A DNA stretch of 56,428 nt, from the NCBI GenBank assembly GCA_017415325.1, contig JAFQGY010000246.1:1-56428 (forward strand), written 5' to 3'. This stretch comes from Clostridia bacterium. Its GTDB lineage: Bacteria > Bacillota > Clostridia > Oscillospirales > CAG-272. Below are positions 1 through 56,428 of the stretch, piece by piece (within the stretch, counting starts at the first letter, position 1; the number at the start of each line of letters is the position of its first letter). The notes beneath the pieces are model-generated. The model was not told the origin of the DNA. It searched no databases and worked only from the letters and a program-made list of their open reading frames with translations. The position numbers and the translations under genes are program-made.

Positions 1-734
1 CCGTCATTCCCACCGCTGTACTCTCCACCCATACCGGCGGCTTTTCCGGCTGGACCTTTCGGGATCTGACCGACGATATTTCCGCTGTCGGTGCCCACTG
101 GCAGAAGGAAGGACTGACCTTTGACGGGCTGTATACCGGGTATCTGGGTTCCCCTGCACAGGCCGCCATGATCGAAGACTTTATCGAAATGTTCCATCCC
201 GGCGTGGTGTTCATCGACCCGGCTATGGCAGACGGCGGAAAATTGTATGCCGGTTTTACCGATGCCATTGTGGGTGCCATGCGTTCTCTCTGCGGCAAGG
301 CAGACTACATTGTACCGAACCTGACCGAAGCCTGCTTCCTGACGGATACCCCTTACAATGAAAACGACCTGTATGACCGTGCCGCAATCCGGACAATGCT
401 GGAAAAGCTGCTGAAACTGGGCTGCCGTACTGCTGTGCTCACCGGGGTACAGTTTGACGGCAAGGAAGGTGCCGCAGCCCTGGATCAGAACGGTGTGTAC
501 ACAGAATATGTCACCGAACACCTGCCGGTGCGCTGTCATGGTACCGGGGACGTGTACGCCAGCATTTTCTTTGGCGCCCTGATGCGTGGACTGCCGCTGT
601 GGGATGCCATCAAAGTGGCTGCTGACAACACTGTCCGTGCCATTCAGGCTACCATGGGAGACGAAACCCAGTGGTACGGTGTGCGGTTTGAAGAATGCAT
701 TCCGGCACTGCTGCAGGATCTGGAGCTGCTGTAA
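1..734 (+). CDS. pdxK: pyridoxal/pyridoxamine kinase, 5'-partial (the reading frame enters the window at nt 3)
   Basis: The frame is open from nt 3 (VIPTAVLSTHTGGFSGW...YTGYLGS) and continues into the 168..734 ORF. The C-terminal GTGDVYAS motif is typical of ribokinase-fold PdxK/PdxY. TAA stop at 732-734. Confidence 0.8.
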   Translation, partial: VIPTAVLSTHTGGFSGWTFRDLTDDISAVGAHWQKEGLTFDGLYTGYLGSPAQAAMIEDFIEMFHPGVVFIDPAMADGGKLYAGFTDAIVGAMRSLCGKADYIVPNLTEACFLTDTPYNENDLYDRAAIRTMLEKLLKLGCRTAVLTGVQFDGKEGAAALDQNGVYTEYVTEHLPVRCHGTGDVYASIFFGALMRGLPLWDAIKVAADNTVRAIQATMGDETQWYGVRFEECIPALLQDLELL

Positions 735-797
735 TCCGGATTCGCAGGACATTTTCAGACAGACTTCTGCGGAACCCATCCGACAAGGAGTACGATT

Positions 798-2255
798 ATG
801 TTTTTGCTCAAATACATATGGCAGGAAATGCAGCTGCAGCCCAAATGGTATATGGGACTGTTTCTGACCAACGGACTGCTGCTCCATATTTCCGGCCTTC
901 TGATGGAACGGATTCTGCGGCAGAATGATTCCTTCGAGATCACACTGCACTGTATCCTGCTCGCACCGCTGCTGATGCTTCTGGCCTGTACGGTTCTGCT
1001 GCCACTGTATCTCCAGAAGGAACGGAATGATCTTCTGTTTCCGGAATACAGGGCACTTCTCCGCACAGAACTGTCCCATGGGAAAATCGTTTTCCTGCAG
1101 TGTATGCAGACTGCCCTGATTTCTCTCGGGGCACTGCTGGTGTTTGCACCGCTCTCCACCCTGACCATGCGGTATCTGCGCCGTCTGGAAGGGGATCCCC
1201 TGTGGCAGAACGGCTGGCGGAATCGTTCCACACTTCCCTTCTGGATGCTGATATACTTATTTCTGCTGGCCGCTTCTCTGCTCTGCTGTATCTATGTCAG
1301 CCGCCGGAATAAGTCCGCTCTGCAGCAGGATCCCCGCAGCAAAACCACCACCGCCAAACAGATTCTGCGCAGTCCGGGGCTTCCCATGTACGGGAAACTG
1401 CGCCGGAACAGAGTCCGTCATGAAGGCAGACACATCTGCACTGCGCTGGTTCTGCTGTGCATTCTGCCGGTTCTGTTCAGCATTCTGCTCACAGGCCAGA
1501 TTTTCCCCGGTAACCCCTATGTTCCGGACAATACCCTGTACCTTTCCATGACTGACAACCACCCCAACGCCATTTCCACTTTTCTACTGACGCAGATCGA
1601 ACAGGTGGAGGGAGTCACACTGGAAAAAGCCCATATGCCCACGGAAACCACCCCGCCCTCTTACAGAAGCGCTGTGTTCCGTCTGGATGTGGATACATGG
1701 CAGGAAAGCGCTGCCGAGGTCAGAAGGATCCTGGAACATGACAGATCCGCCCCGCTCCTGCAGATCAGTATTCCGCTGGAATATACCCTGCAGAACCATG
1801 CGGCACAGGAGGACACCGCCAATCTGCTCTATCTCCTGCTGCTGTTCTTCTCTGCCTGTGCCCTCTGCTTTACCGGAACCGGTATGCTTCTGCTGCAGTA
1901 TCTGCATGGACGGCAGGAGGAACTGCAGGTTCTGTCGGCATTCGGCATGGGACGGCGGGATGGCTTTTGGATGCTGGGACAAACCGTTTTTCGCTGGCTG
2001 ACCTTTGCCGGTGTCATCTCCCTTCTGTCGGGCAGCCTTGTCATGATCCTGTATGACGGAATCACCTACAACTACAGCAACCGGAATGCTGTGCTGTCGG
2101 AAATCTACCGGGTTTCCCCGGAAAGTCTGCGTCTGTTTTTCCTTGGCGGCAGCGGGTTTCTCCTGCTTCTGCTGTTTCTGGGAATTCTGTTTCTGCAGCG
2201 GTTTCTGCAAAAAGTCTGCCCGGACATACGGCCAAAACAGAAAATAGTACCCTGA
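798..2255 (+). CDS. multi-pass membrane protein with a C-terminal FtsX-like permease domain; no ATPase partner in the window
   Basis: AAGGAG lies 7 nt upstream of the ATG at 798. There are several hydrophobic segments. The C-terminal part has a TM + extracytoplasmic domain + 3 TM layout with an RQEELQVLSAFGMGRRD-type FtsX loop. Confidence 0.6.
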   Translation: MFLLKYIWQEMQLQPKWYMGLFLTNGLLLHISGLLMERILRQNDSFEITLHCILLAPLLMLLACTVLLPLYLQKERNDLLFPEYRALLRTELSHGKIVFLQCMQTALISLGALLVFAPLSTLTMRYLRRLEGDPLWQNGWRNRSTLPFWMLIYLFLLAASLLCCIYVSRRNKSALQQDPRSKTTTAKQILRSPGLPMYGKLRRNRVRHEGRHICTALVLLCILPVLFSILLTGQIFPGNPYVPDNTLYLSMTDNHPNAISTFLLTQIEQVEGVTLEKAHMPTETTPPSYRSAVFRLDVDTWQESAAEVRRILEHDRSAPLLQISIPLEYTLQNHAAQEDTANLLYLLLLFFSACALCFTGTGMLLLQYLHGRQEELQVLSAFGMGRRDGFWMLGQTVFRWLTFAGVISLLSGSLVMILYDGITYNYSNRNAVLSEIYRVSPESLRLFFLGGSGFLLLLLFLGILFLQRFLQKVCPDIRPKQKIVP

Positions 2256-2258
2256 CAC

Positions 2259-2298
2259 AAAAAGTCATCCCAACAGTTTTTCTGCAGGATGACTTTTT
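2259..2298. terminator. bidirectional intrinsic terminator between convergent genes
   Basis: AAAAAGTCATCC (2259-2270) pairs with GGATGACTTTTT (2287-2298). A/T runs flank both sides. Confidence 0.6.
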
Positions 2299-2305
2299 TC
2301 TGTAT

Positions 2306-3220
2306 TTACAGCAGATTCATCATAATCAGCGACACAAACGCCAGTACGATCCCCACCGCACTGCTGACCGTGATTTTTTCCCGGAAGAACACTGCAGACA
2401 TCACCGACAGCAGAATCAGGCTTGCCCCCTGATACAGGGGATACAGCTGGACGGAGGTCAGATACGCCGCCGCACTGGTTTTGAACCAGGAATTTGCGAA
2501 CATGCACACGGCCATCACGACGATGTACCAAAAAATCTCTCCCATAAGCCGCTTTTCACCGGTGAACACCACAGCAGTCCCGGTTTTCCGGCTGTCCCTG
2601 TACTTGCTGTATCCGTAAATTCCCAGCAAAACCACAGCGGAGAAGATATATGTATACAAATTGAACACACTGATACTGCCTTCCGGGTCATGGTACAGGA
2701 ACATCTTCTGGGTGAAATCCATCAGTCCGGCAGTGATGGCGCAGACCACCAGAATCACAAGAGAGGACACCGTCAGCTTTCCGCCCAGCGATTTGTTGTA
2801 GCTGCACATGAAATATACCGCCGCCATCAGCACTGCAAGCCCTGCCCACTGGATCGGCCGGATGGGCTCATCGTACAGAAAATAACACAGCAGCAGAGGC
2901 ACCAGTACGCCGGACAGGTAGAAAATATTCAGAAGCATCAGCGCACCGCGCTTGGTGGCAGACAGCCATGTGGTGATATGCACCGCACTGGACACGCCGG
3001 ACAGCAGGGCAATGGCGATGGTTCCCGGATCTGCGGCAAGATTTCCCCCTTCCGCCAGTACAAACCCAAGGCCGATCCCGATACAGAACAGCATCCGGAT
3101 CCCGTTGGAGAAGGTGTTTTCCCGGATGTCCCGCACATAGATGCTGCTTTTTTTGCTGCAGTACGCCTTGGTCAGCGCCGCCGCCAGTGCCAGTGCCGCA
3201 AAGAGATACCCGATCATCAT
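2306..3220 (-). CDS. polytopic membrane protein, DMT/EamA-like putative transporter
   Basis: 304 aa and almost entirely hydrophobic helices. It starts 4 nt downstream of the GH4 stop, so it is probably co-transcribed. Confidence 0.55.
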   Translation of the reverse strand: MMIGYLFAALALAAALTKAYCSKKSSIYVRDIRENTFSNGIRMLFCIGIGLGFVLAEGGNLAADPGTIAIALLSGVSSAVHITTWLSATKRGALMLLNIFYLSGVLVPLLLCYFLYDEPIRPIQWAGLAVLMAAVYFMCSYNKSLGGKLTVSSLVILVVCAITAGLMDFTQKMFLYHDPEGSISVFNLYTYIFSAVVLLGIYGYSKYRDSRKTGTAVVFTGEKRLMGEIFWYIVVMAVCMFANSWFKTSAAAYLTSVQLYPLYQGASLILLSVMSAVFFREKITVSSAVGIVLAFVSLIMMNLL

Positions 3221-3223
3221 AGC

Positions 3224-4537
3224 TTATCCCTTGTAGTCCCCCAGAAAATCCCGGTTCACATCGAACAGTGCGTCGGTCATCCGTTTGATTTCCTCCAGAC
3301 TGCATACGGCAGAGGTCAGCGGATCCATGCAGACAGCCTGGAACACCTTGCGCCGATTCTTTTCCATGGCCGCTTCCACCACCAGATTCTCAATGGATGC
3401 CGTGGTGTTCACCAGAATTGCCAGATGGGCCGGCAGTTCGCCTACATACCGCTTGGCAAACCCGGCTTCACTGGCGTACACGGGAATTTCCACACAGGCT
3501 TCCCGGGGCAGATTGGTGATACAGCCGTCGTTCAGTACGTTGCCGTTGAACCAGAAGGGCGTATGATCCCCGATAACGGCATTGAAAATATTGGCGGCAT
3601 ATTCCTTGCTCCGTTTCGGATCCACTGCGGCCGTTTCCAGCCAACCCTGGAATTCCGCCTTCCAGTCCCGTTTCAGCCGCAGATTCAGGGAGTAAGCGTA
3701 TTCCCCGGGGTTCCAGTTGGTGCTGTGGGTACAGTATTTTTCGATCAGGTCAGGGCGTTTCCGGAACCACTGGTTGTATTCGGAATTGTGTCCGCTGGAT
3801 TCGGTGACATAGTAATCCAGATGCAGGAACATCTCGTTGCGTACCAGCTCCTTGTTGTAATACACCGGATCCTGCAGCTTTTCCCGCAGTGCCGGGTACA
3901 GATCCGCGCCGTGGTGCTTCAGTTCCAGATAGAACGCCTGGTGGTTCACCCCGGCACACAGGTACTGCACTTCATCCGCCGGTACACCCAGCCAGTTTGC
4001 CAGCATTTCCACTGTCCCCTGCACACTATGGCACAGCCCCGTCACATTGACCCGGGAGTGGGTCTGCATGGCTTTGCACAGCATGGACATGGGGTTGGTA
4101 TAGTTCAGAAACACCGCATCCGGACAGTATTTTTCGATGTCATGGCAGATCTCCAGCATCAGGGGAATGTTCCGCAGGGCACGGAAAATCCCGGATACAC
4201 TGCGGGTATCACCGATGTTGGTGTCCACGCCGAAGGTTTTGGGAATCTCAATATCGTGCCGCCAGATGTCAATGTCCCCGTTGAACACCGTACACAGCAC
4301 ACCGTCCGCCCCTTCCAGCGCTTCCTTCCGGCTCAGGGTGGAGGTAATTTTTGCCGTACCGCCCATGGCCGCATTGATTTTGTCGCATACGGAATGGATC
4401 AGCGCCAGCCGTTCCTCGTGAATATCCATCAGAGCAATCTCACAGTCGGCAAAGGCAGGAAATGTCAGCAGGTCACGCACCAGATTCCGGGTGAAAGTGA
4501 AGCTGCCGGCACCGATAAACGCAAATTTTTTCGACAT
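3224..4537 (-). CDS. glycoside hydrolase family 4 (NAD+/Mn2+-dependent alpha-glucosidase/alpha-galactosidase type)
   Basis: N-terminal FIGAGSFTFTRNL Rossmann motif, plus NYTNPM and GLCHSVQGT motifs characteristic of GH4. GGAGGA RBS. Confidence 0.85.
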   Translation of the reverse strand: MSKKFAFIGAGSFTFTRNLVRDLLTFPAFADCEIALMDIHEERLALIHSVCDKINAAMGGTAKITSTLSRKEALEGADGVLCTVFNGDIDIWRHDIEIPKTFGVDTNIGDTRSVSGIFRALRNIPLMLEICHDIEKYCPDAVFLNYTNPMSMLCKAMQTHSRVNVTGLCHSVQGTVEMLANWLGVPADEVQYLCAGVNHQAFYLELKHHGADLYPALREKLQDPVYYNKELVRNEMFLHLDYYVTESSGHNSEYNQWFRKRPDLIEKYCTHSTNWNPGEYAYSLNLRLKRDWKAEFQGWLETAAVDPKRSKEYAANIFNAVIGDHTPFWFNGNVLNDGCITNLPREACVEIPVYASEAGFAKRYVGELPAHLAILVNTTASIENLVVEAAMEKNRRKVFQAVCMDPLTSAVCSLEEIKRMTDALFDVNRDFLGDYKG

Positions 4538-4615
4538 AACAAAGTCCTCCCCAGGGGATTTTTTTCATTATAGCAAATTTTCCGACGGGATGCAATAGGA
4601 ACCGGAAAGAATCCG

Positions 4616-4650
4616 GCAAAAGAAAAAGCGCCGATGGCAGTACCGACGCT
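4616..4650 (-). terminator. intrinsic terminator after the zinc-ribbon gene
   Basis: On the minus strand, AGCGUCGGU..AUCGGCGCU forms a 9-bp stem with 2 G-U pairs, followed by a UUUUUCUUUU run. Confidence 0.5.
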
Positions 4651-4659
4651 TTCTATTTA

Positions 4660-5037
4660 TTAAAACAGACTGAGTCCTTCGCTGACAATTTCGGAGGTGA
4701 CAGACCCGATCACACCCATCATCACAAAGCTCAGCACCAGACTGATGGCGTAAAAGATCAGATAGGCTCTGGCAAAATGCTTCCGGTTGATCCCCACCTG
4801 GCCGCCGAAGCTCCAGTAGAGCATCAGCACCAGACCGATCACAGGCAGTGAAAAAATCACCATCATCAGCACATAATCCCACACGGAAAGCACATCCACG
4901 GCAGGAGCCTGATTCTGCATCTGCAGGCCGCAGTTTCCGCAGAAAGCCGCACCTTCCGGCATAGGTGCACCGCATCTGGGACAATGGGGTTCTTCCTTCG
5001 GGGGTTCCTTCTGAAATCCGTTATAATTCTCGTTCAT
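4660..5037 (-). CDS. zinc-ribbon domain membrane protein
   Basis: CPRCG..x..CGNCG zinc ribbon followed by hydrophobic helices. AAGGAG RBS. Confidence 0.7.
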   Translation of the reverse strand: MNENYNGFQKEPPKEEPHCPRCGAPMPEGAAFCGNCGLQMQNQAPAVDVLSVWDYVLMMVIFSLPVIGLVLMLYWSFGGQVGINRKHFARAYLIFYAISLVLSFVMMGVIGSVTSEIVSEGLSLF

Positions 5038-5069
5038 ACAGTCTCCTTACCTTTTTTCATTTCGTTTTT

Positions 5070-6101
5070 TCAAAGCTGCTGGTCGCCCATCTGGATCCAG
5101 CCGAATTTCCGCATGATTTCACTGAACACAAAGGACAGTACGGCAGGCAGGACGATACAGCAGAGAATGGTTCCGATCCACATATTGGCGCTGGAACCCA
5201 TATCGGCCAGAATCCCCAAGGGCCCCACCATCCCGCAGGTACCCATCCCGGCAGAAACACCGGTACATTCCAGTTTGAACACCAGTGTGGAAACCGGTCC
5301 AACCACAGCGGAAGCCAGAGTTGCGGGAATCCAGATCTGGGGTCTGCGGCAGATATTGCCCATCTGGAGCATGGAGGTTCCCAGTCCCTGAGACACCACA
5401 CCTCCCCACTTGTTTTCCCGGAAACTGGAAGCGGCAAAGCCTACCATCTGGGCACAGCAGCCAACCACAGCCGCACCGCCCGCAATACCGGAAATCCCGA
5501 TCATGGAGCAGATGGCAGCGGAGGAAATGGGCAGGGTCAGGATGATCCCCACCACCACAGACACGATGATCCCCATCACGAAAGGATGCATCACCGTTGC
5601 GGTATTGATGAATTCCCCCAGATAATACATGATGTATGCAATGGCAGGACACAGCAGTTTCGCCACGGCAAACCCGGCAAGGATTGTCACAGAAGGCGTT
5701 ACCAGAATGTCCACTTTTGTCTTTTTGGACACCAGCATCCCCAGCTCTACGGCAGCAATCACTGCGAAAAATGCACCGGCAGGCCCGGCTGTGTAATGGA
5801 TCACCTGCTCTGTTCCGGCAAGGGTGATGTCCGCCCCCAGACCATATCCGGCACTGCCCACCACGGCACAGGAATACAGCACCAGCGGATGGGCTTTCAT
5901 GGAGTTTGCAACCGCCACCCCAATGGCCATCCCGGCAGCTCCCGAGGCAATCCCGGCCAGCTGTACCAGAAAATCCAGTCCCAGATACTGCCCGATGGTC
6001 TTGAAAATGGTTCCGATCAGCAGAGAAGCAAACAGCCCCTGGGCCATGGCACCCATAGCGTCAATGAAATACCTTTTCATGTATTCACGGAGTTTTTGCA
6101 T
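5070..6101 (-). CDS. PTS EIIC-like permease (PTS_EIIC_2-type)
   Basis: 343 aa polytopic protein whose N-terminus (MQKLREYMKRYFIDAMGAMAQGLFASLLIG) is typical of this family. No EIIA/EIIB gene is adjacent. Confidence 0.65.
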   Translation of the reverse strand: MQKLREYMKRYFIDAMGAMAQGLFASLLIGTIFKTIGQYLGLDFLVQLAGIASGAAGMAIGVAVANSMKAHPLVLYSCAVVGSAGYGLGADITLAGTEQVIHYTAGPAGAFFAVIAAVELGMLVSKKTKVDILVTPSVTILAGFAVAKLLCPAIAYIMYYLGEFINTATVMHPFVMGIIVSVVVGIILTLPISSAAICSMIGISGIAGGAAVVGCCAQMVGFAASSFRENKWGGVVSQGLGTSMLQMGNICRRPQIWIPATLASAVVGPVSTLVFKLECTGVSAGMGTCGMVGPLGILADMGSSANMWIGTILCCIVLPAVLSFVFSEIMRKFGWIQMGDQQL

Positions 6102-6303
6102 AGGATCATACCTGATTTCCCTTTATAGTGATACAAAATAGTATAACACAAAGGCGCAGATCGCACAATAGACAGGTTCGCCGATTTTCGATGCAAAATT
6201 CACCAAAATTCCAACGGTTCTCCCCTTGCATTTTCTGTGGAAATATGGTATTATAATCAAACGGGGATTTTTCCCTGTTTTTGTCTTGAAGGAGACTGCC
6301 TGT

Positions 6304-6774
6304 ATGGTAAAAACCAATGCACTGCGGCTGGTGGAAACTGCGGGAATCGAATTTGATACGCTGGAATATGAAGTGGACGAAAGCGACCTGAGCGGCATCC
6401 ACATCGCCGAACAGAAGAATCTGGATCCGGACATGGTGTTCAAAACCCTGGTCACCCGGGGAGACAAAAACGGGATCGCCGTGTTCTGTATTCCGGTGGC
6501 CATGGAACTGGATCTGAAAAAATGTGCCCAGGTTTCCGGAAACAAAAAGGTGGAAATGATCCACGTCAAAGAGCTGCTGGGACTTACCGGGTACATCCGG
6601 GGCGGCTGCTCTCCCGTGGGTATGAAGAAACCCTACCCCACCTGGATCGACGAAACGGCTACTTTGTTTGATAAAATCTATGTCAGCGCCGGGGTCAGAG
6701 GAATGCAGATGCACCTGTCTCCCGTGGAACTGGCAGACTATATCGGCGCCGCTTTTGCGGATGTAACTATGTAA
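6304..6774 (+). CDS. ybaK: Cys-tRNA(Pro)/Cys-tRNA(Cys) deacylase YbaK
   Basis: MVKTNALRLVE...GGCSPVGMKK is the YbaK/ProX editing-domain signature. GGAG RBS. I chose the internal ATG at 6304 rather than the 6226 extension. Confidence 0.85.
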   Translation: MVKTNALRLVETAGIEFDTLEYEVDESDLSGIHIAEQKNLDPDMVFKTLVTRGDKNGIAVFCIPVAMELDLKKCAQVSGNKKVEMIHVKELLGLTGYIRGGCSPVGMKKPYPTWIDETATLFDKIYVSAGVRGMQMHLSPVELADYIGAAFADVTM

Positions 6775-6780
6775 ACAAAC

Positions 6781-6832
6781 GGAAATGACCGAAGATCTCC
6801 CCGGTATGCAGAGAGATTTCCGGTCATTTTTT
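6781..6832 (+). terminator. intrinsic terminator after ybaK
   Basis: Long imperfect hairpin (AATGACCGAAGATCTC / GAGATTTCCGGTCATT) followed by TTTTTT. Confidence 0.55.
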
Positions 6833-6862
6833 GCTCTATTGCAGAGAATCTGTCTCAGAGAC

Positions 6863-8350
6863 TCAGCCTTCCACAGAAGAGAATGCTTCCCACAGTTCGT
6901 CCAGCTTGGCCTGGGCAGTCTTTTCGTGCTTGACATAGTTGGATACGAAATCGGTGCTCTTGGAACCCAGCGGTGCAGAGAACGCATTGTACAGAGCCAG
7001 GTTGCCGCAGTAGTTACCGAATGCCACCGGGAATACACAGGAGATGTTCTGACGGATGATGTCCAGAATCTGCGCAGACTGGTCGTCACGGACATACTTG
7101 GTTTTCAGAGAGGTTTCGTAGTATGCCGGGATCACACTTTCCGCAGACTCACGGGACAGCACTTCCAGCACCACACCGATGATGTCAGACTTGGAACAGG
7201 TAATCGGAATAACGCCTACATTGGTGGTATCGTGAGAAGAAGTGATATAGTTTTCCTGGCTGTCATCCATCTTCGGAATGGGCAGAATCCCCAGATCCGC
7301 TTCCATATCCCGGAAGTTTTCCATGTGGGCCACACGGTGGTAGCCGCCGAACAGGGAAGACCCGTTGATGAATGCGAGGCTGAAATCTGCCTGATAATCA
7401 TATGCGCCTTCCCCATGGAAGATTCTGTTGAGCTGTTCCAGCAGCTTGATGGAACGTTCGTTGTTCATGGCAAAGTAGGGAGAACCGTCTTCATTGTATT
7501 CCAGGAAGGTGATGTCTGCACCGATGACCCAGGGAATGATGGGACCCCAGTAACCGTAAGTACTGAATCCGTACAGGTCATCCGCATCTCTGGAACCGTT
7601 GCCGTTCACGTCCTGATAGGCGCCTTCGCTGTACTGCAGGAAGACATCATGGGTCCAGCCGCCTTCCAGCACCAGATCATACAGTTCCTCCGGCGCACCG
7701 TACAGATCCGTGAACCGGTCCTTGTTGAAGTACAGGGCATGGGCGGAACGGTACACATCCAGGAAATAGTCGCCTGCCAGAATATACCGCTTGTCTTCGG
7801 AGGCAAAGGAAGTGTCGCTCATGTAGTCGTCATACCAATAGTCCTTGGAGAAATCCAGATGGGGGATGTTGAATACATTCAGGAAGCTGTTCTGTACGGA
7901 AAGGGTTGCCAGCGGGAAGAGTTCGTGAATGATCAGCTCATAAGCATCGTCTCCGGCGGTAAGCAGCTGGGTAAGAGAAGCGCCGATGGTTTCATGGCTC
8001 TGGTCATCTGCGGTGAATTCCAGCTTGATGTTCAGCATTTCTTCCACCTCGATGTTCCGGTTGTAAACAGCGTCGGATACCACTTCCCCGGTCAGCTCTT
8101 CTCCATGCTGGATGGCAAAGATGGACGGAACAATACCATCCTTTTCCCGGCTGGACACCATCATCCGGATGGATTCGCCGCCCAGATCCATGTCTGCAAA
8201 GGGATCCACCTCTTCGGTTTCCACCGCTTCTGCCGCATCCGTATCGGCCGCCGCCTGTGTTTCCGCTGCTTCTTTTTCACCACAGGATGCCAAAGAACCC
8301 GCTGTCATCAGTGCTGCCAGAAGAATCGCCAGTATCTGTTTGTTTTTCAT
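6863..8350 (-). CDS. lipoprotein, extracellular solute-binding protein family (orphan; paralog of 30157..31581)
   Basis: Signal peptide with an LASC lipobox, followed by an acidic linker. FRDMEADLGILPIPKMDDSQENY matches FRDMEDDFGFLPLPKWDEQQENY in the second copy. Start set at MKNKQ (8350). Confidence 0.8.
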   Translation of the reverse strand: MKNKQILAILLAALMTAGSLASCGEKEAAETQAAADTDAAEAVETEEVDPFADMDLGGESIRMMVSSREKDGIVPSIFAIQHGEELTGEVVSDAVYNRNIEVEEMLNIKLEFTADDQSHETIGASLTQLLTAGDDAYELIIHELFPLATLSVQNSFLNVFNIPHLDFSKDYWYDDYMSDTSFASEDKRYILAGDYFLDVYRSAHALYFNKDRFTDLYGAPEELYDLVLEGGWTHDVFLQYSEGAYQDVNGNGSRDADDLYGFSTYGYWGPIIPWVIGADITFLEYNEDGSPYFAMNNERSIKLLEQLNRIFHGEGAYDYQADFSLAFINGSSLFGGYHRVAHMENFRDMEADLGILPIPKMDDSQENYITSSHDTTNVGVIPITCSKSDIIGVVLEVLSRESAESVIPAYYETSLKTKYVRDDQSAQILDIIRQNISCVFPVAFGNYCGNLALYNAFSAPLGSKSTDFVSNYVKHEKTAQAKLDELWEAFSSVEG

Positions 8351-8459
8351 ATTGTTTCCTCCGCAATTTATGATAATTATATATCCCATTTATTATATAG
8401 TATATCAAAAATCAAGCGGAATTACAAGTATTTCCTGACAATTTCCAACAATTTTCCAC

Positions 8460-8504
8460 AAAAAACAGCTGCATATCCGGTTCTTCCGGAATCCACAGCT
8501 GTTT
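8460..8504 (-). terminator. intrinsic terminator after uraA
   Basis: On the minus strand, AAACAGCUGUGGAUUCCGG..CCGGAUAUGCAGCUGUUU forms a hairpin followed by UUUUUU. Confidence 0.65.
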
Positions 8505-8510
8505 AAGCCA

Positions 8511-8547
8511 TTATTTCTTATTTCTGCATTCTGACTTCTTATTTTTC
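8511..8547 (-). repeat. half-copy of the AT-rich dispersed repeat (GAAAAATAAGAAGTCAGA..AGAAATAAGAAATAA); it contains the uraA stop codon
   Basis: It shares the GAAAAATAAGA / AGAAATAAGAA blocks with the copies at 12479-12514, 12583-12612 and 19312-19347. Confidence 0.55.
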
Positions 8548-9999
8548 GTTGACATCCTTGTGGTCAGCCTTCATCTGGAAGTTCACAGCCTTGTCGCCGT
8601 CTTCGTTCTTGCCGAATTCATAGTCGTTGCCGGGCAGTACAGCGTTCAGCACGATACCGGCGATGGAAGCGCAGGCCAGAGCGGACAGGGTGATGGTCAG
8701 AGAGCCGATGCCGAAGGATACGGAACCCAGACCCAGTGCGCACACCAGAATCACAGCGGCAATGATCAGGTTGCGGCTCTTGGTGAAGTCTACCTGATTT
8801 TCCACCACATTCCGTACACCGATGGCGGAGATCATACCGTACAGCATGAAGGAGATACCGCCGATAACAGCCGTGGGAATCAGGTTGACCAGAGCAGCAA
8901 ACTTGGGAGAGAAGGACAGAACGGCAGCAATCACAGCAGCAATGCGGATCACACGGGGATCATAGACTCTGGACAGAGCCAGTACACCGGTGTTTTCGCC
9001 GTAGGTGGTGTTTGCGGGGCCGCCGAACAGGGATGCAATGGCAGTAGCCAGACCGTCACCAGTGAGGGTGCGGTGCAGGCCGGGATCTGCGATAAAGTTC
9101 TTACCAACAGTAGAGCCGATGGCAGAGATGTCGCCGATGTGTTCCATCATGGTGGCCAGGGAGATGGGCATGATAGCTACGATGGCGGAGATTACCAGAG
9201 AAGTATTGCTCCAGTCCACGCCGCCGAATACGGTCTGGTTCCACTTGATGGGGAAACCGATCCATGCAGCGGACTTGAAGTTTTCCAGAGCGGCTACAGA
9301 GAAGAGCTTCATGTTTTCGTTGCCGGCTACGGTGATATACTGTGCACCGTCAGCAGCGGTAATGGTTTCGCCGCAGATCAGAGCCAGCAGAGCGGCAACC
9401 AGGCAGGAACCTACAACACCCAGCAGAATCGGCACGATCTTGGCCATGCCCCTACCCCAGATGTTGAACACAATTACAATAACCAGAGCGATCACGGCAA
9501 TGAGCCAGTTGGACTGACAGTTGCCCACAGCGGAGCCGGCCAGACCCAGACCGATGGCGATGATGATGGGACCGGTTACCACAGGGGGGAAGAACCGCAT
9601 AACCTTCTGGGCACCCACCAGCTTGATGAGCCCTGCCAGAATCAGATACACGATACCGGCACAGGCAACGCCCAGACAGGCATAGGGCAGCAGCTGTGCG
9701 TTGGTCATGGTACCGTTACCGGCCAAAGGAGCAATGGCGCCGTACCCGCCCAGGAATGCGAAGGAAGACCCCAGGAAAGCCGGAACCTTCATACCGGTGA
9801 TCAGATGGAACAGCAGTGTGCCAAGCCCAGCCATCAGCAGCGTGGTCGCCACATCCAGACCGGTCAGCAGCGGCACCAGCACGGTTGCGCCGAACATAGC
9901 GAACATATGCTGGAACCCCAGAATCAGCATCTTGGGGATCCCCAGCTGGCGGGCATCATAAATCCCTTCCGTGCCGATCTGCATTTTTTCTTTTGCCAT
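8539..9999 (-). CDS. uraA: uracil/xanthine permease (NCS2 family)
   Basis: The QHMFAMFGATVLVPLLTG motif is typical of NCS2 uracil permeases. It lies directly downstream of pyrR. AGGAGG RBS. Confidence 0.85.
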   Translation of the reverse strand: MAKEKMQIGTEGIYDARQLGIPKMLILGFQHMFAMFGATVLVPLLTGLDVATTLLMAGLGTLLFHLITGMKVPAFLGSSFAFLGGYGAIAPLAGNGTMTNAQLLPYACLGVACAGIVYLILAGLIKLVGAQKVMRFFPPVVTGPIIIAIGLGLAGSAVGNCQSNWLIAVIALVIVIVFNIWGRGMAKIVPILLGVVGSCLVAALLALICGETITAADGAQYITVAGNENMKLFSVAALENFKSAAWIGFPIKWNQTVFGGVDWSNTSLVISAIVAIMPISLATMMEHIGDISAIGSTVGKNFIADPGLHRTLTGDGLATAIASLFGGPANTTYGENTGVLALSRVYDPRVIRIAAVIAAVLSFSPKFAALVNLIPTAVIGGISFMLYGMISAIGVRNVVENQVDFTKSRNLIIAAVILVCALGLGSVSFGIGSLTITLSALACASIAGIVLNAVLPGNDYEFGKNEDGDKAVNFQMKADHKDVNEK

Positions 10000-10088
10000 A
10001 ATGTTACCTCCTGCCGGGACTGCCGGCCATGAAAATGTGTGTATGAAAATGCTTTGGGTACAAATTTATGTTCTGTGCGCCGGCCGGA

Positions 10089-10637
10089 TCAGTCCTTCTG
10101 GTTGGCGCAGATGGAGACACCTGTGGAACCGTCGAATTCATCCACCCGGACGGAAACCACTTCTTCCTTGGAGGTGGGAATGTTCTTACCCACAAAGTCG
10201 GGGCGGATCGGCAGCTCCCGGTGTCCTCTGTCAATCAGCACGGCCAGCTGGATAGAGGAGGGGCGTCCGTGGGAAAATACGGCTTCGATGGCAGCTCTGG
10301 CTGTGCGGCCGGTATAGATCACATCGTCCACCAGAACCACACGTTTCCCGGTGATGTCAAAGGGAATGCTGTTCCCCGCCGCACGGATTCCCGCCGGTAC
10401 CTCGGTCAGGTCATCCCGGTACATGGTGATGTCGATATAGGCAACAGGTACTTTTGTGTTCTCGAATCTTTCTATATTGGAAGCCAGAATGTCTGCCAGC
10501 ACTGCTCCTCTGCGCCGGATTCCGATGATGCACAGATCGGCAGTTCCCCGGTTCCGTTCGATGATTTCGTGGGTGATCCGGGTCAGGGAACGGCGCATGG
10601 CAGCTTCGTCCATGATTTCGGATTTGATAATCAGCAT
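10089..10637 (-). CDS. pyrR: bifunctional pyrimidine operon regulator / uracil phosphoribosyltransferase PyrR
   Basis: The [21 protein letters not shown]-binding motif and the overall sequence fit PyrR. AGGAGG RBS. Start set at MLIIK (10637). Confidence 0.9.
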
Positions 10638-10658
10638 GGGTTCCCCTCCTTGACAAAG

Positions 10659-10739
10659 AAAAAAATCCTGCCTGCCACGACAAGATTTCAAGAAACAACT
10701 GACTTTTCGACAAAAGCCCCTATTATAAGATGAAATCTT
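10659..10739 (-). promoter_or_regulatory. pyr leader attenuator with mutually exclusive terminator and antiterminator
   Basis: Minus-strand terminator: AAAUCUUG..CAGGAUUU followed by U7 (plus 10659-10688), about 20 nt upstream of the pyrR RBS. Upstream AAGAUUUCA (plus 10731-10739) is complementary to UGAAAUCUU (plus 10682-10690), which overlaps the 5' arm of the terminator. Confidence 0.5.
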
Positions 10740-10820
10740 TCCGGCATCACTGTACCGCCGAGAACCACACAGGGCGCTCGTCGAGCCATATCACAGCTCT
10801 GTTAAAAAATTTCTGCTATA

Positions 10821-10849
10821 AGTATATCAAATTATGGACAATTTGTAAA
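10821..10849 (-). promoter_or_regulatory. sigma-A-type promoter for pyrR-uraA
   Basis: Minus strand reads TTTACA - 17 nt - TATACT. Confidence 0.5.
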
Positions 10850-10901
10850 CGTGTAAATGCGACAAACTTTTCTGCCATTTATGTGCGCTTTTTTCGCATT
10901 C

Positions 10902-11423
10902 TTACAGCAGAATCTCATAAGCCACCCGTGGTGCACCGCTTTCCAGAAAAATGGTGCCGCAGTGGGTGAATCCGTTCTTTTCCAGCATTCCCCGCATGGC
11001 CAGATTGCCCTGGTGGGTGTCGATCCGCAGACTGGAAAAACCGGCATTTTTGGACATGGTTTTGGCAAATGCCATTGTCTGTCCTGCCACACCACGATTC
11101 CGGAAATCGGGAGAAACAGTAATCCGGTGTACGGCGGCGTAGTTTCCGGACTCTCCGGTGAGCCACTGCCCTTCCACAATCCGGTCGTAGGTTGGTTCTC
11201 CCGTAAAAATCAGCGCAAAAACAGAAGCGATCTTCCCGGGCACCTCCGGATCCTCGCTGACCCACAGCACATCGTCTGCTATATCTTTTTCGATATCTTC
11301 TCTGGCCGGATATCCGTTCTGCCACTGGTCAATCCCGAACCGGGCAATGGCGGCTCTGCCCTGGTCATACAAATCCGGCAGAATCTCCAGATCCTCCGGC
11401 ACTGCTTTGCGGAACGTCAGCAT
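10902..11423 (-). CDS. GNAT family N-acetyltransferase
   Basis: The RNRGVAGQ acetyl-CoA-binding motif (Q/RxxGxG/A) is present. GAGGTG RBS. Start set at MLTFRK (11423). Confidence 0.8.
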   Translation of the reverse strand: MLTFRKAVPEDLEILPDLYDQGRAAIARFGIDQWQNGYPAREDIEKDIADDVLWVSEDPEVPGKIASVFALIFTGEPTYDRIVEGQWLTGESGNYAAVHRITVSPDFRNRGVAGQTMAFAKTMSKNAGFSSLRIDTHQGNLAMRGMLEKNGFTHCGTIFLESGAPRVAYEILL

Positions 11424-11511
11424 ATGCAAACACCTCATTCTGTATTTTGGACAGTATAACATAAAATGATCCGCCCGTCAAGATTCTGCGGCATTTTCCG
11501 CAAAATAGGGG

Positions 11512-11540
11512 TTGCAATCCATCGGTATTTCCGGTATAAT
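11512..11540 (+). promoter_or_regulatory. sigma-A-type promoter for the GRE-activase gene
   Basis: TTGCAA (11512-11517) - 17 nt - TATAAT (11535-11540). Confidence 0.6.
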
Positions 11541-11577
11541 AGCGGTAATAACTGGTGTTTTGACAGGAGAGCAATTT

Positions 11578-12480
11578 ATGGAATCCGGCATTGTTTTTAA
11601 TATACAGAAATTTTCTATCCACGACGGCCCCGGCATCCGCACCAATGTGTTCCTCAAGGGATGTCCTCTGCGCTGTCTCTGGTGCCACAATCCGGAAGGA
11701 CTGGAAGCGGAACCGGAAGTGGAGTTTGAAGGAACCAAGTGCATCGGCTGCGGCGCCTGCGGAATCTGCGAACACGGCTGCCACAGTTTTTCCGAGGAGC
11801 TGGGCCATATCTACAACCGGGCAGAATGTGAACGGTGCGGCAAATGCATTGAATTCTGTCCTGCTGTGGCACTGAAGCTGGCGGGAACCACCCAGACCGT
11901 GGACGAAGTGATGACCAAAGTCATGGCGGACAAGCCCTTCTACGACAAAAGCGGCGGCGGCATGACCCTCTCCGGCGGAGAACCGCTGTATCAGCCAGCC
12001 TTTGCCCTTGCCTTGCTGAAAGAAGCAAAAAACCGCGGGCTGAATACTGCACTGGAAACCTCCGGCTTTGCGTCTGCCTCTGTGTTCGAGTCTGTTCTGC
12101 CCTACACGGATCTGCTGCTGCTGGACTACAAGGTGACCGGAGAAGAAAACCATAAAAAGTACACCGGCGTTCCCCAGGCTCCCATTCTGGCCAATCTGGA
12201 ACGGGCGGACGCTTTCGGGGTGGACATTGTACTGCGCTGTCCCCTGATTCCCGGCATCAACATGAACGAAGACCATTATAAAGCCATTGCCGCCACGGCA
12301 GACAAATACCCGCACATCATCCGTGTGGATCTGGAACCCTACCACACACTGGGTACCGGCAAGCTGTCCAGACTGGGGAAGGAAGGCGGTTTTGTCACCG
12401 AGATGCCCGAGAAGGATCAGATGGAAGAAATCCGCAGACATATCAAAAGCATGTGCTCCAAACCGGTAGCAGTATCGTAA
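11578..12480 (+). CDS. glycyl-radical enzyme activating protein (radical SAM, with a ferredoxin-like double-cluster insert)
   Basis: CPLRCLWCHN radical-SAM motif, then CIGCGACGICEHGC and CERCGKCIEFCP auxiliary cluster motifs. GGAG RBS. Start set at MESG (11578). Confidence 0.85.
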   Translation: MESGIVFNIQKFSIHDGPGIRTNVFLKGCPLRCLWCHNPEGLEAEPEVEFEGTKCIGCGACGICEHGCHSFSEELGHIYNRAECERCGKCIEFCPAVALKLAGTTQTVDEVMTKVMADKPFYDKSGGGMTLSGGEPLYQPAFALALLKEAKNRGLNTALETSGFASASVFESVLPYTDLLLLDYKVTGEENHKKYTGVPQAPILANLERADAFGVDIVLRCPLIPGINMNEDHYKAIAATADKYPHIIRVDLEPYHTLGTGKLSRLGKEGGFVTEMPEKDQMEEIRRHIKSMCSKPVAVS

Positions 12481-12613
12481 AAAATAAGAGATAAGAAGTA
12501 AGAAATAAGAAGTATGCAGCAGAAAACGGCTTACAGAAAGGATGTGGAATCCTTCTCTGCAGGCCGTTCTGCGTTTCACGGACTATTTCTTATATCTGAT
12601 CTCTTATTTTTCT
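12479..12613. repeat. ~135-bp palindromic AT-rich element: ~35-nt terminal inverted repeats flanking a GC-rich hairpin that also acts as a bidirectional terminator
   Basis: Left arm: AAAAAATAAGAGATAAGAAGTAAGAAATAAGAAGTA (12479-12514). Right arm is its imperfect reverse complement (12583-12612). The core pairs GCAGAAAACGGC with GCCGTTCTGC and contains an inner AGAAAGGAT/ATCCTTCTCT hairpin. Confidence 0.7.
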
Positions 12614-12614
12614 T

Positions 12615-14669
12615 TTACTTCCACTTGATTTCCGCGAATACATCATCCGGCAGTTCGGGCGTGACTCTGGTGCCGTTCAGACGATAGCCCAGAATCCCTT
12701 CGATCAGCACGGAAACAGGGGCGCTGGCCCAGGGGTGACAGAGGGAGGTATTCCATTTCTGATCCTTGCCCCAGGCTTCATAACAGGTGGTGGCGCCTTC
12801 CTTTACCATATTGTACCATGCTTCGTCACAGGTCAGGAAGTGATATGCGGCGTCACGGTATCCGGCATTGCACAGACCATGCAGCATGAAGTAAGTCACA
12901 TACACACCCGCCCGGATGCCCTTGTCGATAACCACCTTTGCCACAGCATCCCGGTATCCTTCCGGACAGATATCGTAGTACAGGGGAATACAGTTGGACT
13001 GCAGAGCAGAATGGGTGGTTTTGGTGCTGTCGTGGTATTTCCCTTCCGTCTTGTCAAAGAAAGCATTGTTGAAGGCTTCCTTCACCTTGTCAGCCATGGG
13101 AACATAGTCCACACCAGCAATGCGGCACAGTTCTTCGTAGCCATACAGACAGCCTGTCCAGAAGGCATTGAGTACACAGTGGGGCCCTGCTTCCGGCACC
13201 GGTTCCAGCACAAAATCGTATCCGTCCCGGAGATTTTTCGGCCAGTCCACCAGATTCCACATGGTATCCATCTGATCCAGCAGACCGTCGGCATTGATAA
13301 AGCCCTTGAAATACTCAATCATCCCGGTGAGGGTGGGCATGGCAGCACGGAGGAAGTCCAGATTTCCGGTAAAGTCATAGTGCCGTTTCAGCAGGATGGG
13401 CAGCTGCAGGGAGTAATCGGCGATTTTCTGATCCAGCGCACCGGGAGTCACCGCACGGATGCCGGGGAAATACTTTGCGGAATCCAGCTGGGCGATGATG
13501 GCCCGTTCCAGCATGGTCACATCCCCCGTCAGCCACAGGTGGGAATGGGAGGTAATGGTCAGGTCACCCGCATACTGGCCTTTTTCCCGGGAGGGACAGT
13601 CCATGAACACTTCCTGTGCGCCGACCTTCACGCCTTCCTTGCAGATCCGGAATACATCTTCCAGTCTGTCATCGTTGGTTTCCAGCACACAGTGGTCATA
13701 GTCAAAGGGTGCATACCGCACGTCCGCCGACAGATCCCATGCAGGGGAACCGGACACCGGCTGGATCTCCACGTACCGGAAGGTCTTATAGTCATACTGC
13801 CGCACATCGTTCTTCCCTTCCGCCAGGGTAATGGTTTCGTCGTACACGCAGTTGCAGCGCATTTCGTACCGTACACCTTCGGAGGCCACCATGGCATCGG
13901 GATCCGCCTCGGCCAGCAGTTCCTCTCCCGCCAGAACCCGCACCTGATCGCCCGCATGTCCCATGAGAGACAGCTTTATATGTGCTGCAACTTCCGTACC
14001 GAAATCATAGAGCATCCCGCCCATGGGTCTCTTTTCTGCATCCGGCAGCAGCATCCATTCCTGCACGGGCTTTTTGTTTGTCACGGAAATGATGAAAGCA
14101 GGGTTTTCGTCAAGCACATACACCGGATTTTCGATCAGCACGGCAGGCACAGCTTCTCCCAGCGGCAGGCGGCAGTCGAAATGTTCCAGGAACTGGGTGT
14201 GATAGCCGGTGTGGCTTTTGCCTGTATACCGGGGGTCTTCTGCGCAGAGCCAGCCCTCATCCGTGGCAGCAAGCACTGTGTCCCCTTTCGTGATCTCTGC
14301 CAGCAGACCGCAGCGCATATCCGCACTTTCCCACACACGGTTGTACAGCCCCTGGGAGAACACATCCACAGCAATCCGGTTTTCCCCTTTCACAAGGTAT
14401 GCGGAAATGTCCTTACGGTTCCATGCATACCGGAACAGGTAGGACGGCGCCGGGCCCTGGCAGACGTATGTATCATTGATTGTCAGCACATAATAATCGT
14501 CCGCACTGATGGATACGGTGATACCGGCGGGGTCGTCCACTGTTACCGTATTGGTAAACCGGAAATGGCGGTTCTGGTATTCGGCGGGGCTGTCTTTCGG
14601 ATCGGGTTCCATGGGAGCGGCGTCCGCAAAGGCAGGGGGCATGATCCATTTTGCTTTTTCGGGAAACAT
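12615..14669 (-). CDS. alpha-L-rhamnosidase-like glycoside hydrolase (GH78 six-hairpin catalytic domain)
   Basis: The FMDCPSREKGQYAGD motif is typical of bacterial GH78 catalytic domains. AAGGA RBS. ATG at 14669 preferred over the TTG at 14690. Confidence 0.75.
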   Translation of the reverse strand: MFPEKAKWIMPPAFADAAPMEPDPKDSPAEYQNRHFRFTNTVTVDDPAGITVSISADDYYVLTINDTYVCQGPAPSYLFRYAWNRKDISAYLVKGENRIAVDVFSQGLYNRVWESADMRCGLLAEITKGDTVLAATDEGWLCAEDPRYTGKSHTGYHTQFLEHFDCRLPLGEAVPAVLIENPVYVLDENPAFIISVTNKKPVQEWMLLPDAEKRPMGGMLYDFGTEVAAHIKLSLMGHAGDQVRVLAGEELLAEADPDAMVASEGVRYEMRCNCVYDETITLAEGKNDVRQYDYKTFRYVEIQPVSGSPAWDLSADVRYAPFDYDHCVLETNDDRLEDVFRICKEGVKVGAQEVFMDCPSREKGQYAGDLTITSHSHLWLTGDVTMLERAIIAQLDSAKYFPGIRAVTPGALDQKIADYSLQLPILLKRHYDFTGNLDFLRAAMPTLTGMIEYFKGFINADGLLDQMDTMWNLVDWPKNLRDGYDFVLEPVPEAGPHCVLNAFWTGCLYGYEELCRIAGVDYVPMADKVKEAFNNAFFDKTEGKYHDSTKTTHSALQSNCIPLYYDICPEGYRDAVAKVVIDKGIRAGVYVTYFMLHGLCNAGYRDAAYHFLTCDEAWYNMVKEGATTCYEAWGKDQKWNTSLCHPWASAPVSVLIEGILGYRLNGTRVTPELPDDVFAEIKWK

Positions 14670-14686
14670 AGTTGTATGTCCTTTCG

Positions 14687-15328
14687 TCAATGTTCGTCGT
14701 CGGCAAAAATTTCGTCTTCCAGAGCGGCGCAGAGCCAGTGGTATACCGGCAGATGCAGCTCCTGTACCTGATAGGTTTCGGTTTTCGGTACCCGGATGGT
14801 CATATCACAGAGGGCGGACAGCTTCGATTCCTTCGCACCGGTGAGTCCCACAGTGGCCAGCCCCATGGCTTTTGCCACCTTCATGGCGTTGACCACATTT
14901 TTGGAATTGCCGGTAGTGGTGATCCCCATGACCAGATCCCCCGGTCTCGCATATCCGTAGACCTGCTGGGCAAAAACCATATCCGCTGCCACATCATTGT
15001 TGAACGCAGTCTGCACGGCACTCTGGGACACCAGCGATATGGCCGGGATTCCCCTCTGGAGATTCGCCGCAAAATAGTCCGCATCTTCCGGGAATAGGGC
15101 GTCAAACGCATCTCTGTCCGCCTGCAGGGGAGGTCTTTTCAGCAGGAAGCCCTTCATCAGCTCTCCCACAATATGCTCCGAATCCGCCGCACTGCCGCCG
15201 TTGCCGCAGAACAGCATTTTTCCGCCGGAACGGTAGCAGTCCAGCATAATTTCGTATGCTTTCACAATCTCTTCTGCGCACACAGCCAGTTCCGGATACC
15301 GGTCTGTGAGAATCTGTATGTTCATCAT
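14687..15328 (-). CDS. SIS-domain sugar-phosphate isomerase (GmhA/sedoheptulose-7-P isomerase-like)
   Basis: FCGNGGSAADSEH and TTTGNSKNV SIS motifs. Its start overlaps the ROK stop (ATGATGA). Confidence 0.8.
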   Translation of the reverse strand: MMNIQILTDRYPELAVCAEEIVKAYEIMLDCYRSGGKMLFCGNGGSAADSEHIVGELMKGFLLKRPPLQADRDAFDALFPEDADYFAANLQRGIPAISLVSQSAVQTAFNNDVAADMVFAQQVYGYARPGDLVMGITTTGNSKNVVNAMKVAKAMGLATVGLTGAKESKLSALCDMTIRVPKTETYQVQELHLPVYHWLCAALEDEIFADDEH

Positions 15329-16278
15329 ATCGTCCAGTCCTTTCCTTCAGCGGCAACGGTCAGCGCCGCAATATCTCCGATGTTTTCATCCAGTTTGGCA
15401 GGCACCACTTCCACCGCATCGTATGCCAGTGGCAGGCATTCCCGCCGCAGCACCGTCTGCATTTTTTCTGCCAGCAGCGCACTGTCCCGCATATAGATGG
15501 AGCCCAGTACGATCCGCTCCGGGTTCAGCACGTCCACCAGAATGGACAGCCCGGCTCCCAGCTTTTCCGCACAGATGTCGTATACCAGCACCGCATCTTC
15601 GTTTCCTTCTCTGGCGGCAATGGCAACGGATTTGGCGGTGATTTCGTTCATTTTTTCCATGGATTCACAGAAGGAACAGGTCTTCCCCTGCTGGAACAGT
15701 TCCAGCGCAACGTTTTTCCCGATCTGTGCAATGCCGCTTCCGCTGCAGAACCCTTCAAAGGAACCGGATTTGCCGTATCCCACAGGGCCGTATGGCGCCA
15801 TCCGCACATGCCCAATTTCTCCGGCCATATCGGAAGTACCGCTGTACAGACGCCCGTTCAGCACCAGACCGGCCCCCATGCCCGTTCCAAAGGTCAGGAA
15901 AATCATATTCCGGGTACCCACACCGGCACCGTATTTCCATTCCGCCAGCGCACAGGCATTGGCATCGTTGCACAGATATGCAGGGACTCCGGTGGCTTCC
16001 CGCAGCAGTCGGTTGATTTCGATATGATCCCATCCGGGCAGATTCGGAGGAGACAGTATCACGCCTTTTCCGGAATCCAGCGGGCCGCCGCAGCTGACGC
16101 CGATGGACTCCACAGGTTCCGGACTGGCCTGACAAAGCCCTACAGCCGTTTCAATGATCTGGTTCAGGGTGGTGTCCACGTCTTTTGTTTCAAACTTCAC
16201 CTTCCGCACGATGGTTCCGTCCTTTTTACCCAGCACCAGCGCACACTTGGTTCCGCCTATGTCTATCCCTAAGTACAT
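15325..16278 (-). CDS. ROK family sugar kinase
   Basis: N-terminal GIDIGGTK motif, the LCNDANACALAEW motif and GHVRM..G..G..C..C-type ROK signatures. Confidence 0.85.
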   Translation of the reverse strand: MYLGIDIGGTKCALVLGKKDGTIVRKVKFETKDVDTTLNQIIETAVGLCQASPEPVESIGVSCGGPLDSGKGVILSPPNLPGWDHIEINRLLREATGVPAYLCNDANACALAEWKYGAGVGTRNMIFLTFGTGMGAGLVLNGRLYSGTSDMAGEIGHVRMAPYGPVGYGKSGSFEGFCSGSGIAQIGKNVALELFQQGKTCSFCESMEKMNEITAKSVAIAAREGNEDAVLVYDICAEKLGAGLSILVDVLNPERIVLGSIYMRDSALLAEKMQTVLRRECLPLAYDAVEVVPAKLDENIGDIAALTVAAEGKDWTI

Positions 16279-16355
16279 AAGTACCTCCGCGATTCTTTTT
16301 TCTTTATTTTACCATACTTCCGGTATATTACAAGCCTTTCTTTGTAAATTTCCAT

Positions 16356-16379
16356 AAAAAAACCGCTCTCTCCTGCGGT
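16356..16379 (-). terminator. intrinsic terminator after the DUF1540 gene
   Basis: On the minus strand, an ACCGC/GCGGU stem is followed by U7. Confidence 0.5.
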
Positions 16380-16413
16380 CGGCAGAAAAAAGCGGTCTTT
16401 TGGGGTATTTCGT

Positions 16414-16614
16414 TTATCTGGTTTCGCCGCAGCAGGACGCGCTGCCCAGCACAAAGGATTCACAGTCCACACACTGTACCACAGTAGGGTTCTTTTCGTG
16501 GGTACCGATGACTACCTTTTCCAGAGAGCAGTAGTTTTCGCTCTGGGCATGGTGGGCGCAGTTCTTGACAGAGCAGGAAATGCAGTGGTTGGGTTTCTTG
16601 GTTTCCATGGACAC
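16414..16614 (-). CDS. DUF1540 domain protein (small Cys-rich, sporulation-associated family)
   Basis: The two repeated C..V..C motifs (CSVKNCAHH / VQCVDCESF) are typical of DUF1540. Confidence 0.75.
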   Translation of the reverse strand: MSMETKKPNHCISCSVKNCAHHAQSENYCSLEKVVIGTHEKNPTVVQCVDCESFVLGSASCCGETR

Positions 16615-16692
16615 TTACCTCGGTTTCTTGATGTGAAATCCGCTTTGGGATTCCCGGGGTTATTGTGTCCCGTCTGGACCCGGTTTATTCAC

Positions 16693-17736
16693 TCAGTTTC
16701 CGGAAGAAGCCGGTATAGGCTGCCAGGGTTCCTCATAAGCAAGAAACGGAATCATCTCCCATTCCCAGGATTCCACCCGACCGCCGGTACACAGAAGCTT
16801 CACCCGGAACACGCCGGTTTCCATTTCCGGGAAACGTGTATCCCCTGAAAGAAAACTGCCCAGAGACGGTACGATCACACCGTCAGCGTAGGATACAGGT
16901 TCATACAAAGTTGTAGAGTGTGTGGCCAGCACCATATCCGCACCAGATTCGATCATGGAACAGTACGCCGCAAACACTTCCGGACTGTCCGGTTCCATAC
17001 CCATATGTCCGTGGGGATAGATGACCACCAGATCACAGGAAGCCGATGCATTGCCGATCCAGCCGAGAATCCGGGGCAGATCCGTTTCCGCATCTTCCAG
17101 CCGGCAGGGATACACACCGATCCGGATGTCATGTTTTTCCAGATATACCGCTTTTTCGTCATCTCCCCACAACAGACCGGCGTCTTCCAGAGCGGTTTTG
17201 GTATCCGCATATCCTTCCGCACCGTAGTCCTTTGTATGATCCGTGGCAAGCGATACAATATCAATACTACCTTCCGCAAGCACCTGTGCACCGGCAGCGG
17301 GAGCCAGATACCAGGCACGTTCGTCGTCATTCTTTTCAGCAGGGCGATACTCCCCGTCGCTGAGCACACTGCCAAGAGCGCACACCGTCCAGTCATCTTC
17401 CGCCAGTACAGAGGACGCTCCCTTCAGAAAATAGGCAGGTCCTTCCATCTCCAGCTGTTCATTGAAGGTACCGTACGCACCGGACCCCAGCATGGAACCC
17501 ACAATACAGTTGCCCACAAAACCCATGGTCAGCACCTGTCTGGAATCGGCAGGCTCATCGATCATGGAAATTCTGCCGTCCGGGTCTGTCCGGGACATGG
17601 ACGCACTGCTGTCCAGAACCGGGATATAATTGGCACCGCTGAATACTGCACTGTGCAGAATCAGTCCGCCCGTCAGAAGTGCCAGCGCCGCACTGCAGAG
17701 AATCCGCTTGCAGAGTATGGAATCCTTTAAGGTCAC
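16693..17736 (-). CDS. CapA/PGA_cap family metallophosphatase-like exported protein
   Basis: N-terminal signal/anchor, DIVSLATDHTKDYG and VIYPHGHMG motifs, and the CapA-like layout. Confidence 0.7.
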   Translation of the reverse strand: MTLKDSILCKRILCSAALALLTGGLILHSAVFSGANYIPVLDSSASMSRTDPDGRISMIDEPADSRQVLTMGFVGNCIVGSMLGSGAYGTFNEQLEMEGPAYFLKGASSVLAEDDWTVCALGSVLSDGEYRPAEKNDDERAWYLAPAAGAQVLAEGSIDIVSLATDHTKDYGAEGYADTKTALEDAGLLWGDDEKAVYLEKHDIRIGVYPCRLEDAETDLPRILGWIGNASASCDLVVIYPHGHMGMEPDSPEVFAAYCSMIESGADMVLATHSTTLYEPVSYADGVIVPSLGSFLSGDTRFPEMETGVFRVKLLCTGGRVESWEWEMIPFLAYEEPWQPIPASSGN

Positions 17737-17842
17737 AACACGTCCTCCCTTTCTGAAAAAACCACAGTATACCTATGATATTGCCTTATAGTATACCATA
17801 ATTCTCCAGGAATTGCAAGAGGAAGAATGGGGTCATTTCCCG

Positions 17843-18388
17843 TCAGTCTGTCCTTTTCCTCTGAATTTTTCCGATTTCGTCCGGAATTGCTGAAAAATCC
17901 GCCACAAGAGAATGGGGTTTTCCGGACGGATCGTCCATGGACATGGGGGCGAAATACACGTTTTTCCGGCTGCGCAGAATCCCGATGTTTGACAGATTGG
18001 CGGACAGAGCATCGTTTGTGGCAAGGGCTATGAGCAGGGGACGGTCGGAGCGGAGATGGGCTTTGGCGGCCATGGTGACGGCGGTGTCCGTGATCCCGTG
18101 GGCCATTTTGGCCAGTGTATTGCCGGTACAGGGGGCAATCACCAGAAGATCCAGTGCTTCTGCCGGGCCAAGGGGTTCCGCTTCGGCAATGGTGCGGATG
18201 GGCTCTCTACCGCACAGGGCCCGCAGGATCTCCAGCAGATCTGCCGCTTTGCCGAAACGGGTATCCGTGGAGGCGGCAGTTTCGCTGAGGATGGGAACGA
18301 TGGTATGCTCTTCTGCCAGTTTTTCCAGAACGGCAATACTTCTGGCATGGGTGCAGAAGGAGCCGCACAGGGCATATCCGATTTTCAT
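17843..18388 (-). CDS. dpaB: dipicolinate synthase subunit B
   Basis: MKIGYALCGSFCT...IAPCTGNTLAKMA is a flavoprotein-like SpoVFB signature. The start overlaps the dpaA stop. Confidence 0.85.
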   Translation of the reverse strand: MKIGYALCGSFCTHARSIAVLEKLAEEHTIVPILSETAASTDTRFGKAADLLEILRALCGREPIRTIAEAEPLGPAEALDLLVIAPCTGNTLAKMAHGITDTAVTMAAKAHLRSDRPLLIALATNDALSANLSNIGILRSRKNVYFAPMSMDDPSGKPHSLVADFSAIPDEIGKIQRKRTD

Positions 18389-19299
18389 GATTCTTCCCTC
18401 CGTTTCAGAGTGCTTTCCGGTTCCGTATTCTGCCACAGGGCAATCTTTTCCAGTATCCCGTCACAGAGAATCCGTCCGGCGGTATGGGGAGCGGTCTTTC
18501 CCGGCAGTCCCGGAGCACGGATCAGTCGGATGTGCGGCGGGATTTCCATGGCAGGCGGCAGACCGTGTGCCATCTCCACAAACACACAATTCTCCGGCAG
18601 GTTTTCCAGACAGGACGCCGTGAACACCGGAGCGGGAATGGTGTTGAACAGAATCCGGCAGGGCAGCGGATCCGCAAGAAATGCATCCAGAAGGACGGTT
18701 TCGCATCCGTCACAGGCTGCTTCCGCCAGAGCCGACTGCCGTCTTGCCGCCACAATCACCCTTGCGCCCAGCAGATGCAGCCGGTTTGCCAGTGCTCTGG
18801 CACATCTGCCGTATCCGGTGACAACGGCTGTGGTTTCCGGCAGGATCACTGGCAGTTCCCGGATGGCAATGGCAAGGGCACCTTCTGCGGTGGGTACGGC
18901 ATTGAGAGTCTGCACCGTATCGTCGGCATAATAGTCGAGAAACCGGACTGCATTTTCTTCCGCCATCCGGAGTACCACAGGCGGAATGATCCCTCCCAGC
19001 AGCAGACTTCCGGGACGCAGAAAACGGCACAGGGCTTCCAGCGGGACCGTCTGGTTGGCGTGGGGATCGGCCGAAAGGGTTTCTCCGTCTCTGGTGACGG
19101 GAATGGGCAGGATCCCCACCTGGGCGCCGGACATGGCCTCCTGCCAGGTTTTGGTACCGTGGGCATACGATGGAATCTGTACATCCGTGGTGCCCCAGAC
19201 CGACAAAGTACTGTCCGGCAGAGCACGGTGGAGCCCATGGAGTATGGTTTCTGTCCGCCTGTCTCCGCCCAGTATCGCAATTTTGTGTATGGTTCGCAT
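18385..19299 (-). CDS. dpaA: dipicolinate synthase subunit A
   Basis: The VVTGYGRCARALANRLHLLGARV Rossmann motif and the overall layout fit SpoVFA. AGGGGGA RBS. Confidence 0.85.
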   Translation of the reverse strand: MRTIHKIAILGGDRRTETILHGLHRALPDSTLSVWGTTDVQIPSYAHGTKTWQEAMSGAQVGILPIPVTRDGETLSADPHANQTVPLEALCRFLRPGSLLLGGIIPPVVLRMAEENAVRFLDYYADDTVQTLNAVPTAEGALAIAIRELPVILPETTAVVTGYGRCARALANRLHLLGARVIVAARRQSALAEAACDGCETVLLDAFLADPLPCRILFNTIPAPVFTASCLENLPENCVFVEMAHGLPPAMEIPPHIRLIRAPGLPGKTAPHTAGRILCDGILEKIALWQNTEPESTLKRREES

Positions 19300-19311
19300 A
19301 AATCCCCCTGT

Positions 19312-19448
19312 GAAAAATAAGAGATAAGATGTCAGAAATTAAAAGTACAGCGGCATCCTCTGCTGTTTCAGTATATGCAGAACAGCACCGGCAGGGATAC
19401 GGTTTTCCCGAGGCAGTAAAATATTCTGCATTTTTTCAGAAATTTTTC
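19312..19448. repeat. second ~137-bp copy of the AT-rich palindromic element (good left arm, degenerate right arm), lying in the dpaA 5' region just upstream of the padR promoter
   Basis: 19312-19347 (GAAAAATAAGAGATAAGATGTCAGAAATTAAAAGTA) matches 12479-12514 at about 31 of 35 positions. It is followed by a CAGCGG..CTGCTG hairpin. The degenerate right arm ATATTCTGCATTTTTTCAGAAATTTTTCC (about 19418-19448) resembles the plus-strand form of the 8511-8547 copy. Confidence 0.55.
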
Positions 19449-19457
19449 CATACCCCC

Positions 19458-19515
19458 TTGACAAATATATCGGCTTCCGTTATACTATAGATACGATATA
19501 TCGGCATCCGTTATA
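19458..19515 (+). promoter_or_regulatory. padR promoter with two 20-bp direct-repeat candidate operators
   Basis: TTGACA (19458-19463) - 17 nt - TATACT (19481-19486). ATATATCGGCTTCCGTTATA (19465-19484) and ATATATCGGCATCCGTTATA (19496-19515) are 31 bp apart. Each has inverted half-sites ATATCGG / CCGTTAT. Confidence 0.55.
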
Positions 19516-19537
19516 ACGGTTCACGAAAGAGGTATAT

Positions 19538-19870
19538 ATGGCAAATCAGGCATTGACGGAAGCGGTGTATTACATCCTGCTTTCTCTCACAGACCCTCTC
19601 CACGGGTACGGCATCATGCAGAATGTGGAAAAACTCTCCGGCGGCAGAGTGCGGCTGGCAGCGGGAACCCTGTACGGGGCACTCAATACCCTGCTGGAAA
19701 AAGGATGGATCACGGCGCTGCCCGGAGAAAAAGATACCCGGAAAAAAGAATATCAGATTACAGCGGAAGGACGAATGGCACTGCTGGATGAGATTGCCAG
19801 ACTGACGGAACTGCTGGAAAACGGAAAGAAACTATTCGGAGGAAAAAGCAATGCGGAAGACAGTTTATAA
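19538..19870 (+). CDS. PadR family transcriptional regulator
   Basis: The YYILLSL...HGYGIMQ...GTLYGALNTLLEKGWI winged-helix signature fits PadR. Confidence 0.85.
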   Translation: MANQALTEAVYYILLSLTDPLHGYGIMQNVEKLSGGRVRLAAGTLYGALNTLLEKGWITALPGEKDTRKKEYQITAEGRMALLDEIARLTELLENGKKLFGGKSNAEDSL

Positions 19871-20393
19871 ATGGTTCTGGGCATGGGAATTCGACAAGGA
19901 AGAAAAATGGCTGAACGAAATGGCGGCAAAGGGACTGACCCTGTCTTCCATGCATTTCAACAAATACATTTTTGAAGAAACGGAACCGGGGGAATATCAG
20001 GTGCGGATCGAGCTGCTGGACAATGCGCCCACCCATGCGGAAAGCGAATCCTATATCCGCTTTGTGGAGGAAACCGGCGCGGAACAGGTGGCATCCTGGA
20101 TCAACTGGGTGTACTTCCGGAAGAAGACCGCCGACGGGCCTTTTGAGCTGTTCTCGGACAATACCTCCCGGATCAAGATGCTGAACCGGGTGATTTCCCT
20201 GCTGACCACCCTTGGAGTTCTGTGCCTGATCGCCGGGGGATACAATCTGTTCCTGTATTTCCTGTGGGGTCACGCCGTCAGCCTGGTCGGACTGCTTCCC
20301 CTTGCCGTTTCGGTACTTCTGGGTCTGGGTATGCGGCGGCTGCAGAAGAAGAAAAAGCTGCTGCAGAAGGAAGAACAGGTATTTGATGCCTGA
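19851..20393 (+). CDS. DUF2812 membrane protein (typical PadR partner)
   Basis: The WEFDKEEKWLNEMAAKG N-terminus and two C-terminal TM helices fit the family. It overlaps padR by 20 nt. Confidence 0.75.
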   Translation: MRKTVYKWFWAWEFDKEEKWLNEMAAKGLTLSSMHFNKYIFEETEPGEYQVRIELLDNAPTHAESESYIRFVEETGAEQVASWINWVYFRKKTADGPFELFSDNTSRIKMLNRVISLLTTLGVLCLIAGGYNLFLYFLWGHAVSLVGLLPLAVSVLLGLGMRRLQKKKKLLQKEEQVFDA

Positions 20394-20400
20394 GACAAAC

Positions 20401-20460
20401 ACAAAAAGAACCGGCGTCATCCCGCATGTACAGGGGAGATTCCGGTTCCTTTGTTTTGTT
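20401..20460. terminator. bidirectional terminator between convergent genes
   Basis: AAAGAACCGG (20405-20414) pairs with CCGGTTCCTTT (20442-20452). A- and T-rich flanks. Confidence 0.6.
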
Positions 20461-20465
20461 CGGCT

Positions 20466-21614
20466 TTAATACAGGTAATACGATCTGGTCATATTCTGCC
20501 ACACGGCGACCTTTTCGGCTTCCCTTGCGATAAACCGTTCCGCATCGAAATCCGCCTGCAGAATGTCGTCCGTACCCAGCAGATTGGCGATGGACGGCCG
20601 CATGACAGTTTCTTCCGGATGGTTTTTCAGTATGGCGCAGAAAATCCGCAGTCCGGTGGCAAAGGGGCGGTAGGCATCCCGGTCATGGATATGCAGCTGC
20701 ACACCATGGCAGAGCTGTCCCGCATGCTTGGAGAAGGTGGGGGTGAAATACGCTTCCCTGAGATACACACCGGGCTGTTCACCGACGGCATCCAGCAGGG
20801 CCCGGACATCCACCCAGGGCGCTCCCAGAATCTCAAAAGGCTTGGTGGTTCCCCGCCCTTCGGAAAGGTTGGTGCCCTCGATGATGCAGGTGCCGATATA
20901 GCTGTAGGCCGTATCGACTGTGGGCAGATTGGGGCTGGGCTGGACAAAGAGCAGGTCGGTGTCGTCAAAGTCCATGGCCCGCTGCCAGCCTTCACAGGGG
21001 ATCACATGAAGGTCACAGCCGATTTTCTCTGTTTCATTGATACAGAGGGCAAATTCCCCTACCGTCAGACCGGAACGGGTTGCTGTGGGATACCGGCCCA
21101 CAAAGGTGGAGAACCGTCTGTCCAGTATGGTGCCTTCCACCCGGGTTCCGCCGATGGGATTGGGTCTGTCCAGCACTACAAAGCGTACCCCGGCAGCGGC
21201 ACAGCGGATCATGGCGTCGGTCATGGTATACTGGTAGGTATAGAACCGGGCGCCGATGTCCTGGATGTCAAAAAAGATGGTATCCAGAGAAGTCATGACC
21301 TTTTCCGCATCTGCCAGTCCTTTGCCATAAAAGCTGTACACCGGAAGACCTGTGGATGTGTCGATATAGAAAGATTCCACTTCTCCCCCGGCCTGTGCAT
21401 CGCCCCGGACACCGTGCTCCGGTCCGAACATCGCCTGCAGATCACACACCTGCACCAGCATATCCACTGTGGAAGTCATGTTTTTCAGCACACCCGTAGG
21501 ATTTGTAATCAGCCCGCATCTGCCGGGATCCTGTACACCTGCCCGCCGGAGAGCCGCCATACCGTCCCGTGCCAATATGTCTGCACCGCAGTATACTACA
21601 GCTTTGTTCTTCAT
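20466..21614 (-). CDS. namZ: DUF1343 / NamZ-family exo-beta-N-acetylmuramidase
   Basis: FGPEHG..G and DIQDIGARFYTY motifs and the LDRPNP motif are typical of DUF1343 (B. subtilis YbbC/NamZ). ATGA overlap with the upstream gene. Start set at MKNK (21614). Confidence 0.8.
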   Translation of the reverse strand: MKNKAVVYCGADILARDGMAALRRAGVQDPGRCGLITNPTGVLKNMTSTVDMLVQVCDLQAMFGPEHGVRGDAQAGGEVESFYIDTSTGLPVYSFYGKGLADAEKVMTSLDTIFFDIQDIGARFYTYQYTMTDAMIRCAAAGVRFVVLDRPNPIGGTRVEGTILDRRFSTFVGRYPTATRSGLTVGEFALCINETEKIGCDLHVIPCEGWQRAMDFDDTDLLFVQPSPNLPTVDTAYSYIGTCIIEGTNLSEGRGTTKPFEILGAPWVDVRALLDAVGEQPGVYLREAYFTPTFSKHAGQLCHGVQLHIHDRDAYRPFATGLRIFCAILKNHPEETVMRPSIANLLGTDDILQADFDAERFIAREAEKVAVWQNMTRSYYLY

Positions 21615-22696
21615 CGGATATCCCCCGCTGCCAGATGGCGTTCGTATTCTGTGGTCATCAGATTGTAGAACTTCCGCCGGATGGGATAGGAAGCGTCCCG
21701 GTTGTTCCGGCCGTAGTGCACGGAGTTGGTCAGCAGGATTCCCCACAGACCGGTTTCGCTGTCCACATACAGACTGGTGCCGGTGAATCCGGTATGGCCG
21801 TAGCTGCCCTGGGACATCAGATCTCCCATAGGCGACCACTGGGTTCCCATCAGCTGAAAGCCCAGTCCCCGGGATTCATCCAGTGTGGGCGTAAAGTTGT
21901 GCACCGCCAGATCGAACACACGGCGGGTCAGGAACAGTTCGCCGTTCTTTGTTTTCCCCCGCTCTGCACACATCCCGGCAAAAGCGATCATGTCATCCAG
22001 TGTGGAGAACACCCCCGCATTGCCGGAGACACCGCCCAGATAGTGTGCGTTTTCGTCATGCACATGCCCGGTGGTCCATTCATGCCAGTGGGGACTGAAC
22101 TCTGTGGCGGCAAAATCATTGTCCTGCGCCGGTTTGTATCCGGTATGCTTCATCCCCAGCGGATCGAACACCAGCCGCTTTGCCAGTGTGTCCAGCCCTT
22201 CCCCGGCGATGTTTTCCAGAATCCTCTGGAGGGTGATGTATCCCATGCAGGAGTAGTACACCTCTTCCCCAATTTTGCAGACAGGTTCGGAGTTCAGGAT
22301 GGTTTCGATGGGATCCGCCGCAGTGCCGTCCTCCTTCGGACAGAGGGTATACAGGGGCAGATGGGGGGAGATCCCGGCGGTATGGGTCATGAGATGGCGG
22401 ATCTGCACACCCCGGAAGTTGCCCGAGGAAGGCAGGTACATCCCGATGGTGTCTCTGAGACAGAGCTTTCCGTCTTCCAGGAATTGCAGTGCCACCATGG
22501 TGGTGGACACCAGCTTGGACAGGGACGCCAGGTCAAAGAGCGTGTTTTCCGTCAGGGGCAGTTCCGTGGGTTCGATCTGCCGTCTGCCGAGAAACTCCCG
22601 GAGATACACATCGTACCCGCGCCCCACAGCCACCGCCGCACAGGGGTAGCCCACATCACTCCCGCCCGCAAGACAGGCCAAGGTTTTTTCAACCAT
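21611..22696 (-). CDS. serine hydrolase of the beta-lactamase/transpeptidase fold (AmiE-like candidate MurNAc-L-Ala amidase)
   Basis: SLSK (SxxK) motif, YSC (YxN-like) motif and a GHTGFTG (KTG-like) motif. Its position in a murQ/namZ cluster parallels B. subtilis amiE. Confidence 0.75.
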   Translation of the reverse strand: MVEKTLACLAGGSDVGYPCAAVAVGRGYDVYLREFLGRRQIEPTELPLTENTLFDLASLSKLVSTTMVALQFLEDGKLCLRDTIGMYLPSSGNFRGVQIRHLMTHTAGISPHLPLYTLCPKEDGTAADPIETILNSEPVCKIGEEVYYSCMGYITLQRILENIAGEGLDTLAKRLVFDPLGMKHTGYKPAQDNDFAATEFSPHWHEWTTGHVHDENAHYLGGVSGNAGVFSTLDDMIAFAGMCAERGKTKNGELFLTRRVFDLAVHNFTPTLDESRGLGFQLMGTQWSPMGDLMSQGSYGHTGFTGTSLYVDSETGLWGILLTNSVHYGRNNRDASYPIRRKFYNLMTTEYERHLAAGDIR

Positions 22697-22702
22697 AGAT
22701 CA

Positions 22703-23314
22703 TCACTCCGTTATTTGTTTTCTTCTGCGGACTGCCGATTCCACCCACCATACGATCCATGCCAGAAGCACAGCCCCGGAAGGCGGAACCGTCAGGATCC
22801 CTACAAACAGTGCGCCCAGTGTATCCCATCCGCTGAAGAGATCGAAAAAATCAAAATATACATATACCGTAAATAACAATTCCAGCAGGCAGATGTATAC
22901 GGGAATACACCGGACAACGGTATTTTTTACATTCCGGCAGAGAAGATACTGCACAATCCCATGTACAAACGGCATGAGAATCACGAACCCATAGGCAGCC
23001 AGTTCTTCATGGAGCTTTGGTTCGTTCTGTACCAAAAATCCGCAGAGCAGTCCCAGTCCCGCCAGAATGAAAAACAAACCGGTTCCCTGCAGGATACGCT
23101 TTCCTGCCCGGCGCTGTACCGGTATCTCCGGCAGCCACACCCCCAGCAGTAGGTGGATGTAGCCTATCAGGATTCCGGCAAATTTTCCTATCTGAAAGAC
23201 TACTTCTCCCTTCCATCGAAGTACAGGATACGTCGGCAAAACCACAAGGGCGGCGGCTGCCAGTATCGTACCGGCCAGCAGAACAAAGTCTTTCCACAAC
23301 AGTTTTTTTCGCAT
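22703..23314 (-). CDS. small polytopic membrane protein of unknown function
   Basis: About 6 hydrophobic helices. GGAGGG RBS in front of the ATG at 23314. Confidence 0.6.
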   Translation of the reverse strand: MRKKLLWKDFVLLAGTILAAAALVVLPTYPVLRWKGEVVFQIGKFAGILIGYIHLLLGVWLPEIPVQRRAGKRILQGTGLFFILAGLGLLCGFLVQNEPKLHEELAAYGFVILMPFVHGIVQYLLCRNVKNTVVRCIPVYICLLELLFTVYVYFDFFDLFSGWDTLGALFVGILTVPPSGAVLLAWIVWWVESAVRRRKQITE

Positions 23315-23363
23315 AAAACCCTCCTGTCTCATAAACAGCGGGGTCATTTTCCTGTGCTGTCGC

Positions 23364-24254
23364 TTATTTCCGGTTTTCCCTGCAGTACGCCCAGGCACCC
23401 ATCACCGGGTCAAAGGGTTCCATACACAGCACCGATGCCGGCAGATGTTCCCGTTCCGTCAGCGCTTCTCTGTACGCACGCCGAAACCAGGACAGATTCC
23501 CGATGCATCCGCCGCTGGTGTGGATCTCTTCCGTTGTAAAGCCCATGCGTCTGTATAGAACGGCCGTCCATCCGGCAAGGGCATGGGCTTCTGCGAGCAG
23601 CACCGATTTTGCGTATCCGTTTCCTGCACGGGCCAGTGTATCGGCAACCCCCGCCAGTCTGGCAATATCGGATTTCGGATGGCTGTAGACATAGGCCACC
23701 ATTTCCCGCCAGTCGGATACGCCAAGGGCTTCGTATACGGCATGTTCCAGCTCCGGTACATGGGTGCGGGTGTCGATGCATTCGGTCAGCACCGTCAGCA
23801 GTCTGTAGCCGATGTTTGCACCGCTGCCGTGTTCGCCCAGAAGATGTCCCCAGCCGCCGCAGCGTTCCAGCACACCGTTTTTCTTCCCCTGGATCACGGA
23901 ACCGGTGCCGGAGATCACCAGCAGACCATCCTTTTCCCCCAGTGCGCCGTAAATGGCCAGGGGGCCGTCGGAAGTCACATATGCCGGAATCCCGAAATGA
24001 TTTTCCAGACTCCGCATCAGTTTTTCCGCATAGTCAGCAGATCCTGCTCCCGCTGCTCCTACCACAATGGCTTCCGGCAGTGTTTCCGGCATACATCCGG
24101 CAATGGCGTCGGTGATATTTTTCTCCGCTTCCGCAAAGTCCAGCGTCAGGTTCCCGCATCCGGTAATCTTTTCCCGCAGGATGGTGTTTTCTTCATCCAG
24201 CAGTACCGCCCGGGTTTTGGTTCCGCCCGCATCCACAGAAAGGATTGTTTTCAT
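23364..24254 (-). CDS. BadF/BadG/BcrA/BcrD-type sugar kinase (MurNAc/GlcNAc kinase MurK-like)
   Basis: The LSVDAGGTKTR and ISGTGS ATPase motifs are present. It starts 7 nt after the murQ stop, with a GAGGTG RBS overlapping that stop. Confidence 0.75.
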   Translation of the reverse strand: MKTILSVDAGGTKTRAVLLDEENTILREKITGCGNLTLDFAEAEKNITDAIAGCMPETLPEAIVVGAAGAGSADYAEKLMRSLENHFGIPAYVTSDGPLAIYGALGEKDGLLVISGTGSVIQGKKNGVLERCGGWGHLLGEHGSGANIGYRLLTVLTECIDTRTHVPELEHAVYEALGVSDWREMVAYVYSHPKSDIARLAGVADTLARAGNGYAKSVLLAEAHALAGWTAVLYRRMGFTTEEIHTSGGCIGNLSWFRRAYREALTEREHLPASVLCMEPFDPVMGAWAYCRENRK

Positions 24255-24261
24255 ACACACC

Positions 24262-25092
24262 TCACTGCAGCAGGGAGAGAATTGCCTTTTTGGCACTGCC
24301 TCCTGCTTCCGTCAGAGCCGCCTGCGCCGTTTCTGCGTCCACGTCCGCCGCTTCCATCACAATCCGCAGAGCACGGGCACGCAGCTTGTCGTTGGTTGCC
24401 TGTACATCCACCATCAGATTGCCCATGACCTTGCCGCAGCGGATAAACGCACCGGTGGACAGCATATTCAGCACCATTTTCTGGGCAGTCCCCGCCTTCA
24501 TACGGGTGGATCCGGTGACCACTTCCGGGCCGGTGACCACTTCCACGGGAATATCCGCCAGGGCAGAAATTTCCGCCGGACTGGTACAGGCGACAGATCC
24601 GGTTACGGCACCGATGGAACGGGCATAGGCAAGACCGCCCTTTACATAGGGAGTCCGTCCCGATGCGGCAACCCCCACAAGGAAGTCATCCTTGCAGAAG
24701 TTTATAGCCCGCAGTTCTTCCTCCGCCAGCGTCAGGGAATCCTCTGCCCCTTCCACAGCGGAAAACATGGCGCCCATCCCCCCGGCGATCAGACCCACGA
24801 TGGTGTTATCATCCACGCCATAGGTGGGACGGCATTCGGCGGCGTCGATAACCCCCAGTCTCCCGGAGGTACCGGCACCGATGTAGATCAGTCTGCCGCC
24901 GTGCTGCAGAGCATATGCAGCCGCTTCAATCTGTTTTGCAATCTGTCCCGATGCTTTTTCCACCGCATCCGCCACCGTTTTGTCTTCGGCGTTGATGATG
25001 CGGACAATCTCCTCGGGAGAGGCGGTATCAATATGGGCCGACCGGGGATTTCTCCCTTCGGTAGCCAGTTTTTTCAGTTCGTTCAGTTCCAT
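24262..25092 (-). CDS. murQ: N-acetylmuramic acid 6-phosphate etherase
   Basis: LATEGRNPRS..IDT at the N-terminus, plus the SIS motifs GAGTSGRLG and ASGRTPY. Confidence 0.9.
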   Translation of the reverse strand: MELNELKKLATEGRNPRSAHIDTASPEEIVRIINAEDKTVADAVEKASGQIAKQIEAAAYALQHGGRLIYIGAGTSGRLGVIDAAECRPTYGVDDNTIVGLIAGGMGAMFSAVEGAEDSLTLAEEELRAINFCKDDFLVGVAASGRTPYVKGGLAYARSIGAVTGSVACTSPAEISALADIPVEVVTGPEVVTGSTRMKAGTAQKMVLNMLSTGAFIRCGKVMGNLMVDVQATNDKLRARALRIVMEAADVDAETAQAALTEAGGSAKKAILSLLQ

Positions 25093-25095
25093 GAC

Positions 25096-26865
25096 TCAAC
25101 CCAGATCCGGCGTATCCAGAGAGGTTACCACGCCGTTTTCCGCTCCGTCGCATTCCAGTACGATCACTTCGTTTTCCCCGGCCTTCAGCACCGTGGCAGG
25201 ACAGTACATGGTCTTCTGGGGGCCTGCATCGTTGTAGTACCGGCCCAGATGGAAGCCGTTCACCCATACGCAGCCGTGATGATACCCGTCCAGACGGATA
25301 AAGGTGTCCGCAGGTTCGTCCACAGTCATACTGCCCTTCAGCAGTACGGAACCTGTAAAGGTAGCATCCGCCCCATCGGCATAGGGCAGGCCTGTCAGGT
25401 TGTTGGGTTCGTCAAACTGGGGCATGGTGAGAGGGGTGATTTCCCAGCCGAAGTGATACTGCTGGCCGAAACGGATCCCTACAGCACCCTTGCGGTCCCG
25501 CATTCTGGGGCCGTAGTTCACTCTGCCCATGTTTTCTACCAGAATATCCACTTTGACAGATTCACCCACACCCAGGTTCAGCACGATATCCGGATTCCGG
25601 CGGTCTCTTTCAAAGATGCCCTTCAGCTGGCCGTCGAAGTATACACAGGCTCTGTCGTGGAGTACGTCAAAAATCAGCTTTGTTCCGGAAATGGGGCCTT
25701 TCACGATGGTGGAATACAGAGTGAATCCGAAGTTCTGGCCCAGGTCTTCCTGATACACGGGAGCCGGCAGCTTCACGGACTTGCCAAGCAGAGAAGCCAC
25801 TTCCAGCACCGGTACGGACTTATCGAATTTGATTTCGCCATAGCCTTTCTTGGGAGATTCGCTGGCGGTCAGCACGGTTTCCACACCGGTGAAGTCCCGG
25901 ATGGCATCCCGGACTGCATAATAAGCAGGGGTACGGTCGCCGGCTTCGGACAGAATGGCGTTGTAGTCGTAGCTGGTGATGGTGGGCTGGTATACATCGG
26001 TGTGGTTTGCGCCGTTCATCCAGCCGAAGTTGGTGCCGCCGTGGAACATATAATAGTTGCAGGACGCACCGTCTTCCAACATTTCCTTAAAAGGATTCAC
26101 CATATCGTCCACAGCCCGTACATGGTGTTCTTCGTACCAGTGGTCGAACCAGCCGCACCAGTATTCACCGCACATACAGGGCTCGTAGGGACGATAGAAT
26201 TTCAGGGTCTTGAAGTTGCCTCTGGGATTGGAGCCGAAGTTGGCCACAGACAGATACTGGGGCAGAGTCCCGCCGTTCAGCATCCAGTCGCAGGCACCGT
26301 CGGAGGTAAACAGGCAGCAGTCCACGCCCAGATCCCGGTAGATGTCGGCCACAGCCTGCATATAGTCATGGTCGTTGCCGTAGCTGCCGTATTCGTTTTC
26401 GATCTGCACCATCTGGATCGGCCCGCCCTTGGTAGACAGCAGAGGCCCGATCTGGTCAAACAGGGCTTCGTAATACCGGCGCACCTTGCCCAGATATTCC
26501 GGATCGTTGCAGCGGATGGGCATCTTGTCGTACTTCAGCAGCCATGCCGGCAGTCCGCCGAATTCCCACTCGGAACAGATATACGGCCCGGGACGCACGA
26601 TTACATTCAGTCCCAGTTCCCCTGCCAGACGGATGTAGGCCGCGATGTCCAGCATACCGGTGAAGTTGAACACGCCTTCTTCCCGTTCGTGCAGGTTCCA
26701 GCAGGTATAGGTTTCCAGGGTATTGAAACCGCATTCCTTCAGCTTGGTCAGTCTGTCCCGCCAGTATTCCCGGGGAATCCGGAAGTAGTGCATGGCACCG
26801 GACAGAATGGTATAGGGTTTGCCGTCCATGAGGAAGTTTTTCTTGTCGTAAGATATGATAGCCAT
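25096..26865 (-). CDS. glycoside hydrolase family 35 (beta-galactosidase-type)
   Basis: GAMHYFRIP..W.DRL.K.K..GFNT.ETY..WNLHE, QIENEYG and CGEYW motifs. Its stop is 3 nt upstream of the murQ ATG. Start set at MAIISY (26865). Confidence 0.85.
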   Translation of the reverse strand: MAIISYDKKNFLMDGKPYTILSGAMHYFRIPREYWRDRLTKLKECGFNTLETYTCWNLHEREEGVFNFTGMLDIAAYIRLAGELGLNVIVRPGPYICSEWEFGGLPAWLLKYDKMPIRCNDPEYLGKVRRYYEALFDQIGPLLSTKGGPIQMVQIENEYGSYGNDHDYMQAVADIYRDLGVDCCLFTSDGACDWMLNGGTLPQYLSVANFGSNPRGNFKTLKFYRPYEPCMCGEYWCGWFDHWYEEHHVRAVDDMVNPFKEMLEDGASCNYYMFHGGTNFGWMNGANHTDVYQPTITSYDYNAILSEAGDRTPAYYAVRDAIRDFTGVETVLTASESPKKGYGEIKFDKSVPVLEVASLLGKSVKLPAPVYQEDLGQNFGFTLYSTIVKGPISGTKLIFDVLHDRACVYFDGQLKGIFERDRRNPDIVLNLGVGESVKVDILVENMGRVNYGPRMRDRKGAVGIRFGQQYHFGWEITPLTMPQFDEPNNLTGLPYADGADATFTGSVLLKGSMTVDEPADTFIRLDGYHHGCVWVNGFHLGRYYNDAGPQKTMYCPATVLKAGENEVIVLECDGAENGVVTSLDTPDLG

Positions 26866-26918
26866 ATGGTTTCTCCTGTCGGTTGATTTTGATTTTGGAT
26901 AGAAATCACTCTGGTAAG

Positions 26919-26947
26919 AGTATACCATGAATCGGCAGAGAATGCAA
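26919..26947 (-). promoter_or_regulatory. candidate promoter of the GH35-murQ operon
   Basis: Minus strand reads TTGCAT - 17 nt - TATACT. Confidence 0.45.
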
Positions 26948-27046
26948 TGGAGAAACGCTTCTTTTTCCCGGAAAATCCACGGGCAGGCGTACAATCTTGT
27001 TTATTCTGTATTCGTGAAAGGGTGTATTTTCATGCAAGTTAACCAG

Positions 27047-27075
27047 TTGACAAGTCCACAAAATTTTGGTATACT
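27047..27075 (+). promoter_or_regulatory. sigma-A promoter driving the T-box leader
   Basis: TTGACA (27047-27052) - 17 nt - TATACT (27070-27075). Confidence 0.65.
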
Positions 27076-27081
27076 CTCTCT

Positions 27082-27367
27082 ATCCAAATCGTAAATGCGA
27101 TTACGGGGAAACGGAACGGATAACATACCGTACAGAGAGCTGCCGGTGGGTGCAAGGCAGAGTGGCATACATCCGGTTCCTCTGGTCCCCCAGCAGCAGA
27201 TCTGAACGCAGGCTTCTGCCAGTAAAATCTGACGGGTTCCCACCGTTACATGGGAAAGGCATCGTGTTGTGCCTGTTAAGTGGGTATTTTACTGCCAATC
27301 AGAGTGGTACCACGGGAGCATTCAGCCCTCGTCTCTGTCGGTTTTCCGATGGGGATGAGGTTTTTTT
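27082..27367 (+). promoter_or_regulatory. T-box riboswitch leader (tRNA-sensing transcription attenuator)
   Basis: Stem I distal signatures: AGAGAG (27134-27139), then a CUGCC/GGCAG stem closing a GGUGGGUGCAA loop. T-box sequence AAUCAGAGUGGUACCACGGGAG at 27297-27318. Terminator CCUCGUC..GAUGAGG plus U7 at 27327-27367. Confidence 0.8.
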
Positions 27368-27486
27368 ATGCCATACAGACTTGTCAACAGCGGAATGATG
27401 CAGGCAACACAATCCATACTGTGGAGGGCGGACAGCTGCCGTTCTCCCCGGGCAATCATTCTATTTTTATGCAGAGGTAATCAGTT

Positions 27487-30021
27487 ATGAAACTTTCCTT
27501 CTCCACACTCGGCTGTCCTGATTTTTCCTGGACCGATATTTACACCATGGCCAAGGACTTCGGGTTCCACGGCATCGAAATGCGGGGGCTCGGCAACGAT
27601 ATTTTCTCCGTATACGCTTCCCCCTTCCAGCCGGAAAATCTGCCGGAAACCAAAGCTACCCTCAAACGGCTGAAGCTGGAAATCTGCTGCCTTTCTTCCG
27701 GCTGTGCCCTCCGGTTTGCCGACCGTCATGAAGAAACCATCGCCGAACTGAAGGAATATATCCGTCTGGCAAAGGAACTGGGTACCCCTTACATCCGTGT
27801 GCTGGGGGATCTGACCGCCGAAATCACCACCGATTTCCCGGACGAAAATGTAATCGAACCCATGAAGATTCTGGCTCCCATTGCGGAAGAAGCCGGCGTC
27901 ATGCTGCTGATCGAAACCAACGGTGTATACTCCGATACCGCAAGACTGGCGGATGTACTGGCCCAGATCGGTTCCGATGCCGTAGGCGCTCTGTGGGACT
28001 GGAACCATCCCTATCGCTTTGCAGGGGAAATGCCCGAAAAGACCATCAACAACCTGGGTGCCTACATCAAGCACTGTCACATCAAGGACTCCGTTATGGA
28101 AAACGGCAAGGTTGTCTACAAGCTGGTAGGGGAAGGGGATCTGCCTCCCATGGCCGAATACCTCAAGGCACTCCGCTCCCTCAATTATGAAGGATATATC
28201 TCTCTGGAATGGCTCAAGCAGTATGCGCCGGAACTGTCTGACGCCGGGATCGTATTCCCCCATTACGCCAACTTCATGTCCCACTATCTGGGACTGGACA
28301 AGGGCAGCGAAAGACTCCAGAAGAACAAGCGGGGCGACGGGTACTATGTATGGGAAAAGGATCAGCTCATCGACATGACCTTCCCGCAGGTGCTGGACCG
28401 GATGTGCGAAGAGTTCCCGGATCAGTACGCTTTCCGTTACACCGAATTTGATTACACCAGAACCTATCCCGAATTCCGTGACGATGTGGACACCTTTGCC
28501 CGGGCGCTGATTTCCATGGGCGTAAAGCAGGGTGACCATGTAGCCATCTGGGCCACCAACGTTCCCGCATGGTTCATCACCTTCTGGGCATCCGTCAAGA
28601 TCGGTGCGGTACTCGTTACCGTAAACACCGCCTACAAGATCCACGAAGCCGAATACCTGCTCCGCCAGTCCGACACCCACACCCTGGTCATGATCGACGG
28701 CTACAAGGATTCCGACTATGTTGGCATCATCAGGCAGCTGGTTCCCGAACTGGAACAGAACGACGAAGTCAAGCCCATCCACAGCCGCAAGCTTCCCTTC
28801 CTCCGGAACGTGATTACCGTAGACTCCAAGCAGAAGGGCTGCTGGACCTGGGACGAAGCCATGGCGCAGGCGGAAAAGACCCCCATCGAAGCCGTATACC
28901 GCAGAGCTGCCATGATCAACAAGCATGACGTGTGCAATATGCAGTACACCTCCGGCACCCCCGGTTTCCCCAAGGGCGTTATGCTGACCCATTATAATAT
29001 TGTAAACGACGGGAAGTCCATCGGCGACCGTATGGATCTGTCCACCGCAGACCGGATGATGATTCAGGTTCCCATGTTCCACTGCTTCGGCATGGTACTG
29101 GCTATGACCGCTTCCATGACCCATGGTGTGACCATGTCCCCCATCTCCGCCTTCTCCCCCAGAAAGGGCCTTTACTGCATCAACAAGGAAAAAATCACCT
29201 GCTTCCACGGTGTTCCCACCATGTTCATCGCAATGCTGGGACATGAAGACTTCGCCAAGACCGATTTCTCCCATATGCGTACCGGGATCATGGCCGGTTC
29301 TCCCTGTCCGGTAAAAGTCATGGAAGAAGTGGTGGAAAAGATGAACATGAAGGAAATCACCATCGTATACGGTCAGACCGAAGCGGCGCCCGGATGCACC
29401 CAGAGTTCTACCGATGACACCATCGAAACCCGTGTGAACACTGTGGGCCGTGCGTTCTATGGTGTGGAATGCAAGATCGTGGATCCCGAAACCGGCGAAG
29501 ATCTGCCTGACAACGTAGACGGCGAATTTGTTGCCCGTGGGTACAACATCATGAAGGGCTACTACAAAATGCCCGAAGCCACTGCCGCTGCCATCGACAA
29601 GGACGGCTGGCTCCACACCGGCGACCTGGCAAGACGGCTGCCCGACGGCAACTACAAGATCACCGGCCGGATCAAGGATATGATTATCCGCGGCGGCGAA
29701 AACATCTACCCCAAGGAAATTGAAGACTTCCTCTACACCCATCCGGATGTCAAGGACGTACAGGTCATCGGCGTGCCCGACAAGCAGTACGGCGAAGAAA
29801 TCATGGCCTGTGTCATCCGCAGAGAAGGTTCCGAGGTCACCGGAGACGAACTGAAGAAGTATGTCATGGATCACATGGCCAAGCACAAGGTTCCCCGGTA
29901 TGTGTCTTTCGTGGATGCGTTCCCGATGAATGCCGCCGGGAAGATCCTGAAGTACAAGATGCGGGAAGACGCCAAGAATCTGCCCGAATTCAAGGAAGCC
30001 GCCGGAATCGTAACCGCATAA
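27487..30021 (+). CDS. fusion protein: N-terminal xylose-isomerase-like TIM barrel (AP_endonuc_2) joined to a C-terminal AMP-forming acyl-CoA synthetase
   Basis: The first ~275 aa have the LGCPDFSW..HGIEMR..ELGTPYIRV..LLIETN..HIKD..ISLEW pattern. The C-terminal ~545 aa carry YTSGTPGFPKG, YGQTE, GWLHTGD, GRIKDMIIRGGENIYP and AAGKILK adenylate-forming motifs. GAGG RBS. Confidence 0.85.
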   Translation: MKLSFSTLGCPDFSWTDIYTMAKDFGFHGIEMRGLGNDIFSVYASPFQPENLPETKATLKRLKLEICCLSSGCALRFADRHEETIAELKEYIRLAKELGTPYIRVLGDLTAEITTDFPDENVIEPMKILAPIAEEAGVMLLIETNGVYSDTARLADVLAQIGSDAVGALWDWNHPYRFAGEMPEKTINNLGAYIKHCHIKDSVMENGKVVYKLVGEGDLPPMAEYLKALRSLNYEGYISLEWLKQYAPELSDAGIVFPHYANFMSHYLGLDKGSERLQKNKRGDGYYVWEKDQLIDMTFPQVLDRMCEEFPDQYAFRYTEFDYTRTYPEFRDDVDTFARALISMGVKQGDHVAIWATNVPAWFITFWASVKIGAVLVTVNTAYKIHEAEYLLRQSDTHTLVMIDGYKDSDYVGIIRQLVPELEQNDEVKPIHSRKLPFLRNVITVDSKQKGCWTWDEAMAQAEKTPIEAVYRRAAMINKHDVCNMQYTSGTPGFPKGVMLTHYNIVNDGKSIGDRMDLSTADRMMIQVPMFHCFGMVLAMTASMTHGVTMSPISAFSPRKGLYCINKEKITCFHGVPTMFIAMLGHEDFAKTDFSHMRTGIMAGSPCPVKVMEEVVEKMNMKEITIVYGQTEAAPGCTQSSTDDTIETRVNTVGRAFYGVECKIVDPETGEDLPDNVDGEFVARGYNIMKGYYKMPEATAAAIDKDGWLHTGDLARRLPDGNYKITGRIKDMIIRGGENIYPKEIEDFLYTHPDVKDVQVIGVPDKQYGEEIMACVIRREGSEVTGDELKKYVMDHMAKHKVPRYVSFVDAFPMNAAGKILKYKMREDAKNLPEFKEAAGIVTA

Positions 30022-30032
30022 GCAGAAAACCA

Positions 30033-30075
30033 ATACAAAGACAGTGGGAACCTACCTGCTGTCTTTTGTATTTTA
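30033..30075 (+). terminator. intrinsic terminator after the fusion gene
   Basis: 12-bp stem, ATACAAAGACAG (30033-30044) with CTGTCTTTTGTAT (30059-30071), followed by a T run. Confidence 0.7.
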
Positions 30076-30156
30076 TGCCGATTTTTCCCGGCACATCTTC
30101 CGAAATCCGATTGAGTATGTTATAATGAACAAAATTCGCATATGGAGATAACAGAT

Positions 30157-31581
30157 ATGAAAAAATGTACAGCTCTGCTCCTGCTGCTGGCGATGCTGGT
30201 ATCCGGCCTGTTTTGTGCCGGTTGTTCCGATGCCGGTCAGACGGGAGAAACCACTGCCGATGCGGGGGAAACCATTGCTGCAGAAACACTGCCGGAAACC
30301 GAATACACCGACATTCTGGGAGAGCGGGATTTCGGCGGCGCTGATTTCCACATGGCCGGCATAAACACCGCCTTTTCCCTGGGGGAACAGACCGGGGAAG
30401 CCATCAACGATGCCCTGTATACCCGTGACCAGCTGCTGGAAGAAACCTACAATGTCAGAATCGTCACCACCCCCTACGAAAATGATGCTATCCTCACCGA
30501 TGTGAAAAATCTGGTGCAGGCAGGAGATCCGCTGTATGACATGGTCGTCCACACCATCTCCAACACCCTCAAGACCCTGGGTACCGGCGGGATGCTTCTG
30601 GACATCAACACCCTTCCCACCATTGATCTGACCCAGAAGTGGTGGTCCACCTACGCCAACACCAACCTGCAGGTAGGCGGCAAGCTCCTGTTCACAACCG
30701 GGGACATCACTCCCACCTACTACAACATTCCCTACGCCATCGGGTTCAACATGAAGCTGGCCAACGACCAGAACAACGACCTGTATTCCCTGGTGAGAGA
30801 AGGTACCTGGACCCTGGACAAATTCGGCGAACTCTGTCTGCAGTACACGCTGGATCTGGACGGGGACGGAAAAATGACCAATGCCGACCAGGTTGGCTAC
30901 GCCCATGTACGGACGGAGATCACTTCCCTCTGCCACTATATCGGCTGCGGCTTTACTCTGAACACCGTGGATGAAGACGGAAAAATTCTGGTGGATCTGG
31001 GCGGAGACAATTCTGTGACCGCCATCCAGAAGCTCAGCGACATCTTCGGCAGTATCAAGGACAACTATTTCACCATGGACGATCCCATTCCCATGTTCCA
31101 TGCCGGTCAGGCCCTGTTCTACGGCAACAGCATGACCAGCCTGATCCTCAAATTCCGGGATATGGAAGACGACTTCGGATTCCTGCCTCTGCCCAAGTGG
31201 GACGAACAGCAGGAAAACTACCGCACCTCCGTAAATACCTGGACTGCCGGATACATCGGCGTTCCCAAGACCATTGCCGATCCCGACCGTACCGGTTTCA
31301 TGATGGAAGCCATGGCCTATATGTCCAACAAGTATGTTCGGCCCGCAGCCTATGACAACATGCTCTTTGCCAAGGTAGCCCGCAGCGAAGAAGCCGCAGA
31401 AATGCTGGACATCATTTACGACAGCGTATATCTGGACGCCAACTATGTCTTTAACTTCGGCGGTTCCGGTACTGCGGTATTCCAGGCCATCATGGACGGC
31501 AAGCCTTTCGTTTCCTCTTATGAAAGCGTAAAACAGAAAATCGACACATCCATCGCCGATCTGGAAGCAAATCTCCAGTAA
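30157..31581 (+). CDS. lipoprotein, extracellular solute-binding protein family (orphan; paralog of 6863..8350)
   Basis: Signal peptide with an FCAGC lipobox. GGAG RBS. The conserved FRDMEDDFGFLPLPKW block is shared with the other copy. Confidence 0.8.
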   Translation: MKKCTALLLLLAMLVSGLFCAGCSDAGQTGETTADAGETIAAETLPETEYTDILGERDFGGADFHMAGINTAFSLGEQTGEAINDALYTRDQLLEETYNVRIVTTPYENDAILTDVKNLVQAGDPLYDMVVHTISNTLKTLGTGGMLLDINTLPTIDLTQKWWSTYANTNLQVGGKLLFTTGDITPTYYNIPYAIGFNMKLANDQNNDLYSLVREGTWTLDKFGELCLQYTLDLDGDGKMTNADQVGYAHVRTEITSLCHYIGCGFTLNTVDEDGKILVDLGGDNSVTAIQKLSDIFGSIKDNYFTMDDPIPMFHAGQALFYGNSMTSLILKFRDMEDDFGFLPLPKWDEQQENYRTSVNTWTAGYIGVPKTIADPDRTGFMMEAMAYMSNKYVRPAAYDNMLFAKVARSEEAAEMLDIIYDSVYLDANYVFNFGGSGTAVFQAIMDGKPFVSSYESVKQKIDTSIADLEANLQ

Positions 31582-31589
31582 ACAGCCAA

Positions 31590-31648
31590 TAAAAAATGCT
31601 CTGTGTTCCGGTTTAATTCTTTCCGGTGCACAGGGCATTCTTTTGTTT
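31590..31648. terminator. bidirectional terminator between convergent genes
   Basis: AATGCTCTGTG (31595-31605) pairs with CACAGGGCATT (31629-31639). A run upstream and T run downstream. Confidence 0.55.
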
Positions 31649-31649
31649 A

Positions 31650-32975
31650 TTATCTTCTCCGCTTCCGCAGTCTGCGTTCTCTGAGATGGGCGCCGATGAG
31701 TACATAGGCAATGGTCAGCACAATGGCGGACACCACAAAGGCTTTGAAAAACCGTCCTTCCGTAAAGCTGCGTACCCGGGCAAGAAAATACAGAAACTCA
31801 CTTCTTGCCACACTGGAGGTGGTCACCAGCGCACAGCTCCCCAGAATCCGGTCTCCCATCAGCACCGTTATGGTTCCTGCTTCCTGACCGGTTTCCACAG
31901 GGGCGTCCAGAGCATCGGTGAAGGTGTTGTAGCTGTACCGGATATCCGTCGCCACCACCGTTTCCGAGGGCAGATATACCGTAATGGCCTGCTCCGGCAC
32001 CAGTGTGACATAGTCCAGGGTGGAGGACAGATTTACCGGCAGTTCGCACACGATCTTGTCCGCCCGCAGCACTTCCACATAGGTGAAGGATGTAAATGCC
32101 CACTCGAACATTTTGATGGCATTGATATAATTGTACAGATTCTTGTCCACCGCTTCCGCACCCATGACAATGGCCAGATAGGTCAGCCCGGTGGCAGGTT
32201 CTTCCGCAACGGCACAGATGGCATAACCGCCCTGGGGAGTGGAACCGGCGTTCATCCCGATGGCGCGCTTGTAGAAATAATTGACATTGTAGTACTTGGA
32301 GATCAGGCAGTTCCGGTTGTAGATGTTCCGGTAGTCACTGCTGTTGGTAGCCGCCATAACATACTTGGGCGTGGATACAATTTCCATAAACAGCGGCAGG
32401 CTGTAGGCATATTTGGCAATGGCAGCCGTATCCGCCACCGTGGTGACCATGGCATCGTTGTGCATCCCGGTGGGATTGGCATAATAGGTGTCGTATGCAC
32501 CCAGCCATGTGGCTTTTTCATTCATTTTGGCCACAAAAGCTTCCACCGAACCGTACGCCGCATATGCCAGTGCAATGGCAGTATCGTTTGCGGAATTCAC
32601 CAGCGTACCGTACAAAAGCTGTTCCACCGTCACCACTTCTCCGGATTTCAGACCAATGTTGTTCCCGGCTACCTGTGACAGCATTTCCTTTGTGATGACA
32701 ACTTCCTTCTGGAGATCCTCCCCCAGTGCTTCGATGGCCACGATCCCGGTCATGATCTTCACTGTGGAAGTGGGAAAGATACGCTCATCCATTCCCTTCT
32801 CCATCAGGACTTCATCATTTTCAAAATTGTACAGATATGCACCCACGCAATGCTCCACCGCCGGTGCGCCTCCGGAAGTTCCCGAAGAAGGCTCCGCAGC
32901 AGCGGCACCGACACTGAGCCATACCGCCAGCTGCACCACTGCCAGCACAGCCGCCGTGATTCGTTTTTTCATCAT
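31650..32975 (-). CDS. D-alanyl-D-alanine carboxypeptidase-like penicillin-binding protein (S11 family) with a C-terminal membrane anchor
   Basis: Signal peptide, STVK (SxxK), SAND (SxN), a C-terminal hydrophobic helix and an RERRLRKRRR tail. Confidence 0.8.
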   Translation of the reverse strand: MMKKRITAAVLAVVQLAVWLSVGAAAAEPSSGTSGGAPAVEHCVGAYLYNFENDEVLMEKGMDERIFPTSTVKIMTGIVAIEALGEDLQKEVVITKEMLSQVAGNNIGLKSGEVVTVEQLLYGTLVNSANDTAIALAYAAYGSVEAFVAKMNEKATWLGAYDTYYANPTGMHNDAMVTTVADTAAIAKYAYSLPLFMEIVSTPKYVMAATNSSDYRNIYNRNCLISKYYNVNYFYKRAIGMNAGSTPQGGYAICAVAEEPATGLTYLAIVMGAEAVDKNLYNYINAIKMFEWAFTSFTYVEVLRADKIVCELPVNLSSTLDYVTLVPEQAITVYLPSETVVATDIRYSYNTFTDALDAPVETGQEAGTITVLMGDRILGSCALVTTSSVARSEFLYFLARVRSFTEGRFFKAFVVSAIVLTIAYVLIGAHLRERRLRKRRR

Positions 32976-33016
32976 AGCTATACTATATTGTAAAAAACAG
33001 TCTCCTGTTCGTATTT

Positions 33017-33391
33017 TCAGATTTCTTTTTTTCCGCTGTAATACTGTCTGACCGCATCGGCATCCCGGTATACCTGTTCCCGCAATGCATCCAGCGAATC
33101 AAAGCGTTTTTCATCCCGGATTTTTCTGTCGAATGCAACCTCCAGTGTCTTCCCGTACAGATCCCCGGCAAAATCCAGAATCCAGGGTTCCACTGTGACA
33201 TCTTCCGTATCCCCGTTGACAGTGGGTCTGGAACCGATGTTGCATACACCCATTTTTGTGCAAGGCTGTCCGTCAGAATCTGTAAAACGCACTTTGCAGG
33301 CATATATTCCTCTGGCAGGCGCCGCTTTTTTAGCCGGCAGACGCAGATTGGCTGTAGGAAATCCCAATTTCCGTCCCAGTGCTTTCCCATG
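33017..33391 (-). pseudogene. ribF: ribF 3' segment (riboflavin kinase domain), in frame with and immediately after an internal TAA
   Basis: The same frame as 33392..33958 continues as HGKALGRKLGFPTANL...EPWILDF..DLYGK..EV.F...R.E..F, which is the RFK signature. The only nearby start-like codon is the TTG at 33367. Confidence 0.75.
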
Positions 33392-33958
33392 TTACACCGT
33401 TCCGGTGATACTGTAGGGTCTGGTCAGCAGCTTTGCCGCCGTTTCCATGTCCCCTTCCCGCACCAGCGAGCGGATCCAGGTCGATGATACCGGACGTGCA
33501 TCCCGCAGACAGGGCGTTTCCACATGGACCGTCACCCCGGTTTCTTTTCCCCAGCGCACCAGATCTTCCGCAGAGCAGGCACCATTGGCACCGAACCGGA
33601 AGTTGAATCCGCAGACTATGGCAGAGGGCGCAAACCGGTTCAGCAGAACTTCCCGGAAAAACGCTTCCCCGGACAGATGGGATACCGCCGCAAAGGACTC
33701 CGTCACCAGCCACTGTACGCCGTATTCCCCCAGCAGTTTCGCCCGTTCTGCGGCATCTGTCAGCAGCTCACCGGCTTTCGGCAGGGCATCAAAAGTCCAC
33801 ACGCCAACCGTTCCGCCTGTCTGCTCTGCCAGAGATCCGGCTGCGGAAAGAAGTGTCTGATGTCCCGAATGCACGCCGTCAAAAAAACCCAGCACCCATA
33901 CGCCGCCTCCGGGACAGGAAGCGACCGGTGTCATGGCAGGCAGAGATAGGATTTGCAT
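33392..33958 (-). pseudogene. ribF: ribF 5' segment (FMN adenylyltransferase domain), ending at an in-frame TAA (33392-33394)
   Basis: VLGFFDGVHSGHQ nucleotidyltransferase motif. The segment ends ...RPYSITGTV* exactly where bifunctional RibF proteins continue. AGGTGA RBS before the ATG at 33958. Confidence 0.8.
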
Positions 33959-34029
33959 GGATTCACCTGATGTTTTCAACTTTCTGAAATACCGGACGCT
34001 TCCCGGCTTACAGTCTGCATATGACAGAC

Positions 34030-35091
34030 TCAATACACTTTCAGTGCAAATACGGGACATACCGAAGTACAGTACCCGCAGAGCACGCATTTTTCGGGAT
34101 CCACATGGGCGGTCATATGGGCTTCTGTCTCCGCAGAGATCCCTTCCGATGCCGCAAATGCCGCGCCGAAATCATATGGATTCTCTTCCTCTTCCGCCGT
34201 TTGCACCGCAAGAGTCAGCGCATTCTGGCCGCATCTCCGGACACAGGCACCGCAGCCCTCACAGTATTCTTCAATATGCAGTCTCCGGCGGACTCTCTGC
34301 ATATGGGACGATTTTTCCGGAAACTTCCCGGTCGTAAAGAACGCAATATTGGCGTCAATTTCCGCTTCATCCTGCATTCCCACAGCCACCGCATCCATAA
34401 AAGGCTGTTCCAGTACATAGGACAGGGCTTCTTCCGCCTGCTGAAACAGATGCCCACCCGCCAGTGCTTTCATGCCGAAAATGCCGCAGCCGGTATTATG
34501 CAGTCTGGTCAGGGCTTCCGCCATCTGTTCCGGGGTTCCGTCGGCGATTCCGATGCCTGCCTTGTTGAACAGCGGATGCACCACGTCCAGCGGTACGCCT
34601 TCCTCCGCCAGCTGCAGCACCCCTTCCACGGCGGCAACATGATGGGTGGAGATGCCCACTGCACGGACAATCCCCTTTTCCCGCAGTTCCAGCAGGGTGT
34701 CCAGTGCTTCCCTGTGGCCACGGAGGGTATGGATGCTTTCCTGCTCGTGGAGCATAAACAGGTCGATGGTGTCTCTGTCCAGTGCCCGTCTGGCTTCGTC
34801 CACCGCTTCCAGCGCACCAGCTCTGTCATAGGCATAGGTCTTGGAGGAGATCATCACCTGTTCCGGACACCGGCACTTCCGCAGTCCCGCACGGATATGT
34901 TCGTAGTTCCGGTAGTACTGTGCCGTATCCAGAAAATTGATCCCGCAGTCAAATGCGTATGACAAGACCTCCCCTGCCCTTTCCACCGGCAGATTGGCCT
35001 GCAGCGGCCCTACGGTCAGGGAGCCGACAGCCAGCCGGGTGATGGGGGGGAGTCGTTCTGTCAGTATTCGTTTCGGCAGCTCAGACACCAA
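34030..35091 (-). CDS. aldo/keto reductase fused to a C-terminal 2x[4Fe-4S] ferredoxin domain
   Basis: AKR motifs (INFLDTAQYY, GISTH), then CEGCGACVRRC and CVLCGYCTSVCP. TTG/GTG start overlapping the ireB stop. GAAGGA RBS. Confidence 0.8.
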   Translation of the reverse strand: MVSELPKRILTERLPPITRLAVGSLTVGPLQANLPVERAGEVLSYAFDCGINFLDTAQYYRNYEHIRAGLRKCRCPEQVMISSKTYAYDRAGALEAVDEARRALDRDTIDLFMLHEQESIHTLRGHREALDTLLELREKGIVRAVGISTHHVAAVEGVLQLAEEGVPLDVVHPLFNKAGIGIADGTPEQMAEALTRLHNTGCGIFGMKALAGGHLFQQAEEALSYVLEQPFMDAVAVGMQDEAEIDANIAFFTTGKFPEKSSHMQRVRRRLHIEEYCEGCGACVRRCGQNALTLAVQTAEEEENPYDFGAAFAASEGISAETEAHMTAHVDPEKCVLCGYCTSVCPVFALKVY

Positions 35092-35341
35092 GGTATTCCT
35101 TCAGCAGCGCTGCAATCAGCTCGTACCGGTCAATCCGCCGGATCAGACCACGGGCATTTTTGTAGTTGGTGATATATGTGGGGTCTTCTGTCAGGATGTA
35201 GCCGACCAGCTGGTCAATGGGCTTGTGCCCCTTTTCCACCAGTGCATCGTACACCGCACGGAGCATCTGCCGCCGTTCTCTTTCCCGGTCCTCTTCCCGG
35301 ATCGAGAAAGTGATGGTTTTTTCCATATCGTTTCTGTTCAT
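35081..35341 (-). CDS. ireB: IreB family regulatory phosphoprotein (UPF0297)
   Basis: 86 aa; the ..VY.AL.EKG..PI.Q.VGY..S.DP.YI pattern fits the family. Confidence 0.75.
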   Translation of the reverse strand: MNRNDMEKTITFSIREEDRERERRQMLRAVYDALVEKGHKPIDQLVGYILTEDPTYITNYKNARGLIRRIDRYELIAALLKEYLGV

Positions 35342-35428
35342 AACGATGCCTTTCTGCTTTCGAAAACGCCGTCTGTCCTGCCATACCCGTCAGCAGATAT
35401 AGCAGGCCAGCCCGGATTTTTCACTTCA

Positions 35429-36673
35429 TTACTTATACAGGGGGTACTTTCTGCAGATCGCCTGCACCTGTTCCTTCACTGCGTCGGCATTGCTTTCAAA
35501 GTCTCTTGCCACATCGCCGATCAGGTGTGCCAGCAGGGTCATGTCTTCTTCCACCAGTCCTCTGGAGGTTACGGCAGGTGTACCGATACGGACGCCGCTG
35601 GTGATGAAGGGAGACTGGGGGTCGTTGGGAATGGCGTTCTTGTTGACTGTGATGTGCACTGCATCCAGACGGTGTTCAAATTCCTTACCGGTCAGGTTGA
35701 AGGGACGCAGGTCGCACAGCATCAGATGGTTGTCCGTGCCGCCGGATACCAGCTTGAAACCTTCTGCCAGCAGTCCGTCTGCCAGAGCCTTTGCATTGGC
35801 TATAATCTGCTTCTGGTATGCGGTGAATTCCGGACGGAGCGCTTCGCCGAAGGAAACTGCCTTGGCTGCGATAACATGTTCCAGAGGACCGCCCTGGGTA
35901 CCCGGGAAGATTGCCTTGTCAATGGCCTTTGCCAGTTCTGCTCTGCACAGGATCATACCGCCTCTGGGACCGCGGAGGGTCTTGTGGGTGGTGGTGGTAA
36001 CGATGTCCGCATAGGGAACCGGAGAAGGATGCACACCGGCGGCAACCAGCCCTGCGATATGGGCCATGTCCACCATGAAGTATGCGCCGACTTCCTTTGC
36101 TACTTTTGCGATCCGTTCAAAGTCGATCACACGGGGGTATGCGGAGGCACCGGCTACAATCAGCTTGGGCTTATGCTCTCTTGCCAGCGTTTCCAGAGTA
36201 TCATAATCCAGAATGCCTTCGTCGGTCACACCGTAAGGTACAAAGTTATAGTAATTCCCGGAGATGTTTACAGGGCTGCCGTGGGTCAGGTGTCCGCCGC
36301 AGGCAAGGTCCATGCCCATTACGGTATCGCCCGGCTTCAGCAGAGCGAAATATACGGCAGTATTGGCCTGTGCACCGCTGTGAGGCTGTACATTGGCATG
36401 TTCTGCACCGAACAGCTGCTTGGCTCTTTCGATGGCGATGGTTTCTGCCTTGTCCACCACATAGCATCCGCCGTAATACCGCTTTCCCGGATATCCTTCC
36501 GCATACTTGTTGGTAAGAACACTTCCCATGGCCAGAAGAACTGCTTCCGATACCACGTTTTCCGATGCAATCAGTTCCAGACCATCCCGCTGTCTTTCCA
36601 GTTCCTCAGCAACCACTGCGCCGATTTCCGGATCGAAGCCGGACAGTCTTTCAATAGATTCGTTGATACTCAT
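35429..36673 (-). CDS. glyA: serine hydroxymethyltransferase
   Basis: [25 protein letters not shown] and [14 protein letters not shown] (PLP lysine) motifs. GGAGGA RBS. Start set at MSINE (36673). Confidence 0.95.
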
Positions 36674-36764
36674 ATTCTTCCTCCGCAACTGCAATTCTAT
36701 ACTCAGAAACCCTGCAGTCCACTTCGTTTCTGTGGAGATACTGCAAAACATTTCCCATGATACT

Positions 36765-36793
36765 ATTATAACAGGAACGGACGCAAATTGCAA
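36765..36793 (-). promoter_or_regulatory. sigma-A promoter for glyA
   Basis: Minus strand reads TTGCAA (36788-36793) - 17 nt - TATAAT (36765-36770), about 90 nt upstream of the ATG. Confidence 0.55.
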
Positions 36794-36939
36794 CAGTGGA
36801 GAACATTTTTTTACATATTAATTTGATTACGGTTATCTCTGTAATCCGCCGCACGGACCGGATATCTTCCCCTGCCCTATCAAAAATTCTGCATTTTGTA
36901 TTGTTTGCGTAAATAAAAAGAAAAATATTTCTGTAGGTA

Positions 36940-36969
36940 TTGACAAAATGGTGGGATTGGTGGTATAAT
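36940..36969 (+). promoter_or_regulatory. promoter with an extended -10 for the minD-like gene
   Basis: TTGACA (36940-36945) - 18 nt - TATAAT (36964-36969), preceded by TGG (TGn). Confidence 0.6.
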
Positions 36970-36985
36970 TTATACGATCCATAGG

Positions 36986-37046
36986 CTAAAATAACGGTAA
37001 TGTTGCAAGTGCAGTTAGGACACACCTTCCGGCACTGTTATTTTAG
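36986..37046 (+). other. 13-bp stem / 35-nt loop RNA hairpin in the 5' leader of the minD-like gene
   Basis: CUAAAAUAACGGU (36986-36998) pairs fully, with one G-U, to ACUGUUAUUUUAG (37034-37046). No U tract follows. Confidence 0.5.
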
Positions 37047-37083
37047 TTGCAGCGGATAACCAGAGATAGAAAGCGGGTAGTCC

Positions 37084-37875
37084 ATGAATTCCCCTGTACA
37101 TTGTCTGATTGCATCCTCCAAAGGCGGCGTCGGTAAATCCACCACTGCCCTGGGACTGGCCGTAGTCTTTGCCAGAGCCGGCAGACGGGTTCTGCTGGTT
37201 GACTGTGATGTTTCCTCCCGTTCTCTGGAGCTGTTTTCCGGCACGGCAGACAAAGCCCTGTTTCATCTGGGAGATCTGGTTCTACAGCGCTGCAGTCCGG
37301 AGCAGGCATGTATTGTGCCCTTCCCCGAGCTGCCAGGTCTGACCCTCTGTCCTGCACCGTCCCGTCTGGAAGAATCCGATATACTGGAAAAGTTCCCGGG
37401 CGGCTTTCCGGAAGCGATTGCATGCGGGTGCAGAACCCTTGTGTCCAATGCCTATGATGTGATTCTGTGGGATACCGGCAGCGGATACGAAATCCCCCGT
37501 GCACTGGCTTCCCTTGCCCATGTAGCGCTGGTCTGTACCGAACAGTCCCCCGCCTCCATCCGGGCCGCTGCCTATACGGCTTCCCTGCTTTCGGATGTTC
37601 CGAAGGTGCGGCTGGTGATCTGTTCATTCGACATTGATGCTGCACGTCACAGCGAGCGGGCGGGTATGCTGGAGATGATCGACCGGTGCAATCTGAAATG
37701 TGCGGCTGTGATTCCGCTGGATCCGAAAATGATGAAGGCACAGGAAAACGGCACCCCTCCCGCAGAGAAACTCCCTGCCATGCGTGCATATGCCAATCTG
37801 GCAAAGCGTCTGGAAGGCTGGGATGTCCCTCTTTTTTCCGGCATCCGGGGCATGAAACGGAAACATGCACTGTAG
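37084..37875 (+). CDS. MinD/ParA-family P-loop ATPase (stand-alone; no minC/minE adjacent)
   Basis: Deviant Walker A motif SSKGGVGKST and Walker B ILWDTGSG. TAG stop at 37873-37875. Confidence 0.8.
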   Translation: MNSPVHCLIASSKGGVGKSTTALGLAVVFARAGRRVLLVDCDVSSRSLELFSGTADKALFHLGDLVLQRCSPEQACIVPFPELPGLTLCPAPSRLEESDILEKFPGGFPEAIACGCRTLVSNAYDVILWDTGSGYEIPRALASLAHVALVCTEQSPASIRAAAYTASLLSDVPKVRLVICSFDIDAARHSERAGMLEMIDRCNLKCAAVIPLDPKMMKAQENGTPPAEKLPAMRAYANLAKRLEGWDVPLFSGIRGMKRKHAL

Positions 37876-37944
37876 TTCCGGAACCAACATTTGTCAGCAA
37901 CATATCATATATATACAGAAACAGGAAAGGAACGGTTTTCATTT

Positions 37945-38382
37945 ATGGATATTGCACTGATCGCCGATGACACCAAAAAAGAATTGATGACCCAATTCTG
38001 CATTGCTTACTGCGGTATTTTATCCAAGCATAATATTTGTGCCACCAGCACCACCGGCAAGTATGTGCAGGAAGCTACAGGTCTGGAGATCGAAAAGCTG
38101 CTGCCCGGATACAATGGCGGTGAACAGCAGATTACTTCCCGGATTTCCTATAATGAAATCGATGTCCTGCTGTATTTCAGAAGTACAAGCCCCAATCACG
38201 AAGACGATGAAAGCGAACACAATCTTCTCCGGATGTGCGATGTACACAACGTTCCCGTTGCCACAAACATTGCCACGGCGGAAGTACTCATCTGCGCCCT
38301 GGATCATGGAGATCTGGACTGGCGCGAAATCGTCAACCCCAAATCCGACTATAACCGTCGCCGCAGAGGGCTGTCCTACTAA
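37945..38382 (+). CDS. methylglyoxal synthase-like (MGS fold) protein with substituted catalytic positions
   Basis: IALIADDTKK..ATSTTG..GGEQQ..VPVATN aligns with MgsA (IALVAHDHCK..ATGTTG..GGDQQ..IPVATN). Start set at MDIAL (37945). Confidence 0.75.
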   Translation: MDIALIADDTKKELMTQFCIAYCGILSKHNICATSTTGKYVQEATGLEIEKLLPGYNGGEQQITSRISYNEIDVLLYFRSTSPNHEDDESEHNLLRMCDVHNVPVATNIATAEVLICALDHGDLDWREIVNPKSDYNRRRRGLSY

Positions 38383-38525
38383 ATAGCGCCGCTGTCTGAC
38401 CCACGAACCATATCTGCGCAGACAGCGGAATACGGCTATCCGTCCGTCATGGTGGAGGCCGTTTTTCGTTTTGTACGGGGAATCCTGTACAGAATCCAAA
38501 TCCCATCGGAGAATAACAGAACCAA

Positions 38526-39308
38526 ATGATCAAAATACTGTGTCTGGGTGACGTGGTGAGCCGCTGCGGAGTGGAAGCTCTGGAAGACGGCGGCATGCGG
38601 AAGCTCAGGGAAAAATATGCGCCGGATCTTGTGGTGGTCAACGGCGAAAATGCAGCGGAAGGCAACGGACTGACCGTGGATGCTGCCGAACGGCTGTATG
38701 ACTGCGGTGCGGATGTAATCACCGGCGGAAACCACACCTGGCGGCGCAGAGAGCTGTACCGGATGCTGGACGACGGGGAGTACCTGATCCGTCCGGCAAA
38801 CTACCCTTCCGAAGCCCCCGGCATGGGATATGTGCTGGTTGAGGTGCAGGGGTATACGGTACTGGTAGCCAATCTGGCCGGATGCGCCCTGATGGAGCCG
38901 CTGGCCTCCCCCTTTGAGACCCTGGATCGGATCCTGAACCGGGAAGATGGCCGGTATGACATAGCCGTATGTGACGTGCACGCGGAAACCACAAGCGAAA
39001 AACTGGCGCTGGCACGGTACTTTGACGGAAAACTGTCGGCACTGTGGGGCACCCATACCCATGTGGCCACCGCTGACCTGCAGATCCTGCCCGGCGGCAC
39101 GGGATACATCACGGATCTGGGCATGTGCGGTTCCCACGGCGGGATCCTGGGGGTAAAAACTGAATCCATTCTGCACAAGTATCTGGTAAAGACCCCTGTA
39201 CAGTTTGAGCCGGCCGAAGGAGATGTGCAGATCCACGGCGCCGTGTTTACAATTGATCCGTCCACCAAAAAATGTACCAGAACGGAACAGATCTCACTGA
39301 AGCTCTGA
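38526..39308 (+). CDS. ymdB: YmdB-family metallophosphoesterase (2',3'-cyclic-nucleotide 2'-phosphodiesterase)
   Basis: ILCLGDVV, VNGENAAEG.G, GGNHTW and DVHAETTSEK motifs are typical of TIGR00282/YmdB. Confidence 0.85.
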   Translation: MIKILCLGDVVSRCGVEALEDGGMRKLREKYAPDLVVVNGENAAEGNGLTVDAAERLYDCGADVITGGNHTWRRRELYRMLDDGEYLIRPANYPSEAPGMGYVLVEVQGYTVLVANLAGCALMEPLASPFETLDRILNREDGRYDIAVCDVHAETTSEKLALARYFDGKLSALWGTHTHVATADLQILPGGTGYITDLGMCGSHGGILGVKTESILHKYLVKTPVQFEPAEGDVQIHGAVFTIDPSTKKCTRTEQISLKL

Positions 39309-39344
39309 TCCATCAATCCTATATCAAAACAGGAGAGTATCATT

Positions 39345-41192
39345 ATGTACGCTGAAAAAATTGCGGCTGCCAAGGCCCATTACGGAAACACCGACAAATA
39401 TTTCGCACTGCCTGCCGGTTCTTTTGCCTTTCAGAATGACTGGCTGGAAGGGGAACTGAGACTTCTGACGGAAGCCCAGCTGAAGGATACCGGCGTATGG
39501 AAGCTGTTCGTGGATCTGTTCCGGAATCCCGGTGTGGACGATGCCGACAACGGCTGGAGATGCGAATACTGGGGCAAGATGATGCGGGGCGCCTGCTTCA
39601 CCTATCAGGTAACCGGCGACGAAGAGCTGTATGCCGTTCTGCGGGACACTGTAGAAGATATGCTCACCACCCAGGACAGCATGGGCCGGTTCTCTACATA
39701 CACCCCCGAAGCGGAATTCCACGGATGGGATCTGTGGGGCCGGAAATACATTCTGCTGGGGATGGAATATTTCCTGGAAATCTGCAAGGATGAAGACCTG
39801 CAGGACCGGATCGTGACTGCCCTGATGGCACATGCCGACTACATCATTTCCAAGTTCGGGCCGGAAGAAGAAGGCAAACTGAACATCGCCAAGGCCACTT
39901 CCCACTGGGACGGGCTCAACTCCTGCTCCATTATGGAACCCTACATGTTCTTATACAACATCACAGGGCAGCAGCGGTATCTGGACTTTGCCGAATACAT
40001 CCTTTCCTTCGGCGGCACCGCTACCGTAAACCTCTTTGAAAAGGCGTATGAAGACGACACCCCTGTATACAATTATCATGTCCGCAAGGCATACGAAATG
40101 ATCTCCTGCTTTGAAGGGCTGGCAGAATACAACAAAGTCAAGCCCAGCGAAAAGCATACCCAGGCACTGATCCGCTTCACCGACCGGGTCATGGCGGAAG
40201 AACAGGCCATCATCGGCTGTCTGGGCTGCGAACACGAAATCTTCAACCATGCCGCACTGGTGCAGTGTGACGAAAGCCTCCGGGGCATCATGCTGGAAAC
40301 CTGCGTCACCGTGACCTGGATGAAGTTCCTGTGGCAGATTTTCCGGCTTACCGGGGACGCCAAGTACATGGATGCCTTTGAAATTGCCGCTTACAACGCC
40401 ATGTCCGCCGCTCTGAAACGGGAAATCCATCCGGAAGACAACGGCGGTATTCCGCTGCCCATCCACAGCTACAATCCAATGATCTGGAACCACCGTTTCC
40501 CCAAGAACATCGGCGGCTACAAGACCATAAGTGACAAGAGCCACTACGGCTGCTGCGTATGTATTGCCACAGCCGGATACGCTCTGGAAGGCATTTCCGC
40601 CGTCTGCGTGGACAAGGACGACAATATCGCCATCAATATGTACCGGAACGGTACCGTCAGAACTCCCAAGTGTACCCTGACCGCCGAAACAACCTATCCC
40701 ACCAAGGGGGCTGTACGGTATACCCTGACCAACACTGCCGGAAAGTTTGCCGTTTCCCTGCGGATTCCCGCCTGGTCCGTCCACACCTCCCTGTACGTGA
40801 ACAATGAAATCGTGGACGCCGAAGCCGGCACCTATGTGACCATCGACCGGGAATGGAAGGACGGGGACACCATCACCCTGAGTCTGGAAATGACCCTGCG
40901 CATGATCCATCCCCAGGATTTCGTGAAGGAAAGCGAAGTCACCAACCGGATCGCCATTATGAGAGGCCCTGTGGTATTTGCCATTGACGGCACCGGTGAC
41001 GAAGAACCCACCTTTGCCCCTGTGGAACTGCGGGAACTGATGGCAAGCGGTCTGTCCTCCACCGCCCCCGTTCCCTGCCACCTGACCATTGACGTTCCGC
41101 ATGTAGACGGCCGGATCGCCGAACTGGTGGACTACAGCTCCGCCGCACAGCTGGCCGGACACAAGCTCTCCTGCTGGATGAAGATCGACTGA
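39345..41192 (+). CDS. glycoside hydrolase family 127 (DUF1680, beta-L-arabinofuranosidase type)
   Basis: ETCVTVTW (Glu/Cys) and YGCCVC (Cys-Cys) match the Zn/cysteine catalytic site pattern of GH127. Confidence 0.8.
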   Translation: MYAEKIAAAKAHYGNTDKYFALPAGSFAFQNDWLEGELRLLTEAQLKDTGVWKLFVDLFRNPGVDDADNGWRCEYWGKMMRGACFTYQVTGDEELYAVLRDTVEDMLTTQDSMGRFSTYTPEAEFHGWDLWGRKYILLGMEYFLEICKDEDLQDRIVTALMAHADYIISKFGPEEEGKLNIAKATSHWDGLNSCSIMEPYMFLYNITGQQRYLDFAEYILSFGGTATVNLFEKAYEDDTPVYNYHVRKAYEMISCFEGLAEYNKVKPSEKHTQALIRFTDRVMAEEQAIIGCLGCEHEIFNHAALVQCDESLRGIMLETCVTVTWMKFLWQIFRLTGDAKYMDAFEIAAYNAMSAALKREIHPEDNGGIPLPIHSYNPMIWNHRFPKNIGGYKTISDKSHYGCCVCIATAGYALEGISAVCVDKDDNIAINMYRNGTVRTPKCTLTAETTYPTKGAVRYTLTNTAGKFAVSLRIPAWSVHTSLYVNNEIVDAEAGTYVTIDREWKDGDTITLSLEMTLRMIHPQDFVKESEVTNRIAIMRGPVVFAIDGTGDEEPTFAPVELRELMASGLSSTAPVPCHLTIDVPHVDGRIAELVDYSSAAQLAGHKLSCWMKID

Positions 41193-41207
41193 ACCAAAAC
41201 CAAATAA

Positions 41208-41250
41208 ACAAGTCCGGGAACTCCTGTATGGGAAAACCCGGACTTTTTGT
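41208..41250. terminator. bidirectional terminator between convergent genes
   Basis: ACAAGTCCGGG (41208-41218) pairs with CCCGGACTT (41237-41245), followed by TTTTGT. Confidence 0.65.
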
Positions 41251-42515
41251 TATGCAGTTTTGTTCTGTACGGCTGTTTTCCGGAAATAGACAATGATCCC
41301 CAGCAGCAGAAGCGCACCGAGTATGGGGAAGACGGAGGTCACAAGCATCCCTGCCTTCAGCCCGATCTGTTCTGTGGTAAGCTGCAGGACGGTGCTCATT
41401 TCCGCTGCCCACGCACTGGCGGACACATGGTCTACTACGATCCCCATCAGCTGGGGCGCAATGGAGGCACCCAGGTCTCCGCCCGCCGCCATCATAGCAT
41501 AGGCCGTCACCCCGATCCCGGGGATTTTTTCTTCCATCATGATCAGTGTCCCCGGCCAGAGCATGGCAGTGAACAGCCCCGTCAGGATGCAGGCCGCAAA
41601 CGCCGGAATCACACCGGAGGACAGACTCACAATCAGATAGCAGACCGCCGCACCGATCATCCCTGTCAGCAGAACCCGGCAGATGTTCTTCCCGAATCTG
41701 GCATAGGAAATTCTGGCAATGCCCAGCAGAATGGCAAACATGGCCATCCCCAGGATATCCCCCAGCGCCTTGTCGATATGCAGCGCATTTTCCATATAGC
41801 TGGAGATCCAGTTGGACATGGCGTTTTCCGCACAGCTGCCGAAGAAGATACAGCCCACGCACATAGCCAGCCCCAGCGTTCTCCGTTTCGTCCCGGCCGT
41901 ATCCGGTGCACTTTCTTCCATATGCATCTCCGGCATGGGAGACAGCATGAACAGCACCGCTGCAATAACGGGAAGCAGACCCAGGAACATGGTAAGAAAC
42001 ATCCAGTTTTCCGAACCGAACAGCTTCAGGAACAGCGTGCTTACCACCACAATGGTGAACACCCCGAAGGCATACAGGGAATGGAGCATGCTCATGTCTC
42101 TCTGGGGATTATCCGAAGGAATCGCCGCAATGGTGGGACTGAGAAGCACTTCAGACAACCCGGCGGAGACCGAGAAAATGATGGTTCCCAGCAGAAGTCC
42201 GGGGTAGGCAAACTGCGGAAACAGGCTGGGAATCAGGGCATAGATAAACAGGCCTGCAGAGGTGATCAGCGGCATGACCCGCACAATTTTTACCGGGTTG
42301 AATTTCTTTGAGAAAAAGGTAAAAATCAGATCCACCGTCAGCTGGGTACAGAAATTGGTCAGCACCAGTGTGCCCAGCAGGGTGTAGGAAATCCCGTACT
42401 GCTCCCGCAGGGTGATAAACAGCAGCGGCGGCAGACTGAACACCGACGACATGGTGAAATACGCCATATAGCAGGCAAATTTGGTTCGCCTGAATCTGTT
42501 TCTTTCGACTTCCAT
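41250..42515 (-). CDS. MFS transporter
   Basis: 421 aa with about 12 predicted helices and a central cytoplasmic loop. Confidence 0.8.
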   Translation of the reverse strand: MEVERNRFRRTKFACYMAYFTMSSVFSLPPLLFITLREQYGISYTLLGTLVLTNFCTQLTVDLIFTFFSKKFNPVKIVRVMPLITSAGLFIYALIPSLFPQFAYPGLLLGTIIFSVSAGLSEVLLSPTIAAIPSDNPQRDMSMLHSLYAFGVFTIVVVSTLFLKLFGSENWMFLTMFLGLLPVIAAVLFMLSPMPEMHMEESAPDTAGTKRRTLGLAMCVGCIFFGSCAENAMSNWISSYMENALHIDKALGDILGMAMFAILLGIARISYARFGKNICRVLLTGMIGAAVCYLIVSLSSGVIPAFAACILTGLFTAMLWPGTLIMMEEKIPGIGVTAYAMMAAGGDLGASIAPQLMGIVVDHVSASAWAAEMSTVLQLTTEQIGLKAGMLVTSVFPILGALLLLGIIVYFRKTAVQNKTA

Positions 42516-42545
42516 AGATACTCCTTACCGGCAGAATCGTACCGT

Positions 42546-43136
42546 TCAATCTACAGGATGTTCCGCTTCGTATTCCGCTTTCACCGCTTCATAGAACTGC
42601 GCCCGGGCACACTGGACATACGGCCCCACGTACAGACCGGCAATCCCGAAGGTTACGGCACACAGCAGATACCATCCGATGAAGCTCAGATCCAGACAGA
42701 ACAGCCGCCATTTGTTGCCGTCCATCATGGCACGGCTGGTGTCGATCACTTCCAGCGCTTCCATTTCCGGATGATCCCGCAGGATATACATGGACAGTGC
42801 ATAACTGTATCCCTTGATGATACCGGGAATCACGAAGAGCAGTCCCCACAGGAAAGTGAAAATCCCCTGCAGCAGGTACACGGCAATACTGTTCACAAAA
42901 CTCTGCTGCAATCCGGAAAACAGCACTTCCAGTCCGGGCTTCTGCCAGCGTACCTGTCCCAGCCAGAAGGCGGTGTATCCGTACGCAAAGGGACCTCCCA
43001 GCAGAATCAGTCCCACCACCGTAGCGTTCAGCGCCCCGGACAGAAGGCTGTACACCACTGCGCACAGGATCGCCGTGATCCAGCATCCGCCCAGACATTT
43101 TCTCGCCATATTCCGGAAATCTTTTGCATATAACAT
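42546..43136 (-). CDS. DUF975 family membrane protein
   Basis: The N-terminus (AKDFRNMARKCLGGCW) and the helix layout are typical of DUF975. Confidence 0.75.
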   Translation of the reverse strand: MLYAKDFRNMARKCLGGCWITAILCAVVYSLLSGALNATVVGLILLGGPFAYGYTAFWLGQVRWQKPGLEVLFSGLQQSFVNSIAVYLLQGIFTFLWGLLFVIPGIIKGYSYALSMYILRDHPEMEALEVIDTSRAMMDGNKWRLFCLDLSFIGWYLLCAVTFGIAGLYVGPYVQCARAQFYEAVKAEYEAEHPVD

Positions 43137-43304
43137 ATCATTTCCCTCTCTGTTTTTGGAAACTCTGTATCAACAGTATAGCATATCTCCCCCTGTTATG
43201 CAACCCTCTCTGTGAAAAAGTTTCGCTGACAAACCGCTCCTCCGCAGCATACACTGGAAACAGCATCCGCAAATCTGTGTACCGAAAAGGAGCAGCGAAA
43301 ACCC

Positions 43305-43565
43305 ATGAAACAAAAACTGAGCACACTCTCCCCCGGTCAATCCGGAATCCTTGCCCATCTGGAAGACGGCGGGCGGCATCTCTCCGGCAGACTGCGGGAT
43401 CTGGGCTTTACCCCCGGCAGTAAAGTTACCCTTACCGGAATCAGCCCCCTCGGCGACCCTCTTGCCTTCCGGATCCGTGGAACGGTCATTGCCCTGCGGC
43501 GGACGGATGCGGCACTGCTGGAAGTTTTCCCCTGTGAACCGGAGGAAGGGAGGGGACAGAGATGA
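43305..43565 (+). CDS. feoA: ferrous iron transport protein A
   Basis: L..L..G..G.I..L......RL.DLGF.PG..V SH3-like FeoA pattern. AAGGAG RBS. Overlaps the feoB start. Confidence 0.85.
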   Translation: MKQKLSTLSPGQSGILAHLEDGGRHLSGRLRDLGFTPGSKVTLTGISPLGDPLAFRIRGTVIALRRTDAALLEVFPCEPEEGRGQR

Positions 43566-44893
43566 TCCGTGCCGTACTGGCAGGCAACCCCAATGTGGGA
43601 AAAAGCACCGTGTTCAATGCCTTAACAGGGCTCAGACAACATACGGGAAACTGGCCGGGCAAAACGGTGGAAACCAAAACCGGCACATTCCGCCACAACG
43701 GACATACTGTGGAAATCACGGACCTGCCGGGAGCTTATTCCCTGCGTCCCCATTCGCCGGAGGAAGCGGTGGCAGGGGATTTTCTGCGGGAGAACTGTAC
43801 CTGTGAGGAATGTGGCCGACTGGACTGTGTGGTGATTGTTTGTGATGCCGCTGCCCTTTCCCGGAACCTGATTCTGGTGCTGCAGATTCTGGAAATGACC
43901 CCCAGATGTGTGGTTTGCGTCAATCTGATGGACGAGGCAAAAAAGCGCGGAATCGCTGTGGATACGGATGCATTGTCCCGGCTGCTGGGTTGTCCGGTAA
44001 TTCCCTGTGCCGCCCGTCGGAAAGAAGGATTGTCCGCCCTGCAGGATGCCATTGTCCAAACCGGAACAGAAACCGGGAATACAGGCATGCCTGCTTCTGC
44101 ATACGACGATATTCCGGCACGGGCACAGGCCATTGCGGAAGAAACGGTGCACACCTGTCCGGATACCGCCTACCGCCGGGATATGCTGTTTGACCGTATC
44201 TTTCTGGGCAAATGGACAGCGTACCCTATCATGGCTCTGCTGGTACTGGGTATCTTCTGGTTGACCATCCATGGAGCCGGATACCTTTCCGCGGGACTGG
44301 AATGGTGTTTTGACAGAATTCTGCCTTTGTGCCGGGATCTGCTTCTCATCTGCAGACTGCCGGAGGCGGTTGTTTCCTTTCTGGCAGACGGTGTACTTGG
44401 TACCCTGACACAGGTAATCGCCGTAATGCTGCCCCCTATGGCCATATTTTTCCCGTTGTTCACCCTGCTGGAGGATCTGGGGTATCTGCCAAGGACAGCG
44501 TTCTGTCTGGATCGGCTGTTCTGCCGGTGCGGAGCCTGCGGGAAACAGGCACTTACCATGCTGATGGGTCTTGGGTGCAATGCCGCCGGGGTCACCGGAT
44601 GCCGGATCATCGATTCTCCCCGGGAACGGAAGCTGGCCATTCTTACAAACTGTCTGATCCCCTGCAACGGCCGGCTGCCCATGGTGCTCTTTCTCACAGG
44701 TACGCTGACAGTGCTTGCAACCGGTTATGAAGCATCCGGCGGACTGCAGGCAGTTCTGCTGACGGGTACGCTTTTCCTCTGCACAACAGTCACCCTTGCC
44801 CTCTGTCATATCCTCAGCAGCACCCTGCTCCGGGGTACCCCTTCCGCCTTCGCACTGGAACTGCCATCCTACAGAATTCCCCGTGTGGGATAG
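43562..44893 (+). pseudogene. feoB: feoB 5' segment (G domain plus first membrane half), ending at an in-frame TAG (44891-44893)
   Basis: GNPNVGKST G1 motif, DLPG G3 motif and membrane gate region. It ends ..LELPSYRIPRVG*. Confidence 0.85.
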
Positions 44894-45379
44894 GTGATTG
44901 TGCGTTCTGTACTGGACCGGACCCTCCTGGTACTGGGCAGAGCAGCGGCAGTTGCGGCTCCGGCGGGGGGAATTCTGTGGATCCTGTCGGCGGTATCGGT
45001 GGAAGGCGTCACACTGTACGGACATCTGCTGCGGCTGCTGGATCCGTTGGGACAGTTTTTCGGGATGGACGGGGTGATTCTGTCGGCGTTTGTGCTGTCT
45101 CTGCCTGCCGCGGAAATCTTTCTGCCGCTGGTGCTGATGGGGTATGGGATCCATGGGGATACGCTGACAGGTCTGATGGAACAGGGATGGAACGGAACAA
45201 CTGTACTGTGTGTGCTGTGGTTCACCCTGTTTCACTGGCCCTGCTCCACGACCATTCTCACCATACGGAAGGAAACCGGATCATGGCGGTGGACTGCGCT
45301 GGCAGTGGTTCTGCCTACCCTGACAGGACTTGCGGGCTGTGCGCTGCTCCGGTGGGGGGCGGTGGTTCTGGGGCTGTAA
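44894..45379 (+). pseudogene. feoB: feoB 3' segment, same reading frame, directly after the TAG
   Basis: The frame continues as VIVRSVLDRT...LPAAEIFLPLVLMGYG..., the C-terminal nucleoside-recognition/gate part of FeoB. Both parts plus the stop position total 605 residues. Confidence 0.75.
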
Positions 45380-45384
45380 CGGCG

Positions 45385-45437
45385 AAAAAATACCTGATCC
45401 CGGGAACTGAACATTCCATGGGGACCAGGTATTTTTT
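45385..45437. terminator. bidirectional terminator between convergent genes
   Basis: AAAAAATACCTG (45385-45396) pairs with CAGGTATTTTTT (45426-45437). Confidence 0.7.
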
Positions 45438-45472
45438 ACATGAAGAAGTTTTCTTACGGTTTCAGAAACCCT

Positions 45473-46360
45473 TTATCTGCGCTTCTTGGAAACGATGGCA
45501 CCGGTGAGAGCGGCAACAGCGGCCAGCAGTACGGTTGCATCGGCAGTCTGGGGAGCGGTGGTGGGAGCACCTGCAGCGGCAGCAGCGTCAACCACTTCGG
45601 CTTCTTCCACTACGGGATACAGGGTGTTGTTGTAGTATTCTTCAGCAGTTACGCCGGTAGCAGCGTAAATGTCTTCATAGTAGTGCTGCCAGTATGTACC
45701 GCAGAACTGACAGGGATCCAGAATGGCGCTGTTGCCTTCGTAGTAGTTGGGGTCATATTCTTCGGTGGTCAGTTCGGTAACAACCAGTTCGTCGATCATC
45801 CAGCCGGTTTCACGGCCAACAAAGTGGATGGAGTGTTCCCCGGCAGTCAGGTTCAGCACATTGGGTGCATGACGCCATTCGCCGTTTTCAATGGACCACC
45901 AGCCCTGCATATTGGTGTCGGTGAAGGTACCGCCCTGACGATAAGTCAGATAGAAGTACTGCCAGGAACCGTAGCAGGCGGGCATCAGAGCGGGATCGGT
46001 TTCCCCTGCGGAGTCGTCTTCATCCGGGAAGTCCCAGATCAGGGATTCGCCGCCGTCTACAGAGTAGTGGATGGAGTTGTTGGACTGGCTGGGATAGAAT
46101 ACACGGCCCCAGATGGTGTAGTTGCCGTCTTCGGGAACGGTGAAGGTGAAGGTAAAGCCTGTACCGGAAGCGTTGTCGCCCTTTTCGTTACAGATCAGAA
46201 CCTTGTCGTTTACGGTACCGTCAGCGGTGGTGGCTGCAAATGCGGAGCCTTCCAGAGCCATATCGGTAGCCTTGTAGAATACGGTGTAGGGCACGTCTGC
46301 AGCCATGGTGCTCAGGGCCAGAACTGCTGCCAGCACGATAGAAGTGATGATGCGTTTCAT
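45473..46360 (-). CDS. secreted CBM-like beta-sandwich protein with a tripartite C-terminal anchor or sorting-like signal
   Basis: Signal peptide (..ALSTMAA). GNYTIWGRVFYPSQSNNSIHYSVDG is a carbohydrate-binding-module-like pattern. The C-terminus is APQTAD + a hydrophobic helix + KKRR. Confidence 0.7.
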   Translation of the reverse strand: MKRIITSIVLAAVLALSTMAADVPYTVFYKATDMALEGSAFAATTADGTVNDKVLICNEKGDNASGTGFTFTFTVPEDGNYTIWGRVFYPSQSNNSIHYSVDGGESLIWDFPDEDDSAGETDPALMPACYGSWQYFYLTYRQGGTFTDTNMQGWWSIENGEWRHAPNVLNLTAGEHSIHFVGRETGWMIDELVVTELTTEEYDPNYYEGNSAILDPCQFCGTYWQHYYEDIYAATGVTAEEYYNNTLYPVVEEAEVVDAAAAAGAPTTAPQTADATVLLAAVAALTGAIVSKKRR

Positions 46361-46671
46361 AACAGATCTCCTTTGTTATTGTGGGTTTATTGCCTGTGTT
46401 TCTATTATAGCGAATTTTCGGCAAAGTACAATACCAATTCCGGACATTTCGATACCTATTTCGGTCATATCTGCAATTTACCGATATCTGCTTGTAAAAA
46501 TATCACATGTCAATTTTCGTACAGCTTTCCCTGCAATTTGCACAATTCTCCACGTTAAATCTGTTATTTTCAACAATTTCAAAACAGACAAGCATGAATT
46601 TTCATTCCAAAAACATCCTTCCAAATCCAACCGGAAAACTATTTCAGCCATTTTTACAACCATTTCGGACA

Positions 46672-47550
46672 TCAGCTTTCCAGACTTCGGCGGTATACCC
46701 CGATGGACATGCCCTCCTGTTGTTTGAAAAAACGGTTCAGGGCATATTCCGACTGGAATCCCGTCCGTTCGGCAATGTCTCTGAGGGTCAGTTCATGGGA
46801 ATACAGCAGTTCCTTGATATAGACAATCCGCTGTCTGGCAATCAGCTGTCCCACAGAACATCCCAGGTATTTGTCCGTCAGCCGGTTCAGATGGCGCAGG
46901 CTGATATTCATGCGGCTGGCTACATTTTCTCCTGTCAGCCGTCCGTCAATATTCTGCTCGATATACTCCTGAATCTCCCGGATGCGGATGTCATTCTCAA
47001 ACACCTTCCGGTCCTCTGTTTTTTCCAGACTGTCCGGAAAAATCTGCCGCAGAACTTCCAGAATCAGGCACTCCAGCAGGTTGTTGATGGCTGTGGTGGT
47101 CCCCGCCCGGCTGGTCATGGCATTTTCCAGCATCCAGTCCACATACACCGGCATGGCGTCCGAGGCACGGTAGGCACGATCCGTTTCCAGCCGTTCCAAA
47201 GCCTGTCTGACAAAATCCATTTCGCTGTCGATGGTCAGTCCGCAAACGAATTTTTCCATATCCGGTACCAGGGGACGGATCAGATGGGTACACCGGGGCG
47301 GAATCAGAACAAAGCCGCCCTGCCCGACACGGTACGGTTCCCCGCCGCTGATACTGACCTCCATCTCTCCGCCCAGCACATAATGCAGTTCATAGAAGGT
47401 GTGCTGGTTGGGCGTTCCTGCTGCTGTGCCTTCTTTTTCACTGTAGGCTGTCCGGCACCATATCACATTGCCCCAGAACAGGACATTCTGCAGATGCAGC
47501 TTGTACCGGCTCAGTTTTTTGGATGCCGCAATCCGGCTGGCACGATCCAT
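46672..47550 (-). CDS. AraC family transcriptional regulator (cupin sensor + 2x HTH)
   Basis: C-terminal ..SLRHLNRLTDKYLG.S..Q......R....K.LL......L.DIAE..GFQSEY.LNRFFK pattern. Start set at MDRAS (47550). Confidence 0.85.
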   Translation of the reverse strand: MDRASRIAASKKLSRYKLHLQNVLFWGNVIWCRTAYSEKEGTAAGTPNQHTFYELHYVLGGEMEVSISGGEPYRVGQGGFVLIPPRCTHLIRPLVPDMEKFVCGLTIDSEMDFVRQALERLETDRAYRASDAMPVYVDWMLENAMTSRAGTTTAINNLLECLILEVLRQIFPDSLEKTEDRKVFENDIRIREIQEYIEQNIDGRLTGENVASRMNISLRHLNRLTDKYLGCSVGQLIARQRIVYIKELLYSHELTLRDIAERTGFQSEYALNRFFKQQEGMSIGVYRRSLES

Positions 47551-47581
47551 GATATCCCCCCTTTTTTTCCGCTTCGGGAAT

Positions 47582-49186
47582 TTACCGTACTCCCTTGTAC
47601 ACAACGTCCGCTCTGCCCATGGGGAGGCAGTCGCCGGTATCGTAAAAATCTTCCGCTTTCGTGATTTCCACCCGTGCATCCGCCGCCTTGCAGCCGATCC
47701 GGAACGGTCCTTCTCCGATGCCGATGGCGTCAAAGGGAATGTTCACATGCAGCAGATTGCCGGATACAAAGCTGAAATTGCCCACGGCAGCCACCTTCCC
47801 CGGCTTCACGCCATCTTCCGCCGCACAGATCAGGCAGCGTTCGGCTGTGTCGGTGACCACCACATAATCGTATCCCCAGCTTTCCTTTTCTCCAACGGTC
47901 AGATACAGCCGCATCCATGCACCGGTTCTGTCTTCCGGGTCGATGGGGGAGGTGGTTTCCACTTTCACGATCAGGGCATCCGGCGTATGGGAAAGGGTCA
48001 GCGCAGCAATGGCATTCCGTCCGGTACGATTTTCGTAGGTTCTGTCATAGCCGGGGTGGCATCTGTCCATATTGCCGTCACCGTACCCGGAAAATACCGC
48101 CTGTTCCCCCACCGCATACACTCTGTCCGGTTCCATCCCCTTGAGCCGGCGGATCCAGCCGCACATCTGCAGGTAGTAATTGTCAAAATACCCGCCCCGC
48201 ATCATTTCGATGTCCCGGCTGTACTCGCAGTTGGCACAGTCCACAAACATCACAGGCCGTTCGGGAATCCCCGGCCAGTATCCGGCGATCCATTCGTTCC
48301 ATCCGGTCACCAGCGTCACAGGCACATCGGCTTCCAGTGCTCTCCCGAACTGTTCTTCCAGATTGTATCCGTACAGAACGCTGTTTTCATGGAGATCTTC
48401 CCTTCCCGCATGGTAGGAACGGCCGCAGTTGCCTCCCTCGCCGTACATGGCGGAGTCCCCGAACCGGAGCTGGGGATGCTGTGCCACGGATACATTGATC
48501 ACTTCCGGTACCCCCTGCAGATTGGGGAAGGCACGCTGGGGTTTCACAAAATCCATCCAGGGCCAGCCGCCGGCCTTGTCCGGTTCATTGGGCCACTGGG
48601 ACAGCTTGATATTGAAAAACGCTCTGGTTTCGGGAGAGCATTCCTCCGGCACGGCAATGATCACCGGCCTGCCTTCATAGCAGAACCATGTGTTTTCGCA
48701 GTAACCGGGTTTATAGATGGAATCGTAGATTTTCTGTACCGTCTGCCCGGAGGCGGTGTTGGTGTAGAACATCACTTTCGGTGCGTTCAGGCCTCTGTCG
48801 ATGTATTCGGACAGTACCTTCATGACGATCTTCACGTTTTTTTCATAAATCACCGCATTGGTGGTGTCGAAGAACAGAAAGTCCACCCCCGCCTGGGTCA
48901 GCAGCTTCATGTGCCGGCGCACAACCCATTCGTCGTCGCTGTAGTAGTAGCCGTAGAAGGGTTCGCCCCAGTGGTGGTAGGTACCCACGCCGCCCCAGAC
49001 ATCGCTTTTGGGCTTGTATCCCGCTTCCGGATCCGCCGCCAGAATTTTGGAAATGTCATAGGGTTTATGCCGCCCGTGTTCCCCCAGCCAAAGGAAATAG
49101 AACAGCCCTACCAGCCGGTCTTTCCGGGGAGCAGGTACGTCCTCCGGCAGCTTCCGTCCCAGTGCGTCGATTGCATATGTATTCAT
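47582..49186 (-). CDS. putative glycoside-hydrolase-like (beta/alpha)8-barrel protein, family not assigned
   Basis: The N-terminal pattern GLFYFLWLGEHG..HHWGEPFYGYYYSDDEWVVRRHMKLLTQAGVDFLFFDTTN resembles GH99/GH71-type barrels. AAGGAGA RBS in front of the ATG at 49186. Confidence 0.6.
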   Translation of the reverse strand: MNTYAIDALGRKLPEDVPAPRKDRLVGLFYFLWLGEHGRHKPYDISKILAADPEAGYKPKSDVWGGVGTYHHWGEPFYGYYYSDDEWVVRRHMKLLTQAGVDFLFFDTTNAVIYEKNVKIVMKVLSEYIDRGLNAPKVMFYTNTASGQTVQKIYDSIYKPGYCENTWFCYEGRPVIIAVPEECSPETRAFFNIKLSQWPNEPDKAGGWPWMDFVKPQRAFPNLQGVPEVINVSVAQHPQLRFGDSAMYGEGGNCGRSYHAGREDLHENSVLYGYNLEEQFGRALEADVPVTLVTGWNEWIAGYWPGIPERPVMFVDCANCEYSRDIEMMRGGYFDNYYLQMCGWIRRLKGMEPDRVYAVGEQAVFSGYGDGNMDRCHPGYDRTYENRTGRNAIAALTLSHTPDALIVKVETTSPIDPEDRTGAWMRLYLTVGEKESWGYDYVVVTDTAERCLICAAEDGVKPGKVAAVGNFSFVSGNLLHVNIPFDAIGIGEGPFRIGCKAADARVEITKAEDFYDTGDCLPMGRADVVYKGVR

Positions 49187-49200
49187 ACCAGTCTCCTTTT

Positions 49201-50268
49201 TCACAGTCCTGCTTTCCATTCCGCTATATGTTCTGCGATAAATCCGTCGTCACAGAGGAAGGGATATTCCCGGCAGATCCGTTCTATGTCTTCCGCCTGT
49301 CCCGGGGACAGAGTCTCTTCCGGATCCAGACAGTATATGGTTTTCATCAGTCCCTGCCGGCGCAGCACTTCATGAAGCCCTGCAATGCATCCGGCAAAGT
49401 TGTTCCGGGCGTCAAACACCGCACTGTTGGCATCGGTGACCGCCGCCGCCATGGCCAGCAGTTCCGGAGGCACCACACCTTCCGCTTTGGCACGCCGCAC
49501 CGTTTCAAACAGCTCCACGGCACATTTCGTCCACACGGACCAGTGCCCCAGCAGCCCGCCCCGGAAGGATTTTTCATAAGTTACGCCATCCACCGTAAAC
49601 CGGTAATCCGCCAGCAGATCGGATACGATATTGTCATCGTTGCCGGTATACAGGGTAATTTCGTCTCTTCTGGAAGACAGTGCGGCAGCCCGTACGGCGT
49701 CCAGTGTCTGGTACCGGTTGAAGGGCGCACACTTGATGGCCACCACATTGTCAATTTCACAGAGCTTTTCCCAGTATCCGGGGGTAAAGGCACGGCCGCC
49801 CACCGCTGTCTGGAGATAGAATCCGATCACCGGCATCACCTCTGCCACCGCTTTTGTCCGTTCCAGCAGTTCTTCTTCCGTCAGATGGGAAAGTCCGCCG
49901 GGACTCAGCAGTACAGCATCGTAGCCATAGGTCTTTGTCAGTTCCGCTTCCCGGCAGGCCTGCTTTGCTTCCCCGCAGACACCGGCCACCTTCACGATGG
50001 TCTTTCCGGTTTCCGCTTCATACTTTGCAATCTCCTCCGCCACAATCCGCAGTACAGGTTCATACAGCCCGATCCCGGGATCCCGGATGGCAAACTGGGT
50101 GGAATGCACGGCTGTGGCAATGCCGCCTACACCGCAGTGGAGATAGTACCGCATCAGCAGTCTCTGGCTTTTTTCGTCAAATGTTCTGTCCGCATCCAGT
50201 GCCAGAGGGGTGGCCGGAATGATGGTTCCCTCATGCAGGATGGACAGTGCTTTTTCATGTCTTGTCAT
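49201..50268 (-). CDS. divergent DapA/NanA-family (class I aldolase-like) protein
   Basis: TIM-barrel DHDPS-like layout with a candidate Schiff-base Lys in VVAIKCAP. It lacks the canonical GTTGE motif (VHSTQFA in its place). Confidence 0.65.
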   Translation of the reverse strand: MTRHEKALSILHEGTIIPATPLALDADRTFDEKSQRLLMRYYLHCGVGGIATAVHSTQFAIRDPGIGLYEPVLRIVAEEIAKYEAETGKTIVKVAGVCGEAKQACREAELTKTYGYDAVLLSPGGLSHLTEEELLERTKAVAEVMPVIGFYLQTAVGGRAFTPGYWEKLCEIDNVVAIKCAPFNRYQTLDAVRAAALSSRRDEITLYTGNDDNIVSDLLADYRFTVDGVTYEKSFRGGLLGHWSVWTKCAVELFETVRRAKAEGVVPPELLAMAAAVTDANSAVFDARNNFAGCIAGLHEVLRRQGLMKTIYCLDPEETLSPGQAEDIERICREYPFLCDDGFIAEHIAEWKAGL

Positions 50269-50300
50269 ATGCAGTCCCGTTTCTGTTCTGAATTCTTTTG

Positions 50301-51329
50301 TTAAAATTTCCCGTCCCGCTGTTCAAAGTGGGTGGGCTTGTCCAGTGTCCGTCCGCCGTCCAGAAGCCATTCTGCCTGCCACCGGATCAGGGTTTTGGCG
50401 GAAACTGCCGGATAACCGAACACCGACATGGCTTTTGCGGAATTGTTCAGCAGGGCATCCGTACCGGGTTCTCCCTCGAAAATGGGTTCCTTCCCCAGAT
50501 ACCGTCCCAGTTCCAGTGCTGTCTGTCGTACGGACAGGATTTCGGGCCCGGTAACGTTCATGGTACAGGCGGGAGAGTCGGCGTGGAGCAGACCCCGGAT
50601 GGCAATTTCGTTGGCGCTGCCCTGCCAGATACAGTTGAAGCAGGCTGTGTGCAGGGATACGGGCTTTTCTTCCAGTATATTTCTGGCAATGTCGTAAATC
50701 ACACCGTACCGCAGATCCACCGCATAGTTCAGGCGGTAGAAGAATACTTTGGTGCCCCATGTGTTGGCGGCATATTCAAACACTCTTTCTCTGGCCAGAC
50801 AGCTCATGGCGTATTCCCCCACAGGCCCCACCCGGTCTTCCTCCCTGCAGCCGCCGCTTGTGACGGGCACCAGAGGATAGATATTGCCGGAAGAAAACAC
50901 CACGATCCGGGAATTTTTGAATTTTTCCGCCGTATAGGCAGGCAGGGCGGCGTTCATGGACCAGGTCTGCCATTCGTTTCCGTCGGTGCCGAATTTTCTG
51001 CCGGCCATGTAAATCACGTTTTCTGTATCCGGCAGGGCACGGAGTTTTTCCGTATCCAACAGGTCGCAGGAGATGGTTTCCACCCCGTTTTCTTCCATGT
51101 ACTGCTTCGCTCTGGCATCACTGCCCCGGGATACCGCAATTACCTTTTTGTCCACCCCGGCTTTTTCCATGGCCCGCTTTGCCAGTACACACAGGGTCGG
51201 CCCCATTTTCCCGCCGGCACCCAGCACCATGATGTCTCCGTTCAGCTTCGCCATATCGGCCGCCAGCGCATCGGAAGGCGTGGTCAGCATGGTATCCAGC
51301 GCCTCTTCCGTCCATTTGGTTCTTTCCAT
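50301..51329 (-). CDS. NAD-dependent epimerase/dehydratase family (extended SDR) protein
   Basis: The N-terminal Rossmann motif VLGAGGKMG and the overall length fit the family. Confidence 0.75.
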   Translation of the reverse strand: MERTKWTEEALDTMLTTPSDALAADMAKLNGDIMVLGAGGKMGPTLCVLAKRAMEKAGVDKKVIAVSRGSDARAKQYMEENGVETISCDLLDTEKLRALPDTENVIYMAGRKFGTDGNEWQTWSMNAALPAYTAEKFKNSRIVVFSSGNIYPLVPVTSGGCREEDRVGPVGEYAMSCLARERVFEYAANTWGTKVFFYRLNYAVDLRYGVIYDIARNILEEKPVSLHTACFNCIWQGSANEIAIRGLLHADSPACTMNVTGPEILSVRQTALELGRYLGKEPIFEGEPGTDALLNNSAKAMSVFGYPAVSAKTLIRWQAEWLLDGGRTLDKPTHFEQRDGKF

Positions 51330-51332
51330 CGT

Positions 51333-52625
51333 TTATATCTCTCCTTCCAGATACCGGATATATTCCTCTTTCGTCATCTGCGGTACAAAAGCTTCTTTCA
51401 CCGCCAGCGCCTCTTTCGCCCCGTCCCACAGCAGATCCACCGCCGTCATGGCCATCATTTTGGCAGGCAGCAGAATCGCCTTTTCCGGATCGGCCACGGC
51501 GAATTCCCGGCTGTGGAGATTTCCCGTAAACCCGCCCATGGAAGGCTGGATCACCGGCAGAAGCATGCTTAGATCCCCCACATCCGTGGATCCGGTGATG
51601 GGCTCACCATATACCAGGTTTTCCCTGCCGATCAGGGAAGCTGCATTGTCCTCCAGTACCGCCGACAGTCCGGAAGACTCCGCAATGGGCAGATACCCGG
51701 CCAGATCCTCGCTTTCCTGTTCCGCACCGATCATCTGCGCACCGCCGCTGCAGGCCCGTTCCACCGCTTCATTGCCCTTACGGATGGCGTCCAGCGTGGC
51801 TCCCCGGACATACATATCCACCGAAACCTCGTCCGGCACGGAATTGACCACATCCCCGCCCCTGGTGATAATGGGATGGATGCGGATATGTTCTTCGTCC
51901 CGGAAGGTTTCTCTGTTGGCGTGAATGCCCAGAATGGCCAGGGCTGCGGCGTTGAGGGCATTGGTACCGTCCCAGGGAGTGCTGCCGTGTGCCGCTTTTC
52001 CCCGGAAGGTGATGGTCTTTGCCCGGAAGCCCAGATTGTGTCCCCGGCAGTACAGCTTTGCTTCCGGTTCGTCCGGCTGTGCGTGAATCATCATGGCGGC
52101 GTCAATATCGTCAAAGGCCCCTTCGGCAATCAGCTGCTGTTTCCCGCCGAAATACCGGATCAGCCCTTTCTCCCGCATGGTACGGCGGGTGTCCAGGTCA
52201 ATGAATTCTTCCGCAGGGACAGCCAAAAAGGTCACGTTCCCGTCCAGCCACGGCATCACACCGGCCAGACCTGCTGCAGCTCCCAGCATGGCGGCGATCT
52301 GTGTGTGGTGACCGCAGGCATGGGCGTTCCCGTCCGGTGCGGCATGGGGATGCCCGACACATTTCAGCCCGTCCAGTTCTCCCATGATACAGATATTGGC
52401 TCCGGAATCCCGTCCGTGCAGTGTGCCCTTCACACCGGTCACCGCATGGGGCCAGGTATAGGGAATCCCCAGAGCATCAAAGGTATCCCTGACCAAAGCG
52501 GAGGTTTTGGTTTCCAGATACCCAAGCTCCGGGTTCTTCAGAATCGTCTCCGCCAGGGTGTATATCTGCTCCGCCGCGCTGTCAATGGCATCACATACCT
52601 GCTTTTTACATTGTTCTCTCGTCAT
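51333..52625 (-). CDS. M20-family amidohydrolase (M20D/AbgB-like)
   Basis: HACGHH metal-binding motif, an internal dimerisation domain and the GSTD motif. Confidence 0.8.
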   Translation of the reverse strand: MTREQCKKQVCDAIDSAAEQIYTLAETILKNPELGYLETKTSALVRDTFDALGIPYTWPHAVTGVKGTLHGRDSGANICIMGELDGLKCVGHPHAAPDGNAHACGHHTQIAAMLGAAAGLAGVMPWLDGNVTFLAVPAEEFIDLDTRRTMREKGLIRYFGGKQQLIAEGAFDDIDAAMMIHAQPDEPEAKLYCRGHNLGFRAKTITFRGKAAHGSTPWDGTNALNAAALAILGIHANRETFRDEEHIRIHPIITRGGDVVNSVPDEVSVDMYVRGATLDAIRKGNEAVERACSGGAQMIGAEQESEDLAGYLPIAESSGLSAVLEDNAASLIGRENLVYGEPITGSTDVGDLSMLLPVIQPSMGGFTGNLHSREFAVADPEKAILLPAKMMAMTAVDLLWDGAKEALAVKEAFVPQMTKEEYIRYLEGEI

Positions 52626-52711
52626 ACTGCACCGCCTGCTTTATATTCTGTCTTCAGTATACCACAATCCTGTGGCATCTGCAAGGGAAACGGGAGAAAA
52701 AACTGCGGAAC

Positions 52712-52739
52712 AGAAAAAGACAGCCGACCGGCGACTGTC
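52712..52739 (-). terminator. intrinsic terminator after the sigma-factor gene
   Basis: On the minus strand, a GACAGUCG..UCGGCUGUC hairpin is followed by UUUUUCUG. Confidence 0.5.
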
Positions 52740-52751
52740 CTGTGGTATCTG

Positions 52752-54302
52752 TTATCTTGTTCCGTCTCCGCAGTCCTGCAGCAGAGTTCCGGATCTGTTT
52801 ACATCTGTATCGTACAGGTATACAGCGGCAGGCATGGTATCCATGATTTCCGGCAGATACAGTTCCCCGCTGTCCACCGCCATTTTCCCCATAAGTCCCA
52901 CCGTACGATGGAAAACGGTACTGCCGATCACCGCACGGATCTCTGCCGCCACAGCCTTGGGGGCATGTTCCTGCATGATGTTCACCGCCAGTGCTGCCAG
53001 ATCCCGGTAGACCTCTGCCATCCCCTCTGCCTCCGCCTGCAGAATCTCCCGGAAAATACAGCCGGTTTCTCCCGCAGTCAGGTATACAAGAGGCGCATCC
53101 GCTCCCCCGGCAATACTTTCGTCCGCCAGCTTCTGCAGTCTGTCCCAGTTTTCCGGGCTGTCCACATCATTTTTCCTGTCCAGCACACCGAAATTGGCAA
53201 AACAGGCCGCCAGATCTTCCCGCAGTCCGTAATGTCCGGCAAAGGCACCGCTGCTGTACACCGAATCCGGATCATCATAATCCACTGCATAATTGACCCC
53301 TTTGGCATCCGCATACAGGTTTCCGGGATATTCGATGGCATCCCGGTTTCTCCAGATGTTGTGTCCTTCCTGCATCAGCTTGAAGTAAAATGCCCACAGC
53401 AGCCGGTTGTCCGTCATACCGCATCCACGGAACCCCACCTGCCGGATCCGGGGCAGTTTTTCCTTTACGGACGCCAGAATCTCCCCCAGTCTGCCGGTAA
53501 GCCGTTCTTCCGCCGCCCGGTGCAGATCGGTATCAAAATCCTTTGTGAAGATACAGAGTTTTGTCTGGTATTTCCCGCCGCTTTCCGTCATCAGTTCATA
53601 TTTCTGCAGCAGTGCAATCTCGTCCTCCAGATATACCGCCGCCACGCCCAGCTCCAGGGACAGCTCCTGCAGCGTCATGGGGGTATAGTACGCACAGTAC
53701 AGAATGTTTCCCGGCAGTTTCCGGTTGAACAGATTCCGGTACTCCGCATTGTAGGCGCCGCTGAAAATGGTGCCGAAATAGAAGTCGGCAGGCTTGTAGC
53801 TTTTTTCACCGTATGTTCTGGTCATGGTCAGACCCTCCTTCAGAATCCGTCTCGTTTTGTAGAGATAATACTTCACCATTTCCACAGTGATCCCGTACTT
53901 TTCCCCGATCTGCCGGCAGGTCAGGCCGTCGAAATAATACGCCACTGTGCATTTCCGGTACTCCCCCGCCAGAAGAGACAGTTCCCGGCGCAGCAGAGCG
54001 GTTTCTTCCTTGCGGAGTAGGATGTCCTCTGCGTCTTCGTCTTCCGGAATATCCTCCGTTTCCACCGGTACCGTACGGCTTTTCTTCCGGTAGAATTTCT
54101 TCACCGTATTGGCTGCCACAGCCCAGAACCAGCCGAAAAAAGCGTCGTCACAGCGCAGGGTATGGGCGTTTTCCAGCACGGCCACCACAATATCCCCGGC
54201 CAGATCCTCGGCATCTTCCCGGTTCGAGACCCGATGCAGGGCATAGGCAAAGATGGTTTTCATGTTTTCTGCCGCAAGCCGGGCAGCTTCGTGGGTTTCC
54301 AT
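52752..54302 (-). CDS. ECF-type sigma-70 family factor fused to a ~350-aa C-terminal domain of unknown function
   Basis: Region 2 (DAEDLAGDIVVAVL), region 4 HTH (LTCRQIGEKYGITVEMVKYYLYKTR), then a long soluble extension. GGGAGG RBS in front of the ATG at 54302, which I prefer over 54341. Confidence 0.75.
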   Translation of the reverse strand: METHEAARLAAENMKTIFAYALHRVSNREDAEDLAGDIVVAVLENAHTLRCDDAFFGWFWAVAANTVKKFYRKKSRTVPVETEDIPEDEDAEDILLRKEETALLRRELSLLAGEYRKCTVAYYFDGLTCRQIGEKYGITVEMVKYYLYKTRRILKEGLTMTRTYGEKSYKPADFYFGTIFSGAYNAEYRNLFNRKLPGNILYCAYYTPMTLQELSLELGVAAVYLEDEIALLQKYELMTESGGKYQTKLCIFTKDFDTDLHRAAEERLTGRLGEILASVKEKLPRIRQVGFRGCGMTDNRLLWAFYFKLMQEGHNIWRNRDAIEYPGNLYADAKGVNYAVDYDDPDSVYSSGAFAGHYGLREDLAACFANFGVLDRKNDVDSPENWDRLQKLADESIAGGADAPLVYLTAGETGCIFREILQAEAEGMAEVYRDLAALAVNIMQEHAPKAVAAEIRAVIGSTVFHRTVGLMGKMAVDSGELYLPEIMDTMPAAVYLYDTDVNRSGTLLQDCGDGTR

Positions 54303-54480
54303 GGGTACCTCCCGAAATGGTGTTTCTTTGAAGATCTTCATTCATATAGTACCATACTCCCGCCCCCGGTGAAGCCTTTTTCACAATTTTTCCGCAGGAA
54401 TTTTTTCCGGCATATGGATTCCTGTCCGGATTTATGTTATAATGAAGACAGAAACGGAAATATCCGGAATGGAGGTTCCT

Positions 54481-55494
54481 ATGCAGATACTGGTAAACTG
54501 TATGGCAAATGCCGACAATCAGAATACCTTTTTTACAGACCGGGTGAAGGCGGAACTGGCTGCCTGCGGCGATGTGCGGTACGGCGTATTTACGGGAGAC
54601 GAACTGCGGGATGCTCTGGCAGGGGTGGATGTGCTGTTCGGCGGATGGGGACTGCCCCGGCTGGATCAGAACATGCTCTCCCGGGCGGACAAGCTGAAAA
54701 TGGTCTGTTATACCGGCGGCAGCGTGGCGGATCAGATGACGGAAACGGTGGCAGAGCGCGGCATCCATATGCTCAGCGGCAACCGGCTGTATGCCAATTC
54801 CGTAGCGGAAGGCACCATCGGGTATATCCTTCTGGCCCAGAGACGGCTGGTGAAGCTCATCAATGAAACAGCGGAACAGGGCTGGGCACCGTTCTATCAC
54901 AGCGACGGGATCCGGTTCAAAACCGTGGGCATCATCGGCTTCGGGATGATCGCAAAATATCTGGCCAAAATGCTGCAGGCCTTTGAATGCCGGGTGCTGA
55001 TCTGCTCAGACTGGTTCCACCCGGAAGATGAAGCAGAATACCGGGCAAAAAAGTGCGATATGGAAACCCTGTTCCGCCAAAGCGATATTGTGACCCTGCA
55101 TGAATCCCTCCGGGACGACACCTACCACATGATCGACAGGCGGTACTTCTCCCTGATGAAGCAGGATGCCCTGTTTGTGAACACCGCCAGAGGGCCCATC
55201 ATCGTGGAAGAAGATCTGGCGGATGCGGCAAAGGCGGGAAAGATCCGGGCCGTTCTGGACGTTTACGAAAAGGAACCGCTGCCCATGGATTCCTGTCTCA
55301 GAGGGTGCGAAAACATCATTCTGATCCCCCACAGAGGCGGCCCCACCATCGACATCCGGGAACACGTGACCCTGGCGCTGATCCGGGATCTGAAAAACTA
55401 TATGGAAAAAGGGGAGGATGCGGTGCTGGAGCATGAAATCCTCTGGGAATACGCCCGGCACATGACCCATTCAGCAGCCAATATCAAGAAATAA
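54481..55494 (+). CDS. D-isomer-specific 2-hydroxyacid dehydrogenase family protein
   Basis: GIIGFGMIAKYLA NAD-binding motif, and NTARG, D..E and PHRGG catalytic Arg/Glu/His pattern. GGAGG RBS. Confidence 0.85.
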   Translation: MQILVNCMANADNQNTFFTDRVKAELAACGDVRYGVFTGDELRDALAGVDVLFGGWGLPRLDQNMLSRADKLKMVCYTGGSVADQMTETVAERGIHMLSGNRLYANSVAEGTIGYILLAQRRLVKLINETAEQGWAPFYHSDGIRFKTVGIIGFGMIAKYLAKMLQAFECRVLICSDWFHPEDEAEYRAKKCDMETLFRQSDIVTLHESLRDDTYHMIDRRYFSLMKQDALFVNTARGPIIVEEDLADAAKAGKIRAVLDVYEKEPLPMDSCLRGCENIILIPHRGGPTIDIREHVTLALIRDLKNYMEKGEDAVLEHEILWEYARHMTHSAANIKK

Positions 55495-55510
55495 ATAAGG
55501 AAGAAACATC

Positions 55511-55994
55511 ATGTACAAAGCAATTTTGTTCGATATGGACGGGGTGCTCATCGACTCCGAGGGCGTCATGGCCCAGTCCACCATACAGGCGCTGGCAACC
55601 TTCGGGATCCGCACCACCGAAGAAGATTATTATCCCTTCATCGGCAAGGGGGAAAATCTGTATGTGGGCGGCGTGGCCAGAAACCACGGATTTGTGTATG
55701 TGCCGGAAATGAAGGCCTGCACCTATGAAAAGTACGGTGAAAACATCGGGCCACAGCACTGCATTCCCGGTGCGGCGGACATGATCCGTGCTGTGGTAAA
55801 GGCAGGGATCCCCCATGCGCTGTGTTCCGGCGGGGAACTGCCCAAGGTACTGCACAATCTCCGGGCACTGGGTCTGACCACGGATGATTTCAATGTAATT
55901 CTGTCCGCTCTGGACGTAACCCGCAACAAGCCCTTCCCGGATATCTATCTGAAAGGTGCGGCAGGTCTGGGCATGGATCCGGCGGACTGCGTGG
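55511..55994 (+). pseudogene. HAD-superfamily phosphatase (beta-phosphoglucomutase-like), 3'-truncated at the composition break
   Basis: FDMDGVLIDSE motif I, S/T motif II and K..PDIYL motif III are present. The expected ..EDS..G motif IV after GMDPADCV is replaced by unrelated AT-rich sequence. Confidence 0.7.
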
Positions 55995-56405
55995 ATAGAA
56001 AAGAATTTCTATACAAACAGTACACAGCTTCCAGTTGAATACACGGACGATATTTTTAAAACCGTTGAACTTCAAAGTGAACTTCAAAGTTTATATACGG
56101 GTGGAACAGTTCTTCACTTCTATTTAGGCGAAAAAATTGAAGATAAAGAGATCGCTAAAAAACTAATAAAAAAGATTTTCACAAACTCAAAAATGCCATA
56201 TATTTCACTTACTCCAACATTCAGTATTTGTCAAAAACATGGATATATAGCAGGCGAACATTTCTCTTGTCCAGAATGTGGAGGTAAAACAGAAGTATGG
56301 AGCAGAGTTGTTGGCTATTTAAGACAAGTTCAGGACTTCAATGAATCTAAACGTGAAGAATATAACATTAGAAAAAAATACACCATTAACGAGGATTTAA
56401 TTTAG
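55995..56405 (+). pseudogene. nrdD: 3' fragment of the anaerobic ribonucleoside-triphosphate reductase gene, AT-rich and of foreign composition
   Basis: (I)EKNFYTNSTQLPVEYTDD..YTGGTVLHFYLGE..CPECGG..SRVVGYL (glycyl-radical RVxGY motif). TAG stop at 56403-56405. It is in a different frame from the HAD gene. Confidence 0.8.
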
Positions 56406-56428
56406 TGAACATAGGAGGCTTTTTAAAA

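Follow-up and report, generated by a model that had tools for sequence, protein, structure and literature searches.

A predicted tRNA-Leu-responsive T-box riboswitch upstream of a TIM-barrel/acyl-CoA ligase fusion gene in a Clostridia genome

Results

Overall organization of the locus

The window, which denotes the whole 56,428-nucleotide stretch of DNA analyzed here, is contig JAFQGY010000246.1 of a Clostridia bacterium (assembly GCA_017415325.1). Its forward strand carries a sigma-70-type promoter, a structured RNA leader that ends in an intrinsic terminator, and one gene whose product joins a xylose-isomerase-like TIM barrel to an acyl-CoA ligase (Table 1). In the alignment of orthologous leaders, the TGn-extended -10 element of the promoter is kept at the same distance. 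All of the sequence elements listed in a preliminary description of the locus, including the promoter, the AGAGAG and CUGCC/GGCAG motifs of Stem I, the conserved T-box sequence with its UGGU, and the terminator, are present and were correctly placed.

Table 1. Features of the T-box leader and the regulated gene (window positions, unless given as residues of the fusion protein)
Feature	Position	Strand	Details
Promoter, sigma-70-type	27047..27075	+	TTGACA 27047-27052; 17-nt spacer; TG-extended -10 TATACT 27070-27075; 11/12 matches
T-box Stem I	27096..27195	+	Rfam alignment; covariance model R1, 79.4 bits
Stem I basal helices	27096-27098/27193-27195 and 27105-27108/27186-27189	+	
Degenerate K-turn position	27099..27104	+	GAUUAC; partner CCA 27190-27192; without tandem G·A
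AG bulge of Stem I	27134-27138	+	AGAGA (AGAGAG 27134-27139)
Stem I distal helix	27140-27160	+	CUGCC/GGCAG 27140-27144/27156-27160, closing loop GGUGGGUGCAA
Predicted Specifier, CUG (Leu)	27182..27185	+	CUG 27182-27184 and purine G27185; immediately 5' of the 3' strand of the lower Stem I helix
Stem II	27197-27231	+	GAA 27204-27206; AGUA 27221-27224; Rfam alignment, posteriors mostly '*'
Stem IIA/B element	through 27248	+	CGG 27233-27235/CCG 27243-27245, then UUA; Rfam alignment
Extra hairpin between Stem IIA/B and Stem III	27257..27274	+	AGGCA/UGCCU; insert relative to the Rfam model
Conserved T-box sequence	27297-27318	+	AAUCAGAGUGGUACCACGGGAG; UGGU at 27305-27308
Antiterminator	27301..27336	+	A1, 7-nt bulge and A2; -11.4 kcal/mol
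Antiterminator helix A1	27301-27304/27333-27336	+	AGAG with CUCU
Antiterminator bulge	27305-27311	+	UGGUACC, 7 nt; UGGU pairs with tRNA 3' ACCA
Antiterminator helix A2	27312-27316/27328-27332	+	ACGGG with CUCGU
Intrinsic terminator	27327..27367	+	15-bp stem 27327-27360; UUUU loop; U7 27361-27367
Fusion gene	27487..30021	+	844 aa; RBS AGAGG 27473-27477; Pfam
TIM barrel, xylose-isomerase-like	aa 22-244		PF01261, 107 bits
ANL/AMP-binding acyl-CoA ligase domain	aa 304-693		PF00501, 299 bits
AMP-binding_C	aa 744-819		PF13193, 68.6 bits
Terminator ending the monocistronic unit	30037..30066	+	

Identification of the leader as a T-box

The leader matches the Rfam covariance model of the T-box family, RF00230, over the full length of the model (positions 1-219; window positions 27091-27339) with a score of 88.0 bits. 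Reported by E-value, the match reaches E = 8.9e-20 when the region is scanned and 8.4e-18 when the whole window is, and RF00230 is the sole Rfam family with E < 0.01 in the latter case. A whole-window Rfam scan at the gathering threshold returns no match because the curated cut-off of RF00230 is 93 bits, which leaves the window copy 5 bits short; the empty scan is therefore not evidence of absence. Homologous leaders exceed the cut-off, with 117 bits for locus L076, 107.2 for L108, 94.9 for L006 and 95.0 for L092. The RF00230 comparison that had been proposed in the preliminary description thus yields a match that is highly significant despite its score just below the curated cut-off. This match, the comparison of orthologous leaders and the Pfam assignments jointly support the original reading of the region as a T-box leader in front of a non-canonical target.

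Covariation and altered motifs in Stem I

The alignment of orthologous leaders supports the Stem I fold. The three alignable Stem I helices are paired in 98%, 93% and 99.5% of the alignment cells, and 16 of their 18 base pairs exhibit compensatory changes. In the distal helix, the one with 99.5% pairing, four of five pairs have compensatory changes, and in the helix beside the Specifier (93%) all four pairs do. The covariation score of Stem I is 0.425, compared with 0.218 for shuffled alignments (none of 500 reach 0.425) and 0.10-0.23 for slid controls. In the middle of Stem I, only 33-67% of cells are paired by column in both the MAFFT and the model-based alignments because the helices differ in length, and nothing is claimed for this part. 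The unconstrained minimum-free-energy fold of the window Stem I differs from the canonical fold, which is feasible at -18.6 kcal/mol. Such single-sequence folds are noisy and often non-canonical across the window and 40 leaders and are evidence neither way.

The Stem I K-turn is a common T-box feature that is not needed for family membership; for function it is normally important, as is the S-turn of the Specifier loop. In the window leader, the K-turn consensus NUGAN/NGA is replaced by GAUUAC/CCA, in agreement with the earlier remark that no K-turn is obvious; a tandem G·A is missing. The NGA element is found in 35 of the 40 orthologous leaders; the remaining five are the window leader and those of its CUG subclade (L001, L002, L013 and L016). 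The S-turn (AGUA/GAA) is also absent from the window leader, which has AAACGGAA and GGUUCCU at these positions, where GGAA and UUCC can form base pairs instead. A canonical GAA-CUC-R arrangement is seen in other orthologs, among them L045, L036 and L039. As judged from the aligned leaders, the window's subclade has lost both motifs, and the activity of the window copy is therefore not guaranteed.

Downstream of Stem I, the sequence elements of Stem II and Stem IIA/B (GAA, AGUA, CGG..CCG and UUA) align to the Rfam model with high posterior and are conserved in the MAFFT alignment of orthologs. The preliminary description had assigned CAGCAGCAGAUCUGAA (27191-27206) to an unusually large internal loop of Stem I. 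The Rfam alignment does not bear this out: there the segment begins at the base of Stem I on the 3' side, crosses a linker of 2 nt and runs into Stem II, of which it supplies the 5' strand and the GAA. On inspection of the alignment, the extra hairpin recurs in orthologs with altered pairs (GGACAU..GUGUCC and GAGCAU..GUGCUU).

Specifier assignment

In the 40 orthologous leaders, the Specifier column always starts with CU and ends with C (34 leaders) or G (6 leaders), while the flanks vary. A purine follows in 34 of 40 leaders. In every leader, the Specifier lies 1 nt ahead of the 3' strand of the covarying helix, which fixes its register. This usage agrees with TBDB, in which CUC and CUG make up fractions of 0.77 and 0.07 of the Leu Specifiers. 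On the basis of the aligned leaders, the Specifier is assigned as CUG (Leu) at 27182-27184. This codon, followed by G, had been the preferred candidate of the preliminary description, and both the Rfam alignment and the CU[C/G] column in all 40 leaders uphold that choice. The comparison of orthologous leaders suggested there thus reveals covarying helices as well as a constant Leu Specifier. The two other candidates fall away: the CUG at 27202-27204 is within the 5' strand of Stem II, and the UAC (Tyr) at 27168-27170, which sits in a non-conserved upper internal loop without a counterpart in orthologs, was rejected. Shifted registers (UCU/ACU or UGG/UCA) were also rejected, since the encoded amino acid would then vary from ortholog to ortholog; CUS alone gives a consistent reading.

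The discriminator base A73 of tRNA-Leu is a textbook identity element, and pairing of UGGU with A73 is consistent with tRNA-Leu. No tRNA genes were detected in the window or in 60 related loci, apart from Pro and Gln tRNA genes in L006.

Mutually exclusive terminator and antiterminator

The antiterminator reads AGAG-UGGUACC-ACGGG ... CUCGUCUCU. The UGGUACC bulge is found, and at least eight of the nine antiterminator base pairs are formed, in 38 of 38 leaders, with the compensatory variants GGAG/CUCC, UGAG/CUCA and AGGG/CCCU. The terminator has a folding energy of -24.9 kcal/mol (z = -6.8), and none of 200 shuffled sequences fold as well. The two structures have residues 27328-27336 in common. 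Because the 5' arm of the terminator (27327-27341) holds the 3' arm of the antiterminator, they are mutually exclusive.

The regulated fusion protein

The preliminary description had noted a TIM-barrel/acyl-CoA synthetase fusion as the sole open reading frame before the next terminator, and the matches to PF01261, PF00501 and PF13193 confirm this architecture, which is shared by more than 120 clusters. The best NCBIfam match of the fusion protein is PRK12583 (678 bits against a cut-off of 832), and no equivalog cut-off is reached. The MbcS family (NF047394) is not among the best 25 of the 114 NCBIfam families that match the protein. The best PDB relatives of the ligase domain are acyl- and feruloyl-CoA synthetases; the search of solved structures yielded no characterized close relative.

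The TIM barrel retains the metal tetrad E143-D171-H198-E241, in which E143, D171 and E241 are invariant and H198, located in an HxKD motif, is conserved in 20 of 23 sequences. The AF2 model of the domain (pLDDT 84, pTM 0.83) matches members of the xylose-isomerase-like family with a Foldseek probability of 1.0. Its fold neighbors are generic (TM about 0.67; 15-22% identity); the nearest neighbors by sequence and fold include AsbF and the isomerase Art22. With respect to the substrate, the solved-structure and fold searches returned only generic neighbors, and a homolog search with the TIM domain alone retrieved nothing beyond fragments of the same fusion family. Because the barrel has an intact metal site and no assignable reaction, the true substrate may not be free isovalerate, the acid proposed below.

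Recurrence and neighborhood of the T-box and fusion gene

In 40 of 80 species-representative genomes, the fusion gene is immediately preceded by a homologous leader, and a T-box is absent before 37 of the 80 fusion orthologs. In these 37, neither a divergent T-box nor another riboswitch was found using nhmmer and the Stem I covariance model, or using Rfam on six of them. In L076 and L077, the T-box is located upstream of a LeuA-like gene paired with the fusion gene; the L077 leader is weak (50 bits), with an ambiguous Specifier. The distant metagenomic loci L108 and L116 have the order Leu-CUC T-box, LeuA-like gene and TIM-domain ORF.

The neighborhood of the fusion gene is mostly not conserved, and the largest neighbor cluster has nine members. 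The only recurring neighbors are the LeuA-like gene, an aminotransferase, an Amidohydro_2 gene and a ParA-like gene. A LeuA-type gene adjoins or overlaps the fusion gene in six loci, and the LeuA-like gene in related fusion loci is catalytically degenerate. A class-IV aminotransferase gene adjoins the fusion gene in L078 and L080. These LeuA-type and aminotransferase neighbors suggest a link to branched-chain amino acids that is independent of the T-box. No oxidoreductase gene was seen adjoining the fusion gene of the Leu system, and a tblastn search of the window identified no oxidoreductase, aminotransferase, LeuA-like or other branched-chain amino-acid gene. Many of the 20 further ORFs of the window lack a Pfam match and are probably wrong-strand shadow ORFs of this DNA with 54% GC. 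Contigs that bear the fusion gene derive from the gut of goats, deer, buffalo, rabbits, horses and chickens.

Ile and Val T-boxes upstream of paralogous ligases

About 31 loci have an AUC (Ile) T-box ahead of a paralogous HTH-cupin-ligase gene, and GUA, GUC or GUG (Val) T-boxes precede a tandem second copy, in Rfam's own alignment as well. The top NCBIfam match of the HTH-cupin-ligase domain is MbcS, with 454 bits against a cut-off of 850. The ligase domain of the window fusion belongs to a clade other than that of these MbcS-like paralogs and is about 25% identical to them. Genes for the alpha and beta subunits of a 2-oxoacid:ferredoxin oxidoreductase follow the HTH-cupin-ligase gene in at least 15 loci, including the T-box operons L096, L109 and L110.

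Discussion

Proposed mechanism

In all T-boxes, Stem I docks the tRNA, with the AG bulge and the distal loop stacked on the tRNA elbow, and the 3' ACCA of an uncharged tRNA pairs with the UGGU bulge and stabilizes the antiterminator. In the window leader, the CUG Specifier would pair with the anticodon CAG of tRNA-Leu, and uncharged tRNA-Leu would stabilize the weak antiterminator, block the terminator at 27327-27367 and allow RNA polymerase to enter the fusion gene. Charged tRNA-Leu would provide no antiterminator support, and transcription would end at the U7 tract. The leader is very probably a functional Leu-specific T-box, with the tRNA response itself predicted from sequence, and residues 27047-27367 can be read with good confidence as a promoter and a transcriptional T-box riboswitch for tRNA-Leu that gates one downstream gene, the fusion ligase.

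The RNA mechanism is well supported, and the substrate of the enzyme, isovalerate, we infer solely from regulation and context. As the charging of tRNA-Leu falls, the ligase domain would convert isovalerate, or an acid close to it among the leucine precursors, into the CoA thioester. Reductive carboxylation of the acyl-CoA by a 2-oxoacid:ferredoxin oxidoreductase would then generate 2-oxoisocaproate, and transamination would give leucine. The regulated enzyme probably serves leucine supply; isovalerate as the substrate and reductive carboxylation as the route form a tentative assignment that falls somewhat short of probable.

Alternative explanations

Two alternatives retain the T-box as described and give the enzyme another role. 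The TIM barrel might convert some other leucine-related precursor, by isomerization, epimerization or dehydration beside a carbonyl, into the acid that its ligase domain activates, much as AsbF supplies 3,4-dihydroxybenzoate to AsbC. The product could then, jointly with the LeuA-like protein, feed a path to 2-oxoisocaproate that has yet to be described. The strict conservation of the fusion across more than 120 clusters speaks for this proposal, as do the intact metal tetrad, the presence of AsbF and Art22 among the nearest neighbors, and the differences of the Leu system from the Ile and Val systems in ligase clade, partner genes and an adjoining oxidoreductase. It is nevertheless rather unlikely, given that no specific alternative substrate has positive support, that the fold neighbors are generic and that the parallel with the Ile and Val ligases favors the simple cognate-acid reading. 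The ligase might instead produce isovaleryl-CoA as a primer for iso-branched fatty acids and thereby spare scarce leucine from catabolism. This role would follow the logic of Staphylococcus aureus MbcS, which, according to PMC10026030, activates branched short acids for FabH priming, and a T-box-less fusion gene follows FakA-like and PlsX genes in L063, L064 and L066. However, known T-box regulons raise the charged-tRNA pool through synthetases, biosynthesis or uptake, and the genes that recur beside the ligases encode an aminotransferase and a LeuA-type protein, or a 2-oxoacid:ferredoxin oxidoreductase in the case of the Ile/Val paralogs, with no fatty-acid synthesis gene among them. AMP-forming activation followed by an oxidoreductase also fits carboxylation to a 2-oxoacid, and the primer role is accordingly unlikely.

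Other doubts concern the RNA. The T-box of the window's subclade might be decaying or altered, with tRNA sensing gone and the leader acting as a constitutive attenuator or being bypassed. The GA of the K-turn is lost in this subclade only, the Rfam score is under the cut-off, and Stem I has an alternative fold in which the AG bulge and the Specifier region pair with each other. Against this, although other positions carry substitutions, the promoter, Specifier, AG bulge, distal loop, Stem II, UGGUACC bulge, antiterminator and terminator are all intact in five species-level genomes of the subclade. In place of the lost S-turn there is a conserved pairing of GGAA with UUCC that looks like remodeling, and decay is improbable. 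Recognition of a tRNA other than tRNA-Leu, either tRNA-Tyr through the UAC triplet or another tRNA through a shifted register, is very improbable. The UAC is followed by a purine, tRNA-Tyr likewise has A73, and the Rfam posteriors near the Specifier are only moderate in the window; the UAC is, however, not conserved, and the covarying helix 1 nt downstream leaves CUS as the only consistent register. The leader of the window is best read as a natural Leu T-box that keeps every tRNA-contacting element while its K-turn and Specifier-loop S-turn are both replaced, which makes it a useful test of how essential these two motifs are.

A possible regulon for branched-chain acid assimilation

The Specifier serves as an evolutionary label of the amino acid that is served; it marks the widespread, uncharacterized fusion as leucine-related and its paralogs as isoleucine- or valine-related. 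The occurrence of Leu, Ile and Val T-boxes, each before its own ligase, points to the long-sought genes with which gut and rumen bacteria convert branched-chain fatty acids to branched-chain amino acids. A tRNA-sensing regulon of Leu, Ile and Val T-boxes with dedicated ligases for the assimilation of branched-chain volatile fatty acids in herbivore-gut and rumen Clostridia is conceivable, though not yet the likelier case. In such a regulon, the Leu T-box (CUC/CUG) would switch on the TIM-barrel-ligase fusion for isovalerate, and the Ile (AUC) and Val (GUA/GUC/GUG) T-boxes would switch on the MbcS-like HTH-cupin-ligase fusions for 2-methylbutyrate and isobutyrate. The AMP-forming ligases would work with a 2-oxoacid:ferredoxin oxidoreductase and an aminotransferase, and the catalytically dead LeuA paralog, with its leucine-binding LeuA_dimer domain kept, may be the leucine-sensing partner of the Leu enzyme. 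With one dedicated ligase per T-box class, low charging of one tRNA would trigger the synthesis of that amino acid from its cognate acid. If true, the regulon would give gene identities and regulatory logic to a pathway known from physiology and would extend T-box regulons to carboxylic-acid salvage.

Comparison with known systems

T-boxes are usually catalogued on aminoacyl-tRNA synthetases, canonical biosynthetic operons and transporters. A CoA ligase target is absent from the T-box surveys examined, and the literature searched contains no report of T-box control of acyl-CoA ligases, although a mention in Vitreschak et al. 2008 is possible. The window leader shares Stem I with its AG bulge and distal loop, a Specifier followed by a purine, the sequence elements of Stem II and Stem IIA/B, the UGGUACC bulge and the competing terminator and antiterminator with the Leu T-boxes of leuS, leuA and the ilv-leu operon, as well as the amino-acid class, the discriminator (UGGU with A73) and transcriptional control. 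It differs from them in its target, which is an acyl-CoA ligase fusion rather than a synthetase, canonical biosynthetic gene or transporter, and in its Specifier, the minority codon CUG, which accounts for 7% of the Leu T-boxes in TBDB. The leaders of its subclade also lack the K-turn and S-turn, and the window leader has an extra hairpin before Stem III and scores just below the cut-off. Among leucine biosynthesis genes, Geobacter leuA carries a CUC Leu T-box (PMC2700814).

As described in PMC10026030, MbcS (NF047394), the top family of the Ile/Val paralogs, is an AMP-forming ligase for exogenous short-chain acids whose branched skeletons stem from branched-chain amino acids. The S. aureus enzyme is selective for 2-methylbutyrate and isobutyrate, with poor activity on isovalerate. 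The window ligase belongs to a different clade (PRK12583 best) and is fused to a TIM barrel, and MbcS feeds fatty-acid priming according to the same article. No mention of T-box control of MbcS was found in the literature searched, including the abstract of that article.

For the TIM barrel, the AsbF/AsbC system of petrobactin synthesis (PDB 3dx5) likewise pairs a xylose-isomerase-like TIM barrel with an adenylate-forming enzyme. The similarity to the TIM domain of the window is remote (E 3e-4, 21% identity). AsbF makes 3,4-dihydroxybenzoate for the adenylating enzyme AsbC. These are separate siderophore-synthesis proteins unconnected with leucine, in contrast to the single fusion enzyme of the window.

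Fiber-degrading Firmicutes of the rumen and gut depend on isovalerate, 2-methylbutyrate and isobutyrate, which are also livestock supplements, and the pathway from branched-chain acid to amino acid has been known physiologically since the 1960s. In the literature searched, rumen carboxylation is not tied to specific ligase genes or to tRNA-sensing regulation, and the activating enzymes for branched-chain acids in these gut bacteria and their regulation have no assignment. The present loci supply specific candidate genes for the use of branched-chain acids, together with a simple model of their regulation that can be tested. Rumen microbes carboxylate isovalerate to Leu and 2-methylbutyrate to Ile (PMC7356843, PMC2812497), and the predicted logic of the Leu system is the same, from acid to acyl-CoA, 2-oxoacid and amino acid. 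The gut habitats match, and genes for the ligase, oxidoreductase and aminotransferase cluster in related loci. Rumen reductive carboxylation is known from physiology, whereas here its genes and their regulation are proposed from sequence.

The fusion gene and its surroundings

The gene downstream of the leader (Table) fuses a TIM barrel to an acyl-CoA ligase and forms a single-gene unit; as the preliminary description had claimed, it is the only ORF ahead of the second terminator. The top NCBIfam match of the fusion, PRK12583 ('fatty acid CoA ligase family'), lies under the cut-off. The fusion architecture is kept in more than 120 protein clusters with 76–99% identity from Oscillospiraceae, Ruminococcaceae and other Clostridia MAGs. 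The TIM domain contains a conserved Glu-Asp-His-Glu site, and its predicted structure is a confident barrel. Its fold neighbours (Art22, AsbF, YcjR and psicose epimerases; TM ∼0.67) are too generic to assign its reaction, and the TIM domain could convert a precursor, which would then be the true substrate of the fusion.

The divergent upstream neighbours of the fusion are genes for a GH35 beta-galactosidase, a MurQ-like SIS protein and a BadF/G-type kinase. They belong to a minus-strand glycan and peptidoglycan-recycling cluster (15325-26868) that includes a ROK kinase and a PGA_cap-like protein. Past the second terminator come an ORF resembling solute-binding proteins and a gene for a D-Ala-D-Ala carboxypeptidase. 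The T-box unit is unrelated to the adjoining cluster and seems to be an insertion beside it. Long antisense 'shadow' ORFs, which are typical for 54% GC DNA and a trap for gene calling by ORF length, mirror real window genes. The clearest (850 residues; 27481-30033, minus strand) lies opposite the fusion and another (24067-26886, plus strand) opposite the GH35 gene.

Table. Features of the window and of related loci (L001-L080, fusion-encoding loci; L081-L160, loci of the HTH-cupin-ligase paralog)
Feature	Position	Strand	Source or context
NamZ exo-muramidase	20466-21839	-	glycan/peptidoglycan-recycling cluster
BadF/G-type kinase	23364-24296	-	glycan/peptidoglycan-recycling cluster
MurQ-like SIS protein	24262-25092	-	glycan/peptidoglycan-recycling cluster
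GH35 beta-galactosidase	25096-26868	-	glycan/peptidoglycan-recycling cluster
Promoter TTGACA-17-TATACT, TG-extended -10	27047-27075	+	pattern scan
Terminator, 15-bp stem then U7	stem 27327-27360	+	pattern scan
TIM-barrel/acyl-CoA-ligase fusion ORF, 844 aa	27487-30021	+	Pfam
PF01261 xylose-isomerase-like TIM barrel	aa 22-244 of fusion		Pfam
PF00501 AMP-binding	aa 304-693 of fusion		Pfam
PF13193 AMP-binding_C, one of the three fusion domains	C-terminal part of fusion		Pfam
Second terminator, 3′ of the sole downstream ORF	30037-30066	+	pattern scan
LeuA-like gene	L078:2580-4004; L076:2513-3979
Ile-T-box/HTH-cupin-ligase unit	L006:19-261 and 283-2637
Ile/Val T-box-ligase examples	L092:2193-2436 and 4792-5032; L108:2203-2440 and 4903-5141
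Oxidoreductase alpha and beta, 3′ of ligase	L109/L110:4970-7242; L096:4796-6792; L146, L148-L155

Identity and distribution of the T-box leader

Direct reading of 26700-27800 finds all leader motifs where the preliminary description had placed them, and pattern scans recover its promoter and terminator. That description had also named the lack of a significant match to RF00230, the Rfam T-box family, as a possible ground for rejecting a T-box. At the gathering threshold, the whole window returns zero Rfam matches, which is literally that outcome, but a permissive scan aligns RF00230 to 27091-27339 with 88.0 bits over model positions 1-219, the entire model (E = 8.9e-20 for the region and 8.4e-18 for the whole window). 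RF00230 is the sole Rfam family at E < 0.01 in the whole window, and its match is highly significant though below the curated cut-off of 93 bits. Homologous leaders in other genomes exceed this cut-off (117, 107, 95 and 94.9 bits), and the lower score of the window leader results from the specific structural departures described below. The window RNA is a T-box family member whose Specifier is a minority one and whose lower Stem I is remodelled.

An ortholog survey using one genome per GTDB species yielded 80 fusion loci (63–96% identity), mostly from gut MAGs of ruminant, rabbit, horse and chicken. In a leader profile search, a homologous T-box is found directly 5′ of the fusion in 40 of the 80 loci and ∼1.5 kb upstream, ahead of an intervening gene, in L076 and L077. 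Only the 3′ part of the leader is present upstream of the fusion in L033 (3769-3835; 26 bits, nhmmer), which may be a decayed T-box. A covariance model of Stem I (R1), made from the 40 orthologous leaders, detects no extra T-box copies in the 37 T-box-less loci. One MAG, SVSN01 (isolate SIG670), carries two T-box and fusion units on separate contigs (L013 and L016), each encoding a fusion protein 96% identical to that of the window; the two copies could be paralogs from a duplication, or the bin could mix strains. L068 (JAMPEF010000001.1) is a 702-kb scaffold labelled Alistipes senegalensis (Bacteroidota), but L069-L071 and L075, the loci with which its fusion gene and neighbours group, are from Ruminococcus; its label or its binning is probably wrong.

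Specifier assignment and structure of Stem I

The Specifier, the triplet that pairs with the tRNA anticodon, had been left undecided, with a preference for CUG at 27182-27184. The Rfam alignment puts the Specifier columns on this triplet, which is followed by G and located 1 nt 5′ of the covarying lower Stem I helix. Across the 40 leaders, the triplet is CUC (34) or CUG (6) with invariant C and U, mirroring Leu Specifier usage in TBDB (CUC 0.77, CUG 0.07). The preceding bases vary freely, a purine follows in 34 of the 40 leaders, and neighbouring registers encode different amino acids in different species, leaving Leu as the only consistent reading. Two other triplets that had been considered are ruled out: UAC at 27168-27170 (Tyr) sits in the non-conserved upper loop, and CUG at 27202-27204 is part of the Stem II 5′ strand. 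The comparison of orthologs, which the preliminary description had proposed, fixes the window Specifier as Leu CUG and reveals covariation in Stem I. Covariation was scored on the three Stem I helices that align by column; the middle helices vary in length. In the model-based alignment, these three helices are paired in 98%, 93% and 99.5% of cells, with two-sided changes in 16 of 18 pairs. Their covariation score is 0.425, compared with 0.218 for shuffles (0/500 reach the observed value) and 0.10–0.23 for slid controls.

The K-turn that was not obvious to the preliminary description in the window leader is indeed absent, and its loss is clade-specific. The GA motif (NGA on the 5′ strand) is present in 35 of the 40 leaders and absent from the window leader (27099-27104/27190-27192) and its closest relatives, L001, L002, L013 and L016. 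These five leaders and, independently, L052 are the users of CUG; in the window subclade, loss of the K-turn GA coincides with the Specifier change from CUC to CUG. This subclade also lacks the Specifier-loop S-turn (AGUA/GAA); a conserved GGAA/UUCC pairing (window 27113-27116 with 27177-27180) takes its place and leaves a compact Specifier loop (AAAC/U-CUG-G). The 'large internal loop' formerly ascribed to Stem I corresponds in the Rfam alignment to the Stem I base, linker and Stem II. Compared with the Rfam model, an extra hairpin (AGGCA/UGCCU, 27257-27274) is inserted between Stem IIA/B and Stem III; orthologs retain it with changed pairs. Without constraints, the MFE structure has the AG bulge (CAGAG) paired to the Specifier region (CUCUG).

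Expression platform

The antiterminator is composed of AGAG/CUCU and ACGGG/CUCGU pairings flanking a 7-nt bulge (-11.4 kcal/mol folded alone), and the terminator has a folding energy of -24.9 kcal/mol (z = -6.8). Because the terminator reuses residues 27328-27336 of the antiterminator, only one of the two can form at a time, and the default outcome is termination. The antiterminator retains at least 8 of its 9 pairs across the leaders, with compensatory variants. The bulge is UGGUACC in 38 of the 40 leaders, and U is invariable at its fourth position, which fits a tRNA with A73. Only the first bulge base, the partner of tRNA A76, differs in L003 (∼3880-3890) and L023 (∼3895-3905); it is G or C instead of U (GGGUACC, CGGUACC) in these leaders and in L077 (2469-2480).

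A LeuA-like gene and an aminotransferase beside the fusion

The fusion neighbourhood is mostly not conserved across loci. Immediately 5′ of the fusion in L056 and L076-L080 is a ∼475-residue gene whose product has HMGL-like and LeuA_dimer domains; in some of these loci the two genes overlap. The T-box of L076 and of L077 stands ahead of this gene pair, although that of L077 scores weakly (50 bits) and its Specifier is ambiguous. The LeuA-like product matches 2-isopropylmalate synthase at scores far under the cut-offs. The RDGEQ and HxHND motifs, which hold the catalytic metal in LeuA structures, are missing from 8/8 members, and the allosteric leucine-binding LeuA_dimer domain is retained. By its motifs, the protein is probably a pseudoenzyme and, speculatively, possibly a leucine sensor or a leucine-sensing partner. 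On the minus strand of L108 and L116, a divergent CUC T-box is followed by a LeuA-like gene (44% identical, E ∼1e-130) and a TIM-domain ORF. The only aminotransferase seen, of class IV (branched-chain type), follows the Leu fusion in the T-box-less loci L078 and L080.

Ile and Val T-boxes before a paralogous ligase

In L006, a second T-box with an Ile Specifier (AUC, Rfam alignment) precedes another ligase, in which HTH_3, Cupin_2 and AMP-binding domains are fused, and this unit is located directly upstream of the Leu-T-box/TIM-ligase unit. A survey of 80 metagenomic relatives of the HTH-cupin-ligase gave 48 Stem I matches. The T-box directly upstream of the ligase reads AUC in ∼31 loci, and a second T-box, immediately 3′ of the ligase and before a tandem second copy of it, reads GUA, GUC or GUG in ∼10 loci; GUA is also read in three single-copy loci. 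The Rfam model confirms the three registers (Leu, 107 bits; Ile, 95, 92 and 78 bits; Val, 95 and 81 bits).

The top NCBIfam match of the Ile/Val-controlled ligase domain is 'acyl-CoA synthetase MbcS' (454 bits, under the cut-off). The cognate acids of Ile and Val are 2-methylbutyrate and isobutyrate; MbcS selectively activates these two and is poor on isovalerate (PMC10026030). The ligase domain of the window fusion belongs to a different clade from MbcS (∼25% identity). Genes for 2-oxoacid:ferredoxin oxidoreductase alpha (POR_N and PFOR_II) and beta (TPP_enzyme_C) follow the ligase in at least 15 HTH-cupin-ligase loci, including the T-box operons L096, L109 and L110. A small ParA/CbiA-like P-loop gene often precedes the oxidoreductase genes, and an Amidohydro_2 gene recurs upstream; Amidohydro_2 and ParA-like genes are common to the Leu and Ile/Val systems, and in L078 and L080 they border the Leu fusion.

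Proposed function and comparison with known T-box regulons

The window RNA is predicted to work by the established T-box sensing mechanism, whose structural prerequisites are present in the leader; in its K-turn-less form the leader may be less than fully functional. In the proposed route, the AMP-forming ligase would activate a branched acid, a ferredoxin-dependent oxidoreductase would carboxylate the acyl-CoA to a 2-oxoacid, and an aminotransferase would convert the 2-oxoacid into the amino acid. Physiological work on rumen organisms documents this route (PMC7356843, PMC2812497). Ligase and oxidoreductase occur together under T-box control in the Ile/Val systems; the window contains only the ligase fusion of the proposed leucine route. 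We infer a regulon of three branched-chain T-box classes (Leu, Ile and Val), each driving its own dedicated ligase. The most interesting outcome, which falls outside the coordinates of the preliminary description, is this putative tRNA-gated assimilation of branched-chain acids, of which the window would represent the leucine arm.

CoA ligases and AMP-binding proteins are absent from the T-box targets in Wels et al. 2008 and in Sun et al. 2013, and a gut-microbiome amino-acid reconstruction lacks this branched-acid route. A full-text literature search, with Vitreschak et al. 2008 outside its coverage, returned no report of a T-box-controlled acyl-CoA ligase. The sensing mechanism is already known, and the novelty lies in the T-box target class and the putative regulon: compared with catalogued T-box regulons, the window unit differs in its target, an acyl-CoA ligase.
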